A DNA stretch of 64,000 nt, taken from Heterodontus francisci (lineage: Eukaryota). How positions within the stretch are numbered: position 1 is the first letter of the stretch; each line of letters starts with the position of its first letter. Both the position numbers and the translations under genes were made by a program. This document shows, piece after piece, positions 1 through 64,000 of this stretch. The stretch is taken from the NCBI RefSeq assembly GCF_036365525.1, contig NW_027140453.1:124001-188000 (forward strand), in the 5' to 3' direction. The notes under the pieces were generated by a model. It saw nothing but the letters and a program-made list of their open reading frames with translations, was not told where the DNA came from and ran no database searches.

Positions 1-489
1 GTGCAGCACTCCCTCAGTACTGACCCTCTGACAGTGCAGCACTCCCTCAGTACTGACCCTCTGACAGTGCAGAACTCCCTCTGTACTGACCCTCTGACAG
101 TGCATCATTCCCTCAGTAATGACCCTCACACAGTACAGCACTACCTCAGTACGGACTCTCTGACAGTGCATCACTCCTTCAGTACTGACCCTTCAACAGT
201 CCGGCACTCCCTCAGTACTGACACTCCGATAAGGCGGTGCTCCCTCAGTACTGACCCTCGGAATGTGCAGCACTCCCTCAGTACTGACCCACCGACAGTG
301 CAGTCCACCCTCAGTCCTGACAGTAGGTGTGTTGCCTAATGTCCTGTGCTCTGCAATGAGTTTAAATACAAGACCTGCTGCTTTGGAGATCAGTGAGAGA
401 CACCATTTGAACCAGGACTGAGAGCTCAGCAAGTTTAACCAGTGCCCCCAGAACTCGGCAGTGGACATATTCAACATAGGCATGGGGAA

Positions 490-650
490 ACACAGAATCG
501 GAGAATTTGACAGCACCGTGCAAGGCCATTCGGCCCATTGTGTCTGTACAGGCTCTTTGAATGATCAATACAGTACAATCCCAATCTCCCATTCTTTCCC
601 AAAACCCTGCAAATTGTTCCCCTTGCGTTATTTATCCCATTCCCTTTCAG
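490..650 (-). mobile_element. CR1 LINE 3'-tail remnant (present in each full block copy)
   Basis: GGCCATTCGGCCCAT...CCCTGCAAATT...TATTTATCC is the reverse complement of the CR1 3' end seen elsewhere in the window (35590-35660, 41100-41190). Confidence 0.7.
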
Positions 651-1055
651 TGTCCCTCTGACCATTCCCACCCAACGTTCATTTCCGCAGTGCTCTGAAA
701 ATGAATCGTTAATTCCTGGAGATTGCTGGTGGCTTTCAATCCCAGTGTCAATAGAGTGGGAATGTAGCTATGACGTTGTTATTGGTCACAGTAACCATGG
801 GATGCGAAGGCTGTGGGAAAGAGAGAATCTAATTGTTCCCTTCCTGGAACCAAAGATAGTTTTGTATCTTATCCCAGGAAGACCTGACCGTCATCAGATA
901 GTCAAATGGCAGAGAGAGAGAGAGAGAACAGAAGACACAGTGAAATATAATATTCAAACAAGCTGATCCCACATCACAGTTCAGCTACAGAAGAACTCCC
1001 CAAACCCCAGTCTGAAATCAGAGTGAGTGAGGGCACCATTAACTCAGGTCTGAGT

Positions 1056-1167
1056 GTGGCTTGTATCTCAGTGGGAGGGTCTTGTTCCTGTGATTCAGGA
1101 GGACGTGGGGTCCAGTTCAACTCCCGAGACAGGACATCATCTATAAGGACCCCCCCAGTGTCCGTAC
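1056..1167 (+). mobile_element. Degenerate tRNA-derived SINE head (DeuSINE/SacSINE1-like)
   Basis: CTCAGTGGG..TCTTG..TCAGGAGG..GTGGGGTCCAGTTCAACTCCCGAGAC..ATCTA..GAC..CCAGTG is collinear with the recalled shark DeuSINE 5' end (A-box and B-box like). The consensus was recalled from memory, not aligned computationally. Confidence 0.6.
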
Positions 1168-4100
1168 GACAGTGCGGCACACCCTCAGTACTGACCCTCT
1201 GACAGTGCAGCACTCCCTCAGTACTGACCCTCTGACAGTGCATCATTCCCTCAGTACTGACCCTCCGACAGTGCATCACTCCCTCAGTACTGACCCTCTG
1301 ACAGTGCATCACTCCCTCAGTACTGACCCTCTGACATGGCATCATTCCCTCAATAATGACCCTCTGACAGTGCAGCACTCCCTCAGTACTGACCCTCCGA
1401 TAGTGAGGCACTCCCTCAGTACTGACCCTGCGACTGCGCTGCACACTCTCTGTACTGACCGTCTGACAGTGAGGCACTCCCTCAGTACTGAACCTCCGAC
1501 AGTGAGGCATTCCCACAGGACTGTCCCTCCGACAGTGCGGCGCTCCCTCAGTACTGAGTCTCCGACACTGCGGCGCTCCCTCAATACTGACCCTCTGACA
1601 GTGCGGCCCTCCCTCAGTACTGACCCTCCGACAGTTCGGCCCTCCCTCAGTACTGACCCTCCAACAGTGCGACGCTCCCTCAGTACTGACCCTCCGACAG
1701 TGCGGCCCTCCCTCAGTACTGACCCTCCGACAGTGCGGCCCTACCTCAGTACTGACCCTCCGACAGTGTAGCACTCCTTGAGCACTGACCCTCCGATAGT
1801 GCGGCACTCCCTCAGTTCTGACCCTCTGACACTGCGGCACTCCTGCAGTACTGACGCTCCGACAGTGTTGCACTCCCTCAATACTGACCCTCCGAAAGTG
1901 CGGAGCTCCCACAGTACTGACCCTCCGACAGTGCAGCACTCATTGAGTGCTGACCCTCCGACAGTGCGGCGCTCCCTCAGTACTGACCCTCTGACAGTGC
2001 GGCACTCCTGCAGTACTGACCCTCCGACAGTGCGGCACTCCCTCAGTACTGACCCTCCGACAGTGCGGAGCTGCGTCAGTAGTGACCCTCCGATAGTGCG
2101 GCACTCCCGCAGTACTGACCCTCAGATAGTGCAGCTCTCCCTCAGTACTGACACTCTGACAGTGCGGCTCTCCCTCAGTACTGACCCTCCGACAGCGCGG
2201 TGCTCCCTCAGTACTGAAATTCTGACAGTGCAGCTCACCCTCAGTACTGACCCTCCGACAGTGCGGCGCTCCCTCAGTACTGGCACTCCGATAGTGCGGC
2301 GCTCCCTCAGTACTGACCCTCCGACAGTGCGGCACTCCCTCAGTACTGGCACTCCGACAGTGCGGCGCTCCCTCAGTACTGGCACTCCGACAGTGCGGCG
2401 CTCCCTCAGTACTGGCACTCCGAGAGTGTAGAGCTCCCTCAGTAGTGACCCTCCAACAGTGCAGCTCACCCTCAGTACTGACCCTCAGACAGTGCAGCAC
2501 TCCCTCAGTACTGGCACTCCGATAGTGCGGCACTCCCTCAGTACTGACACTCCGAGAGTGTAGAGCTCCCTCAGTAGTGACCCTCCAACAGTGCGGCACT
2601 CCCGCAGTACTGACCCTCCGACAGTGCGGCACTCCCTCTGTACTGACCCTCCGACAGTGCGGCGTTCCGTCAGTACTGACCCTCCGACAGTGCGGCACTC
2701 CCTCTGTACTGACCCTCCGACAGTGCGGCGTTTCCTCAGTCCTGACCCTCCGACAGTTCTGCACTCCCTCAGTACTGACCCTCCGATAGTTTGGAGCTCC
2801 CTCAGTACTGACCCTCCGACAGTGCAGCTCTCCCTCAGTACTGACACTCTGACAGTGCGGCACTCCCTCATTACTGACCCTCCGACAATGCGGTGCTCCC
2901 TCAGTACTGACCCTCCGACAGTTCTGCACACAGTCAGTACTGTCCCTCGGACATGCGGCACCGCGTCAGTACTGACCCTCCGACAGTGCGGCGCTCCTTC
3001 AGTACTGAGCCTCCGACAGTGCGGCCCTCCCTCAGTACCCGAACCTCCGACAGTTCGGCCCTTCTCAGTACTGACCCTCCAACAGTGCGGCCCTCCCTCA
3101 GTACTGCCTCCGATAGTGCGGTGTTCCCTCAGTTCTGACCCTCTGACAGTTCGGCACTCCTGCAGTACTGACGCTCCAAAAGTGCGGCACTCCCTCAGTA
3201 CTGGCCCTCCGACAGTGCGGCGTTCCCTCAATACTGATCCTCTGAAGGTGTGGCGTTTCCTCAGTATTGACCCTGCAACAGTGAAGCACTCCCTCAGTAC
3301 CGACCCTCCAACAGTGCTGCACGCCCTCAGTACTGACCCTCCGAAAGTGCGGAGCTCCCTCAGTACTGACCCTCCGACAGAGCAGCTCTCATTGAGTACT
3401 GACCCTCCGACAGTGCGGCGCTCCCTCAGTACTTACTCTCCAACAGTGCGGCGTTTCCTCAGTACTGACCCTCCGACAGTGCGGCACTCCCTCAGTACTG
3501 ACCCTCAGATAGTGCAGCTCTCCCTCAGTACTGACACTCTGACAGAGCGGCACTCCCTCAGTACTGACCCTCTGACAGTGCGGAGCTCCCTCAGTACTAA
3601 CCCTCCGACAGTTCGGCGCTCCCTCAGTTCTGACCCTCTGACAATGCAGTGATCCCTCAGAACTGACCCTCTGAAAGTGCAGCCCTGCCTCAGTACCGAC
3701 CCTCCGACAGTTCGGCCCTCCCTCAGTACCGACACTCCGACAGTGCGGCATTCCCTCAGTACCGACCCTCTGACAGTGCATCACTCCCTCGGTACTGAGT
3801 GTCTGACAGTGCATCACTGCCTCAGTACTGACCCTCTGACAGTGCATCACTGCCTCAGTACTGACCCTCTGACAGTGCATCACTGCCTCAGTACTGACCC
3901 ACTGACAGTGCATCACTCCCTCAGTACTGACCCCCCCACAGTGCAGCACTCCCTCAATACTGACCCTCTGACAGTGCAGCACTCCCTCAGTACTGACCCT
4001 CTGACAGTGCATCGCTGCCTCAGTACTGACCCACTGACAGTGCATCACTCCCTCAGTACTGACCCTCTGACAGTGCGGCGCTCTCTCAGTACTGACACTC

Positions 4101-5023
4101 CGACAGTGCGGCACTCCCTCAGTACCGACCCTCTGACAGTGCATCACTCCCTCAGTACTGACCCTCTGACAGTGCAGCACACCCTCAGTACTGACCCTCT
4201 GACAGTGCATCACTGCCTCAGGACTGACCCACTGACAGTGCATCACTCCCTCGGTACTGAGTGTCTGACAGTGCATCACTGCCTCAGTACTGACCCTCTG
4301 ACAGTGCATCACTGTCTCAGTACTGACCCACTGACAGTGCATCACTCCCTCAGTACTGACCCCCCCACAGTGCAGCACTCCCTCAGTACTGACCCTCTGA
4401 CAGTGCATCACTCCCTCAGTACTGAGCGTCTGACAGTGCAGCACACCCTCAGTACTGCCCCTCCAATAGTGCAGCACTCCCTCAGTACTGACCCTCTGAC
4501 AGTGCAGCACTCTCTCAGTACTGACGCTCTGACAGTGCAGCACTCCCTCAGTACTGACCCTCTGACAGTGCATCATTCCCTCAGTACTGACCCTCTCACA
4601 GTACAGCACTACCTCAGTACTGACCCTCTGACAGTGCAGCACTCCCTCAGTACTGACCCTCTGACAGTGCATCATTCCCTCAGTACTGACCCTCTGACAG
4701 TACAGCACTACCTCAGTACTGACCCTCTGACAGTGCAGCACTCCCTCAGTACTGACCCTCTGACAGTGCATCACTCCCTCTGTACTGACCCTCTGACAGT
4801 GCATCACTCCCTCAGTACTGACCCTCTGACAGTGCAGCACTCCCTCAGTAAGGACTCTCTGACAGTGCATCACTCCTTCAGTACTGACCCTTCAACAGTC
4901 CGGCACTCCCTCAGTACTGACACTCCGATAAGGCGGTGCTCCCTCAGTACTGACCCTCGGAATGTGCAGCATTCCCTCAGTACTGACCCTCCGACAGTGC
5001 GGTCCACCCTCAGTACTGACAGT

Positions 5024-5870
5024 AGGTGTGTTGCCTGATGTCTACTGCTCTGCGATGAGTTTAAATACAAGACCTGCTGCTTTGGAGGTCAGTGAGAGAC
5101 ACCATTTGAACCAGGACTGAGAGCCCAGCAAGTTTAACCAGTGCCCCCAGAACTAGGCAGTGGACATATTCAACATGGGCATGGGGAAACACAGAATCGG
5201 AGAATTTGACAGCACCGTGCAAGGCCATTCGGCCCATTGTGTCCGTACAGGCTCTTTGAATGATCAATACAGTACAATCCCAATCTCCCATTCTTTCCCA
5301 AAGCCCTTCAAATTGTTCCCCTTGCGTTATTTATCCCATTCCCTTTCAGTGTCCCTCTGACCATTCCCACCCAACGTTCATTTCCGCAGTGCTCTGAAAA
5401 TGAATCGTTAATTCCTGGAGATTGCTGGTGGCTTTCAATCCCAGTGTCAATGGAGTGGGAATGTAGCTATGATGTTGTTATTGGTCACAGTAAATATGGG
5501 ATGCGAGGGCTGTGGGAAAGAGAGGATCTAATTGTTCCCTTCCTGGAACCAAAGATAGTTTTGTATCTTATCCCAGGAAGACCTGTCCGTTATCAGATAG
5601 TCAAATGGCAGAGAGAGAGAGAGAGAGAGAACAGAAGACACAGTGAAATATAATATTCAAACAAGCTGATCCCACATCACAGTTCAGCAACAGAAGAACT
5701 CCCCAAACCCCAGTCTGAAATCAGAGTGAGTGAGGGCACCATTAACTCAGGTCTGAGTGTGGCTTGTATCTCAGTGGGAGGGTCTTGTTCCTGAGATTCA
5801 GGAGGACGTGGGGTCCAGTTCAACTCCCGAGACTGGACATCATCTATAAGGACCCCCCCAGTGTCCGTAC
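5024..5870. repeat. Higher-order repeat unique block, copy 2
   Basis: Direct near-identity to 325-1167. Confidence 0.95.
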
Positions 5871-8470
5871 GACAGTGCGGCACTCCCTCAGTACTGACCC
5901 TCTGACAGTGCATCACTCCCTCAGTACTGACCCTCTGACAGTGCATCATTCCCTCAGTACTGACCCTCTGATTGTGCAGCACTCCCTCAGTACTGACCCT
6001 CTGACATGGCTTCATTCCCTCAATAATGACCCTCTGACAGTGCAGCACTCCCTCAGTACTGAGCCTCTGACAGTGCAGCACTCCCTCAGTACTGACCCTC
6101 TGACAGTTCATCATTCCCTCAGTACTGACCCTCCCACAGTACAGCACTACCTCAGTACTGACCCTCTGACAGTGCATCACTCCATCAGTACTGACCCTCT
6201 GACAGTGCAGCACTCCCTCAGTACTGACTCTCTGAAAGTGCATCACTCCTTCAGCACTGACCCTCTGACAGTGCATCACTCCCTCAGTACTGACGCTCTG
6301 ACAGTGTGGCACTCCCTCAGTACTGACCCTCTGACAGTGCATCACTCCCTGAGTACTGACTCTCTGACAGTGCATCACTCCTCAGCACTGACCCTCTGAC
6401 AGTGCATCACTCCCTCAGTACTGACGCTTTGACAGTGTGGCACTCTCTCAGTACTGACCCTCCGACAGTCCGGCACTCCCTCAGTACTGACCCTCTGAAA
6501 GTGCATCACTCCCTGAGTACTGACTCTCTGACAGTGCATCACTCCCTCAGTACTGACCCTCTGACAGTGCAGCACTCCCTCAGTACTGACTCTCTGACAG
6601 TGCATCACTCCCTCAGTACTGACCCTCTGACAGTGCATCACTCCCTGAGTACTGACTCTCTGACAGTGCATCACTCCTCAGCACTGACCCTCTGACAGTG
6701 CACCACTCCCTCAGGACTGACCCTCTGATAGTGCATCATTCCCTCATTACTGACCCTCTGACAGTGCATCACTCCCTCAGTACTGACTCTCTGACAGTGC
6801 ATCACTCCTCAGCACTGACCCTCTGACAGTGCACCACTGCCTCAGGACTGACCCTCTGATAGTGCATCACTCCCTTAATACCGACCCTCTGACAGTGCAT
6901 CACTCCCTCAGTACTGCCCCTCCAACAGTGCGGCACTCCCTCTGTACTGACCCTCGGAATGTGCATCACACCCTCAGTACTGACCCTCTGACAGTGCAGC
7001 GCTCCCTCAATACTGACCCTCAGACAGTGAGGCACACCCTCAGTACTGACCCTCTGACAGTGTGGCGCACCCTCAGTACTGACCCTCTGACAGTGCAGCA
7101 CTCCCTCAGTACTGACCCTCTGACAGTGCAGCACTACCTCAGTACTGACCCTCCGACAGTGCATCACTCCATCAGTACTGACCCTCTGACAGTGCAGCAC
7201 TCCCTCAGTACTGACCCTCTGAAAGTGCATCACTCCCTCAGTACTGACTCTCTGACAGTGCATCACTCCTTCAGCACTGACCCTCTGACAGTGCATCACT
7301 CCTTCAGTACTGACCCTCCCACAGGACAGCACTCCCTCAGTAATGACCCTCTGACAGTGCGGCACTCTCTCAGTACTGACCCTCCGACAGTCCGGCACTC
7401 CCTCAGTACTGACCCTCTGATAGTGCATCACTCCCTCAGTACTGACCCTCTGACAGTGCATCACTCCCTCAGTGCTGACCCTCTGACAGTGCATCACTCC
7501 CTCAGTACTGACCCTCTGACAGTGCATCACTCTCTCAGTGCTGACCCTCTGACAGTGCATCACTCCCTCAGTACTGACCCTCCCACAGTACAGCACTACC
7601 TCAGTACTGACCCTCTGACAGTGCAGCACTCCCTCAGTACTGACCCTCTGACAGTGCAGCACTTCCTCAGTACTGACCCTCTGACAGTGCATCACTCCCT
7701 CAGTACTGACCCTCCCACAGTACAGCACTCCCTCAGTACTGACCGTCTGACAGTGCGGCGCACCCTCAATACTGACCCTCTGACAGTGCAGCACTACCTC
7801 AGTACTGACCCTCCGACAGTGCAGCACTCCCTCAGTACTGACCCTCTGACAGTGCATCACTCCCTCAGTACTGACCCTCTGACAGTGCAGCACTCCCTCA
7901 GTACTGACCCTCTGACAGTGCATCACTCCCTCAGTACTGACCCTCTGACAGTGCAGCACTCCCTCAGTACTGACCCTGACAGTGCATCACTCCCTCAGTA
8001 CTGACCCTCTGACAGTGCAGCACTCCCTCAGTACTGACCCTCTGATAGTGCAGCACTCCCTCAGTATTGACCCTCTGACAGTGCAGCACTCCCTCAGTAC
8101 TGACCCTCTGACAGTGCAGCACTCCCTCAGTACTGACCCTCTGACAGTGCATCACTCCCTCAGTACTGACCCTCCCACAGTACAGCACTCCCTCAGGAAT
8201 GACCCTCTGACAGTGCAGCACTCCCTCAGTACTGACCCTCTGACAGTGCATCACTCCCTCAGTACTGACCTTCCGATAGTTCGGAGCTCCCTCAGTAGTG
8301 ACCCTCCGACAGTGCGGCACTCCCTCAGTTCTGACTTTCTGACAGTGCAGTGCTCCCTCACAACTGACCCTCTGACAGTGTGGCACTCCTTCAGTACTGA
8401 CCCTCCGACAGTGTGGCCCTCCCTCAGTACTGACCCTCCGACAGTGTGGTCCACCCTCAGTCCTGACAGT

Positions 8471-9315
8471 AGTTTTGTTGCCTGATGTCTTCTGCTCTGC
8501 AAAGAGTTTAAGTACAAGACCTGCTGCTTTGGAGATCAGTGAGAGACACCATTTGAACCAGGACTGAGAGCTCAGCAAGTTTAACCAGTGCCCCCAGAAC
8601 TAGGCAGTGGACATATTCAACATGGGCATGGGGAAACACAGAATCAGAGAATTTGACAGCACCATGCAAGGCCATTCGGCCCATTGTGTCTGGACAGGCT
8701 CTTTGAATGATCAATGCAGTACAATCCCAATCTCCCATTCTTTCCCAAAGCCCTTCAAATTGTTCCCCTTGCGTTATTTATCCCATTCCCTTTCAGTGTC
8801 CCTCTGACCATTCCCACCCAACGTTCATTTCTGCAGTGCTCTGAAAATGAATCGTTAATTCCTGGAGATTGCTGGTGGCTTTCAATCCCAGTGTCAATGG
8901 AGTGGGAATGTAGCTATGACGTTGTTATTGGTCACAGTAACCATGGGATGCGAGGGCTGTGGGAAAGAGAGGATCTAATTGTTCCCTTCCTGGAACCAAA
9001 GATAGTTTTGTATCTTATCCCAGGAAGACCTGTCCGTTATCAGATAGTCAAATGGCAGAGAGAGAGAGAGAGAGAACAGAAGACACAGTGAAATATAATA
9101 TTCAAACAAGCTGATCCCACATCACAGTTCAGCGACAGAAGAACTCCCCAAACCCCAGTCTGAAATCAGAGTGAGTGAGGGCACCATTAACTCAGGTCTG
9201 AGTGTGGCTTGTATCTCAGTGGGAGGGTCTTGTTCCTGAGATTCAGGAGGACGTGGGGTCCAGTTCAACTCCCGAGACTGGACATCATCTATAAGGACCC
9301 CCCCAGTGTCCGTAC
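8471..9315. repeat. Higher-order repeat unique block, copy 3
   Basis: Direct near-identity to 325-1167. Confidence 0.95.
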
Positions 9316-12149
9316 GACAGTGCGGCACTCCCTCAGTACTGACCCTCTGACAGTGCAGCACTCCCTCAGTACTGACCCGCTGACAGTGCATCACTCCCTC
9401 AGTACTGACCCTCCCACAGTACAGCACTCCCTCAGTACTGACCCTCTGATAGTGCAGCACTCCCTCAGTATTGACCCTCTGACAGTGCATCACTCCCTCA
9501 GTACTGACCATCTGACAGTGAGGCACTCCCTCAGTACTGACCCTCTGACAGTGCATCACTCCCTCAGTACCGACCATCTGACAGTGCATCACTCGATCAG
9601 TACTGACCCTCTGACAGTGCATCACTCCCTCAGTACTGACCCTCTGACAGTGCAGCACTCCCTCAGTACTGACCCTCTGACAGTGCATCACTCCCTCAGT
9701 ACTGACCCTCTGACAGTGCATCAACCCCTCAGTACTGACCCTCTGACAGTGCATCACTCCCTCAGTACTGACCCTCTGACAGTGCATCATTCCCTCAGTA
9801 CTGACCCTCCCACAGTACAGCACTCCCTCAGTACTGACCCTCCCACAGTACAGCACTCCCTCAGTACTGACCCTCTGACAGTGCATCACTCCCTCAATAC
9901 TGACCCACCCACAGTACAGCACTCCCTCAGTAATGACCCTCTGACAGTGCAGCACTCCCTCAGTACTGACCCTCTGACAGTGCAGCACTCCCTCAGCACT
10001 GACCCTTTGACAGTGCAGCACTCCCTGAGTACTGACCCTCCGACAGTGCAGCACTCCCTCAGTACCGGACCTCTGACAGTGCATCACTCCCTCAGTACTG
10101 AGCGTCTGACAGTGCAGCACTCCCTCAGCACTGACCCTTTGACAGTGCAGCACTCCCTCAGTACTGACCCTCCGACAGTGCAGCACTCCCACAGTACCGG
10201 CCCTCTGACAGTGCATCACTCCCTCAGTACTGACCCTCTGACAGTGCATCACTCCCTCAGTACTGACCGTCTGACAGTGCAGCACTCCCTCAGTAGTGAC
10301 CCTTTGACAGTGCTGCACTCCCTCAGTACTGACCCTCTGACAGTGCAGCACTCCCTCAGCACTGACCCTTTGACAGTGCAGCACTCCCTCAGCACTGACC
10401 CTTTGACAGTGCAGCCCTCCCTCAGCACTGACCCTTTGACAGTGCAGCACTCCCTCAGTACTGACCCTCCGACAGTGCAGCACTCCCTCAGTCCTGACCC
10501 TCTGACAGTGCATCACTCCCTCATTACTGAGTGTCTGACAGTGCAGCACTCCCTCAGTACTGACCCTCTGACAGAGCATCACTCCCTCAGTACCGGCCCT
10601 CTGACAGTGCATCACTCCCTCAGTACTGACCCTCTGACAGTGCTGCGCTCTCTCAGTACTGACACTCCGACAGTGCGGCACTCCCTCAGTACCGACCCTC
10701 TGACAGAGCATCACTGCCTCAGTACTGACCCTCTCACAGTACATCACTCCCTCAGTACTGACCCTCTGACAGTGCATCACTCCCTCAGTACTGACCCTCT
10801 GACAGTGCGTCACTCCCTCAGTACTGAGCGTCTGACAGTGCAGCACACCCTCAGTACTGACCCTTTGACAGTGCAGCACTCCCTCAGTCCTGACCCTCTG
10901 ACAGTGCAGCACTCCCTCAGTACTGACCCTCTGACAGTGCATCACTCCCTCAGTACTGACCCACTGACAGTGCATCACTCCCTCAGTACTGAGCGTCTGA
11001 CAGTGCAGCACACCCTCAGTATTGCCCCTCCAACAGTGCGGCACTCCCTCAGTACTGACACTCCGATACGGCGGTGCTCCCTCAGTACTGTCCCTCGAAA
11101 TGTGCATCACTCCCTCAGTACTGACCCACTGACAGCACAGCAGTCCTTCAGTACTGACCCTCCGATGGAGCAGCACTCCCTCAGTACTGACCCTCTGACA
11201 GTGAGGCACTCCCTCAGTACTGACCCTCCGACAGTGTGGCGCACCCTCAATACTGAGCCTCCGACAGTGCAGCACTCCCTCAGTACTGAACCTCTGACAG
11301 CACAGCAGTCCTTCAGTACTGACCCTCCGATGGAGCAGCACTCCCTCAGTACTGACCCTCTGACAGTGAGGCACTCCCTCAGGACTGACCCTCCAACAGT
11401 GTGGCGCACCCTCAATACTGAGCCTCCGACAGTGCAGCACTCCCTCAGTACTGACCCTTTGACTGTGAAGCACTCTCTCAGTCCTGACCCTCTGACAGTG
11501 CGGCGCACCCTCAATACTGATCCTCTGAAAGTGCAGCACTCCCTCAGTACTGACCCTCTGACATTGCAGCACTCACTCAGTACTGACCCTCTGACAGTGC
11601 ATCACTACCTCAGTTCTGACCCTCTGACAGTGCAGCACTCCCTCAGTACTGTCCCTCTGACAGTACATCTCTCCCTCAGTGCTGACCCTCTCACAGTACA
11701 GAACTCCCACAGTACTGACACTCCGATAGTGCGGAGCTCCCTCAGTCCTCGCCCTCGGAATGTGCATCACTCCCTCAGTACTGACCCTCTGACAGTGAGG
11801 CACTCCCTCAGTAATGACCCTCCAACAGAGTGGCGCACACTCAATACTGACCCTCCGACAGTGCAGCACTCCCTCAGTACTGACCCTCTGAGTGCGGCAC
11901 TCCCTCAGTACTGACCCTCTGACAGTGCAGCACTCCCTCAGTACTGACCCTCTGATAGTGCAGCACTCTCTCAGTACTGACCCTCTCACAGTACAGCACT
12001 ACCTCAGTACGGACTCTCTGACAGTGCATCACTCCTTCAGTACTGACCCTTCAACAGTCCAGCACTCCCTCAGTACTGACACTCCGATAAGGCGGTGCTC
12101 CCTCAGTACTGACCCTCGGAATGTGCAGTCCACCCTCAGTCCTGACAGT

Positions 12150-12298
12150 AGGTGTGTTGCCTGATGTCCTGTGCTCTGCAATGAGTTTAAATACAAGTCC
12201 TGCTGCTTTGGAGATCAGTGAGAGACACAATTTGAACCAGGACTGAGAGCTCAGCAATTTTAACCAGTGCCCCCAGAACTAGGCAGTGGACATATTCA
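12150..12298. repeat. Higher-order repeat unique block, 5' fragment (truncated copy)
   Basis: Matches the first ~150 bp of the block, then jumps back into 33-mers at CATATTCA|GCACTCCC. Confidence 0.93.
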
Positions 12299-15200
12299 GC
12301 ACTCCCTCAGTACTGACCCTCTGACAGTGCATCACTCCCTGAGTACTGACTCTCTGACAGTGCATCACTCCTTCAGCACTGACCCTCTGACAGTGCATCA
12401 CTCCCTCAGTACTGACGCTCTGACAGTGTGGCACTCCCTCAGTGCTGACCCTCTGACAGTGCACCACTCCTTCAGGACTGACCCTCTGATAGTGCATCAT
12501 TCCCTCATTACTGACCCTCTGACAGTGCATCACTCCCTCAATACCGACCCTCTGACAGTGCAGCACTCCCTCAGTACTGATCCTCCCACAGTGCATCACT
12601 CCCTCAGTACAGACCCTCAGACAGTGAGGCACACCCTCAGTACTGACCCTCCGACAGTGTGGCGCACCCTCAATACTGACCCTCCGACAGTGCAGCCCTC
12701 CCTCAGTACTGACCCTCTTACAGTGCGGCACTCCTTCAGTACTGACCCTCTTACAGTGCATCACTCCCTCAGTACTGGCCCTCCGACAGTGCATCACTCC
12801 CTCAGTACAGACCCTCTGACAGGGCATCACTCAATCAGTACAGACCCTCTGACAGTGCTGCACTCCCTCAGTACTGACCCTCTGACAGTGCACAACTTCC
12901 TCAGTACTGACCCTCTGACAGTGCATCACTCCCTCAGTACTGACCCTCTGACAGTGCATCACTCCCTCAGTGCTGACCCTCTGACAGTGCATCACTCCCT
13001 CAGTACTGACCCTCTGACAGTGCATCACTCCCTCAGTACTGACCCTCCCACAGTACAGCACTCCCTCAGTACTGACCCTCTGACAGTGCATCACTCCCTC
13101 AGTACTGACCCTCCCACAGTACAGCACTCTCTCAGTACTGACCCTCCGACAGTCCGGCACTCCCTCAGTACTGACCCTCTGACAGTGCATCACTCCCTCA
13201 GTACTGACCCTCTGACAGTGCAGCACTCCCTCAGTACTGACACTCAGTCAGTGAGGCACTCCCTCAGTACTGACACTCCGACAGTGTGGCGCACCCTCAA
13301 TACTGACCCTCCGACAGTGCAGCACTCCCTCAGTACTGACCCTCTGACAGTGCAGCACTCTCTCAGTACTGACCCTCTGACAGTGCAGCACTCCCTCAGT
13401 ACTGACGCTCTGACAGTGCATCATTCCCTCAGTACTGACCCTCCCACAGTACAGCACTCCCTCAGTACTGACCCTCTGACAGTGCGGCACTCCCTCAGTA
13501 CCGGCCCTCTGACAGTGCGGCGCTCTCTCAGTACTGACACTCCGACAGTGCGGCACTCCCTCAATACCGACCCTCTGACAGTGCATCACTCCCTCAGTAC
13601 TGACCCTCTGACAGTGCATCACTCCCTCAGTACTGACCGTCTGACAGTGCAGCACACGCTCAGTACTGACCCTCTGACAGTGCAGCACTTCCTCAGTACT
13701 GACCCTCTGACAGTGCATCACTCCCTCAGTACTGACCCTCTGACAGTGCATCACTCCCTCAGTGCTGACCCTCTGACAGTGCATCACTCCCTCAGTGCTG
13801 ACCCTCTGACAGTGCATCACTCCCTCAGTACTGACCCTCCCACAGTACAGCACTCCCTCAGTACTGACCCTCTGACAGTGCATCACTCCCTCAGTACTGA
13901 CCCTCCCACAGTACAGCACTCTCTCAGTACTGACCCTCCGACAGTCCGGCACTCCCTCAGTACTGACCCTCTGACAGTGCATCACTCCCTCAGTACTGAC
14001 ACTCAGTCAGTGAGGCACTCCCTCAGTACTGACACTCCGACAGTGTGGCGCACCCTCAATACTGACCCTCCGACAGTGCAGCACTCCCTCAGTACTGACC
14101 CTCTGACAGTGCAGCACTCTCTCAGTACTGACCCTCTGACAGTGCAGCACTCCCTCAGTACTGACGCTCTGACAGTGCATCATTCCCTCAGTACTGACCC
14201 TCCCACAGTACAGCACTCCCTCAGTACTGACCCTCTGACAGTGCGGCACTCCCTCAGTACCGGCCCTCTGACAGTGCGGCGCTCTCTCAGTACTGACACT
14301 CCGACAGTGCGGCACTCCCTCAATACCGACCCTCTGACAGTGCATCACTCCCTCAGTACTGACCCTCTGACAGTGCATCACTCCCTCAGTACTGACCGTC
14401 TGACAGTGCAGCACACGCTCAGTACTGACCCTTTGACAGTGCAGCACTCCCTCAGTCCTGACCCTCTGACAGTGCATCACTCCCTCAGGACTGACCCTCT
14501 GACAGAGCATCACTCCCTCAGTACTGCCCCTCTGACAGTGCATCACTCCTTCAGTACTGAGCGTCTGACAGTGCAGCACTCCCTCAGTATTGCCCCTCCA
14601 ACAGTGCGGCACTCCCTCAGTACTGACACTCCGATAGGGCGGTGCTCCCTCAGTACTGTCCCTCGAAATGTGCATCACTCCCTCAGTACTGACCCACTGA
14701 GTACAGCAGTCCTTCAGTACTCACCCTCCCATGGTGCAGCACTCCCTCAGTACTGACCCTCTGACAGTGAGGCACTCCCTCAGTACTGACCCTCCGACAG
14801 TGTGGCGCACCCTCAAAACTGACCCTCCGACAGTGCAGCACTCCCTCAGTACTGACCCTCTCACTGTGCAGCACTCTCTCAGTCCTGACCCTCTGACAGT
14901 GCGGCGCACCCTCAATACTGATCCTCTGACAGTGCAGCACTCCCTCAGTACTGACCCTCTGACAGTGCAGCACTCCCTCAGTACTGACCCTCCCACAGTG
15001 CAGCACTACCTAAGTACTGACCCTCTGACAGTGTGGCCCTCCCTCAGTACTGACCCTCCCACAGTACAGCACTCCCTCAGTACTGACCCTCTGACAGTGC
15101 AGCACTCCCTCAGTACTGACCCTTTGTCAGTACATCATTCCCTCAGTACTGACCCTCCCACAGGACAGGACTACTTCAGTACTGACCCTCTGACAGTGCA

Positions 15201-17755
15201 GCACTCCCTCAGTACTGACCCTCTGACAGTGCAGCACTCCCTCAGTACTGACCCTCCCACAGTACAGCACTCCCTCAGTACTGACCCTCTGACAGTGCAG
15301 CACTCCCTCAGTACTGACCCTTTGTCAGTACATCATTCCCTCAGTACTGACCCTCCCACAGGACAGGACTACTTCAGTACTGACCCTCTGACAGTGCATC
15401 ACTCCCTCAGTACTGACCCTCTGACAGTGAGGCACTCCCTCAGTACTGACCCTCTGACAGTGAGGCACTCCCTCAGTACTGACACATCGACAGTGAGGCA
15501 CTCCCTCAGTACTGACACTCCGACAGTGCATCACACCCTCAGTACTGACCGTCCGACAGTGCATCACTCCCTCAGTACTGACCCTCTGACAGTGCATCAC
15601 TCCCTCAGTACTGACCCTCTGACAGTGCATCACTCCCTCAGTACTGACCCTCTGACAGTGCAGCACTCCCTCAGTACTGACCCTCTGACAGTGCGGCGCT
15701 CTCTCAGCACTGACACTCCGACAGTGCGGCACTCCCTCAGTACCGACCCTCTGACAGTGCATCACTCCCTCAGTACTGACCCTCTGACAGTGCATCACTT
15801 CCTCAGTACAGACCCTCAGACAGTGAGGCACACCCTCAGTACTGACCCTCCGAAAGTGTGGCGCACCCTCAATACTGACCCTCCGACAGTGCAGCCCTCC
15901 CTCAGTACTGACCCTCTTACAGTGCGGCACTCCCTCAGTACTGACCCTCTTACAGTGCATCACTCCCTCAGTACTGGCCCTCCGACAGTGCATCACTCCC
16001 TCAGTACAGACCCTCTGACAGTGCATCACTCAATCAGTACAGACCCTCTGACAGTGCTGCACTCCCTCAGTACTGACCCTCTGACAGTGCAGCACTTCCT
16101 CAGTACTGACCCTCTGACAGTGCATCACTCCCTCAGTACTGACCCTCTGACAGTGCATCACTCCCTCAGTGCTGACCCTCTGACAGTGCATCACTCCCTC
16201 AGTACTGACCCTCTGACAGTGCATCACTCCCTCAGTACTGACCCTCCCACAGTGCAGCACTCCCTCAGTACTGACCCTCTGACAGTGCATCACTCCCTCA
16301 GTACTGACCCTCCCACAGTACAGCACTCTCTCAGTACTGACCCTCCGACAGTCCGGCACTCCCTCAGTACTGACCCTCTGACAGTGCATCACTCCCTCAG
16401 TACTGACCCTCAGTGCATCACTCCCTCAGTACTGACCCTCTGACAGTGCAGCACTCCCTCAGTACTGACCCTCTGACAGTGAGGCACTCCCTCAGTATTG
16501 ACACTCCGACAGTGTGGCGCACCCTCAATACTGACCCTCCGACAGTGCAGCACTCCCTCAGTACTGACACATCGACAGTGCAGCACTCCCTCAGTACTGA
16601 CACTCCGACAGTGCATCACACCCTCAGTACTGACCGTCCGACAGTGCATCACTCCCTCAGTACTGACCCTCTGACAGTGCATCACTCCCTCAGTACTGAC
16701 CCTCTGACAGTGCATCACTCCCTCAGTACTGACCCTCTGACAGTGCAGCACTCCCTCAGTACTGACCCTCTGACAGTGCGGCGCTCTCTCAGTACTGACA
16801 CTCCGACAGTGCGGCACTCCCTCAGTACCGACCCTCTGACAGTGCATCACTCCCTCAGTACTGACCCTCAGACAGTGCATCACTCCCTCAGTACTGACCG
16901 TCTGACAGTGCAGCACTCCCTCAGTAGTGACCCTTTGACAGTGCAGCACTCCCTCAGTACTGACCCTCTGAAAGTGCAGCACTCGCTCAGCACTGACCCT
17001 TTGACAGTGCAGCACTCCCTCAGTACTGACCCTCCGACAGTGCAGCACTCCCTCAGTCCTGACCCTCTGACAGTGCATCACTCCCTCATTACTGAGTGTC
17101 TGACAGTGCAGCACTCCCTCAGTACTGACCCTCTGACAGAGCATCACTCCCTCAGTGCTGACCCTCTCAGTACAGAACTCCCACAGTACTGACACTCCGA
17201 TAGTGCGGTGCTCCCTCAGTCCTCGCCCTCGGAATGTGCATCACTCCCTCAGTACTGACCCTCTGACAGTGAGGCACTCCCTCAGTAATGACCCTCCGAC
17301 AGTGTGGCGCACACTCAATACTGACCCTCCGACAGTGCAGCACTCCCTCAGTACTGACCCTCTGAGTGCGGCACTCCCTCAGTACTGACACTCTCACAGT
17401 ACAGCACTACCTCAGTACTGACCCTCTGACAGTGCAGCACTCTCTCAGTACTGACCCTCTGACAGTGCAGCACTACCTCAGTACTGACCCTCTGACAGTG
17501 CAGCACTCCCTCTGTACTGACCCTCTGACAGTGCATCATTCCCTCAGTACTGACCCTCACACAGTACAGCACTACCTCAGTACGGACTCTCTGACAGTGC
17601 ATCACTCCTTCAGTACTGACCCTTCAACAGTCCGGCACTCCCTCAGTACTGACACTCCGATAAGGCGGTGCTCCCTCAGTACTGACCCTCGGAATGTGCA
17701 GCACTCCCTCAGTACTGACCCTCCGACAGTGCAGTCCACCCTCAGTAGTGACAGT

Positions 17756-18602
17756 AGGTGTGTTGCCTGATGTCCTGTGCTCTGCAATGAGTTTAAATAC
17801 AAGACCTGCTGCTTTGGAGGTCAGTGAGAGACACAATTTGAACCAGGACTGAGAGCTCAGCAAGTTTAACCAGTGCCCCCAGAACTAGGCAGTGGACATA
17901 TTCAACATAGGCATGGGGAAACACAGAATCGGAGAATTTGACAGCACCGTGCAAGGCCATTCGGCCCATTGTGTCTGTACTGGCTCTTTGAATGATCAAT
18001 GCAGTACAATCCCAATCTCCCATTCTTTCCCAAAACCCTGCAAATTGTTCCCCTTGCGTTATTTATCCCATTCCCTTTCAGTGTCCCTCTGACCATTCCC
18101 ACCCAACGTTCATTTCCGCAGTGCTCTGAAAATGAATCGTTAATTCCTGGAGATTGCTGGTGGCTTTCAATCCCAGTGTGAATGGAGTGGGAATGTAGCT
18201 ATGATGTTGTTATTGGTCACAGTAACCATGGGATGCGAGGGCTGTGGGAAAGAGAGGATCTAATTGTTCCCTTCCTGGAACCAAAGACAGTTTTGTATCT
18301 TATCCCAGGAAGACCTGTCCGTTATCAGATAGTCAAATGGCAGAGAGAGAGAGAGAGAGAGAACAGAAGACACAGTGAAATATAATATTCAAACAAGCTG
18401 ATCCCACATCACAGTTCAGCTACAGAAGAACTCCCCAAACCCCAGTCTGAAATCAGAGTGAGTGAGGGCACCATTAACTCAGGTCTGAGTGTGGCTTGTA
18501 TCTCAGTGGGAGGGTCTTGTTCCTGTGATTCAGGAGGACCTGGGGTCCAGTTCAACTCCTGAGACTGGACATCATCTATAAGGACCCCCCCAGTGTCCGT
18601 AC
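17756..18602. repeat. Higher-order repeat unique block, copy 4
   Basis: Direct near-identity to 325-1167. Confidence 0.95.
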
Positions 18603-20349
18603 GACAGTGCGGCACTCCCTCAGTACAGACACTCTGACAGTGCAGCACTCCCTCAGTACTGACCCGCTGACAGTGCATCACTCCCTCAGTACTGACCCTC
18701 TGATAGTGCAGCACTCCCTCAGTATTGACCCTCTGACAGTGCGGCGCACCCTCAATACTGACCCTCTGACAGTGCAGCACTCCCTCAGTACTGACCCTCT
18801 GACAGTGCATCACTCCCTCAGTATTGACCCTCTGACAGTGCGGCGCACCCTCAATACTGACCCTCTGACAGTGCAGCACTCCCTCAGTACTGACCCTCTG
18901 ACAGTGCATCACTCCCTCAGTATTGACCCTCTGACAGTGCGGCGCACCCTCAATACTGACCCTCTGACAGTGCAGCACTACCTCAGTACTGACCCTCTGA
19001 CAGTGCATCATTCCCTCAGTACTGACCCTCCCACAGTACAGCACTCCCTCAGTACTGACCCTCCCACAGTACAGCACTCCCTCAGTACTGACCCTCTGAC
19101 AGTGCATCACTCCCTCAATACTGACCCTCCCACAGTCCAGCACTACTTCAGTACTGACCCTCTGACAATGCAGCACTCCCTCAGTACTGACCCTCCAACA
19201 GTACAGCACTCCCTCAGTAATGACCCTCTGACAGTGCAGCACTCCCTCAGTACTGACCCTCTGACAGTGCATCACTCCCTCAGTACTGACCCTCTGACAG
19301 TGCATCACTCCTTCAGTACTGACCTTCCGATAGTTCGGAGCTCCCTCAGTAGTGACCCTCCAACAGTGCGGCACTCCCTCAGTAATGACCCTCTGACAGT
19401 GCAGCACTCCCTCAGTACTGACCCTCTGACAGTGCATCACTCCCTCAGTTCTGACCCTCTGACAGTGCAGTGCTCCCTCACAACTGACCCTCTGACAGTG
19501 TGGCACTCCTTCAGTACTGACCCTCTGACAGTGCATCACTCCCTCAGTACTGACCCTCTGACAGTGCAGCACTCCCTCAGTACTGAACCTCTGACAGTGC
19601 AGCACTCCCTCAGTACTGACCCGCTGACAGTGCAGCACTCCCTCAGTACTGACCCTCTGACAGTGCAGCACTCCCTCAGTACTGACCCTCTGACAGTGCA
19701 TCACTCCCTCAGTACTGACCCTCTGACAGTGCAGCACTACGTCAGTACTGACCCTCTGAAAGTGCATCATTCCCTCAGTCCTGACCCTCCCACAGTACAG
19801 CACTCCCTCAGTACTGACCATCTGACAGTGCAGCACTCCCTCAATACTGACCCTCCCACAGTCCAGCACTACTTCAGTACTGACCCTCTGACACTGCAGC
19901 ACTCCCTCAGTACTGACCCTCCAACAGTACAGCACTCCCTCAGTAATGACCCTCTGACAGTGCAGCACTCCCTCAGTACTGACCCTCTGACAGTGCATCA
20001 CTCCCTCAGTACTGACCCTCTGACAGTGCAGCACTCCCTCAGTACTGACCCTCTGACAGTGCATCACTCCCTCAGTACTGACCCTCTGACAGTGCATCAC
20101 TCCCTCAGTACTGACCTTCCGATAGTTCGGAGCTCCCTCAGTAGTGACCCTCCGACAGTGCGGCACTCCCTCAGTTCTGACCCTCTGACAGTGCAGTGCT
20201 CCCTCACAACTGACCCTCTGACAGTGTGGCACTCCTTCAGTACTGACCCTCCGACAGTGCGGTGCTCCCTCAGTACTGACCCTCCGACAGTGTGGCCCTC
20301 CCTCAGTACTGACCCTCCGACAGTGCGGTCCACCCTCAGTCCTGACAGT

Positions 20350-21196
20350 AGGTTTGTTGCCTGATGTCTACTGCTCTGCAAAGAGTTTAAGTACAAGACC
20401 TGCTGCTTTGGTGGTGAGTGAGAGACACCATTTGAACCAGGACTGAGAGCTCAGCAAGTTTAACCAGTGCCCCCATAACTAGGCAGTGGACATATTCAAC
20501 ATAGGCATGGGGAAACACAGAATCGGAGAATTTGACAGCACCGTGCAAGGCCATTCGGCCCATTGTGTCTGTACAGGCTCTTTGAATGATCAATACAGTA
20601 CAATCCCAATCTCCCATTCTTTCCCAAAACCCTGCAAATTGTTCCCCTTGCGTTATTTATCCCATTCCCTTTCAGTGTCCCTCTGACCATTCCCACCCAA
20701 CGTTCATTTCCGCAGTGCTCTGAAAATGAATCGTTAATTCCTGGAGATTGCTGGTGGCTTTCAATCCCAGTGTCAATGGAGTGGGAATGTAGCTATGACG
20801 TTGTTATTGGTCACAGTTACCATGGGATGCGAGGGCTGTGGGAAAGAGAGGATCTAATTGTTCCCTTCCTGGAACCAAAGATAGTTTTGTATCTTATCCC
20901 AGGAAGACCTGTCCGTTATCAGATAGTCAAATGGCAGAGAGAGAGAGAGAGAGAACAAAAGACACAGTGAAATATAATATTCAAACAAGCTGATCCCACA
21001 TCACAGTTCAGCGACAGAAGAACTCCCCAAACCCCAGTCTGAAATCAGAGTGAGTGAGGGCACCATTAACTCAGGTCTGAGTGTGGCTTGTATCTCAGTG
21101 GGAGGGTCTTGTTCCTGTGATTCAGGAGGACGTGGGGTCCAGTTCAACTCCCGAGACTGGGCATCATCTATAAGGACCCCCCCCCAGTGTCCGTAC
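20350..21196. repeat. Higher-order repeat unique block, copy 5
   Basis: Direct near-identity to 325-1167. Confidence 0.95.
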
Positions 21197-22902
21197 GACA
21201 GTGCGGCACACCCTCAGTACTGACCCTCTGACAGTGCAGCACTCCCTCAGTACTGACCCGCTGACAGTGCATCACTCCCTCAGTACTGACCCTCTGATAG
21301 TGCAGCACTCCCTCAGTATTGACCCTCTGACAGTGCGGCGCACCCTCAATACTGACCCTCTGACAGTGCAGCACTCCCTCAGTACTGACCCTCTGACAGT
21401 GCAGCACTACCTCAGTACTGACCCTCTGACAGTGCATCACTCCCTCAATACTGACCCTCCCACAGTCCAGCACTACTTCAGTACTGACCCTCTGACAGTG
21501 CAGCACTCCCTCAGTACTGACCCTCTGACAGTGCATCACTCCCTCAGTACTGACCCTCCCACAGTACAGCACTCCCTCAGTACTGACCCTCTGACAGTGC
21601 ATCACTCCCTCAATACTGACCCTCCCACAGTCCAGCACTACTTCAGTACTGACCCTCTGACAGTGCAGCACTCCCTCAGTACTGACACTCTGACAGTGCA
21701 TCACTCCCTCAGTACTGACCTTCCGACAGTTCGGAGCTCCCTCAGTAGTGACCCTCCGACAGTGCGGCACTCCCTCAGTTCTGACCCTCTGACAGTGCAG
21801 TGCTCCCTCACAACTGACCCTCTGACAGTGTGGCACTCCTTCAGTACTGACCCTCCGACAGTGCGGTGCTCCCTCAGTACTGACCCTCCGACAGTGCGGC
21901 ACACCCTCAGTACTGACCCTCTGACAGTGCATCACTCCCTCAGTACTGACCCGCTGACAGTGCATCACTCCCTTAGTACTGACCCTCTGACAGTGCGCAA
22001 TCCCTCAGTACTGACCCACTGACAGTGCATCACTCCCTCAATAATGACCCTCTGACAGTGCAGCACTCCCTCAGTACTGAGCCTCTGACAGTGCAGCACT
22101 ACCTCAGTACTGACCCTCTGACAGTGCATCACTCAATCAGTACAGACCCTCTGACAGTGCAGCACTCCCTCAGTACTGACCCTCTGACAGTGCGCAATCC
22201 CTCAGTACTGACCCTCTGACAGTGCATCACTCCCTCAATAATGACCCTCTGACAGTGCAGCACTCCCTCAGTACTGAGCCTCTGACAGTGCAGCACTACC
22301 TCAGTACTGACCCTCTGACAGTGCATCACTCAATCAGTACAGACCCTCTGACAGTGCAGCACTCCCTCAGTACTGACCCTCTGACAGTGCATCACTCAAT
22401 CAGTACAGACCCTCTGACAGTGCAGCACTCCCTCAGTACTGACCCTCTGACAGTGCATCACTCCCTCAGTACTGACGCTCTGACAGTGTGGCACTCTCTC
22501 AGTACTGACCCTCCGACAGTCCGGCACTCCCTTAGTACTGACCCTCTGACAGTGCAGCACTCCCTCAGTACTGACCCTCTGACAGTGCAGCACTCCCTCA
22601 GTACTGACCCTCTGACAGTGCATCACTCTGACAGTGCGGCACTCCCTCAGTACTGACACTCCGATAGGGCGGGGCTCCCTCAGTACTGTCCCTCGAAATG
22701 TGCATCACTCCCTCAGTACTGACCCACTGACAGTACAGCAGTCCTTCAGTACTGACCCTCCGATGGTGCAGCACTCCCTCAGTACTGACCCTCTGACAGT
22801 GCGGCACACCCTCAGTACTGACCCTCCGACAGTGTGGCGCACCCTCAATACTGACCCTCCGACAGTGCAGCCCTCCCTCAGTACTGACCCTCTTACAGTG
22901 CA

Positions 22903-23013
22903 GCTTGTATCTCAGTGGGAGGGTCTTGTTCCTGTGATTCAGGAGGACGTGGGGTCCAGTTCAACTCCCGAGACTGGGCATCATCTATAAGGACCCCCCC
23001 CCAGTGTCCGTAC
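22903..23013. repeat. Higher-order repeat unique block, 3' fragment (SINE-head part only)
   Basis: Matches the last ~110 bp of copy 5, including its longer poly-C run. Confidence 0.93.
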
Positions 23014-26000
23014 GACAGTGCGGCACACCCTCAGTACTGACCCTCTGACAGTGCAGCACTCCCTCAGTACTGACCCGCTGACAGTGCATCACTCCCTCAG
23101 TACTGACCCTCTGATAGTGCAGCACTCCCTCAGTATTGACCCTCTGACAGTGCGGCGCACCCTCAATACTGACCCTCTGACAGTGCAGCACTCCCTCAGT
23201 ACTGACCCTCTGACAGTGCAGCACTCCCTCAGTACTGACCCTCTGACAGTGCATCACTCTGACAGTGCGGCACTCCCTCAGTACTGACCCTCCCACAGTC
23301 CAGCACTACTTCAGTACTGACCCTCTGACAGTGCAGCACTCCCTCAGTACTGACCCTCTGACATTGCATCACTCCCTCAGTACTGACCCTCCCACAGTAC
23401 AGCACTCCCTCAGTACTGACCCTCTGACAGTGCATCACTCCCTCAATACTGACCCTCCCACAGTCCAGCACTACTTCAGTACTGACCCTCTGACAGTGCA
23501 GCACTCCCTCAGTACTGACACTCTGACAGTGCATCACTCCCTCAGTACTGACCTTCCGACAGTTCGGAGCTCCCTCAGTAGTGACCCTCCGACAGTGCGG
23601 CACTCCCTCAGTTCTGACCCTCTGACAGTGCAGTGCTCCCTCACAACTGACCCTCTGACAGTGTGGCACTCCTTCAGTACTGACCCTCCGACAGTGCGGT
23701 GCTCCCTCAGTACTGACCCTCCGACAGTGCGGCACACCCTCAGTACTGACCCTCTGACAGTGCATCACTCCCTCAGTACTGACCCGCTGACAGTGCATCA
23801 CTCCCTTAGTACTGACCCTCTGACAGTGCGCAATCCCTCAGTACTGACCCACTGACAGTGCATCACTCCCTCAATAATGACCCTCTGACAGTGCAGCACT
23901 CCCTCAGTACTGAGCCTCTGACAGTGCAGCACTACCTCAGTACTGACCCTCTGACAGTGCATCACTCAATCAGTACAGACCCTCTGACAGTGCAGCACTC
24001 CCTCAGTACTGACCCTCTGACAGTGCGCAATCCCTCAGTACTGACCCTCTGACAGTGCATCACTCCCTCAATAATGACCCTCTGACAGTGCAGCACTCCC
24101 TCAGTACTGAGCCTCTGACAGTGCAGCACTACCTCAGTACTGACCCTCTGACAGTGCATCACTCAATCAGTACAGACCCTCTGACAGTGCAGCACTCCCT
24201 CAGTACTGACCCTCTGACAGTGCATCACTCAATCAGTACAGACCCTCTGACAGTGCAGCACTCCCTCAGTACTGACCCTCTGACAGTGCATCACTCCCTC
24301 AGTACTGACGCTCTGACAGTGTGGCACTCTCTCAGTACTGACCCTCCGACAGTCCGGCACTCCCTTAGTACTGACCCTCTGACAGTGCATCACTCCCTCA
24401 GTACTGACCCTCTGACAGTGCATCACTCCCTCAGTGCTGACCCTCTGACAGTGCGGCACTCCCTCAGTACTGACACTCCGATAGGGCGGGGCTCCCTCAG
24501 TACTGTCCCTCGAAATGTGCATCACTCCCTCAGTACTGACCCACTGACAGTACAGCAGTCCTTCAGTACTGACCCTCCGATGGTGCAGCACTCCCTCAGT
24601 ACTGACCCTCTGACAGTGCGGCACACCCTCAGTACTGACCCTCCGACAGTGTGGCGCACCCTCAATACTGACCCTCCGACAGTGCAGCCCTCCCTCAGTA
24701 CTGACCCTCTTACAGTGCAGCACTCCCTCAGTACTGACCCTCTTACAGTGCATCACTCCCTCAGTACTGGCCCTCCGACAGTGCATCACTCAATCAGTAC
24801 AGACCCTCTGACAGTGCAGCACTCCCTCAGTACTGACCCTCTGACAGTGCAGCACTTCCTCAGTACTGACCCTCTGACAGTGCAGCACTCCCTCAGTACT
24901 GACCCTCCGACAGTGCAGCACTCCCTCAGTACTGACCCTCTGACAGTGCATCACTCCCTCAGTGCTGACCCTCTGACAGTGCATCACTCCCTCAGTACTG
25001 ACCCTCTGACAGTGCATCACTCCCTCAGTACTGACCCTCTGACAGTGCATCACTCCCTCAGTACTGACCCTCCCACAGTACAGCACTCTCTCAGTACTGA
25101 CCCTCCGACAGTCCGGCACTCCCTCAGTACTGACCCTCTGACAGTGCATCACTCCCTCAGTACTGACCCTCTGACAGTGCATCACTCCCTCAGTGCTGAC
25201 CCTCTGACAGTGCATCACTCCCTCAGTACTGACCCTCTGACAGTGCATCACTCCCTCAGTACTGAGTGTCTGACAGTGCATCACTCCCTCAGTACTGACC
25301 CTCTGACATGGCATCATTCCCTCAATAATGACCCTCTGACATTGCAGCACTCCCTCAGTACTGAGCGTCTGACAGTGCAGCACTCCCTCAGTACTGACCC
25401 TCCGACAGTGCAGCACTCCCTCAGTACTGACCCTCTGACAGTGCATCACTCCCTCAGTGCTGACCCTCTGACAGTGCATCACTCCCTCAGTACTGACCCT
25501 CCCACAGTACAGCACTCTCTCAGTACTGACCCTCCGACAGTCCGGCACTCCCTCAGTACTGACCCTCTGACAGTGCATCACTCCCTCAGTACTGAGCGTC
25601 TGACAGTGCATCATTCCCTCAGTACTGACCCTCCCACAGTACAGCACTCCCTCAGTGCTGACCCTCTGACAGTGCATCACTCCCTCAGTACTGACCCTCT
25701 GACAGTGCATCACTCCCTCAGTACTGACCCTCTGACAGTGCAGCACTCCCTCAGTACTGACCCTCTGACAGTGCATCACTCCCTCAGTACTGAGCGTCTG
25801 ACAGTGCAGCACTCCCTCAGTATTGACCCTCCGACAGTACAGCACTCCCTCAGTACTGACCCTCTGACATGGCATCATTCCCTCAATAATGACCCTCTGA
25901 CAGTGCAGCACTCCCTCAGTACTGACCCTCTGACAGTGCATCACTCCCTCAGTACTGACCCTCTGACATGGCATCATTCCCTCAATAATGACCCTCTGAC

Positions 26001-28931
26001 AGTGCAGCACTCCCTCAGTACTGACCCTCAGACAGTGCAGCACTCCCTCAGTATTGACCCTCCGACAGTACAGCACTCCCTCAGTACTGACCCTCTGACA
26101 TGGCATCATTCCCTCAATAATGACCCTCTGACAGTGCATCACTCCCTCAGTACTGACCCTCTGACAGTGCATCACTCCCTCAGTACTGACCCTCTGACAG
26201 TGCATCACTCCCTCAGTAATGACCCTCTGACAGTGCATCACTCCCTCAGTACAGACCCTCTGACAGTGCATCACTCCCTCAGTACTGACCCTCTGACAGT
26301 GCATCACTCCCTCAGTACTGACCCTCCCACAGTACAGCACTCCCTCAGTACTGACCCTCTGACAGTGCATCACTCCCTCAGTACTGACCCTCTGACAGTG
26401 CATCACTCCTTCAGTGCTGACCCTCTGACAGTGCATCACTCCCTCAGTGCTGACCCTCTGACAGTGCAGCACTCCCTCAGTACTGACCCTCTGACAGTGC
26501 AGCACTCCCTCAGTACTGACCCTCTGACAGTGCAGCACTCCCTCAGTACTGACCCTCTGACAGTGCATCACTCCCTCAGTACTGACCCTCCCACAGTACA
26601 GCACTCCCTCAGTACTGACCGTCTGACAGTGCGGCACTCCCTCAGTACTGACCCTCCCACAGTACAGCACTCCCTCAGTACTGACCCTCCCACAGTACAG
26701 CACTACCTCAGTACTGACCCTCCGACAGTGCATCACTCCCTCAGTACTGACCCTCTGACAGTGCATCACTCCCTCAGTACTGACCCTCTGACAGTGCATC
26801 ACTCACTCAGTACTGACCCTCTGACAGTACAGCACTCCCTCAGTACTGACCCTCTGACAGTGCATCACTCCCTCAGTACTGACCCTCTGACAGTGCAGCA
26901 CTCCCTCAGTACTGACCCTCTGACAGTGCAGCACTCCCTCAGTACTGACCCTCTGACAGTGCAGCACTACTTCAGTACTGACCCTTTGACAGTGCAGCAC
27001 TCCCTCAGTACTGCCCCTCCAACAGTGCGGCACTCCCTCAGTACTGACACTCCGATAGAGCGGTGCTCCCTCTGTACTGACCCTCGGAATGTGCATCACA
27101 CCCTCACTACTGACCCTCTGACAGTGCAGCGCTCCCTCAATACTGACCCTCAGACAGTGAGGCACACCATCAGTACTGACCCTCCGACAGTGTGGCGCAC
27201 CCTCAATACTGACCCTCCGACAGTGCAGCCCTCCCTCAGTACTGACCCTCTGACAGTGCATCACTCCCTCAGTACTGACCCTCTGACAGTGCAGCACTCC
27301 CTCAGTACTGACCCTCTGACAGTGCATCACTCCCTCAGTTCTGACCCTCCCACAGTACAGCACTACCTCAGTACTGACCCTCTGACAGTGCATCACTCCC
27401 TCAGTTCTGACCCTCTGACAGTGCAGCACTCCCTCAGTACTGACCCTCTGACAGTGCAGCACTCCCTCAGTTCTGACCCTCCCACAGTACAGCACTACCT
27501 CAGTACTGACCCTCTGACAGTGTGGCGCACTCTCAGTACTGACCCTCCGTCATTGCGGCACTCCCTCAGTACTGACTCTCTGACAGTGCAGCACTCCCTC
27601 AGTACAGACCCTCTGACAGTGCAGCACTCCCTCAGTACTGACCCTCTGACAGTGCATCACTCAATCAGTACAGACCCTCTGACAGTGCAGCACTCCCTCA
27701 GTACTGGCCCTCTGACAGTGCATCACTCCCTCAGTACTGACGCTCTGACAGTGTGGCACTCTCTCAGTACTGACCCTCTGACAGTGCATCACTCCCTCAG
27801 TACTGACCCTCCCACAGTACAGCACTCCCTCAGTACTGACCCTCTGACAGTGCATCACTCCCTCAGTACTGACCCTCTGACAGTGCATCACTCCCTCAGT
27901 ACTGACCCTCTGACAGTGCATCACTCTCTCAGTACTGACCCTCTGACAGTGCATCACTCCCTCAGTGCTGACCCTCTGATACTGCATCACTCCCTCAGTA
28001 CTGACCCTCTGACAGTGCGTCACTCCCTCAGTACTGACCCTCTGACAGTGCATCACTCCCTCAGTGCTGACCCTCTGATACTGCATCACTCCCTCAGTAC
28101 TGACCCTCTGACAGTGCGTCACTCCCTCAGTACTGACCCTCTGACAGTGCGTCACTCCCTCAGTACTGACCCTCTGACAGTGCATCACTCCCTCAATACT
28201 GACCGTCTGACAGGGCAGCACTCCCTCAGTACTGACCCTTTGACAGTGCAGCACTCCCTCAGTACTGACCCTCCCACAGTGCAGCACTCCCTCAATACTG
28301 ACCCTCTGACAGTGCATCACTCCCTCAGTACTGACACACTGACATTACAGCAGTCCCTCAGTACTGCCCCTACAATGGTGCGGCACTCCCTCAGTGCTGC
28401 CGCTCCGATAGGGCAGTGCTCCCTCAGTACTGACCCTCGGAATGTGCATCACTCCCTCAGTACTGACCCTCCCACAGTACAGCAGTCCTTCAGTACTGAC
28501 CCTTCCGATGGTGCAGCACTCCCTCAGTTCTGACCCTCCAACTGCACGGTTCTCCCTCAGTACTGACCCTCCGACAATGCGGCGCTCCCTCCTCACTGAC
28601 CCTCAGGCAGTGCATCACTCCCTCAGTACTGACCCTCGGGCAGTGTTTCACTCCCTCAATACTGACCCTCTGACAGTGCAGCTCTCCCTCAGTACTGACT
28701 TTCCGACAATGCAGCACTCCCTCAGTACTGACCCTCGGGCATTGCATCGCTCCCCTCAATACTGACCCTCAGGCAGTGTTTCACTCCCTCAGTACTGACT
28801 CCTCCTTCTCCATTCAAGTGGTACTGAGGCCAATGAGCTCATGCCTGAATGAAATCAGCCAGTTCCCTCTCGACTTTTCCTTTGTGGCTCAGTATCGATT
28901 GCGATCGGATTATCCAAACATCACCTGTCAG

Positions 28932-29012
28932 TTCTGGGAGATTTCCCCGAAGGCCATATGTAAATCATGCCCATGGAAATGAGGGAGAGAGTCAGGACAG
29001 GACTGTTAAATA
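28932..29012 (+). promoter_or_regulatory. Putative promoter of the deaminase gene: overlapping kB-like and GAS (STAT) sites plus a TATA-like TTAAATA
   Basis: GGGAGATTTCC 28936-28946, TTCCCCGAA 28943-28951, imperfect TTCTGGGAG 28932-28940 and TTAAATA 29006-29012. This is the only unique sequence upstream of the acceptor at 30854. Confidence 0.4.
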
Positions 29013-29099
29013 CCTGGGTACGTACCACCTCACTCAGACTCAGACGTTCTGCAAAGGGAGTTTGGAACACAGCTAGGCAATCTTATTGGTGTTTCAACT

Positions 29100-30790
29100 C
29101 ACAATCTCTTTCACCCTCTCACTCATTCTTTCACTCTCTATCTTTGTCTATCCTGTCACCCTCTTTCTCTATCTCTCTCTTTCTCTGTCTCTCCCTCTCT
29201 CTTTCTGTCTCATTCTCTGTCTCTTTCTCTCTCTCTCTGTCTTGTTCTCTCTCTCTCTCTGCCACACTCTCTGTTTCCCTCTCCCTCTCTGTCTCCCTCT
29301 CCCTCTCTAACTCTGTGTCTCGCTCACTCTGTCTCTCTCTGTCTCTCATTCTCTCGATCCTTGTCACCCTCTCTCTGTGTGTCTCCCTCTCTTTTTCTCT
29401 CCCTCTGTCTCTCCCTCTCTCTGACTCACTCTCTACCTTTCTCTCTCTCACTCTGTCTCAGATTCTGTCCCTCTCTCTGTCTCTCCCTCTCTCTGACTCA
29501 CTCACAATCTTTCTCTCTNNNNNNNNNNNNNNNNNNNNNNNNNNNNNNNNNNNNNNNNNNNNNNNNNNNNNNNNNNNNNNNNNNNNNNNNNNNNNNNNNN
29601 NNNNNNNNNNNNNNNNNNNNNNNNNNNNNNNNNNNNNNNNNNNNNNNNNNTCTCTCTATGCTTGTCTCCCTCTCTCTCACACACACTCTCTCTTTCTGTC
29701 TCTTTCTCTGTTTCTCCCTTTCTCTGTCTCAGTCACTGCCTCTTTCTTTTTCTCTGTCTCTGCCACTCTCTCTTTCGCTCTCTGTCTCTCTGTATTTCTC
29801 TCACTCTCTATCCTTGTCACGTTCTCTCTCTCGCTCACACTCTCTCTGTCTCCCTCTGTCTCTCTCACTCACTCCCTTTCTTTCTCTCTATCTTTGTCAC
29901 CCCCTCTCTGTCAGTCCCTCTCTGTCTCTTTCTCTCTCTGACTCACTCACTCTTTCTTCTCTCTATGCTTGTCCCCCTCTCTCTCAGACACTCTCTTTCT
30001 CTCTCTTTTTCACTCACTGTCTCTTTCGTTCTCTCTGTCTCTCCCCATCTTTCTTTCTCTCTGTGTCTCTCTCTTTCTCTCTCTCTCTTGCTTTCTCTAT
30101 TTCTCTCTCTATCCTTGTCATGCGCACTCTCTTTCTCTCTCATTCATTCTCTCCCTCCCTTTCTGCATTTCTCACTCGCTCTCTATTTCTCTCTCTCGAT
30201 GCTTGTCCCCCTCTTTCACACATTCTCTCTCTCTTTCTGTCTCGTTCTCTATCTTTCCCTCTGTGTCTCACTCACTGTCTCTTTCTTTCTCTGTCTGGCT
30301 CTCCCTATCTCCCTTTCTCTGTGTGTGTTTCCCTATTCTCGTTACGCTCTCTCTCTCCCATGCACTCATGCTCTCTGTCTCTTTCACATACTCACTTATC
30401 CTCTATCTCCCTCTCTCTTTATCTCTGTCTCTATATCTTTGTCACCCTCTTCTCCATGTCTCTCACTCATTCCCCTCTCTTTCTGTATCTTTGTCACCCT
30501 CTGTCTCTCACTCGCTCTCTATCTTTCACTCTCAAAACTTGTCACCCTCTCTCTCACACTCTATCTCTCTTTCTCTGTCTCCGTCTCTGTCTCTTTCTTT
30601 CTCTGTCTGCCTCTCTCCATCTCTCTGTCTGTCTCCCTCTATCTCTGTCTTTCTGTCTCCCTCTCTGTCTCTGTCTCTCAGTCGCTCTCTATCTTTGTCT
30701 CTCTCTTGTAGTTTCTCTCACTTCCTCTCTATCTCTCTGTCTCTATCTTTGTCGCCCTCTATCTATCTCACTCTCTGTCACTCTCGCAAT
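29100..30790. repeat. CT-rich low-complexity tract
   Basis: Imperfect (CT)n/(CTGT)n. Confidence 0.95.
29519..29650. other. Assembly gap (132 N)
   Basis: Run of N. Confidence 1.
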
Positions 30791-30882
30791 GACGGGGTTT
30801 TCAATTTGACACTCTGCCCCTTTGCTGACCTCAGCCGTTTGTTCCCTCATTCAGGATTTGGAGTGTGCTGGAAGATCCCACA

Positions 30883-30980
30883 ATGCGGACTGTCTGCTTG
30901 TTCCTGTTGGTGCTGTTCTGGGTCCCTGAGTCAGTTGCGACTGAACTAGATAGCACTGTCTTGGCAGACATTATCCACCG
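30883..30980 (+). CDS. Secreted AID/APOBEC-like deaminase (SNAD-type), first coding exon: signal peptide
   Basis: Acceptor TTCCCTCATTCAG ends at 30854; ATG at 30883; encodes MRTVCLFLLVLFWVPESVATELDSTVLADIIH + CG, followed by the donor GTAAGT at 30981 (phase 2). Absent from the ORF track. Confidence 0.88.
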
Positions 30981-31199
30981 GTAAGTGGTCATCCTGCCCA
31001 GGCCTTTCACCATTCCCTGACAGGGTTAGGCTGTGAGAACGGCCCAGGTCTACTCTCCTGGGCTAAGGCTCCACTCTTTCACAGTGATGCGGGGGAGCAG
31101 GGCCGAGTCCAGTTAAATTAAAATAACATGGAGCTACAGAGAGGGGAAGGTGAGAGAGAAAGGACTAAGAGTGCGACAGTCACTTCATCAATAATCTGC

Positions 31200-34100
31200 C
31201 TCACTGACCCCACACACTGACCCCGCTCACTGACCCCGCTCACTGACCCCACTCACTGACCCCACTCACTGACCCCTCTCACTGACCCCACTCACTGACC
31301 CCTCTCACTGACCCCTCTCACTGAACCCACTCACTGACCCCTCTCACTGACCCCACTCACTGTCCCCTCTCACTGACCCCTCTCACTGATCCATCTCACT
31401 GACCCCACTCACTGACCCCTCTCACTGACCCCTCTCACTGACCCCACTCACTGACCCCTCTCACTGACCCCACTCACTGACCCCTCTCACTGACCCCTCT
31501 CACTGAACCCACTCACTGACCCCTCTCACTGACCCCACTCACTGTCCCCTCTCACTGACCCCACACACTGACCCCGCTCACTGACCCCTCTCACTGACCC
31601 CACTCACTGACCCCTCTCACTGACCCCACTCACTGTCCCCTCTCACTGACCCCTCTCACTGACCCCTCTCACTGTCCCCTCTCACTGACCCCTCTCACTG
31701 ATCCATCTCACTGACCCCACTCACTGACCCCTCTCACTGACCCCGCTCACTGAACCCACTCACTGTCCCCTCTCACTGACCCCTCTCACTGACCCCTCTC
31801 ACTGAACCCACTCACTGACCCCTCTCACTGACCCCACTCACTGTCCCCTCTCACTGACCCCTCTCACTGATCCATCTCACTGATCCCACTCACTGACCCC
31901 ACAAACTGACCCCTCTCACTGACCCCGCTCACTGACCCCACTCACTGACCCCGCTCACTGACCCCACTCACTGACCCCTCTCACTGACCCCTCTCACTGA
32001 CCCCACTCACTGACCCCTCTCACTGACCCCTCTCACTGACCCCACACACTGACCCCGCTCACTGACCCCTCTCACTGACCCCACTCACTGACCTCTCTCA
32101 CTGACCCCATTCACTGACCCCTCTCACTGACCCCACTCACTGTCCCCTCTCACTGACCCCTCTCACTGACCCCTCTCACTGTCCCCTCTCACTGACCCCT
32201 CTCACTGATCCATCTCACTGACCCCACTCACTGACCCCTCTCACTGACCCCGCTCACTGAACCCACTCACTGTCCCCTCTCACTGACCCCACTCACTGAT
32301 CCATCTCACTGACCCCACTCACTGACCCCACAAACTGACCCCTCTCACTGACCCCACTCACTGACCCCACTCACTGACCCCTCTCACTGACCCCACTCAC
32401 TGAGCCCACTCACTGACCCCTCTCACTGAACACACTCACTGACCCCTCTCACTGACCCCTCTCACTGAACCCACTCACTGACCCCTCTCACTGACCCCAC
32501 TCACTGTCCCCTCTCACTGACCCCACTCACTGACCCCTCTCACTGATCCATCTCACTGACCCCTCTCACTGACCCCACTCACTGACCCCACAAACTGACC
32601 CCTCTCACTGACCCCGCTCACTGACCCCACTCACTGACCCCTCTCACTGACCCCTCTCACTGACCCCTCTCACTGACCCCGCTCACTGACCCCGCTCACT
32701 GACCCCACTCACTGACCCCACAAACTGACCCCGCTCACTGACCCCGCTCACTGACCCCACTCACTGACCCCTCTCACTGACCCCACTCACTGACCCCTCT
32801 CACTGACCCCTCTCACTGACCCCACTCACTGTCCCCTCTCACTGACCCCTCTCACTGACCCCTCTCACTGATCCATCTCACTGACCCCTCTCACTGACCC
32901 CACTCACTGACCCCACAAACTGACCCCTCTCACTGACCCCGCTCACTGACCCCACTCACTGACCCCTCTCACTGACCCCTCTCACTGACCCCGCTCACTG
33001 ACCCCACTCACTGACCCCTCTCACTGACCCCTCTCACTGACCCCTCTCACTGACCCCTCTCACTGACCCCACTCACTGACCCCACTCACTGACCCCTCTC
33101 ACTGATCCATCTCACTGACCCCTCTCACTGACCCCACTCACTGACCCCACAAACTGACCCCTCTCACTGACCCCGCTCACTGACCCCACTCACTGACCCC
33201 ACTCACTGACCCCTCTCACTGACCCCTCTCACTGACCCCTCTCACTGACCCCTCTCACTGACCCCTCTCACTGAACCCACTCACTGTCCCCTCTCACTGA
33301 ACCCACTCACTGATCCATCTCACTGACCCCACTCACTGACCCCACAAACTGACCCCTCTCACTGACCCCACTCACTGACCCCACTTACTGACCCCACTCA
33401 CTGACCCCTCTCACTGACCCCACTCACTGACCCCTCTCACTGACCCCACTCACTGACCCCACTCACTGACCCCACTCACTGACCCCACTCACTGACCCCT
33501 CTCACTGGCCCCACTCACTGGCCCCACTCACTGTCCCCTCTCACTGACCCCACTCACTGACCCCTCTCACTGACCCCTCTCACTGACCCCTCTCACTGAC
33601 CCCACTCACTGACCCCTCTCACTGACCCCTCTCACTGAGCCCACTCACTGAGCCCATTCACTGACCCCTCTCACTGACCCCTCTCACTGACCCCTCTCAC
33701 TGACCCCTCTCACTGGCCCCTCTCACTGGCCCCACTCACTGTCCCCACTCACTGACTCCACTCACTGACCCCTCTCACAGACTCCGCTCACTGACCCCTC
33801 TCACTGACCCCTCTCACTGACCCCGCTCACTGACCCCACTCACTGACCCCACTCACTGACCCCACTCACTGACCCCACTCACTGACCCCACTCACTGACC
33901 CCTCTCACTGACCCCACTCACTGACCCCTCTCACTGGCCCCTCTCACTGGCCCCACTCACTGACCCCACTCACTGACCCCTCTCACTGACCCCACTCACT
34001 GGCCCCACTCACTGTCCCCTCTCACTGACCCCTCTCACTGACCCCACTCACTGACCCCTCTCACTGACCCCTCTCACTGACCCCTCTCACTGACCCCTCT

Positions 34101-35005
34101 CACTGACCCCACTCACTGACCCCTCTCACTGACCCCTCTCACTGAGCCCACTCACTGAGCCCATTCACTGACCCCTCTCACTGACCCCTCTCACTGACCC
34201 CTCTCACTGGCCCCTCTCACTGGCCCCACTCACTGTCCCCACTCACTGACTCCACTCACTGACCCCTCTCACAGACTCCGCTCACTGACCCCTCTCACTG
34301 ACCCCTCTCACTGACCCCGCTCACTGACCCCACTCACTGACCCCACTCACTGACCCCTCTCACTGACCCCTCTCACTGACCCCACTCACTGACCCCACTC
34401 ACTGATCCCGCTCACTGACCCCGCTCACTGACCCCGCTCACTGACCTCTGTTACTGACACCACTTACTGACCCCACTCACCGACCCCACTCACCGACCCA
34501 CTCACCGATCCCTCTCCCCGACCCCTCTCACTGGCCCCACTCACTGGCCCCACTCACTGACCCCACTCACTGACCCCTCTGACTGACCCTGCTCACTGAC
34601 CCCACTCACTGACTCCACTCACTGACCCCGCACACTGACTCCACTCACTGACCCCACTTACTGACCCCTCTCACTGAAACCACTCACTGACCCCTCTCAC
34701 TGACTCCGCTCGCTGACCCGGCTCACAGACCCCTTTCACTGATACCACTCACTGACCCCTCTCACTGACCCCGCTCACTGACCCCTCTCACTGACCCCGC
34801 TCACTGACCCCTCTCACTGACCCCTCTCACTGACCCCTCTCACTGACCCCGCTCACTGACCCCGCTCACTGTCCCCTCTCACTGTCCCCTCTCACTGTCC
34901 CCTCTCACTGTCCCCTCTCACTGACCCCACTCACTGTCCCCTCTCACTGACCCCCTCACTGACCCCGCTCACTGACCGCACGCACAGACCCCGCTCACTG
35001 ACCTC
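31200..35005. repeat. 13-bp minisatellite (CTCACTGACCCC[T/A/G]) filling the deaminase gene intron
   Basis: Directly visible ~3.8-kb tandem array. Confidence 0.97.
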
Positions 35006-35009
35006 GCTC

Positions 35010-35462
35010 CTCTCCGCCTGTCTCTCTCTCTCTCCCTGTTGCTCTGTGTCTTTCTCTCTTTCTCTCTCTCTCTGTCTTCTGTTCTATTTATCTTTTTGTG
35101 TCTGTTTCTATTAATCTGTCACTCTCTTTCTCCTCTGTCTCTCTCCCTGCTCGACTGCCTGTCTATCTCTCTCTCCCTCTATCTCTATCACTTTATCCTT
35201 TTTCAGTTTATCACTGCCTCTGTTCCCTCTCTCTGCTTCTATCTGTATCTGTCTCCATCTTGTTCTTCCTTTCTCTGTCTCTATCTGTTTCTGTCTCCAC
35301 AACTCTTCCTTTCTCTGGCTTTGTTTCTATCTCACTATCTCTGTCTCTTCTGCTCTCTTCTACCCTCCCTCTATCACATTCTCTGTCTCCCTCCCTCCAT
35401 CCATCTCTCCACCTCTTTGTTTCTCCCTTGCTCTTGTTCCCATCCCTCTTTCCATCTCTGTT
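35010..35462. repeat. CT-rich low-complexity tract
   Basis: Imperfect (CT)n. Confidence 0.9.
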
Positions 35463-35539
35463 TCATTGGAAGGAGTTCATTCGGTCCCGTCCTTTCCAAT
35501 GTCGGAAATTAATGACCAAAATTATTGAAATGCCACAGC

Positions 35540-35665
35540 ATACAAGACTACGGGCCAAGTGCTGGGAAATAGGATTAGAATAGTTAGGTGCTTGATGGCC
35601 GGCACAGACACGATGGGCCGAAGGGCCTGTTTCTGTGCTGTGTAACTCTTTGACTCTCTGACTCA
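35540..35665 (+). mobile_element. CR1 LINE 3' end
   Basis: GATGGGCCGAAGGGCCTGTTTCTGTGCTGT followed by an (ACTCTNTG)n tail. Confidence 0.8.
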
Positions 35666-35817
35666 AACTCCCAGTTTCCCTCCTTCCACCATGAGGTCTG
35701 GTATTAAATAGGCAGGTTCTGGTCTGTGACCATAATCCACATCATACTGACCTGGCACAGGTCGAATTTCATTCACAATTCCTACCTTGACTCTCACTTT
35801 GTGTTTGTCCCTTTCAG

Positions 35818-36460
35818 ATTCCGACAAGTGTCTGGCCAGCAGCCCAGCAGTACGAGTGGGGGAGGACAGTTCACCTTCCTGATGGTGTTAACTCCTCAAC
35901 AATGCACCGGTGCCAATATCAATCAGAATGTACAATTCAGACCCTCTGATTCAGGAAGACCGGTTATTGGCGGCGGTGTGAATTACTTCCTCAACCGTCG
36001 ATCAGTAAACTACATCGCAGTTTACCCCAACACAGGAAGTCGCTGCTCAGAGAATAAACTGTTACACTTCACTCAGGAGGATCAACGCTATGGGCAGACT
36101 GACAGTGCAGCTCGGCTGCTTCAGAATAGCATCAATAACCAGGGGCTGCAGGTTGGCTGTGTCATTCTCTACACCACCTACACCCCCTGCATCCAGAGCT
36201 GCTTCAGTGGCAATGAGAATTGTGACATCCTCGGCCCCTTAGGCAGCGCACCCTTTAGTACCACCTGGGACAACACAAACATTCATAAGTATTTTGTCTT
36301 CAGCAAATTATACCCACTCGACAATAATGCAGATAAGATCCCCACAGTCCAAGGCAAGCTGGGACAAGTTACCCAGGCACGCTTTCACATCAGAAAGTGT
36401 GATGGGGCCAACAACCAAATACAGTGTCAGGACTGCAGCAGCCCTAGGTACTGTATCTAG
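35818..36460 (+). CDS. Secreted AID/APOBEC-like deaminase (SNAD-type), catalytic exon; full protein 246 aa
   Basis: Acceptor TTTGTGTTTGTCCCTTTCAG ends at 35817 and joins in frame (CG+A = Arg). Motifs QFTFLMVLTPQQC, IAVYP, RCSENKLL, CVILYTTYTPCIQSC, KYFVFSKLYPLD and a C-terminal RKC..C..C..C follow the SNAD deaminase layout. TAG at 36458-36460. Confidence 0.88.
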
Positions 36461-36582
36461 TAAACAGTCTCACTACAGGAGGCAATAGCAGATCAGAGAG
36501 TCCCAGGAAAACAGTGTAAATCATTCTATTACTCTAGAAATCTATCTACTTCCATTTTATTCTGTTAATAATGCAGCTTTCC

Positions 36583-36855
36583 CCAGATCACTCTCTATAA
36601 TAATCCCTCATTCTCCAGATCACTCTCTATAATAATCCCTCATTCTCCAGATCACTCTCTATAATAATCCCTCATTCCCCAGATCACTCCCCATAATAAT
36701 CCTTCATTGTCCAGGTCACTCTCTATAATAATCCCTCATTCTCCAGATCACTCTCTATAAAAATCCCTCATTCTCCAGATCACTCCCCATAATAATCCTT
36801 CATTGTCCAGGTCACTCTCTATAATAATGCCTCATTCTCCAGGTCACTCCCTACA
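36583..36855. repeat. 32-bp tandem repeat (CCAGATCACTCTCTATAATAATCCCTCATTCT), ~8 copies, in the probable 3' UTR
   Basis: Directly visible. A candidate AATAAA lies at 36960-36965. Confidence 0.92.
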
Positions 36856-37864
36856 ATGATGCAGAACAACAGTGAGAAGGATTTCAAACATTGAGCTGGA
36901 AAATTGTGTTTCACTTCAAACCAAGAGCGCACTAATTCCCTAATGGGACACTGTGGATGAATAAAGACATGAGGGTGTTGGGGAAGGGGAGGAAGGAGTG
37001 TACACTCTGTACATGGGTGGCAGGGGTCAGCACGCCAAGAGAGAAAGTGAAGGGAAGTCAAGTCCAACAATTAGGAAGTCAGATTTGATCGGACAGTAGG
37101 GAGTGAATTTACTGATTATATAATTCATCTTGTAATTGATCTGGGAGATGTGTTAAACACATTGCTATATATTCTCAGTCATGCTCTGTAATCTTCCTCC
37201 AATCATTGAACACTGCAGTTTATGGATCATTTCACTAATCGCTGTTGAGCTGATTAAATTGTTTGATTGGCAGTGATAATATTTTTGGACCATTGTATCG
37301 AGTCCAATGGGTTGCAACCAGGATTACTGAGTGATTTCTCTCTGCAACTTTTAATCTTTAATAAAGCTTATCTGGGCATTAACCTGCAATCTGTTTTTAT
37401 ATGTGTGACTTCACTCATTCTCCCGGGGATAAAGTTACTTTTATCACAATTAAACGACTGTTTGATCTCTTCCGCACACACACACAATCTCTCTCTCTCT
37501 CTCGCTTTCTGCCTTTCTCTCTGTCCCAGGCTTTCCTTATCTTGGGCACTCCACCTCTCATTCATTTTTCTCACTTTATGTACACCCTCTTTTCCTCTAA
37601 TTTCTCATTTTCCTTCTTACTCTGTCTCCATCACCCATTCTCTCGTCGTCTCTCCGTCTCTCTATTTTCCTTTCCATTTCGTTCCCCCCCCACATCCCCC
37701 CTCTCTCTCTTCTCTATTTCATTCTCTGTTACTTGCTCCCGAACACTCTTGCTCTTTGTGGTTGGTTTATCTCCGACTTCTCCAATCTATCTTCAATAAC
37801 TGAAATTCCTCATCCCTGGAACCATACTCGTGAATCTTTTCCGTTCTCTCTCCCTATTACTTAT

Positions 37865-38200
37865 AAACAGGGTATATGCAGGTAAGATGTTTCCCTTGGT
37901 TGGGGAGTCTACAACCAAGGTGCACAATTTCAAAATAAGGGGGAAGCCACTTGGGACTGAGATGAGGAGAAATTTCTTTACTCAGAGGGTTGTGAATCTT
38001 TGGAATTCTCTATCCCAGAGGGCTGTGGAAGCTCAGTCATTGAGTATGTTTAAAGCAGAGATTAACAGATTTCTAAATACCAATGACAAAAAGGGATATG
38101 AGGATAGTCTGGGGAAAAGACATTGAAGTGGATGATCAGCCATGATAGTATTGAATGGCAGAGCAGGCTCAATGGGCTGAATGGCCTAATCCTGCTCCCT
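37865..38200 (+). mobile_element. CR1 LINE ORF2 C-terminus/3' UTR fragment
   Basis: Translation RRNFFTQRVVNLWNSL is typical of the CR1 RT C-terminus; CR1 3' tail follows. Confidence 0.88.
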
Positions 38201-38509
38201 GTCTCACTGCAGTTACTGTTCCCTCTCACCATCTTAAATCCTTAAAAAAATTAAACACCTCCATTAGATTCCCCTGTCAATATTCTCATGTCGGGACTGC
38301 AAGCCTTGTCTATGCAACATTTCTTCATAATTTAGCAGACTGGATGCTGGTGAAGTTAATGCATGGTTTCGGTTCTGGGAGCTGTGTCACTTTATTGCTG
38401 CTGGCTGAGCTTCTGAATTATAAATAGACAAGCTTGGAAATAGTTAACAGATCAGACAGCCTCTGTGGGGAGAGAAAAGAAGTTAACATCATCAGCGAGA
38501 GAGGGACCA

Positions 38510-40680
38510 ATAACTGCAGTGAGATCGAGACACCAGCAGATGGAGATGGTGAGAGGGGGAGTAACTGCAGTGAGACAGGGTCACCAGTAGATGGAGATGG
38601 TGAGAAGTGGGGACATTAGCTGCAGTGAGAGAGGGACATCAGCAGATGGAGATGGTGGGAGGGGGACAGTAACTGCAGTGAGAGAGGGACACCAGCAGAT
38701 GGAGATGGCGAGAGGGGGAGTAACTGCAGTGAGGCAGGGACACCAGCAGATGGAGATGGTGGGAGGGGGAGTAACTGCAGTGAGAGAGGGACACCAGCTG
38801 ATGGAGATGGTGGGAGGGGGACAGTAACTGCAGTGAGAGAGGGACACCAGCAGATGGAGATAGCGAGAGGGGGAGTAACTGCAGTGAGGCAGGGACACCA
38901 GCAGATGGAGATGGTGGGAGGGGGAGTAACTGCAGTGAGAGAGGGACACCAGCAGATGGAGATGGTGGGAGGGGGACAGTAACTGCAGTGAGAGAGGGAC
39001 ACCAGCAGATGGAGATAGCGAGAGGGGGAGTAACTGCAGTGAGGCAGGGACACCAGCAGATGGAGATGGTGGGAGGGGGAGTAACTGCAGTGAGAGAGGG
39101 ACACCAGCAGATGGAGATGGTGAGAGGGGGAGTAACTGCAGTGAGACAGGGTCACCAGCAGATGGAGGTGGTCAGAGGGGAGACAGTAACTGCAGTGAGA
39201 GAGGGACACCAGCAGATGAAGATGGTGGGAGGGGGACAGTAACTGCAGTGAGAGAGTGTCACCAGTAGATGGAGATGGTGAGAGGGGGGCAGTGACTGCA
39301 GTGAGAGAGGGACACCAGCAGATGGAGATGGTGGGAGGGGGACAGTAACTGCAGTGAGAGTGTCACTAGCAGATGGAGGTGGTCAGAGGGGAGACAGTAA
39401 CTGCAGTGAGAGAGGGACACCAGCAGATGAAGATGGTGGGAGGGGGACAGTAACTGCAGTGAGAGAGGGACACCAGCAGATGGAGATGGTCAGAGGGAGG
39501 CAGTGACTGCAGTGAGAGAGGGACACCAGCAGATGGAGAAGGTGGGAGGGGGACAGTAACTGCAGTGAGAGAGTGTCACCAGCAGATGGAGATGGTGAGA
39601 GGGGGAGTAACTGCAGTGACGCAGATGGAGATGGTCAGAGGGGTGACAGTAACTGCAGTGAGAGAGGGTCACCAGCAGATGGAGATGGTGAGAGGGGGGC
39701 AGTGACTGCAGTGAGAGAGGGACACCAGCAGATGGAGATGGTCAGAGGGGGGCAGTGACTGCAGTGAGAGAGGGACACCAGCAGATGGAGATGGTGGGAG
39801 GGGGACAGTAACTGCAGCGAGAGAGTGTCACCAGCAGATGGGGATGGTGAGAGGGGGAGTAACTGCAGTGACGCAGATGGAGATGGTCAGAGGGGTGACA
39901 GCAACTGCAGTGAGAGAGGGTCACCAGCAGATGGAGATGGTGAGAGGGGGGCAGTGACTGCATTGAGAGAGGGACACCAGCAGATGGAGATGGTCAGAGG
40001 GGGGCAGTGACTGCAGTGAGAGAGGGACACCAGCAGATGGAGATGGTCAGAGGGGGGCAGTGACTGCAGTGAGAGAGGGACACCAGCAGATGGAGATGGT
40101 GGGAGGGGGACAGTAACTGCAGCGAGAGAGTGTCACCAGCAGATGGGGATGGTGAGAGGGGGAGTAACTGCAGTGACGCAGATGGAGATGGTCAGAGGGG
40201 TGACAGCAACTGCAGTGAGAGAGGGTCACCAGCAGATGGAGATGGTGAGAGGGGGGCAGTGACTGCATTGAGAGAGGGACACCAGCAGATGGAGATGGTC
40301 AGAGGGGGGCAGTGACTGCAGTGAGAGAGGGACACCAGCAGATGGAGATGGTGGGAGGGGGACAGTAACTGCAGTGAGAGAGGGTCACCAGTAGATGGAG
40401 ATGGTGAGAGGGGGCAGTGACTGCATTGAGACAGGGACACCAGCAGATGGAGATGGTCAGAGGGGGGCAGTGACTGCAGTGAGAGAGGGACACCAGCAGA
40501 TGGAGATGGTCAGAGGGGGGCAGTGACTGCATTGAGAGAGGGACACCAGCAGATGGAGATGGTCAGAGGGGGGCAGTGACTGCAGTGAGAGAGGGACACC
40601 AGCAGATGGAGATGGTGGGAGGGGGACAGTAACTGCAGTGAGACAGGGTCACCAGCAGATGGAGATGGTGAGAGGGGCAG
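38510..40680. repeat. ~51-54-bp minisatellite (AACTGCAGTGAGAGAGGGACACCAGCAGATGGAGATGGTGGGAGGGGG[AC]AGT)
   Basis: Directly visible; 17-aa periodicity in the ORFs. Confidence 0.95.
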
Positions 40681-40684
40681 TATG

Positions 40685-41190
40685 CCATCCAGTTCTGGTC
40701 ACCACACTTTAGGAAGGATGAGTGTCTTTGACACGCTGCAGAGGAGATTTACCAGAATGGTTCCAGGGATGCTACACGGTTAGATTGGAGAATATGGGGT
40801 GGTTTACATTTGAGCAAAGGCGATTGAGGGGAGATCGGATAGAGGAGTACAAGATTGTGACAGTGTTAGATAAAGTAGACAGAGTAAACCTGTTCCCATT
40901 AGTGGATGGTGCAAGGAATATTGGTCACAGATTGATGATTTTGGACAATAGATACTGGGGTATTTGAGGAAGAACCTCTATACACAGTGAGTGGTAATAA
41001 CCGGGAATTCACTGCCTACCAGGGTGGTGGAAGTGGAGACAATGAATGATTTCAAAAGGAAATTGAATGGACACTTGAAGGAGATAATCTTGCTGGGCCG
41101 CAGGGATAGAGAGGTAGAATGGGACTGACTGGATTGCATGGACTCGATGGGCAGAATGGCCTCCTTCTGTACCATACTGGCTGTATGACT
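40685..41190 (+). mobile_element. CR1 LINE 3' fragment
   Basis: QFWSP, RRLRGDxIExYKI and CR1 3'-tail motifs. Confidence 0.85.
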
Positions 41191-41340
41191 TTCTGGCTAA
41201 CTGGCTGTAAAGTGTTTTCAGATAAAATGGTGTTGCAAAGGTCACCAATAGGGATACAAAGGGGCTCGATGGTTTGCTGAGCTTTCACGATGATGCTGCT
41301 CACAGCTGGGTGTTTTAGGGGCAGGTTGGGAGAGTGAGGA

Positions 41341-41379
41341 TGTTTTTGTCTCACTCTGCCGCAGGATTGTATCGCTGTG
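41341..41379 (-). promoter_or_regulatory. 23-bp-spacer recombination signal sequence
   Basis: CACAGCG + 23 nt + ACAAAAACA immediately 3' of YYCAASM. Confidence 0.92.
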
Positions 41380-42005
41380 CCCATACTCGCTGCACAGTAG
41401 TAGGTCGCAGTGTCTGTCGGCTGGGGGTCGCCCAGCTGTAGGGAGAATCGGTTGCTTGCAGAGTCGTGTTGCACAGTGAACCGCTTCCCAAAGCCTGGCC
41501 CACAGCTGCCGTGCTCATTGCACATCCACTCTACTGCCTTCCCCTCCTGCCTCTACCAGTGCATGGTGTAGCTGCCCATGCTGGCTCCCTCCAAGCTGCA
41601 GCCGAGGGCGAGGGGCTTCCCCGGTCGAATAGAAGCCGCGGCTGGAGTCTGGACCACAGTGGGTGCAGACTGAACCCCTGGAACACATTCCATAAAAGAA
41701 AGTAATTCAGACTCATGGAAGGAAAATGGTAGCATAAATCATAAAATCTAGCAGAATAGAAAGAGGCCGTTCTGCCCATCGTATCTGCGCTGGCTGTTTG
41801 AAAGAGCTATCGAGTTAGTCTCACTTGCCCCTGCTCCTACCCCATTGCCCTCCCAATTTCCCCGCTCCAAGCCCTGATCCAATAGCCATTTGGGAGATTA
41901 CTATTGAATCTACTTCCTCCTGCTGAAGGGATAGCACTTACAAAAAATCCAATGTCCAAGCAATAAGATGACCAAGATAGAGACGTTTTTAGCTAAGAGT
42001 GCCAT
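41380..42005 (-). pseudogene. T-cell receptor V segment (delta/alpha-type, TRDV2-like) with intact leader and one in-frame stop
   Basis: Leader exon 42005-41942 (MALLAKNVSILVILLLGHWIF, GTAAGT donor, phase 1). V exon 41677-41380 reads VQSAPTVVQTP..LGCSLEGASMGSYTMHW*RQEGKAVEWMCNEHGSCGPGFGKRF..FSLQLGDPQPTDTATYYCAAS, with TAG at 41553-41555 in place of the Tyr of WYRQ. Confidence 0.9.
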
Positions 42006-42274
42006 CGTCCTTCTCAGAAGCAGAGAGGCAGCCCTTACTGAGCAACAAGCCAGCGCCTGGTAAATGGAAATGCCACCGGTTGTGATGAAGAGAGTGGAAC
42101 GATTGGCCGCCCATCCTGTACCTCGACCACGCCTGTCAGCAGAGTGAACAAATGAGGAGCACTTCCCTCAGCAACATTGCTGTTATTTATGCAGATTGCT
42201 GCAAGCCCCTGAGCCCGACTTTCACTCTTCCCTTCCCAACATTCCCACCTTTCCTTCCATGGAATATTGCCTTA

Positions 42275-43750
42275 TTTTTTGATTGGTCAGGAACGTGCTG
42301 ACCATGTGAAAGATAGGTAGGAAAACAAATTGTGAGGAGGGCACAAAGAGTCTGCAGAGGGTTATAGATAGGTTAAGTAAGTGGGCAAAAATTGCCAGAT
42401 GGAGTATACTGTGGGCAAATGTGAGCTTGCCCACTTTGGCAGGAAGAATGGGAATTCAGAATATTATTTAAATAGAGAGAGACTGCAGGTCTCTACAGGA
42501 CAGAGGGATCTGGGGTCCTGGTACGTGAATCACAAAAAGTCAGCATGTAGGTACAGCGAGTGATTAGGGCGGCAAATGAAATGTTGTTGTTTATTGCAAG
42601 GGGAATAGAATATAAAAGTAGGGAAGTGTTGCTACAGCTGTACAGGGCCTTAGTTAGACCACATCTGGAGTACTGAGTAAAGTATTGGTCTACGTAATTA
42701 AGAAAGGACATAAATGCATTGGAATTAGTTCAGAGAAGCTTCACTCGGCTGATACCTGGAATGAAGGGGTTGTCTTATGAGGAAATGTTGAGCAGTTTGA
42801 GCCGATGCCCACTGGAGTTTAGAAGAATGAGAGGTGATCTTATCGAAACATGTCATATTTTAAGGGGGATTGACAGCTTGGAAGCCGAGAGGATGTTTCC
42901 CCCTGGTGGGCGAATCTAGAACTAGGCAGCATAATTTCAAAATAAGTGATTGTCAGATGGAGTATAATGTGGGGAAAATTGAGGTTGTTCACTTTGGTTG
43001 CAAGAATATAACTTTTTACAAGGCGTGAATCTTCTCGATGTTGCTGTTCAGAGAGGCTTGGGTGTCCCCCTACATGAAACACAGTAACTTCACATGCAGG
43101 TGCAGCAAGAAATTAGCAAGGCAAATGGCCTGTTGGCCTTTATTGCAAGTGGGATTGGAGTACAGGAATAAGGAAGTCTTGTTACAATTGGCCAGTTCTT
43201 TGGTAAGATCACATCTGCGTTACTGTACGCAGTTTTGGTCTCCACATCCGAGGAAGGCTACACTTGCCTCGGTGGCAGTACAACGAAGGCTCACTCCATT
43301 GTTTCCTGGGATGAGAGGTTTGTCCTAATATGAGAGGGCCTGTAGTCTATGGAGTTTAGAAGAATGAAAGGTGATCTCAGTGAAACATACAAGATTCTGA
43401 AGGTGCTTGACTGGGTAGACACTGAGAAGTTGTTTCCCCTGGCTGGGGAATCTAGTACAGCCGAAGGATGAGGGGCCAAGCATTTGGGACTGAGATAAGG
43501 AGAGGTTTCTTCACTCAAAGGGTGGTAAATCTTTGGAATTCCCTACCCCCGGGGGTGGTGGATGCTCCATCATTGAATATATTTCAGGTTGTGATAGACA
43601 GATATGTGGTCACTGATGGACTGCAGGGATATGGGGAGCGGGTGGAAAGTGGGGTTCAGTTGGAGGATCAGTCATGATGGTATTGAATGACAGAGCAGGA
43701 TTGAGGGGCCGAATGGTCTACTCCTGCTCCGATTTCTCATGTTATTCTAA
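42275..43750 (+). mobile_element. Tandem CR1 LINE RT fragments
   Basis: LVRPHLEY, QFWSP, RRMRGDLIET and FFTQRVVNLWNSLP motifs occur twice. Confidence 0.88.
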
Positions 43751-44079
43751 AATCTAGTCATTTGATTCATGATGATTCCATTAACACAATCTAAAAACCC
43801 GTTAACTTTAACTGCCGGCTCTTTACATCAGTCTTCACCCTTCAATGATCTGACCAGAATAATTCTCTGCTGGCCTCTTTCAGTGTCTTCCCTGCAATTG
43901 GATTCATTTCTGGCCCCATCAACGTACATAACACAACATTTGCCGAAATTTAATGCCAGTTGCCATTGTGTGGCCTAATCCCCTGCCACAGGTAAATCAC
44001 TTTGGATTCCACAGGACCCCTCTACTGTCTTAACCCGTGCAAAGATTTTAGTGACATCTGCAAACATTCTTTTATTATT

Positions 44080-44480
44080 TCATTGGATGTGGGAGTCACT
44101 GGCCAGGCCAGAAATTATTGCCCATCCCTAATCGCCCTTGAGAAGGTGGTGGTGAGCTGCCTTCTTGAGCCACTGCAGTCCATGTGAGGTGGGCACACCC
44201 ACAGTGCTGTTAGGAAGGGAGTTCCAGGATTTTGACCCAGCGACAGTGAAGGAACGGCCGATACAGTTCCAAGTCAGGATGGTGTGTGGCTTGGAGGGGA
44301 ACTTGCAGGTGGTGGTGTTCCCATGCGTTTGCTGCACTTGTCCTTCTAGATTGAGGTCGCGGGTTTGGAAGGTGCTGTCGAAGGAGCCTTGGTGCGTTAC
44401 TGCAGTGCATTGTGTAGCTGGTACACACTGTTGCCACTGTGCATCTGTGGCGGAGGGAGTGACTATTTAAGGTGGTGTTT
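44080..44480 (-). mobile_element. Non-LTR retrotransposon 3' end (same family as 47110-48220)
   Basis: Close similarity to 47115-47510; GSKSWNSLP motif on the minus strand. Confidence 0.8.
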
Positions 44481-44489
44481 GTTTAGTTA

Positions 44490-44599
44490 GATTCCCCCAG
44501 CTGCTGTGGTGGGATTTGAACTCTTGTGCTCTGGATCATTCGGTCGAAGCCTCAGGATTACTAGTCCCAGTAACATAACAGCAATGCTACCGTACCCCC
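44490..44599 (-). mobile_element. tRNA-derived SINE head
   Basis: The minus strand reads GGGGTACGGTAGC...GGACTAGTAATCC...GAGTTCAAATCCCACC (B-box). Confidence 0.65.
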
Positions 44600-44633
44600 A
44601 GAGACTGGGGTAAGGTGTATTACACAATTCCCA

Positions 44634-44672
44634 AGTTTTTGCTGTGTTTCCTTGCATTCTAGTTACACTGTG
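44634..44672 (-). promoter_or_regulatory. 23-bp-spacer recombination signal sequence
   Basis: CACAGTG + 23 nt + GCAAAAACT directly after YYCGAHKDT. Confidence 0.9.
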
Positions 44673-44960
44673 TGTATCCTTGTGAGCCCCGCAGTAGTAA
44701 GTGCTGTTGTCTTGGACTCGGGAGCTTTTCCAGGACAGAGTGAAAGTGTTGGCCTGAGTCTTGTGCTGGGTTTCAATCCTTTTCCTGTAGTTAGATGCAG
44801 AAAGTACACTCTATCTGATCCATTCCAGGCAGTCACCAATCTGCAAGTACCAGTCCAAACAACACTCAGTCATGTTGCCCTGCCCAATGCTTCTGTGGAA
44901 CGTGGGTTCCTCAACGGGAACCAGAGCATTGACCACTGGGGACTGGAGAACCATCTAACA
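44673..44960 (-). pseudogene. Second, more decayed antigen-receptor V segment
   Basis: Manual minus-strand translation VLQSPVVNALVPVEEPTFHRSIGQGNMTECCLDWYLQIGDCLEWIR*SVLSASNYRKRIETQHKTQANTFTLSWKSSRVQDNSTYYCGAHKD shows WYxQ, FTL and DxxTYYC. The first Cys is lost and a stop lies at 44811-44813. Confidence 0.85.
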
Positions 44961-45659
44961 TCTAACAAGATTCTTCACACAGTATGGCAGATCAATGGGG
45001 AGAGAACGACAGTGGGCCACAGGGATGGACAGAGGCAAAAGCAGAAGAGAGGGAATAAGAAGGAGACAAATTATTCTTCTAGAGTCACGCTGCTACATTC
45101 ACACTTATATTTGCTCCACAGGTTAAGCCCAATTATAAATCAGATTTATTACATTGATAAAACTATAAATGCACCAAACTCGGAAGGATGAATACAAACC
45201 AATTCAGTCTGCATCTGAGAAAAAAGGAAATTGGTAATGTTTAATGATGATACTCTGTCAGAATAATCCTAACTGCTGTTCACATCAAGGAACAGTAAAT
45301 TATTTCAATTTGGTTGATGAGGAGATTATGTATAGCAATGCATAAAGTAACTATTACGAACATTAATTTCATCAACAATGGGACCAAATGGGGATAGTGG
45401 TGTTTCCTGTCTTAAAACTGGAAAGCAGGAATATGGAAAGCAGATCTCAAACTACTTTGAGATTCTTTTCAGAGGTGGAGGCTCGTTATAAGCAGTGTGA
45501 TCAAACCGCCCCTGCTGCTGTGGAAACTGCAGATAGGTCAAATAACCAGTGTCACTGGCGTTGTATTCCTCGCAGAGCACCCTCTGACCACATCATACCA
45601 ACAAAACCTTAGAGGGGAACAGAGCAGGACAGGCAGAGGCCATCCCGGGGAACCCCACA

Positions 45660-46240
45660 TAGGGAGAAATAAAGAGAGAATGAGAGAGAGAGAACAACTG
45701 GGAGGGAGCAAGGGAGAGGTAGAGTGAGGCAAAGACAGAGAGAGAGAGACAGACTGATCAACAAAGCCACTGAGAGATGGAATGATTCAGGGAAAATTAG
45801 TTGGAAAGAGAGAGAGAGATTGAGAGAACGAGTGACAGATAGAGAGAATGAGGCAATAGGAGGTGTAGAGACAGACAGGGAGAGACAGAGACAGAGCGAC
45901 ACAGAGACAGTAAATGAGAGGAGCTAGGCAGAATTAATTAGAGAGAGAGAGACAGAATGAGACTGAGTGCGTGTGAGAGAGAAATAGAGACAGACAGCAA
46001 GAGTAAGCGAGGAAATGAGAGGCGAGAAAGAGAGGGGAAGGAAAGAAGAGAGTGAGATAAAGAGAGAGAATGAGAATGGGTGTGTGTGTGAGAGACAGAA
46101 AAAGCATCAGAGCTGAGAGGAAATGAGAGAAGGAAAGAGAGACAGGGATAAAGAAAGAGAATGAGAGTGAGTGTGTGTGAGAGAGGAAAGATAACAAGAC
46201 CAACAGAGACAGAGAAACAGACATGACGAGAGAGAGTAAG
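45660..46240. repeat. GA-rich low-complexity tract
   Basis: Imperfect (GA)n. Confidence 0.9.
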
Positions 46241-46441
46241 GAAACAATTTTACAGAACAATGTAAACGATGTTTTTTAAATCAATATTGGTGAAGTCTGA
46301 TGTGTTTCCTGGTGCTTGCTCGCCCACTGCTGTCCCCCTGGAGGAGAAAACCCCCCAAAAATACAAAAACAACTGCAGCAGAAAAAAGCACGAACAAATT
46401 CAACAATAACTTCAACAGGAAAAAAAAAGCACCAATGAAAA

Positions 46442-46712
46442 GGGCGGTACAGTGGCCCAGTTGTTACCACCGCAGCCTCATAGCTCCAGCGACCCAGATT
46501 CAATTCTGGGTACTGCCTGTGTGGAGTTTGCAAGTTCTTCCTGTGTCTGCGTACTTTCCTCTGGGTGCTCCGGTTTCCTCCCACATGCCATTATAAATTG
46601 CCCGTGGTATAGGTAGGTGGGAGGGAAATACAGGGACAGGTGGGGATGTGGTAGGAATATGGAATGAGTGTAGGATTAGTATAAATGGGTGGTTGGTGGT
46701 CGGCACTGACTT
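46442..46712 (+). mobile_element. HE1-like V-SINE
   Basis: tRNA-like head followed by the V-domain-type TGTGTGGAGTTTGCA...GGGTGCTCCGGTTTCCTCCCACA. Confidence 0.8.
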
Positions 46713-47109
46713 GTCGACTCAAGCAAGTGATTCAGGTTTGCACAACGCCTCCCTCCCTGATGGGGAACCCACGCCCCTCTCTCGACCATTGGCTGCCAGT
46801 AGTTGCTGTTGCAAATGTTGGTATCATTCTGCTGCTGAGGTTGTTGTTGTATTTGCTGGTGTTTTCCTCCGGCTGAGGTTGTTGAATTTGTTGGTGTTTG
46901 AATCTCCTGCTGATCTGTTGTTGAATTTGTTGGCCTTGTTCTCCTGCTGAGGTAGTTGTTGTGTTGGTTGGTGTTTTCCCTGCTGAGGTTTTTGTTGTAC
47001 TTGTTGTTTTCTTCCCTGCTTAAATTGTTGTTCAATTCGGTTTTTGCATGCTGAGGTTGTTGTTACATTTTTGGTGTTTTTCTTTCCCTGCTGAGGTTAT
47101 TTTCTCTTT

Positions 47110-48220
47110 TTTAATTCATTCATGGGATTTTGGGCGATGCTGGTTGAGGTCAGCATTTATTGTCCATCCCTAATTGCCCCTTCAGAAGGTGGTGGTGAGC
47201 TGCCTTCTTGAACCACTGCAGTCCATGTAGTGTAGGTACACCCACAGTGCTGTTAGGAAGGGAGTTTCAGGATTTTGACCCACAGTTAGTGAAGGAACAG
47301 CCGATATAGTTCCAAGTCACGATGGTGTGTGACTTGGAGGAGAACCTGCAAGTGGTGGTGTTCCCATGCATCTGCTGCCCTTGTCCTTCGAGGTGGTAGA
47401 GGTTGCGGATTTGGAAGGTGTTGACGGAGGGAGCCTTGGAAATTGCTGCAGTGCATCTTGCAGATGGTACACACTGCTGACACTGAGCATCAGTGGTGGA
47501 GGGAGTGAATGTTTGTAGATGGGGTGCCAATCAAGCGGGCTGCTTTGTCCTGGACGGTGTCGAGCTTCTTGAGTGTTGTTGGAGCTGCACCCATCCAGGC
47601 AAATGGACAGTATTCCATCACACTCCTGACTTGTGCCTTGTAGATGGTTAACAGGCTTTGGGGAGTCAGGAGGTGAGTTACTGGCTGCAGGATTCCTAGC
47701 CTCTGACCTGCTCTTGTAGCCACAGTATTTATATGGCTACTCCAGTTCAGATTCTGTTCAATGGCAATCCCCAGGATGTTGATAGTGGGGGATTCAGCGA
47801 TGGTAATGCCATTGAATGTCAAAGGGAGATGGTTATATTCTCTCTTGTTGTAGATGGTCAATGCGTGGCACTTGTGTGGCACGAATGTTACTTGCCACTT
47901 ATCAGCCCAAGCCTGGATGTTGTCCAGGTCTTGCTACATCTGAACACAGGCTGCTTCAGAATCTGAGCTGTCACGAATGATGCTGAACATTGTGAAGTCA
48001 TCAGTGAACATCCCCACTCTGACCTTATGATTGAAGGGAATTTCATTTATGAAGCCGTTGGAGATGGTGGAACAGGACGTACCCGGGGATGGCGATAGCG
48101 AGGTCTGTGACATTGTCTGTAAGGCATGATTCCCTGAGTATGACTATGTCAGGTTGTTGCTTGACAGCTCTCCCAACCTTGGCACAAGGCCCGAAATGTT
48201 GGTAAGGAGGACCGTGCAGA
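47110..48220 (-). mobile_element. Non-LTR retrotransposon (CR1/L2/Jockey superclade) RT C-terminus and 3' UTR, rearranged
   Basis: ORF 47490-47882 contains NILG..LNWSSHI..YKAQVRSVMEY..LDTVQDKAARLI. Confidence 0.88.
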
Positions 48221-48461
48221 TTCAACATGTTGTTGCATCTGCTGCTGTGTTTCACCTGCTGAAGTTGTCTTTGTTGCTTTTCTCCTCCTGACGCACTTCT
48301 TGAATTCTGTTGGTGTTTTTTTCTCCTCCTGACATTGGTTGGTGAGCTTTTTTTTGCCAACGTTGCTTCTGAATTTGTTGGTGTTTTCCCTCGCTGAGGC
48401 TGTTGTTGCATTTGTTGATGCTTTTCGTGCTGAGGTTTTTGTTGCATTTGTTGTATTGCCC

Positions 48462-48706
48462 AGAGGAGGTTACAGAGATAAGGAGGGTTGTTGGGCTGGA
48501 GGAGGTTACAGTGATAGGGAGTATTGTAGGGGCTGGAGGAGGTTACAGTGATAGGGAGTATTGTAGGGGCTGGAGGAAGTGACAGAGAGAGGGAGGGATG
48601 TAGGGCTCGAGGAAGTTTCAGAGATAGAGAGCATTGTCGGGGCTGGAGGAGGTTACAGAAATAGGGAAGCTTGTCGGGGGCTGGAGGGGGTTACAGAGAC
48701 AGGGAT
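48462..48706. repeat. 37-bp tandem repeat (GGGCTGGAGGAGGTTACAGNGATAGGGAG...), probably L2-derived
   Basis: ~6-7 visible copies. Confidence 0.85.
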
Positions 48707-49564
48707 AATTGTCACTGTTCATCGAGTGTACTCAGTGTTAACCCCAGTATCATTCTGGTGAATCTCAGCTGTATCTGGTCTAAGGCAAACAGCTGCTTGT
48801 TGAGGAAGGTGCCCAGACTGTGTGCAATATTCCAGATGTAGTCGAACCAGAGCCTCCTACAACTGTGGCATTACCTCCAAACCCTTTGTATTGTAGCTTC
48901 TTCCATTAATCACACGTTCCATAATGCATGACTGGATGCACGCATACACCAAACACACACTCCCAACTCTCTCTCCCCCACCCCCTCTCTCTCCTCAGTT
49001 TGTTTGACTATGTTGTTAGTTGTGCATCTTTGTCCTTCAGCTGATCGTATCTGTGCCTCTGATATGAAGAATCTATTGTTCTCAGTCCTTGACAAACACA
49101 ATAGCTTCCTGCTTTGTAAAAGTTGACATTATCCTAGTTGACACACGGCACAACATTCAAATCTGTTAGTCCCAGGGAATGCAAATATCAAAGCCGGCTC
49201 AGAAGTGTTAATGAGTCCATTGTGGGACTGAATGAATATCTGACAACCTGGCATGGACTCAGGGGCACTGACAGAATCAGCAATCCAGTGAGAATGGAAA
49301 CTGTGGAAACTATCAAGGACTAGGCGTTGGACATGGGCTGGTTGGAACTGAGATGCACATTCAGACGCCCCTTTTCACAGGCAGTGTAACATTGAGTAAC
49401 AATGTGCTGCAAGGTGATTGTGATTACTGAGGGGACAGTGACATTGTGATTCTGTCACAGGAATATTATCTAGAACCCTGGACTGACTGCACTGCCCAAT
49501 GTGCTAATGATCTAACAGAGAAATGTGGGGACAGACGAATCCCACCCCATCAGAAACAAATCCT

Positions 49565-50260
49565 CGAATAGTCCAACAGAGGGAGGCCATTCGGCCCATC
49601 GAGGGTTTGTCATCTCTTTCGAAAATCAACCCAGTTAATCCAACTCCCCACACTTTCACACATAATTCCCTCATTTAATTCCCCTTCAAGTATTGAGCCA
49701 ATTCCCTTTTTGAATAATACCATTGAATTTCCACCACCCTATCAGACATTGCCCTCCAAATCCAAACCACTCATGATATTAAAAAACATTTATCCTCATG
49801 TCACCTCCGGTACCTTTGCCCATCACATTAAAGCTGTGCCCTCTGGTGATCTATCGAATCTCCCCTTAACCTTCTCTGCTCTAAGGAGAACTCCCCTTTC
49901 TAGCCCAGTCTTTTTACTTGACTGAAATTCCTCACCAACTGAACCATCCGAGAAATTTTCTTCTGCATCCTCTCCAAAGCCTACAGGTCTTTCCCAAAGT
50001 GTGGTGCCCAGAATTGGGCACAATGTTCCAACAGGGACCGAACTGGTGTTTTATACAGGTTTGGCATGACTCCCGGACTTTTGTACTCGACCTCTCTATT
50101 TCCAAAGCCCAGACTGGAATATGATTTATTAATCGCTTTCTCAACCTCCTCTGCCACCTTTAAATATTCCTGCACAAGCACCCCCAGGTCTCTCTGTTCT
50201 TGCACCACTTCACAAATTGTTTTGTTTCATCTCTCCTCATTCTTGCAGTCAAAATCAAAC
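49565..50260 (-). mobile_element. CR1 LINE fragment
   Basis: The minus strand gives QRDLGVLV, YKTPVRSLLEHCAQFWAP and a CR1 3' tail. Confidence 0.85.
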
Positions 50261-51142
50261 ATATCAAAGACTAATCCCACCCATATCTGGGACAAATTAC
50301 CTGCTTATTATTATTCGGTCAGTCATGGACAATGGTCTGCCAGTAACTCTATAAAGTTTACATACAACACTTTTCCTTCCAAAAAACAACATCCTCGGTG
50401 GTTCTTGTATTGGAGTTTATACCTGAAGCCCACTGCTATCTCAATGTTGGCAGTTGAGGAGCAGTCAGTGACTGAGACATTAACATCTGGTCAGGGACCC
50501 CTCACAATATCCCATGTCCTGAATCCTCAAACACTCTCTCACTGAGAAATTTATGTTCTCCTCATTCTGGTTTGTATGTGTTACTAACGCTGTATCTGTG
50601 CTATTTCGGAGATGGTATCACTGTCGCTGATGTGAGGATTTCATTGTTCTCATTCTGTGACTATATTCTGAAAAACAGAATCATTTACTTTAACCCCAAC
50701 GACCTCAGGGAGGAAAATGGATGTCTGATCATTTGTCTCTCTGGAACATCTTGTTTCTCTGCCCCCTCTCATCATCCCCCCAATACTGACCCACTACTGA
50801 TAAGAGAGGCATGTCTCCTGTGAATATTCTCTCCCTAATACTTAGTGTCTATGAAATATCAAATATACACAGCCAACTGGCAAATACTAACTTTAATATT
50901 CAGAGTCCCAGCCCCAGGCTCCAATCTCCCTACACCCTCCCTGTTGGGTAACTGAAGACAAGTTATGTTGCAACAGCAAAGCTCCGTGGGTTAGCATGGG
51001 CCCAGGAGAAATATTAATGTTGTTTATTATGGCAGATAGTTTCACCAAAAGGCCTTCGTTTGCATAGATTATGTCATGTCATTCATCATTACTAAATGTT
51101 AATATTTCAGCCAACCAGCACTGCAGTCAATCCGCCGTGGTG

Positions 51143-51272
51143 TATATAGGGGTTGGAGCTGTCACTGAGACTGACACTGTTCACAGCAGAGTGGACCCAA
51201 GACTGAGGAGCAAGCAGCTGGAACTGAACCGACAACATCTCTCACCCAGCGACATCTACTTTGGAGACTTTG
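51143..51272 (+). promoter_or_regulatory. TATA-like box and probable non-coding first exon of the GP2/UMOD-like gene
   Basis: TATATA at ~51143 and a GTAAGC donor at 51273, upstream of the acceptor at 51722. Confidence 0.5.
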
Positions 51273-51737
51273 GTAAGCAGTCGGGTATGGGAGGACTGTT
51301 AGAAAAAGCAAAGGAGTTTGTCACTTGCTAGGTGTTGACCCAGGGGGTGTGTGTCCTGCTTCTCCTGAAACAACATCATCTTGAGTCATAACCTTAGTCA
51401 GAAATTCAAAGAGGTTTGTTTCAGGGATGCAGGAGACAGACCTGGAGGAGAGAGTCAGGAACACATGTGGTTTATTCATAAAAGCTTTGGAGAGTGGAAA
51501 GGGTGAAGGATTGGAGTCAAGTTCCTGATGTTTAACAAGAACATGTAGCTGAGCTCACCTCTGTCTGTAGGAGCCCCAGTGAGAGAGAGATAATTAGATG
51601 GAGCTCACCTCTGTAAAACAGATATACTGACGAACTCCTCGGCAACTCCCTATTTAATATTCCCTCCAATTTCCCGACTCGGTAATCTCTCTCAAATGTT
51701 TGTCTTGTGTTTCCCTTTCCAGGATCTCACCAGTAAG

Positions 51738-54700
51738 ATGTGGACTCGGCTGATCATTCTGGGTTACCTGAGTGAGTAACTTTCATTCTCGACAAAGTTC
51801 ACCCCCAGTACAACTAGAACAAGCTGTGTTTATTCAAACCGTTACATAGAATAATCTCCCAAGATGTTGCACAGAAATCTGATTGAAGAAATGTCTGACA
51901 CACGGCAGGGAAGGAGATGATTGGAGGGCTGACTGTTAGTTTAAAAGAGCAGACGGAGGTGGAGAGGCAGAAAGGTTTAGGAGGCTAGATATCTTGAAGC
52001 CACATCAGACACTGCTGGAGGAAAGGGAGTGGAGGGAATTTATACAGGAGGCTTGGGTCAGAGAAACAGAGAGTTGGTGAAGATTACAGAAATGAGGTGG
52101 GAGAGGGCGGGAGAGGTCATGAAAGAATTTGAACAGGAAGACGGAAGTTGTACATCAAAGGCGTTTGCAGCTGTGAACCAATGTAGGTCAGAGAGCACAG
52201 GGGTGATGTGTGACTTAAACTTTCTGCAAGATAACATACAACAGCAGTGTGTTGGAGGAGACCTGACTTCTGGAAAGTGGAAGCTGGGAGGCTGGCCAGG
52301 TGTGGATTAGAAGATTTGATTCTCTAGAAGGTCGAGGGTTTTTGGTAGAGGATTGGCTGAGGCAAAATCAGTGATGGTGGATATTACGGAGGTTGTAATT
52401 GGATGTCCTTGTGATGAGGAGGCTACAGTGAAGGAAGCTGGGCACAGTCGGAAGCTGATGAGAAATTGGAGAGGGACAAGATAGATTCTCGGGGTACCCT
52501 AGAGGTAACAGTGCTGGAGTGGGTAGGGAAGACACTGCAGGAGATTCTCTGGCTGAGACGAGACTGGGTTGAGTGGAAATAGGCCAGAGCAGTTCCACCC
52601 AGCTGGACATGGAAGGAGAGGTGTTGGCAGAGGGTAATGTGGTGAATTGTGTCAAAGACTGCCGACAATTCGAGAAGGATGATCAGAAACAGTATTCCTG
52701 ACTTGGCTCTTGCAGCTTCACCGCTGCTCAAACCCTTTACCAGTTCTTTGGTAACTCTAGACTTGACTATTCCAAAGATCTCCTGGCTGATCTCTCACAT
52801 TCCACCTTCTGTACATTTTGGTCATCCAGTATGATACTGCCCAAGTCCCGTTCACCTTTCATCTCCGTGCTCACTGACCTACACTGGCTCCCGGTTCAGC
52901 AAGGCCTGGATTTCAATATTCTCACAATCGTTTCCAGATCCTTCTATCACCTAGCCGTTCCCTACTTCTGAAATCATCTCCAGCCCCACAACCCTTGGAG
53001 ATCTCTGCGCTCCTCTAATTCAGGCCTCTTGAATATTCCCGATTCGAATCCCTTCCACCATTGGCAGCTGTGCCTTCACCTGCCGAGGCTTAACGCTATG
53101 GAATTCTAGCCCTCAACTTCTCTGTCTCTCCTCCTCTCTTTCATCCTTTCAGACACTCCTTAAAACCTACCTCTTTGACAGAGCATTTGGCCACCTGCCC
53201 GACCAGCTGCTTCTGTGGATCGGTGTCAGTTCGGGATGGTAACACACCGATGAAGTGCTTTGGGACATTTTATTACATCAAAGGCAGTACATAAACGCAG
53301 GTTGTTGTTGGTTTTGAGACTACACGTTCCCTCTGCAGGACCCACCAGTCACACTGGGTCGCTTGTGCTCCACCTGGCAGTTCTCGCTCCTCCTCCACTT
53401 TACATCTTTCCTACTGGGATGAAGTGAAGCTGAGATATTTACTGCTTTCTGTTACCTGAGAGCTGGTGGTTAATCTAGAATAGGGAGGACTGTCTGTGAG
53501 CAGTGAGTTAGAGGGGGAGGCTGAGCTGGGAGACAGATGGAAATCCAGTTTAGAGAAGGAGGACATTTCCCAGCTTTAATCTGGGGGGTTTTGACCAGGG
53601 CAGAGGGTGAAACTGAGATTATTGGTATTTCGGGAGGGTACAAGGCGCTGTGTAACATTAACTGTACTTTATATTAACATTAAACATCTTTCTGTCACTC
53701 AGTCACAGACTCCACACTCACTGACCCGTGTGTAAATCACACAGTCCTGGACCAGCCCTGGAGGAGCATCGATTGTGATGTCACTGTGGGCTCCGGTCAG
53801 GAGAAGTGTGATGATAATCTTGCTCAAGGATGGTACAGATTTAAAAGGTAATGTAAAGGAACAAATTCTGGGTAAATCAGTTAATGAGGGAGGAGTAATG
53901 GATTTCCCCCAGTTTCTGGCACTATCTGTTGTTACCAGTCTCTCTAACAGTTAATATTTACCATCAGTTCAGGGACTGACTCTGTGATTATTGTTTCAGT
54001 TCTGGTGGATGGAAGATTCCGGACACTGTTGTCCCAGATTTTCACTGCTCCACACGTGCCACAGGCTGGTTACAGGGTAATTTCCGTCTTAAAAATATCA
54101 GATTTACATTCACTGTCCAGCACTGTTCACGTGGGTTACCTTCTTCAATATTCATAAACTCTCATTTCAGGTTCCCATCCCAGTGTGGGACAGGGGGAAG
54201 TAACGAGGACAGTTTGTTTTAACAAGGCTGGAAATCGCTGTCACTGGACCCAGGAAATAAAGATCAAAAACTGCAGCAGTTATTTTGTTTATGAGTTGAA
54301 GCCTCCACCCGACTGTAACGCTGTTTATTGTACAGGTAGATTGCTGTTTGTATATGGTGCAGATGGGTGATTCTGGGATGTCCCGTGTCTCCCATGGGAA
54401 TGAGACAGTTTACTCACTGCCCTCCTTTTTGTAAGGGACACAGTGAATATAGGATCTGTAAAACAGAGTGAACTCTTCACTAAAACTCTAGGGAACTGAA
54501 CCAGACGCTCGCTGTCTGGAGAGAGGGCTGGCATGTCTGGGTAGTATTCTGTCAGGTCTGCAATTGAGGAGATTCAGGTTTTCTGGTGAGTGTCAGACAC
54601 AGCAGCAGGATCCTGACAGACTCTATGTGAAGGGCAAACACTCTCACCTCACCTCTTGAGTTCAGCTCTTTTGTCCATGTTTGAACCACACTGTAATGAG

Positions 54701-57700
54701 GTCAGGAGCTGAGTGACCCTGGCGGAACCCAAACTGACCATCACTGAACAGGTAATTGCTGAGCAAGTGCCGCTTGATAGCACTGTCAACGACACCTTCC
54801 ATCATTTTACTGATGATAGAGAGTAGACTGATGGGACGGTAATTGGGTGGCTTGAACTTGCCCTGCTTTGACTTGTCCTGCTTTTTATGCACAGGACATG
54901 CCTGGGCAGTTTTCCACATTGCAGGGTAGATGCCAGTGTTGTAGCTGTACTGGAACAGCTTGGCTAAGGATGCAACAAGTTCTGGAGCACAGGTCTTCAG
55001 TACTACTTCCGGGATATTGTCAGGGCCCATAGCCTTTGCAGTATCCAGTGCCTTCAGTCATTTCTTGATATCAAGCGGAGTGAATCGAATTGGCTGAAGA
55101 CTGACATCTGTGATGCTGGGGATTGCAGGAGAAGGTCGAGATGGATAATCAACTCAGCACTTCTGGCTGAAGATTTTTGCAAATGCTTCAGCCTTATCTT
55201 TTGCACTGATGTGCTGGGCTCCCTGATCATTGAGGATGGGGATATTTGTGGGGCCACCTCCTCCAGTTAGTTGTTTAATTGTCTACTGCCATTCACGACT
55301 GGATGTGGCAGGACAAGAAATACTGGAATCACTCAGCGGGTCTGGCAGCATCTGTGGAAAGAGAAGCAAAGTTAACGTTTCGGGTCAGCGACCCTTCTTC
55401 GGAACTCATTTGATCCGTTGGTTATGGGATCGCTTAGCTCTGTCCATCGCATGCTAATTATGCTGTTTGGCATGCAGATAGTCCTGTGTTGTAGCTTCAC
55501 CAGGCTGACACCTCATTTTGAGGTATGCCTTGTGCTGCACTTTACATGCCCTCCTGCATTCTTCATGGAACCAGGTTTGGTCTCCTGGCTTGATGGTCAT
55601 GATCGAGTGGGGGATATACCGGACCATGAGGTTACAGATTGTAGTTGAGTACAATTCTGCTGCTGCTGTTGTTCCCACAGCACCTCATGGATGCCCATTG
55701 TTGCATTGCTAGACTTGTTTGAATCTATCCCATTTAGCATGGTGATAGTGTCACACAACACGATGGACGGTATCCTCAATGGATCCTCAAGGACTGTGCG
55801 GTGGTCACTCCCACCAAGACTGTCATGGACAGATGGATATGTGGCAGGCAGATTGGTGAGGATGAAGTCAAGTATATTTTCTCCTCTTGTTGGTTCTGTC
55901 ATCACCTACCGCAGTCCCAGACTAGCAGCTTTGTCTTTTAGGACACGGCTAGCTCGGTAAGGAGTGGGCTGCAGTGACTGAGAGGAGTGGTCTGCAGAGA
56001 CTGAGGGGAGTGGGATGTAGTGACTGAGCGAATGAGATGCGGTGACTAGGTGGAGTAGGATACAGTGAATGTGGGGAGTGGGATGTAGTGACTGAGGGGA
56101 GTGGGATGTAGTGACTGAGGGGAGTGGGATGTAGTGACTGAGGAGAGTGGGGTGTAGTGACTGAGGAGAGTGGGGTGTAGTGACAGGGGAGTGGGAGGTA
56201 GTGACTGAGGGGTGTGGGATGCAGTGATTGAGCGGAGTGGGAAGTAGCGACTGAGGGGAGTGGGATACAGAGACTGAGGGGAGTGGGATACAGTGACTGA
56301 GCGAATGAGATGTGGTGACTAGGTGGAGTAGGATACAGTGAATGTGGGGAGTGGGATGTAGTGACTGAGGGGAGTGGGATGTAGTGACTGAGGGGAGTGG
56401 GATGTAGTGACTGAGGAGAGTGGGATGTAGTGACTGAGGAGAGTGGGGTGTAGTGACTGAGGAGAGTGGGGTGTAGTGACAGGGGTGTGGGAAGTAGCGA
56501 CTGAGGGGAGTGGGATACAGAGACTGAGGGGAGTGGGATACAGTGACTGACGGGAGTGGGATGTAGTGACTAAGGGGAGTGGGATGCTGTAATTGAGGGA
56601 AGTGGGATGTAGTGACTACTGAGTGTGATGTGGTAACTGAGGGGAGTAGGATGTAGAGAAGCGGGGAGTGAGGTGCAGTGACTGAAGGGAATGGTATAGA
56701 GTGATTCGGTGGAGTGGGTACAGTGACATAGAGAAGTGGGATGCAGTGATTGAGGGGAGTTGGATGCAGTAATTGAGGGGAGTGGGATGCAGCGACTAAG
56801 GGGAGAGGGATGCAGTGACTGAGGGCAGTGAGATGTAGTGACTGAGGGGAGTGGGATGTAGTGACTGAGGGGAGTGGGATGTAGTGACTGATGGGAGTGG
56901 GTGCACTGACTGAGGGGAGTGGGTGCAGTGAGTGAGGGGAGTGGGATGCTGTAATTGAGGGAAGTGGGTGTAGTGACTGAGGGGAGTGGCATGCAGTGAC
57001 TCAGGGGAGTGTGATTCAGTGACTGTGGGGATTGGGATACAGTGACTGTGGGGAGTGGGATACAGTGACTGAGGAGAGTGTGATACGGTAACTGAGGGGA
57101 GTGTGATCCCTTCCATTTATCATCACATCCTCCCCGGTTTCACTTGTCACTAGAACTTTTCCCAGTTCTGATGTAAGGTCACATATTAACATTAAACATC
57201 TTTCTGTCACTCAGTCACAGACTCTGCACTCACTGACCCGTGTGTAAATCACACAGTCCTGGACCAGCCCTGGAGGAGCAGCGATTGTGATGTCACTGGG
57301 TGCTCCGGTCAGGAGAAGTGTGATGATAATCTTGCTCAAGGATGGTACAGATTTAAAAGGTAATGTAAAGGAACAATTTCAGGGTAATCTAGTCAATATG
57401 GGCAGAGTAAGGGATTTCCCCCAGCTTCTGGTACTATCTGCTGGTACCAGTCTCTCTAACAGTTAATATTTGCCATCAGTTCAGGGACTGACTCTGTGAT
57501 TTTTGTTTCAGTTCTGGTGGATGGAAGATTCCGGAGACTGCTGTCCCAGATTTTCACTGCTCCACACATGTTACAGGCTGGTTAAATGGTAATTTCAGCC
57601 TTGAGAATATCAGATTTACATTCACTGTCCAGCACTGTTCACATGGGTTACAGTCTTCAATATTTATAAACTCTCATTTCAGGTTCCCATCCCAGCGTGG

Positions 57701-58343
57701 GACAGGGGGAAGTAACACGGACAGTTTGTTTATCCTGGGGTAGAAAACACTGCGACAAGGTCCATGAGATAAAGATCAAAAACTGCAGCAGTTACTTCGT
57801 TTATGAGTTGAAGTCCTTGTTTTATTGCGCTGCGTATTGTACAGGTACATTGATGCTTCTATATCATCCAGAGGGTGATTCTGGGATGTCCCGTGTCACC
57901 CACAGAAATGAGACGGTTTACTCACTCCCCTCCTTATTGTAAGGGACACAGTGAATAAAGGATCTGAAACACAAAGTGTACTTCACTGAAACTCTAGGGA
58001 ACTGAACCAGACTCTGCTGTCTCTGTCTATCAGGCACTCTGATCCCTGCAGTGTTCATGGCTCACGTCAGGTCCCCACTGCAGTGCTGGGCACCTCACAC
58101 TCCCTCTCCAGGAAGCAATGTTCACGAGGAGTTGGATAGGATCTTCGAGGGTTTGATAAAGATGAAAATCTGACACTGTCTGGACTAGAGAACTAAATAA
58201 ACGAGCTCTTCGGGTTTTCTCCACTCTGCCCTCTTCCTTTATTACAGATCCAGAGACTGTCGCAACTGAGGAACCCGAGGAACAAACAACTCGAGAATCC
58301 ACTAGGGGATCATCGTCTACCCCAGCGGTGTCTGGAACATCAG
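51738..58343 (+). CDS. GP2/uromodulin/OIT3-like protein with two tandem D8C/D10C domains (5' part; the gene continues beyond the last exon seen)
   Basis: Exons 51738-51771 (MWTRLIILGYL), 53703-53847, 54000-54076, 54171-54335, 57215-57359, 57512-57588, 57683-57844 and 58248-58343 (Ser/Thr/Glu linker); all are GT-AG, phase-compatible and free of stops. Motifs DPCxNHTVLDQPWRS, CD..GWYRF, CST..GWLxGSHP..GEVTRTVC, IKNCSSYFVYELK..C..YCT. Confidence 0.9.
51830..52700 (-). mobile_element. L2 LINE fragment
   Basis: LILLELSAVFDTIHH, resembling the L2 RT motif LILLDLSAAFDTVDH, plus VPRESILS. Confidence 0.75.
52720..53310 (+). mobile_element. L2 LINE 3' fragment
   Basis: VLTDLHWLP, LWNS and LLKTYLFD motifs plus an L2-type tail. 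Confidence 0.75.
54660..55958 (-). mobile_element. Non-LTR retrotransposon ORF2 fragment (endonuclease-RT)
   Basis: PTRGENILD..SDH (APE end); GPDNIP..LKTCAPEL..NYRPISLLS..QFGFRQGHS (RT). Confidence 0.92.
55313..55406 (-). mobile_element. Short Penelope-type terminal-repeat insertion carrying a hammerhead-ribozyme-like motif
   Basis: Interrupts the LINE; the minus strand reads AGTT CCGAAGA A GGGTC GCT GACCC GAAA CG TT AACT. Confidence 0.65.
55960..57108. repeat. 23-bp minisatellite (AGTGACTGAGGGGAGTGGGATG[T/C])
   Basis: Directly visible. Confidence 0.95.
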
Positions 58344-58429
58344 GTATCCCCCTTGTGGGGTGCATTCGAAACAGATTCCACACCCAATGTTGCACCATAG
58401 AAGATCAGTCCTCGAGATCATCCAGTCTC

Positions 58430-61400
58430 TTACTGAGGGAAGTGGGATGGAGTGACTGCGGGAAGTGGAAGGGAGTGAATGAGGGAAGTTGGATGGAGTG
58501 ACTGAGGGGAGTGGGATGGGGTGACTGAGGGAAGTGGGATGGAGTGACTGAGGTGAGTGGGATGGGGTGACTGAGGGGAGAGGGATGTGGTGACTGAGGG
58601 GACTGGGATGGAGTGACTAAGGAGAGTGGGATGATGTAATTGAGGGGAGTGGAATACATAGACTGAGGGGAGTGGGATGTAGTGACTGAGGGGAGTGGGA
58701 TGTAGTGACTGAGAGGAGTGGGATGCACTGACTGAGGGGAGTGGGATGCAGTGACGGAGGGGAATGGGATGCAGTGGACTGAGGGCAGTGGGATGCAGTA
58801 ATTGAGGGGAGTGGGATGTAGTGACGGAAGGGAGTGGGATGCAGAGGCTGAGGGGATTGGGATGCAGTGACTGGGGAGTGGAATGCACTGATTGAGGGGT
58901 GTGGGATGCAGTGACTGAGAGGAGTGGGATGCAGTGACTGAGGGGAATGGGATGCAGTGACTGAGGGGAATGGGATGCACTGATTGAGGGGAGTGAGATG
59001 CAGTGACTGAGAGGAGTGGGATACAGTGGCTGAGGGGAGTGGGATGGGGTGACTGAGGGGAGTGGGATGTGGTGATTGAGGGGAGTGGGATGCAGTGACT
59101 GAGGGCAGTGGGATGCAGTGACTGAGGGCAGTGGGATGCAGTGACTGAGGGGAGTGGGATGATGTAATTGAGCGGAGTGGGATGTGGTGATTGAGGGGAG
59201 TGGGATGTAGTGACTGAGGGGAGTGGGATGTAGTGACTGAGAGGAGTGGGATGCACTGACTGAGGGGAGTGGGATGCAGTGACGGAGGGGAATGGGATGC
59301 AGTGGACTGAGGGCAGTGGGATGCAGTAATTGAGGGGAGTGGGATGTAGTGACGGAAGGGAGTGGGATGCAGAGGCTGAGGGGATTGGGATGCAGTGACT
59401 GGGGAGTGGAATGCACTGATTGAGGGGTGTGGGATGCAGTGACTGAGAGGAGTGGGATGCAGTGACTGAGGGGAATGGGATGCAGTGACTGAGGGGAATG
59501 GGATGCACTGATTGAGGGGAGTGAGATGCAGTGACTGAGAGGAGTGGGATACAGTGGCTGAGGGGAGTGGGATGGGGTGACTGAGGGGAGTGGGATGTGG
59601 TGATTGAGGGGAGTGGGATGCAGTGACTGAGGGCAGTGGGATGCAGTGACTGAGGGCAGTGGGATGCAGTGACTGAGGGGAGTGGGATGATGTAATTGAG
59701 CGGAGTGGGATGCAGTAATTGAGGGAAGTGGGATGTAGAGACTGAGTGGAGTGGAATGCACTGATTGAGGGGTGTGGGATGCACCGATTGAGGGGAGTGG
59801 GATGCAGTGCCTGAGAGGAGTGGGATGCAGTGGCTGAGGGGAGCGGGTTGCAGTGACTGAGAGGAGTGGGATGCACTGATTGAGGGGAGAGGGATGCAGT
59901 GACTGAGAGGAGTAGGATGCAGTGACTGAGGGGAGTGGGATGTGGTGACTGAGGAGAGTGGGATGCAGTGACTGAGAGGAATGGGATGGAGGGACTGAGG
60001 GGAGTGGCATGATGTAATTGAGGGGAGTGGGATGCAGTGATTGAGGGGAGTGGGATGATGTAATTGAGGGGAGTGGGATGCAGTGATTGAGGGGAGTGGG
60101 ATGATGTAATTGAGTGGTGTGGGATGTCGTGACATGGGCAGTGCGATGCATGGACTGAGTGGAGTGGGATGCAGTGACTGAGGGAAGTGGGATGCAGTGA
60201 CTGAGGGGTGTGGGATGTAGAGACTTAGGGGAGTGGGATGTAGAGACTGTGGGGAGTTGAATGTGGTGACTGAGGGGAGTGGGATGGGGTGACTGAGGGG
60301 AGTGGGATGTAGAGTCTGAGGGGAGTGGGATGTAGTGACTGAGGGGAGTGGGATGCAGTGACTGAGGGGAGTTAGATGCAGTGACTGAGGGGAGTGGGAT
60401 GATGTAATTAAGGGGAGTGGGATTAAGTGACTGAGGGGAGTGGGATGCAGTGACTGAGGGGAGTTAGATGCAGTGACTGAGGGGAGTGGGATGATGTAAT
60501 TAAGGGGAGTGGGATTGTGACTGAGGGGAGTGGGATGCATTGACTAAGGGGACTGGGAAGTAATGATTGAGGGCAGTGGGAAGAAGTGATTAGGGGAGTG
60601 GCATGTAGTGGGTGAAGGGAGTGGGAAGTAGTGAGTGAGGGGAGTGGCATGTAGTGAGTGAGGGGAGTGGGATGTAGAGACTGAGAGGAGTGGGATGCAG
60701 TGACTGAGGGGAGTGGGATGTAATGACTGAGGGGAGTGCGATGTAGAGACTGAGGGGAGTGGGATGTACTGGCTGAGGGGAGTGGGATGTAGTGACTGAG
60801 GGGAGTGGGATGCAGTGACTGAGGGGAGTGGGATGCAGTGACTGAGGGGAGTGGGATGTAATGACTGAGGGGAGTGCGATGTTGAGACTGAGGGGAGTGG
60901 GATGTAGAAACTGAGGGGAGTGCGATGTAGAGACTGAGGGGAGTGGGATGTAGTGGCTGAGGGGAGTGGGATGTAGTGACTGAGGGGAGTGGGATGCAGT
61001 GACTGAGGGGAGTTGGATGCCGTGACTGAGGGGAGTGGGATGGAGAGACTGAGAGGAGTGGGATGTAGTGAATGAGGGGAGTTGGATGCCGTGAATGAGG
61101 GGAATGGGATGTAGAGACTGAGGGGAGTGCGATGTAGAGACTGAGGGGAGTTGGATGCCGTGACCGAGGGGAGTGAGATGTAGAGACTGAGAGGAGTGGG
61201 ATGAGGTGACTGAGGGGAGTGGGATACAGCGTCTGAGGGTAGTATGATACAGTGACTGAGGGGTGTGATACAGTCACTCAGGGAGTGTGATACAGTGACT
61301 GAGGGGAGTGTGATACATTGTCTGAGGGTAGTATGATGCAGTCACTGAGGGGAGTGTGATACAGCGACTGAGGGTAGTGTGATACAGTGTCTGAGGGGGA

Positions 61401-63990
61401 TGTGATACAGTTACGGAGGGGAGTGTGATACAGTGACTGAGGGGAGTGTGATACAGTGTCTGAGGTTAGTATGATGCAGTCACTGAGGGGATGTGATGCA
61501 GCGACTGAGGGTAGTGTGATACAGCGACTGAGGGGGATGTGATACAGTGACAGAGGGTAGTGTGATACAGTGACTCAGGGAGTGTGATACAGTGACTCAG
61601 GGAGTGTGATACAGTCACTGAGGGGAGTGTGATGCAGCGACTGAGGGTAGTGTGATACAGCGACTGAGGGGGATGTGATACAGTGACTGAGGGGTGTGTG
61701 ATACAGTGACTGAGGGGAGTGTGATACAATGACAGAGGAAGTGTGATACAGTGACAGAGGGGAGTGTGATGCAGTGTGTGAGGGGAGTGTGATACAGTGA
61801 CTGAGGGGAGCATGATACAGTGACTGAGGTGTGTGTGATACAGTGACTGAGGGGAGTGTGATACAATGACAGAGGAAGTGTGATACAGTGACAGAGGGGA
61901 GTGTGATGCAGTGTGTGAGGGGAGTGTGATACAGTGACTGAGGGGAGCATGATACAGTGACTGAGGGGTGTGTGATACAGTGACTGAGGGGAGCATGATA
62001 CAGTGACTGAGGGGTGTGTGATACAGTGACTGAGGGGGATGTGATACAGTGACTGAGGGGAGTGTGATACAATGACAGAGGAAGTGTGATACAGTGACAG
62101 AGGGGAGTGTGATGCAGTGTGTGAGGGGAGTGTGATACAGTGACTGAGGGGAGCATGATACAGTGACTGAGGGGTGTGTGATACAGTGACTGAGGGGAGC
62201 ATGATACAGTGACTGAGGGGTGTGTGATACAGTGACTGAGGGGAGTGTGATACAATGACAGAGGAAGTGTGATACAGTGACAGAGGGGAGTGTGATGCAG
62301 TGTGTGAGGGGAGTGTGATACAGTGACTGAGGGGAGCATGATACAGTGACTGAGGGGTGTGTGATACAGTGACTGAGGGGAGCATGATACAGTGACTGAG
62401 GGGTGTGTGATACAGTGACTGAGGGGAGTGTGATACAATGACAGAGGAAGTGTGATACAGTGACAGAGGGGAGTGTGATGCAGTGTGTGAGGGGAGTGTG
62501 ATACAGTGACTGAGGGAAGCATGATACAGTGACTGAGGGGTGTGTGATACAGTGACTGAGGGGAGTGTGATACAATGACAGAGGAAGTGTGATACAGTGA
62601 CAGAGGGGAGTGTGATGCAGTGTGTGAGGGGAGTGTGATACAGTGACTGAGGGGAGCATGATACAGTGACTGAGGGGTGTGTGATACAGTGACTGAGGGG
62701 AGTGTGATACAATGACAGAGGAAGTGTGATACAGTGACAGAGGGGAGTGTGATGCAGTGTGTGAGGGGAGTGTGATACAGTGACTGAGGGGAGCATGATA
62801 CAGTGACTGAGGGGTGTGTGATACAGTCACTCAGGGAGTGTGATACAGTGACTGAGGGGAGTGTGATACAGTTACGGAGGGGAGTGTGATACAATGACAG
62901 AGGAAGTGTGATACAGTGACAGAGGGGAGTGTGATGCAGTGTGTGAGGGGAGTGTGATACAGTGACTGAGGGGAGTGTGATACAATGACGGAGGAAGTGT
63001 GATACAGTGACAGAGGGGAGTGTGATGCAGTGTGTGAGGGGAGTGTGATACAGTGACTGAGGGGAGCATGATACAGTGACTGAGGGGTGTGTGATACAGT
63101 GACTGAGGGGAGTGTGATACAATGACAGAGGAAGTGTGATGCAGTGACAGAGGGGAGTGTGATGCAGTGTGTGAGGGGAGTGTGATACAGTGACTGAGGG
63201 GAGCATGATACAGTGACTGAGGGGTGTGTGATACAGTCACTCAGGGAGTGTGATACAGTGACTGAGGGGAGTGTGATACAGTTACGGAGGGGAGTGTGAT
63301 ACACTGACTGAGGTGAGTGGGACACAGTGACTGAGGGGAGTGTGATACAGTGTCTGAGGTTAGTATGATACAGTCACTGAGGGGATGTGATACAGTGTCT
63401 GAGGGGGATGTGATGCAGTGACTGAGGGTAGTGTGATATAGTGAGTGAGGGGAGTGCGATACAGTGTCTGAGGGGAGTGTGATACACTGACTGAGGGGAG
63501 TGGGATACAGTGACTGAAGGGAGTGTGATACAGTGACTGAGGGGACTGCGATACAGTGTCTGAGGGGAGTGTGAGACACTGTCTGAGGGGAGTGGGATAC
63601 AGTGACTGAGGGGAGTGTGATACACTGTCTGAGGGGAGTGTGAGACACTGTCTGAGGGGAGTGGGATACGGTGAACTGAAGGGTGTGTGATACAGTGACT
63701 GGGGGAGTGTGATACAGTGACTGAGTAGAGTGTGATACACTGTCTGAGGGGAGTGGAATGCAGTGACTGAAGGGAATATAATGCAGTGACTGAGGGGATT
63801 GTGATACAGTGAGCTGAAGGGAGTGCGATGCAGCGACTGAGGAGAGTGTGATACAGCGACAGACGGGAGTGGGATACAGCGACTGAGGGGAGTGTGATAC
63901 AGTGACTGAGGGGAATGTGATAAAGTGACTGAGGTGAGTGTAATGCAGTGACTGAGGGGACTGTGATAGAGACTGAGGGCAGCATGATGC
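58430..63990. repeat. 23-bp minisatellite; GGGATG variant to ~61.2 kb, GTGATAC variant thereafter
   Basis: Directly visible. Confidence 0.96.
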
Positions 63991-64000
63991 TCAAACTCAG

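What the first reader, a model, noticed from the sequence alone, without database searches (positions are those of the whole stretch)
30883..36460. Secreted AID/APOBEC-like (SNAD-type) deaminase with a Cys-x-Glu zinc motif instead of His-x-Glu
Seen: a signal-peptide exon hidden 4.8 kb upstream, across a 13-bp satellite intron, splices in frame to the 35818-36460 exon, giving an intact 246-aa protein. It has C109-S-E111 (TGC TCA GAG, 36044-36052) and TPC157xxxC161. Known: SNAD (secreted novel AID/APOBEC-like deaminase) proteins have a signal peptide, HxE plus (S)PCxxxC and a Cys-rich tail, whereas CxE with three-Cys zinc ligation is characteristic of tetrameric cytidine deaminases. A His codon (CAY) needs two changes to become TGC, so a single base-call error is unlikely. 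Inference: this is a chondrichthyan secreted deaminase that keeps the catalytic Glu but uses a three-Cys site. Alternatively, the Cys is disulfide-bonded in the extracellular space and the protein is a non-catalytic binder. Either case would be an unusual extracellular immune effector.
Basis: partly seen in the sequence, partly recalled or inferred. Interest (0 to 1): 0.88.

Follow-up and report, generated by a model that had tools for sequence, protein, structure and literature searches.

The report
Ordinary shark SNAD1 secreted deaminase gene
This is an intact two-exon horn-shark gene for a secreted AID/APOBEC-like deaminase of the known SNAD1 family, and its Cys-x-Glu zinc motif is the normal state of every functional-looking SNAD1 protein I could find, from sharks to salamanders.

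Summary
Exon 1 (30883-30980) and exon 2 (35818-36460) join in frame across an intron filled by a 13-bp satellite. TGC-TCA-GAG lies at 36044-36052 and TPCxxxC at 36182-36202.

The gene is a SNAD1 family member (Pfam PF18744, 50.8 bits against a cut-off of 25). It equals an annotated Heterodontus francisci "uncharacterized protein" that contains the same junction. An AlphaFold model (pLDDT 86) matches only AID/APOBEC3 structures (Z 8.8).

The interpretation that Cys-x-Glu departs from a SNAD His-x-Glu norm is not supported. In 43 SNAD1 sequences the column is Cys in 42, Ser in one degenerate chimaera copy and His in none. These come from eight shark genera, coelacanth, bowfin, gar, sturgeons, a sucker, an arowana and salamanders. 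The Glu is invariant.

So the three-Cys site is family-wide and conserved. It is neither shark-specific nor copy-specific. The published texts I could read describe His-x-Glu and do not mention it.

SNAD1 proteins were already reported in shark plasma. This scan flagged other SNAD copies in the same genome, and one was followed up. Transcription of this exact copy and its junction were not shown directly. dN/dS and zinc-site geometry could not be computed. Interest is low to moderate.

The parts
30855..30882 (+). 5' part of the first in-window exon (leader), after a splice acceptor at 30854/30855. RefSeq model P0001 reads it as coding (..RIWSVLEDPT) from an upstream exon that I did not find in the window.
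   Evidence: tblastn of the P0001 N-terminus; acceptor CATTCAG|GATTTGG; no upstream-exon peptide in any frame.
30883..30980 (+). Coding exon 1: Met, signal peptide and the start of helix 1 (MRTVCLFLLVLFWVPESVA|TELDSTVLADIIH + 2 nt of an Arg codon). Donor is CG|GTAAGT.
   Evidence: identical in P0001.
30883..30939 (+). Predicted signal peptide (19 aa): n-region MR, h-region TVCLFLLVLFWV (Kyte-Doolittle mean 3.1), c-region PESVA with Ser at -3 and Ala at -1.
   Evidence: By von Heijne's rules, because SignalP was not available. The same layout appears in homologues.
30981..35817 (+). Intron, 4837 bp, phase 2.
   Evidence: In run X3 depth is zero at 35693-35809 and starts in the bin 35810-35848.
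31200..35003 (.). 13-bp satellite CTCACTGACCCCT, 293 copies, 89% matches, filling most of the intron.
35818..36460 (+). Coding exon 2: the whole deaminase domain (213 aa) plus the stop codon TAG at 36458-36460.
   Evidence: Pfam SNAD1 E 2.7e-13; AF2 model pLDDT 86.
36044..36052 (+). C-S-E motif (TGC TCA GAG) at the start of helix 2: first zinc-ligand position plus the catalytic Glu.
   Evidence: column Cys in 42/43 and Glu in 43/43; helix 77-82 in the model.
36182..36202 (+). T-P-C-I-Q-S-C just after strand 3: second zinc motif (PCxxxC).
   Evidence: P and first C in 42/42, second C in 41/41.
36230..36283 (+). Variable segment between the PCxxxC region and strand 4 (exon-2 residues 138-155, the loop-7 equivalent), with conserved PF..W. 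It differs from paralogue P0002 at 10 of 18 residues, whereas residues 61-138 are identical.
   Evidence: Equating it with loop 7 is an inference from the model's order of elements.
36398..36454 (+). C-terminal four-Cys cluster (C194, C203-x-x-C206, C212 in exon-2 numbering) on the strand 5/6 hairpin, the SNAD1/2 hallmark.
   Evidence: near-invariant; strands 190-197 and 200-205 in the model; described in PMC5889660.
36960..36965 (+). First AATAAA downstream of the stop; candidate polyadenylation signal (inference only).
   Evidence: RNA-like coverage runs at least to 36580.

Best explanation
[quoted passage not shown] Shown: two coding exons, a 19-residue signal peptide, and an AID/APOBEC-type deaminase fold. 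The fold carries the SNAD1-specific helical insert, the strand 5/6 hairpin and the four-Cys cluster. The motif C-x-E ... P-C-x-x-x-C is conserved in all functional-looking family members retrieved. Inferred mechanism: after signal-peptide cleavage the protein is secreted into plasma. A zinc ion held by Cys109, Cys157 and Cys161 activates water. Glu111 shuttles the proton, and the enzyme deaminates cytosine in single-stranded nucleic acid. The remaining conserved Cys form stabilising disulfides. The variable loop between PCxxxC and strand 4 sets target preference and differs between paralogues. The Cys in place of His is the ancestral, family-wide state of SNAD1, not a peculiarity of this gene. 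My odds: SNAD1 member with a family-typical motif 0.93; catalytically active zinc deaminase about 0.55; substrate is nucleic-acid cytosine about 0.4.
For: Pfam SNAD1 scores 50.8 bits against a cut-off of 25, and all 22 aligned relatives hit the same model. The locus is 100% identical to annotated P0001, junction included. The AF2 model has pLDDT 86 and pTM 0.87. The top 49 Foldseek hits and top 50 VIA hits are all AID/APOBEC3 (best E 3.6e-3; Z 8.8, 146 residues aligned, rmsd 4.0). Invariant columns are C76, E78, C114, P123, C124, C194 and C203 against a mean column identity of 26%. The column tally over 43 sequences is, and the taxa are. The three Heterodontus copies form one clade with 100/99 support. 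In run X3 coverage is confined to exon 2, with zero depth in the intron just upstream. A loose end at 35818 reads TGTCTCACA, which fits the paralogues' exon-1 end ..IVSQ. Two SNAD1 proteins were found in nurse-shark plasma by LC-MS/MS (PMC9207270).
Against: No SNAD has a demonstrated activity (PMC8201067). A thiolate-only zinc site is unusual for a protein that folds in the oxidising secretory pathway. [quoted passage not shown] Zinc-site geometry could not be measured because model coordinates are not exposed. The junction 30980/35818 of this exact copy was not seen in reads. The copy-specific segment 36239-36277 had no depth in X3. X1 held all sampled words of the exon but laid nothing on it, and its RNA label is a guess. 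The sequence profile found no solved deaminase.
Confidence: 0.9

Rival explanations
1. Non-catalytic secreted binder (pseudo-deaminase). In the extracellular space two of the three motif cysteines are disulfide-bonded, no zinc is held, and the protein only binds nucleic acid or another ligand.
For: The protein enters the oxidising secretory pathway (signal peptide). After the three motif Cys, the mature protein has seven others, an odd number that leaves one unpaired. Inactive AAD domains that keep their motifs are known (APOBEC3 N-terminal domains, cited in PMC5889660). Krishnan et al. tie activity to a conserved His.
Against: Glu78 is invariant in 43/43 sequences, together with C76, P123-C124 and C128, across lineages that split over 400 My ago, while the mean column identity is 26%. 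A purely structural disulfide would not need the Glu or the Pro. Copies that look decayed lose these residues (Callorhinchus P0021, gar P0025).
Confidence: 0.2
2. Active zinc deaminase, but acting on free nucleosides, nucleotides or another small molecule rather than polynucleotide, as the Cys3 enzymes cytidine deaminase and blasticidin-S deaminase do.
For: The Cys3 ligand set is typical of those small-molecule deaminases (established knowledge; CxE is listed as a superfamily variant in PMC5889660). Loss of the His removes a base-stacking contact used by AADs.
Against: The fold belongs to the helix-4 (AID/APOBEC/TadA) division: helix 174-186 lies between strands 156-163 and 190-197. All best structural matches are APOBEC3/AID, none CDA. 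A near-invariant aromatic residue (W150, 41/43) sits in the loop-7-equivalent, as in nucleic-acid AADs. The paralogues differ in loops, which fits sequence-context recognition.
Confidence: 0.12
3. A copy-specific oddity, sequencing error or decaying pseudogene in which His was lost.
Against: The frame is intact and the splice sites are canonical. The motif is the same in two paralogues and in 39 other sequences. A contig with zero differences covers 36004-36067 at high depth. The protein is identical to the RefSeq model.
Confidence: 0.02

Closest known systems
SNAD1 (Pfam PF18744; Krishnan et al. 2018, PMC5889660), including the two SNAD1 proteins detected in nurse-shark plasma (PMC9207270)
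   Same: [quoted passage not shown] PCxxxC motif.
   Different: Nothing that defines the family. This copy has its own loop-7-like segment (STTWDNTNIH against SHPWAGPQVQ in its closest paralogue). It lacks the long Cys-rich C-terminal repeats of the coelacanth, bowfin, gar, sturgeon and sucker proteins.
Classical AID/APOBEC deaminases (AID, APOBEC3A/B/G/H)
   Same: Best structural matches (Z 8.0-8.8 over about 145 residues), helix-4 topology, Glu in the first turn of helix 2, PCx(2-4)C after strand 3, aromatic residue in the loop before strand 4.
   Different: They are intracellular and use His-x-Glu. The spacing from Glu to Pro is 23-28 residues there against 44 here. They have helices 5 and 6, no disulfide cluster, and about 10-13% identity.
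Tetrameric cytidine deaminase and blasticidin-S deaminase (CDD-like, Cys3 zinc site)
   Same: Cys-x-Glu plus PCxxC gives three thiolate zinc ligands.
   Different: They belong to the C-terminal-hairpin division (strands 4 and 5 adjacent, no helix 4), are cytosolic, act on free nucleosides or antibiotics, and have an Arg at +3 of the first Cys (recalled knowledge). Here there is a helix-4 topology, no CDA among the best structural matches, and mostly Lys at +4 (33/43).

Membership tests
SNAD1 (PF18744) | Match to the family profile above its curated cut-off | tested here: met
   50.8 bits against 25, E 2.7e-13, profile positions 14-200 of 213.
SNAD1 (PF18744) | N-terminal signal peptide | tested here: met
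   MR + 12 hydrophobic residues + PESVA|TE, with the same layout in homologues. Judged by rules only, because SignalP was not available. Orthologues were found in shark plasma (PMC9207270).
SNAD1 (PF18744) | AID/APOBEC-like deaminase fold (helix-4 division) | tested here: met
   AF2 pLDDT 86; all top Foldseek and VIA matches are AID/APOBEC3, Z 8.8; helix 174-186 lies between strands 4 and 5.
SNAD1 (PF18744) | [quoted passage not shown] | tested here: met
   Helices 26-29, 34-37 and 55-58 lie between strands 19-24 and 65-68 in the model.
SNAD1 (PF18744) | New strands 6/7 instead of helices 5/6, with a four-Cys cluster (C at the end of strand 5, CxxC in strand 6, a last C) | tested here: met
   Strands 190-197 and 200-205, no C-terminal helices. 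C194, C203, C206 and C212 are near-invariant. Strand 7 is not assigned by DSSP.
SNAD1 (PF18744) | Two zinc-chelating motifs, [H/C]xE and PCxnC | tested here: met
   C76-S-E78 and P123-C124-x3-C128. The first ligand is Cys, as in 42/43 relatives.
SNAD1 (PF18744) | Zinc binding and deaminase activity | not testable with these tools
   No coordinates from the model, and no activity reported for any SNAD.
Tetrameric cytidine deaminase (CDD-like) | C-terminal hairpin topology: strands 4 and 5 adjacent without helix 4 | tested here: not met
   Helix 174-186 separates strands 156-163 and 190-197. No CDA among the top structural matches.
Classical AID/APOBEC | H-x-E-x(23-28)-P-C-x(2-4)-C and intracellular location | tested here: not met
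   Cys instead of His, 44 residues between Glu and Pro, and a signal peptide.

The most novel reading that the evidence does not exclude
SNAD1 as a whole would be the one AID/APOBEC-like clade with an obligatory all-cysteine zinc site, contrary to the His-x-Glu description in the published texts I could read. The ligand switch would be an adaptation to secretion. For example, the enzyme could be redox-latent: disulfide-locked and zinc-free in plasma, then becoming an active mutator once it reaches a reducing compartment of an infected cell or parasite.
Probability: 0.1. Interest if true: 0.7.

Novelty: new member of a known kind. Interest (0 to 1): 0.3.

Why it matters
For this locus, little: it is an already predicted gene of a described family, in a lineage where the family has been reported at the protein level. 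The useful by-product concerns the family. Every functional-looking SNAD1 I retrieved has Cys-x-Glu. [quoted passage not shown] Anyone planning the first biochemical test of a SNAD should therefore expect a Cys3 zinc site in a secreted, disulfide-rich protein. They should control redox conditions and not assume APOBEC-like base stacking.

Tried and rejected
- **Paralogue DNA and dN/dS.** I had no paralogue DNA, so there is no dN/dS and no DNA-level check of the paralogue junction.
- **Read laying across the intron.** As the tool advised, I laid the part beside it.
- **Run X1.** It held all sampled words of the exon but gave no contig on it. This is unexplained; the tool warns that a filter drops records.
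- **Sequence searches against solved structures.** The family profile found only a spurious pilin match. The core segment alone gave a non-significant ADAT2 hit, E 0.8, whose PCxxC did align with TPCIQS.
- **Further homologue searches.** The family-profile search and the search with the sucker protein added few sequences. I did not retrieve zebrafish or carp SNAD1, or any SNAD2-4.
- **Supplements.** Those of PMC5889660 are not held, and those of PMC11004436 hold no alignment. I could not see whether their figures show Cys at this column.
- **Upstream exon.** The upstream coding exon of RefSeq model P0001 was not found in the window.
- **Joined protein.** The exons were handled by reference, and the database protein P0001 served for the junction.
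- **Complex prediction and the protein atlas.** Neither was used, because no binding claim is made and the family is known.
Full report
**Observation**

- ATG at 30883 opens a 98-nt coding exon that ends CACCG|GTAAGT at 30980.
- After a pyrimidine tract, CAG|A at 35817/35818 opens the second exon.
- The split codon CG+A gives Arg, and the frame runs to TAG at 36458-36460, so the model is 33 + 213 = 246 residues.
- TGC TCA GAG occupies 36044-36052. ACC CCC TGC ATC CAG AGC TGC occupies 36182-36202.
- The intron is dominated by a 13-bp satellite (CTCACTGACCCCT, 293 copies, 31200-35003).
- The exon-2 ORF has no in-frame ATG upstream of the acceptor. The frame upstream of 30883 has stops unless an acceptor at 30854/30855 is used.
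The exons were handled by reference.

**Identity of the gene**

Exon 2 alone hits Pfam SNAD1 (PF18744) at 50.8 bits against a cut-off of 25, covering profile positions 14-200 of 213.

The best database match, P0001, is an "uncharacterized protein" of Heterodontus francisci. It is 100% identical and contains the junction ...ADIIHRFRQVSG.... The genome is therefore horn shark, and the two-exon join is already in a public gene model.

That model carries 28 extra N-terminal residues from an upstream exon that I could not find in the window. The paralogues P0002 and P0003 start at the Met used here.

The N-terminus has the form of a signal peptide (MR, a 12-residue hydrophobic core, PESVA|TE), as in relatives. 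This was judged by rule, not by SignalP.

**Fold**

An AlphaFold2 model of exon 2, built with a 22-sequence alignment, has pLDDT 86 and pTM 0.87.
- Foldseek's first 49 PDB matches are all APOBEC3 or AID (best E 3.6e-3).
- VIA-align gives Z 8.8 with 146 residues aligned at 4.0 Å, and again only AID/APOBEC3 in the top 50.

The order of elements is the one Krishnan et al. describe for SNAD1:

| Element | Exon-2 residues |
|---|---|
| Strand 1 | 19-24 |
| Short helices (the SNAD1/2 insert) | 26-29, 34-37, 55-58 |
| Strand 2 | 65-68 |
| Helix 2, starting at C76-S-E78 | 77-82 |
| Strand 3, followed by PCxxxC | 114-121 |
| Strand 4 | 156-163 |
| Helix 4 | 174-186 |
| Strand 5 | 190-197 |
| Strand 6 | 200-205 |

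The four-Cys cluster is C194, C203, C206 and C212. Helix 4 between strands 4 and 5 excludes the CDD-like (tetrameric cytidine deaminase) topology.

Sequence-only searches of solved structures did not reach a deaminase. Placing C76 at the His position therefore rests on topology and on the invariant Glu, not on a residue-level alignment.

**The Cys-x-Glu question**

An exhaustive HMMER search found 22 cluster representatives. With cluster members and one more search I had 43 sequences. Their sources were:
- eight shark genera: Heterodontus (three copies), Pristiophorus, Stegostoma, Carcharodon, Mustelus, Heptranchias, Scyliorhinus;
- a chimaera (Callorhinchus);
- coelacanth, bowfin, gar, sturgeons, a sucker, an arowana and two salamanders;
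- several unnamed assemblies.

All 22 aligned members hit PF18744. The coelacanth protein XP_014353512 is one of the SNAD1 sequences analysed in PMC11004436.

In a MAFFT alignment:
- the column of C76 is Cys in 42, Ser in 1 and His in 0;
- E78 is 43/43;
- P123-C124 is 42/42, and C128 is 41/41.

The single Ser is the chimaera copy, which has also lost strand 3 and PCxxxC and looks degenerate. Mean column identity is only 26%, so these residues are under strong constraint.

Cys-x-Glu is thus the family norm across jawed vertebrates. It is not a shark-specific or copy-specific change.

**What the literature says**

SNAD1 was defined by Krishnan et al. 2018. [quoted passage not shown]

Majewska et al. 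2024 describe the SNAD1 centre as two Cys, one His and an HxE Glu.

In the texts available to me, no paper says that SNAD1 uses Cys. Figures and the SI alignments were not readable.

Nurse-shark plasma contains two SNAD1 proteins by LC-MS/MS (PMC9207270). No catalytic activity has been reported for any SNAD.

**Paralogues**

The three horn-shark proteins form one clade with 100/99 support, a species-level expansion. Sharks hold at least two older SNAD1 lineages.

Against its closest paralogue P0002, this copy is identical over exon-2 residues 61-138 and differs at 24 of 75 residues after that. Ten of the 18 residues in the loop before strand 4 differ.

This mosaic fits either gene conversion of the 5' part or local diversification of a substrate loop.

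**Transcription**

Three small runs of one sample hold parts of the exon. One holds all sampled words, but their RNA label is a guess.

In run X3:
- depth is zero at 35693-35809 and starts in the bin that contains the acceptor;
- a loose end at 35818 reads TGTCTCACA. This matches the end of the paralogues' exon 1 (..I-V-S-Q), not this copy's (..I-I-H-R);
- a contig without differences covers 36004-36067, the CSE codons;
- the copy-specific segment 36239-36277 had no depth.

So the homologous splice is used in at least one paralogue. Transcription of this exact copy, and its own junction, are not shown directly.

**Mechanism and odds**

Most likely this is a secreted zinc deaminase.
- Cys109, Cys157 and Cys161 hold the metal.
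- Glu111 acts as the proton shuttle.
- The other conserved Cys form disulfides.
- The variable loop sets target preference.
- The probable substrate is cytosine in single-stranded nucleic acid.

The fold, motif conservation and secretion signal are shown. Zinc binding, activity and substrate are inferred.

The main rival is a disulfide-locked, non-catalytic binder (0.2). A small-molecule deaminase is possible (0.12). An error or a pseudogene is excluded for practical purposes.

**Context and verdict**

The gene lies between very large satellite arrays and next to an Ig V-set segment on the other strand. Other readers of this scan flagged SNAD genes inside TCR V arrays elsewhere in this genome. 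One follow-up reached the same view of the family.

This is an ordinary new member of a known family. The only point of wider interest is that this state is not reflected in the published descriptions I could read.

Noticed in passing
window 35999-36460 (exon-2 residues 61-213) against P0002: Mosaic identity between paralogues. Residues 61-138 are 100% identical, then 24 of 75 residues differ, concentrated in the loop before strand 4. This suggests gene conversion of the 5' part or focused diversification.
   Followed up: partly
window 30855-30882 and upstream: RefSeq model P0001 adds 28 N-terminal residues (MEKQNQ...) that would bury the signal peptide. The exon that encodes them is not in the window in any frame, and the paralogue models start at the Met of 30883. 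A Stegostoma isoform (P0005) has a similar extension.
   Followed up: partly
window 1168-28804; 38497-40677; 55961-57107; 58432-63979: The gene is flanked by huge satellites: a 33-bp unit over 27.6 kb upstream, a 53/106-bp unit downstream, and a 23-bp unit at the window's end. The 23-bp unit resembles the 33-bp unit loosely in reverse orientation, and the intronic 13-bp unit shares ACTGACCC(C)TCT with it.
   Followed up: partly
window 41052-41525 (-): An ORF with an immunoglobulin V-set match (E 5.4e-06) on the strand opposite to the deaminase gene. It fits the scan's notes of TCR-like V segments beside SNAD genes in this genome.
   Followed up: partly
window 35537-35653 (intron): A short stretch covered at very high depth in all three runs by contigs with many different flanks: a dispersed repeat, possibly transcribed.
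   Followed up: no
window 957-1067, 5660-5770, 9105-9215, 18392-18502, 20984-21094: Five copies that translate to the same 38-residue stretch interrupt the 33-bp satellite array. They turned up as identical weak tblastn hits and look like a repeated insertion or a higher-order repeat.
   Followed up: no
window 54662-55030 (-): Fragment with a weak reverse-transcriptase (RVT_1) match, just below the Pfam cut-off (28 against 29.6 bits): a retroelement remnant.
   Followed up: no
P0014/P0037 (Xyrauchen texanus) against P0038 (Acipenser ruthenus): The SNAD1 proteins of the sucker, a teleost, are 76% identical to a sterlet protein and nest inside the sturgeon clade (95/88 support), while gar is only 53% identical. 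This conflicts with the species tree and suggests contamination or transfer. Two Acipenser sinensis entries in these clusters are flagged UNVERIFIED_CONTAM.
   Followed up: no
P0021 (Callorhinchus milii) and P0025 (Lepisosteus oculatus): Degenerate family members. The chimaera protein has S-A-E and lacks strand 3 and PCxxxC. One gar protein lacks the second Cys of PCxxxC. They are likely inactive copies or faulty gene models.
   Followed up: no

What the first reader, a model, noticed from the sequence alone, without database searches (positions are those of the whole stretch)
41341..44960. Two RSS-flanked TCR-like V segments stranded between a secreted deaminase and a GP2-like gene, with no D/J/C in view
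Seen: two V exons, 3.3 kb apart and in the same orientation, each end in YYC followed by a good heptamer-23-nonamer RSS. Both have an equally short FR2 (W*RQEGKAVEWM / WYLQIGDCLEWI). No J or C was recognised in the 41 kb on their 3' side. Known: a 23-RSS together with WYxQ fits TCR V genes. Inference: this is either an orphon V mini-cluster or the edge of a TCR alpha/delta-type (or undescribed rearranging) locus into which other immune genes are interleaved.
Basis: partly seen in the sequence, partly recalled or inferred. Interest (0 to 1): 0.7.

Follow-up and report, generated by a model that had tools for sequence, protein, structure and literature searches.

The report
Dead edge of amplified shark TCR-beta
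The two gene segments are real but broken T-cell-receptor beta V segments at the cut-off end of a locus that this shark assembly repeats about twenty times, which likely means this shark builds its beta chains from many separate gene units rather than from one or two.

Summary
Observation confirmed, reading corrected. Both V exons and their 23-bp RSSs are real, but both are pseudogenes (V1: one stop; V2: no Cys23, internal stop). They are neither an orphon nor TCR alpha/delta: they are the last two V segments of a TCR-beta (TRB) array. The assembly holds 21 V1 copies (20 open), 21 open near-identical TRB constant exons and 40 TRB D segments in 23 blocks on 6-7 scaffolds. A gap-free sister unit reads V2-V1-deaminase-V(n)-D-J-D-J-C on one strand; in the window copy everything beyond the deaminase is replaced by satellite DNA to the scaffold end. 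One public-run contig joins a V1-family segment to a TRB D and J (out of frame). The constant regions fall into 15 groups, so at least 8 units per haploid genome even if both haplotypes are present. Bamboo shark has 2 units and bichir 5 (PMC10322711 supplement). V1 belongs to an old short-CDR2 lineage resembling salmonid TRBV6. The scan noted TRB multiplication and this V family before on other DNA of this genome; the full count and the deaminase lying inside the V-to-D interval are what this report adds.

The parts
41380..41677 (-). V1 exon: short-CDR2 TRBV with a Cys-x5-Cys pair; pseudogene in this copy (stop in FR2)
   Evidence: acceptor at 41677 confirmed by spliced contigs in runs X1 and X2
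41341..41379 (-). V1 23-RSS (CACAGCG - 23 - ACAAAAACA)
41942..42005 (-). V1 leader exon (64 nt, phase 1, GT donor)
   Evidence: loose ends of X1 and X2 contigs match it
44673..44961 (-). V2 exon: decayed V, distant relative of V1; no Cys23, internal stop
   Evidence: same stop in 11 of 11 other copies translated
44634..44672 (-). V2 23-RSS (CACAGTG - 23 - GCAAAAACT)
35818..36460 (+). SNAD1-family deaminase main exon (CSE...PCIQSC); signal-peptide exon not located; in sister units it lies between V1 and D
1168..28804 (.). 33-bp satellite array, part of a block of about 70 kb where homology to sister units ends; only a few hundred bases long in sister units
53714..54367 (+). Uromodulin/GP2-type D8C module 1 (three exons)
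   Evidence: at least 150 related exons in the genome
57226..57939 (+). Uromodulin/GP2-type D8C module 2 (under the Pfam cut-off)

Best explanation
The two segments are broken TCR-beta V genes at the truncated end of a TRB array that is present as about twenty V-D-J-C units in this assembly and likely as at least eight, possibly about twenty, per haploid genome. Shown: V, D, J and C parts, their RSSs, their copy numbers in the assembly, and one complete sister unit V2-V1-SNAD-V(n)-D-J-D-J-C. Inferred: the ancestral shark layout (two D-J-C blocks back to back, flanked by V arrays, as in bamboo shark) was multiplied by recent large segmental duplications and inversions, carrying SNAD and D8C genes along. 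The window copy likely lost its downstream V-D-J-C by a break in the 33-bp satellite that sister units carry as a short array at the same place, and V1 then likely decayed. Intact V1 copies are predicted to rearrange by ordinary RAG 12/23 joining, mostly by deletion to the next same-strand D, which would cut the SNAD gene out of that allele in those T cells. The window's own RSSs could only be used by inversion to a D about 296 kb away and would give non-productive joins.
For: 21 V1 copies on 7 scaffolds, only the window copy with a stop. Neighbouring V genes hit a catshark 'TCR beta chain-like' protein at 58% and alpha/beta TCR constructs first in PDB. 21 exons 58-59% identical to the catshark TRB constant domain, next-best class 33-37%; 21 of 21 open, 0-7 nt apart in 354, TM exon found for 20 of 21. 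40 D segments by exact pattern, control 0; D has 12-RSS 5' and 23-RSS 3', J has FGxG. 388 V ends of one family with heptamer, control 0; the 100 listed are on C407 (79) and C761 (21). Sister unit C2233:20-104 kb is gap-free and all on one strand except SNAD. Window-to-sister homology is 91-96% from about 34.7 kb onwards and ends at the satellite. Run X2 contig: leader spliced to V1, V1 end joined to N bases, a D1 core and a J matching a genomic TRBJ at all but one base. Constant exons are spliced in 4 of 4 runs. The six constant regions on C407 differ by at least 0.88% and lie in both orientations; all 21 fall into 15 groups at 0.5%. Bamboo shark has the same back-to-back layout with 2 constant genes (PMC10322711 supplement 16).
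Against: No DNA read depth was available, and all TRB scaffolds are unplaced, so haplotype duplication or misassembly inflates the count to an unknown degree: two V1 flanks on different scaffolds are 99.965% identical over 19.7 kb and two constant regions 0.00% different. The only V1-D-J join seen is one contig at depth 5.7, reads out of frame, and comes from a run of another organism code (20 differences in 352 nt of constant exon), so productive use of V1 is not shown. V1 does not group with the other TRBV families in trees, and its best non-self hits in the genome and in PDB are Ig V domains. No Eph or DBH-like anchor gene was found on the TRB scaffolds. The satellite break and the order 'truncation, then decay' are inferred from one copy.
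Confidence: 0.85

Rival explanations
1. TRB identity holds, but the high copy number is largely an assembly artefact (uncollapsed haplotypes, false tandem duplication); the animal has 2-6 units as in bamboo shark, bichir or salmonids, and the window's truncation is a scaffold-end artefact.
For: Unplaced scaffolds; near-identical pairs across scaffolds (99.965% over 19.7 kb; 0.00-0.33% in four groups); scaffold end is long satellite.
Against: 15 groups differ by more than 0.5% and most by 1.6-3.8%; two groups have three members; copies differ in structure (one or two D segments); six distinct copies on one scaffold, with no N in the 478 kb assembled except 132 in the window. Two haplotypes cannot hold 15 versions in fewer than 8 loci.
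Confidence: 0.1
2. V1 is an Ig heavy- or light-chain-type V captured into the TRB locus, giving antibody-like beta chains, a parallel of the Ig-like V segments used by shark TCR delta.
For: Best non-self hits are IgH and IgL V at 40-43%; PDB sequence and fold hits are antibody V domains.
Against: V1 lies outside the IgH/TAILV clade (100/99 support) in both trees and groups (91/86) with short-CDR2 V domains of paddlefish, arapaima and eel, the last alternating with typical TRBV in one gene model. A catshark orthologue at 67% keeps both CDR2 cysteines. PDB is dominated by antibodies.
Confidence: 0.07
3. Orphon V mini-cluster or edge of a TCR alpha/delta locus.
For: No D, J or C in the 165 kb on the 3' side. 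A similar short-CDR2 V lineage occurs in TRA loci of bowfin.
Against: 79 further V ends, 10 TRB D segments and 6 TRB constant exons on the same scaffold; a V1-D-J join uses TRB D and J; the short-CDR2 TRA-type sequences form a separate branch.
Confidence: 0.02

Closest known systems
Bamboo shark (Chiloscyllium punctatum) TRB locus (PMC10322711, supplementary file 16 part 1 read)
   Same: V array, then C-J-D on one strand, a few V in both directions, D-J-C on the other strand, then an inverted V array: the same order as C407:204-520 kb.
   Different: 2 constant genes, 2 D and 35 listed V in about 0.45 Mb, against 21 constant exons, 40 D and at least 388 V ends of one family over about 8.5 Mb of scaffolds here; most units here have two D-J blocks per constant gene.
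Bichir TRB (same supplement) and salmonid TRB loci (PMC10464911, passages seen)
   Same: Several complete V(n)-D-J-C units in tandem or inverted; near-identical constant genes; the same open question of allelic exclusion.
   Different: 5 units in bichir and 3-4 in salmonids; here at least 8 and up to 21-23, with SNAD and D8C genes inside the units.
Salmonid TRBV6 (PMC10464911, passages seen)
   Same: Long CDR1 and very short CDR2; V1 groups with similar V domains of ray-finned fish.
   Different: Single copy split by two introns in salmonids; here one exon, 21 copies and two cysteines flanking CDR2. No TRBV6 sequence was compared directly.
Shark Ig miniclusters (PMC12227049, PMC6795676, passages seen)
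   Same: Many complete rearranging units per genome.
   Different: Ig clusters have one V each; these units have many V, so each is a small translocon.
Trypsinogen genes inside mammalian TRB
   Same: Unrelated secreted-protein genes lie between V and D and would be deleted on rearrangement.
   Different: Here the passengers are a SNAD1 deaminase and D8C genes; trypsinogens were not searched for.

Membership tests
TRB locus | V with 23-RSS, D with 5' 12-RSS and 3' 23-RSS, J with 12-RSS and FGxG | tested here: met
TRB locus | TRB-type constant gene on the same scaffold | tested here: met
   6 exons on C407 at 58-59% to catshark TRB constant domain; open, with TM exon; spliced in 4 of 4 runs
TRB locus | This V family is joined to TRB D and J | tested here: met
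   one contig in run X2, out of frame, other organism code
TRB locus | Synteny with MOXD2/DBH-like and EPHB6 | tested here: inconclusive
   0 of 17 Eph and 0 of 6 DBH-family matches lie on TRB scaffolds, which are unplaced
Functional V gene (V1, window copy) | Leader, splice sites, Cys23, Trp41, Cys104, open frame, RSS | tested here: not met
   all present except the open frame: stop in FR2; 20 of 21 copies have no stop
Functional V gene (V2) | Cys23 and open frame | tested here: not met
   no Cys23 and a shared internal stop in the window and 11 of 11 other copies translated
TRA/TRD locus | Linked to TRD D-J-C and TRA J-C, within the IgH/TCR alpha-delta complex | tested here: not met
   IgH-, TAILV- and TRA/D-type V segments were found on C34, none among the V segments read on C407:1-478 kb
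IgHV / TAILV / NAR-TCR V | Phylogenetic membership of those clades | tested here: not met
   V1 outside the IgH/TAILV (100/99) and NAR-TCR (100/100) clades; clade labels are mine, from motifs recalled and sequences
TRBV6-like lineage | Long CDR1, very short CDR2, clade with fish TRBV6 | tested here: inconclusive
   shape fits; groups 91/86 with unnamed fish V domains; no named TRBV6 sequence in the tree
Orphon | Outside the main locus with no D-J-C in cis | tested here: not met
SNAD1 | Profile match; HxE...PCxxC zinc motif; signal peptide | tested here: inconclusive
   PF18744 E=4e-13; motif reads CSE...PCIQSC in the window and 3 of 3 sister copies translated, not HxE as described in PMC11004436; signal exon not located

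The most novel reading that the evidence does not exclude
This shark carries about twenty functional TCR-beta V-D-J-C units per haploid genome, an antibody-cluster-like organisation of a TCR locus far beyond any described, in which units rearrange largely on their own, exclusion must work across some forty targets, and an AID/APOBEC-like secreted deaminase gene sits in the V-to-D interval of several units and is deleted when V1 is used.
Probability: 0.35. Interest if true: 0.75.

Novelty: new variant of a known kind. Interest (0 to 1): 0.5.

Why it matters
The two segments themselves are ordinary dead V genes. The locus is the point. A review describes cartilaginous-fish TCR genes as translocons (PMC6795676), and the multi-unit TRB loci that I could read about have 2-5 units. 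Eight to twenty units with near-identical constant genes would make allelic exclusion at TCR-beta, left open even for four salmonid loci (PMC10464911), directly testable: unit-specific J variants would let single-cell reads say how many units rearrange per T cell and whether V segments cross unit borders. It would also show that multi-cluster organisation in sharks is not confined to Ig genes. I recall 1990s horn-shark papers reporting several TCR-beta loci; they were not readable here, so the multiplicity itself may be long known and only its scale and layout new.

Tried and rejected
TRA/D, orphon and Ig-captured readings: rejected as above. PDB sequence search and Foldseek of the V1 model (pLDDT 90.9) gave antibody V domains; treated as uninformative because the bank is dominated by antibodies. 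Word-indexed homologue searches for V1 found only NAR-TCR-type proteins at 33-37% or nothing; the profile library found the catshark orthologue. The Atlas gave no answer. Run search: no RNA holder listed on record; X1, X3, X4 are guessed RNA, so contig depth was not used as expression or copy number. The 224-228 aa open frame through V1's RSS in most copies was considered as a non-rearranging gene and set aside: the catshark orthologue's tail is unrelated and the copies are too recent to be independent. Anchor searches (Eph, DBH-like) did not place the scaffolds; 16 sampled 10-kb stretches of C779 and C1317 outside the V arrays gave mainly repeats, and that output was partly cut. Tree rows: 50; for, 14 rows were dropped (redundant or long branches) and 9 added; no clade test was run. 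In one search two constant regions show about 23% mismatch to the rest, probably non-homologous upstream sequence forced into the alignment; not used as divergence. Literature: 10 searches listed no paper describing the horn-shark TRB genomic layout; Rast and Litman 1994 (PMC44789; title seen in a reference list) was not held; subscription papers and unsearched supplements could bear on novelty.

Full report
Observation. The window is G000:C407:124001-188000 of a 6.0-Gb assembly. Proteins 87-98% identical to a neighbouring V gene carry the source label Heterodontus francisci, so this is likely a horn shark. An RSS scan of both strands found exactly two sites, both 23-spacer and on the - strand, at 41379 and 44672; chance gave a mean of 0.013 and never 2 in 300 simulations. 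V1 (41677-41380) has a leader exon at 42005-41942, Cys23, Trp41 and Cys104 but a stop in FR2. V2 (about 44961-44673) lacks Cys23 and has an internal stop. A SNAD1-family exon lies 3' and D8C modules lie 5'. The first 29 kb are a 33-bp satellite, and the 124 kb before the window are mostly satellite with no V, D, J or C.

The locus is TCR-beta. V1 has 21 copies at 89-100% on seven scaffolds; only the window copy has a stop. V2 has at least 40 copies (40 of 43 candidates scored), and 11 of 11 translated share its stop and lack Cys23, so it likely died before the amplification. Around other V1 copies lie V genes ending CAAS or CAWS with 23-RSSs; one has a catshark 'TCR beta chain-like' protein as best named hit (58%) and alpha/beta TCR constructs as top PDB hits. 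The catshark constant domain finds 21 exons at 58-59% on six of the same scaffolds and nothing else above 37%. Upstream of them are FGxG J segments and D segments GGGACA(G/A)... with a 12-RSS 5' and a 23-RSS 3'. An exact pattern finds 40 such D segments, control 0, in 23 blocks, two of which run off scaffold ends. One V family alone has 388 ends with heptamer, control 0 (only the first 100 places are listed).

Why the pair looks stranded. The sister unit C2233:20-104 kb, fetched without gaps, reads V2, V1, SNAD (opposite strand), seven recognisable V segments plus three unassigned RSSs, D, four J, D, ten J, C, all on one strand. The window matches this unit and the one at C407:770-810 kb at 91-96% from about 34.7 kb onwards; homology ends where the sisters have a short 33-bp array followed by more V genes, whereas the window has about 70 kb of that satellite and then another satellite to the scaffold end. 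I infer a break in the shared satellite that removed the downstream V-D-J-C. On the 5' side the array resumes at C407:204 kb. The nearest D on the opposite strand is at 461 kb, reachable only by inversion; the same-strand D segments at 396-406 kb lie upstream and could not give a chromosomal coding joint (inference from RSS orientation).

Use of the V1 family. Contigs in runs X1 and X2 splice the leader to V1 at 41677 and read the open codon at the window's stop. The X1 contig keeps the RSS (a germline transcript or precursor) and its seven listed differences match the copy at C407:1431 kb. The X2 contig joins the V1 end to four N bases, a D1 core and a J that matches a genomic TRBJ at all but one base; the join reads out of frame, and X2 is another organism code with 20 differences in 352 nt of constant exon. 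So rearrangement to TRB D and J is shown once; productive use is not. The constant exons are spliced in 4 of 4 runs.

How many units are real. All 21 constant exons are open and 0-7 nt apart; a TM exon was found for 20. Over about 8 kb, most pairs differ by 1.6-3.8%; at 0.5% they collapse to 15 groups, two with three members; the six on C407 differ by at least 0.88% and lie in both orientations. If both haplotypes are present, 15 versions still need at least 8 loci. Against a full count of 21-23: one pair of V1 flanks is 99.965% identical over 19.7 kb, one pair of constant regions is identical, scaffolds are unplaced, no anchor gene was found, and no read depth was available.

What kind of V is V1. 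Its best non-self hits are Ig V domains, which raised the possibility of an Ig V in TRB, something PMC12227049 calls disadvantageous. Two trees place it outside the IgH/TAILV clade and outside the two main TRBV clades. A catshark orthologue at 67% keeps the Cys-x5-Cys pair in the short CDR2. With it V1 groups (91/86, below the starred level) with short-CDR2 V domains of paddlefish, arapaima and eel, the last alternating with typical TRBV in one gene model; similar TRA-type sequences form a separate branch. This fits the TRBV6 description (long CDR1, 3-residue CDR2; PMC10464911) without proving membership. A disulfide between the two cysteines is plausible and untested.

Passenger genes. Six of 23 SNAD1 matches lie beside V1 copies on TRB scaffolds. 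By coordinates, in three of the five sister copies SNAD lies between V1 and a same-strand D within 55-140 kb, so a deletional V1-D join would excise it, as recalled for trypsinogen genes in mammals. Its motif is CSE, not HxE, and activity is untested. D8C exons form a family of at least 150 copies, also on scaffolds with no TRB hits.

Comparison and novelty. Bamboo shark TRB has the same back-to-back layout with 2 constant genes, and bichir has 5 tandem units (PMC10322711 supplement 16 part 1); salmonids have 3-4 (PMC10464911 passages); a review calls cartilaginous TCR genes translocons (PMC6795676 passages). Papers seen: passages of PMC6795676, PMC10464911, PMC1845163, PMC11754216, PMC2192082 (reference list), PMC12227049, PMC5931798, PMC11004436; passages, section 21 and one supplement part of PMC10322711. 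Early horn-shark reports of several TCR-beta loci are recalled only. Earlier notes of this scan reported TRB multiplication, this V family and D8C neighbours on other DNA; I had reached the TRB reading before opening them, and took the TRBV6 and bamboo shark/bichir leads from them.

Verdict. The finding as written (orphon or alpha/delta edge) is not supported; the pair is the dead, truncated edge of an amplified TRB locus (confidence 0.85). New variant of a known kind, interest 0.5; 0.75 if about twenty working units per haploid genome are confirmed.

Noticed in passing
window 35818-36460 and sister copies (L003, L014, L015): SNAD1 has CSE in place of the HxE zinc motif in 4 of 4 copies translated; the window copy differs from its sisters almost only in the C-terminal third (86% overall), which may be gene conversion or selection.
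   Followed up: partly
G000:C407:396-406 kb and 461-471 kb; most units: Two D-J blocks in tandem feed one constant gene; 6 of 23 blocks show only one D by pattern.
   Followed up: partly
window 41052-41660 (-) and other V1 copies: In most V1 copies the frame stays open through the RSS for 224-228 codons, and run X1 holds a spliced, unrearranged V1 contig at depth 82.
   Followed up: partly
G000:C325, C1075, C220, C328: Over 100 uromodulin-type D8C exons in dense arrays on scaffolds without TRB hits.
   Followed up: no
G000:C46:15.0-16.9 Mb, C8:115-125 Mb, C23:54.5-56 Mb: Long arrays of V-C clusters, on C46 about 16 kb apart with 12-RSS V segments; likely Ig light-chain clusters.
   Followed up: no
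G000:C13:120.3-120.4 Mb, C439, C650, C1995: V-set exons with no RSS recognised in the one fetched (L094), resembling multi-V membrane proteins such as P0022; C650 has a 1,993-codon open frame around one.
   Followed up: no
G000:C1317:1.10-1.21 Mb (L115, L116); C407:10-80 kb: A 292-293-bp tandem array and a 30-bp satellite of about 70 kb inside or beside the TRB scaffolds.
   Followed up: no
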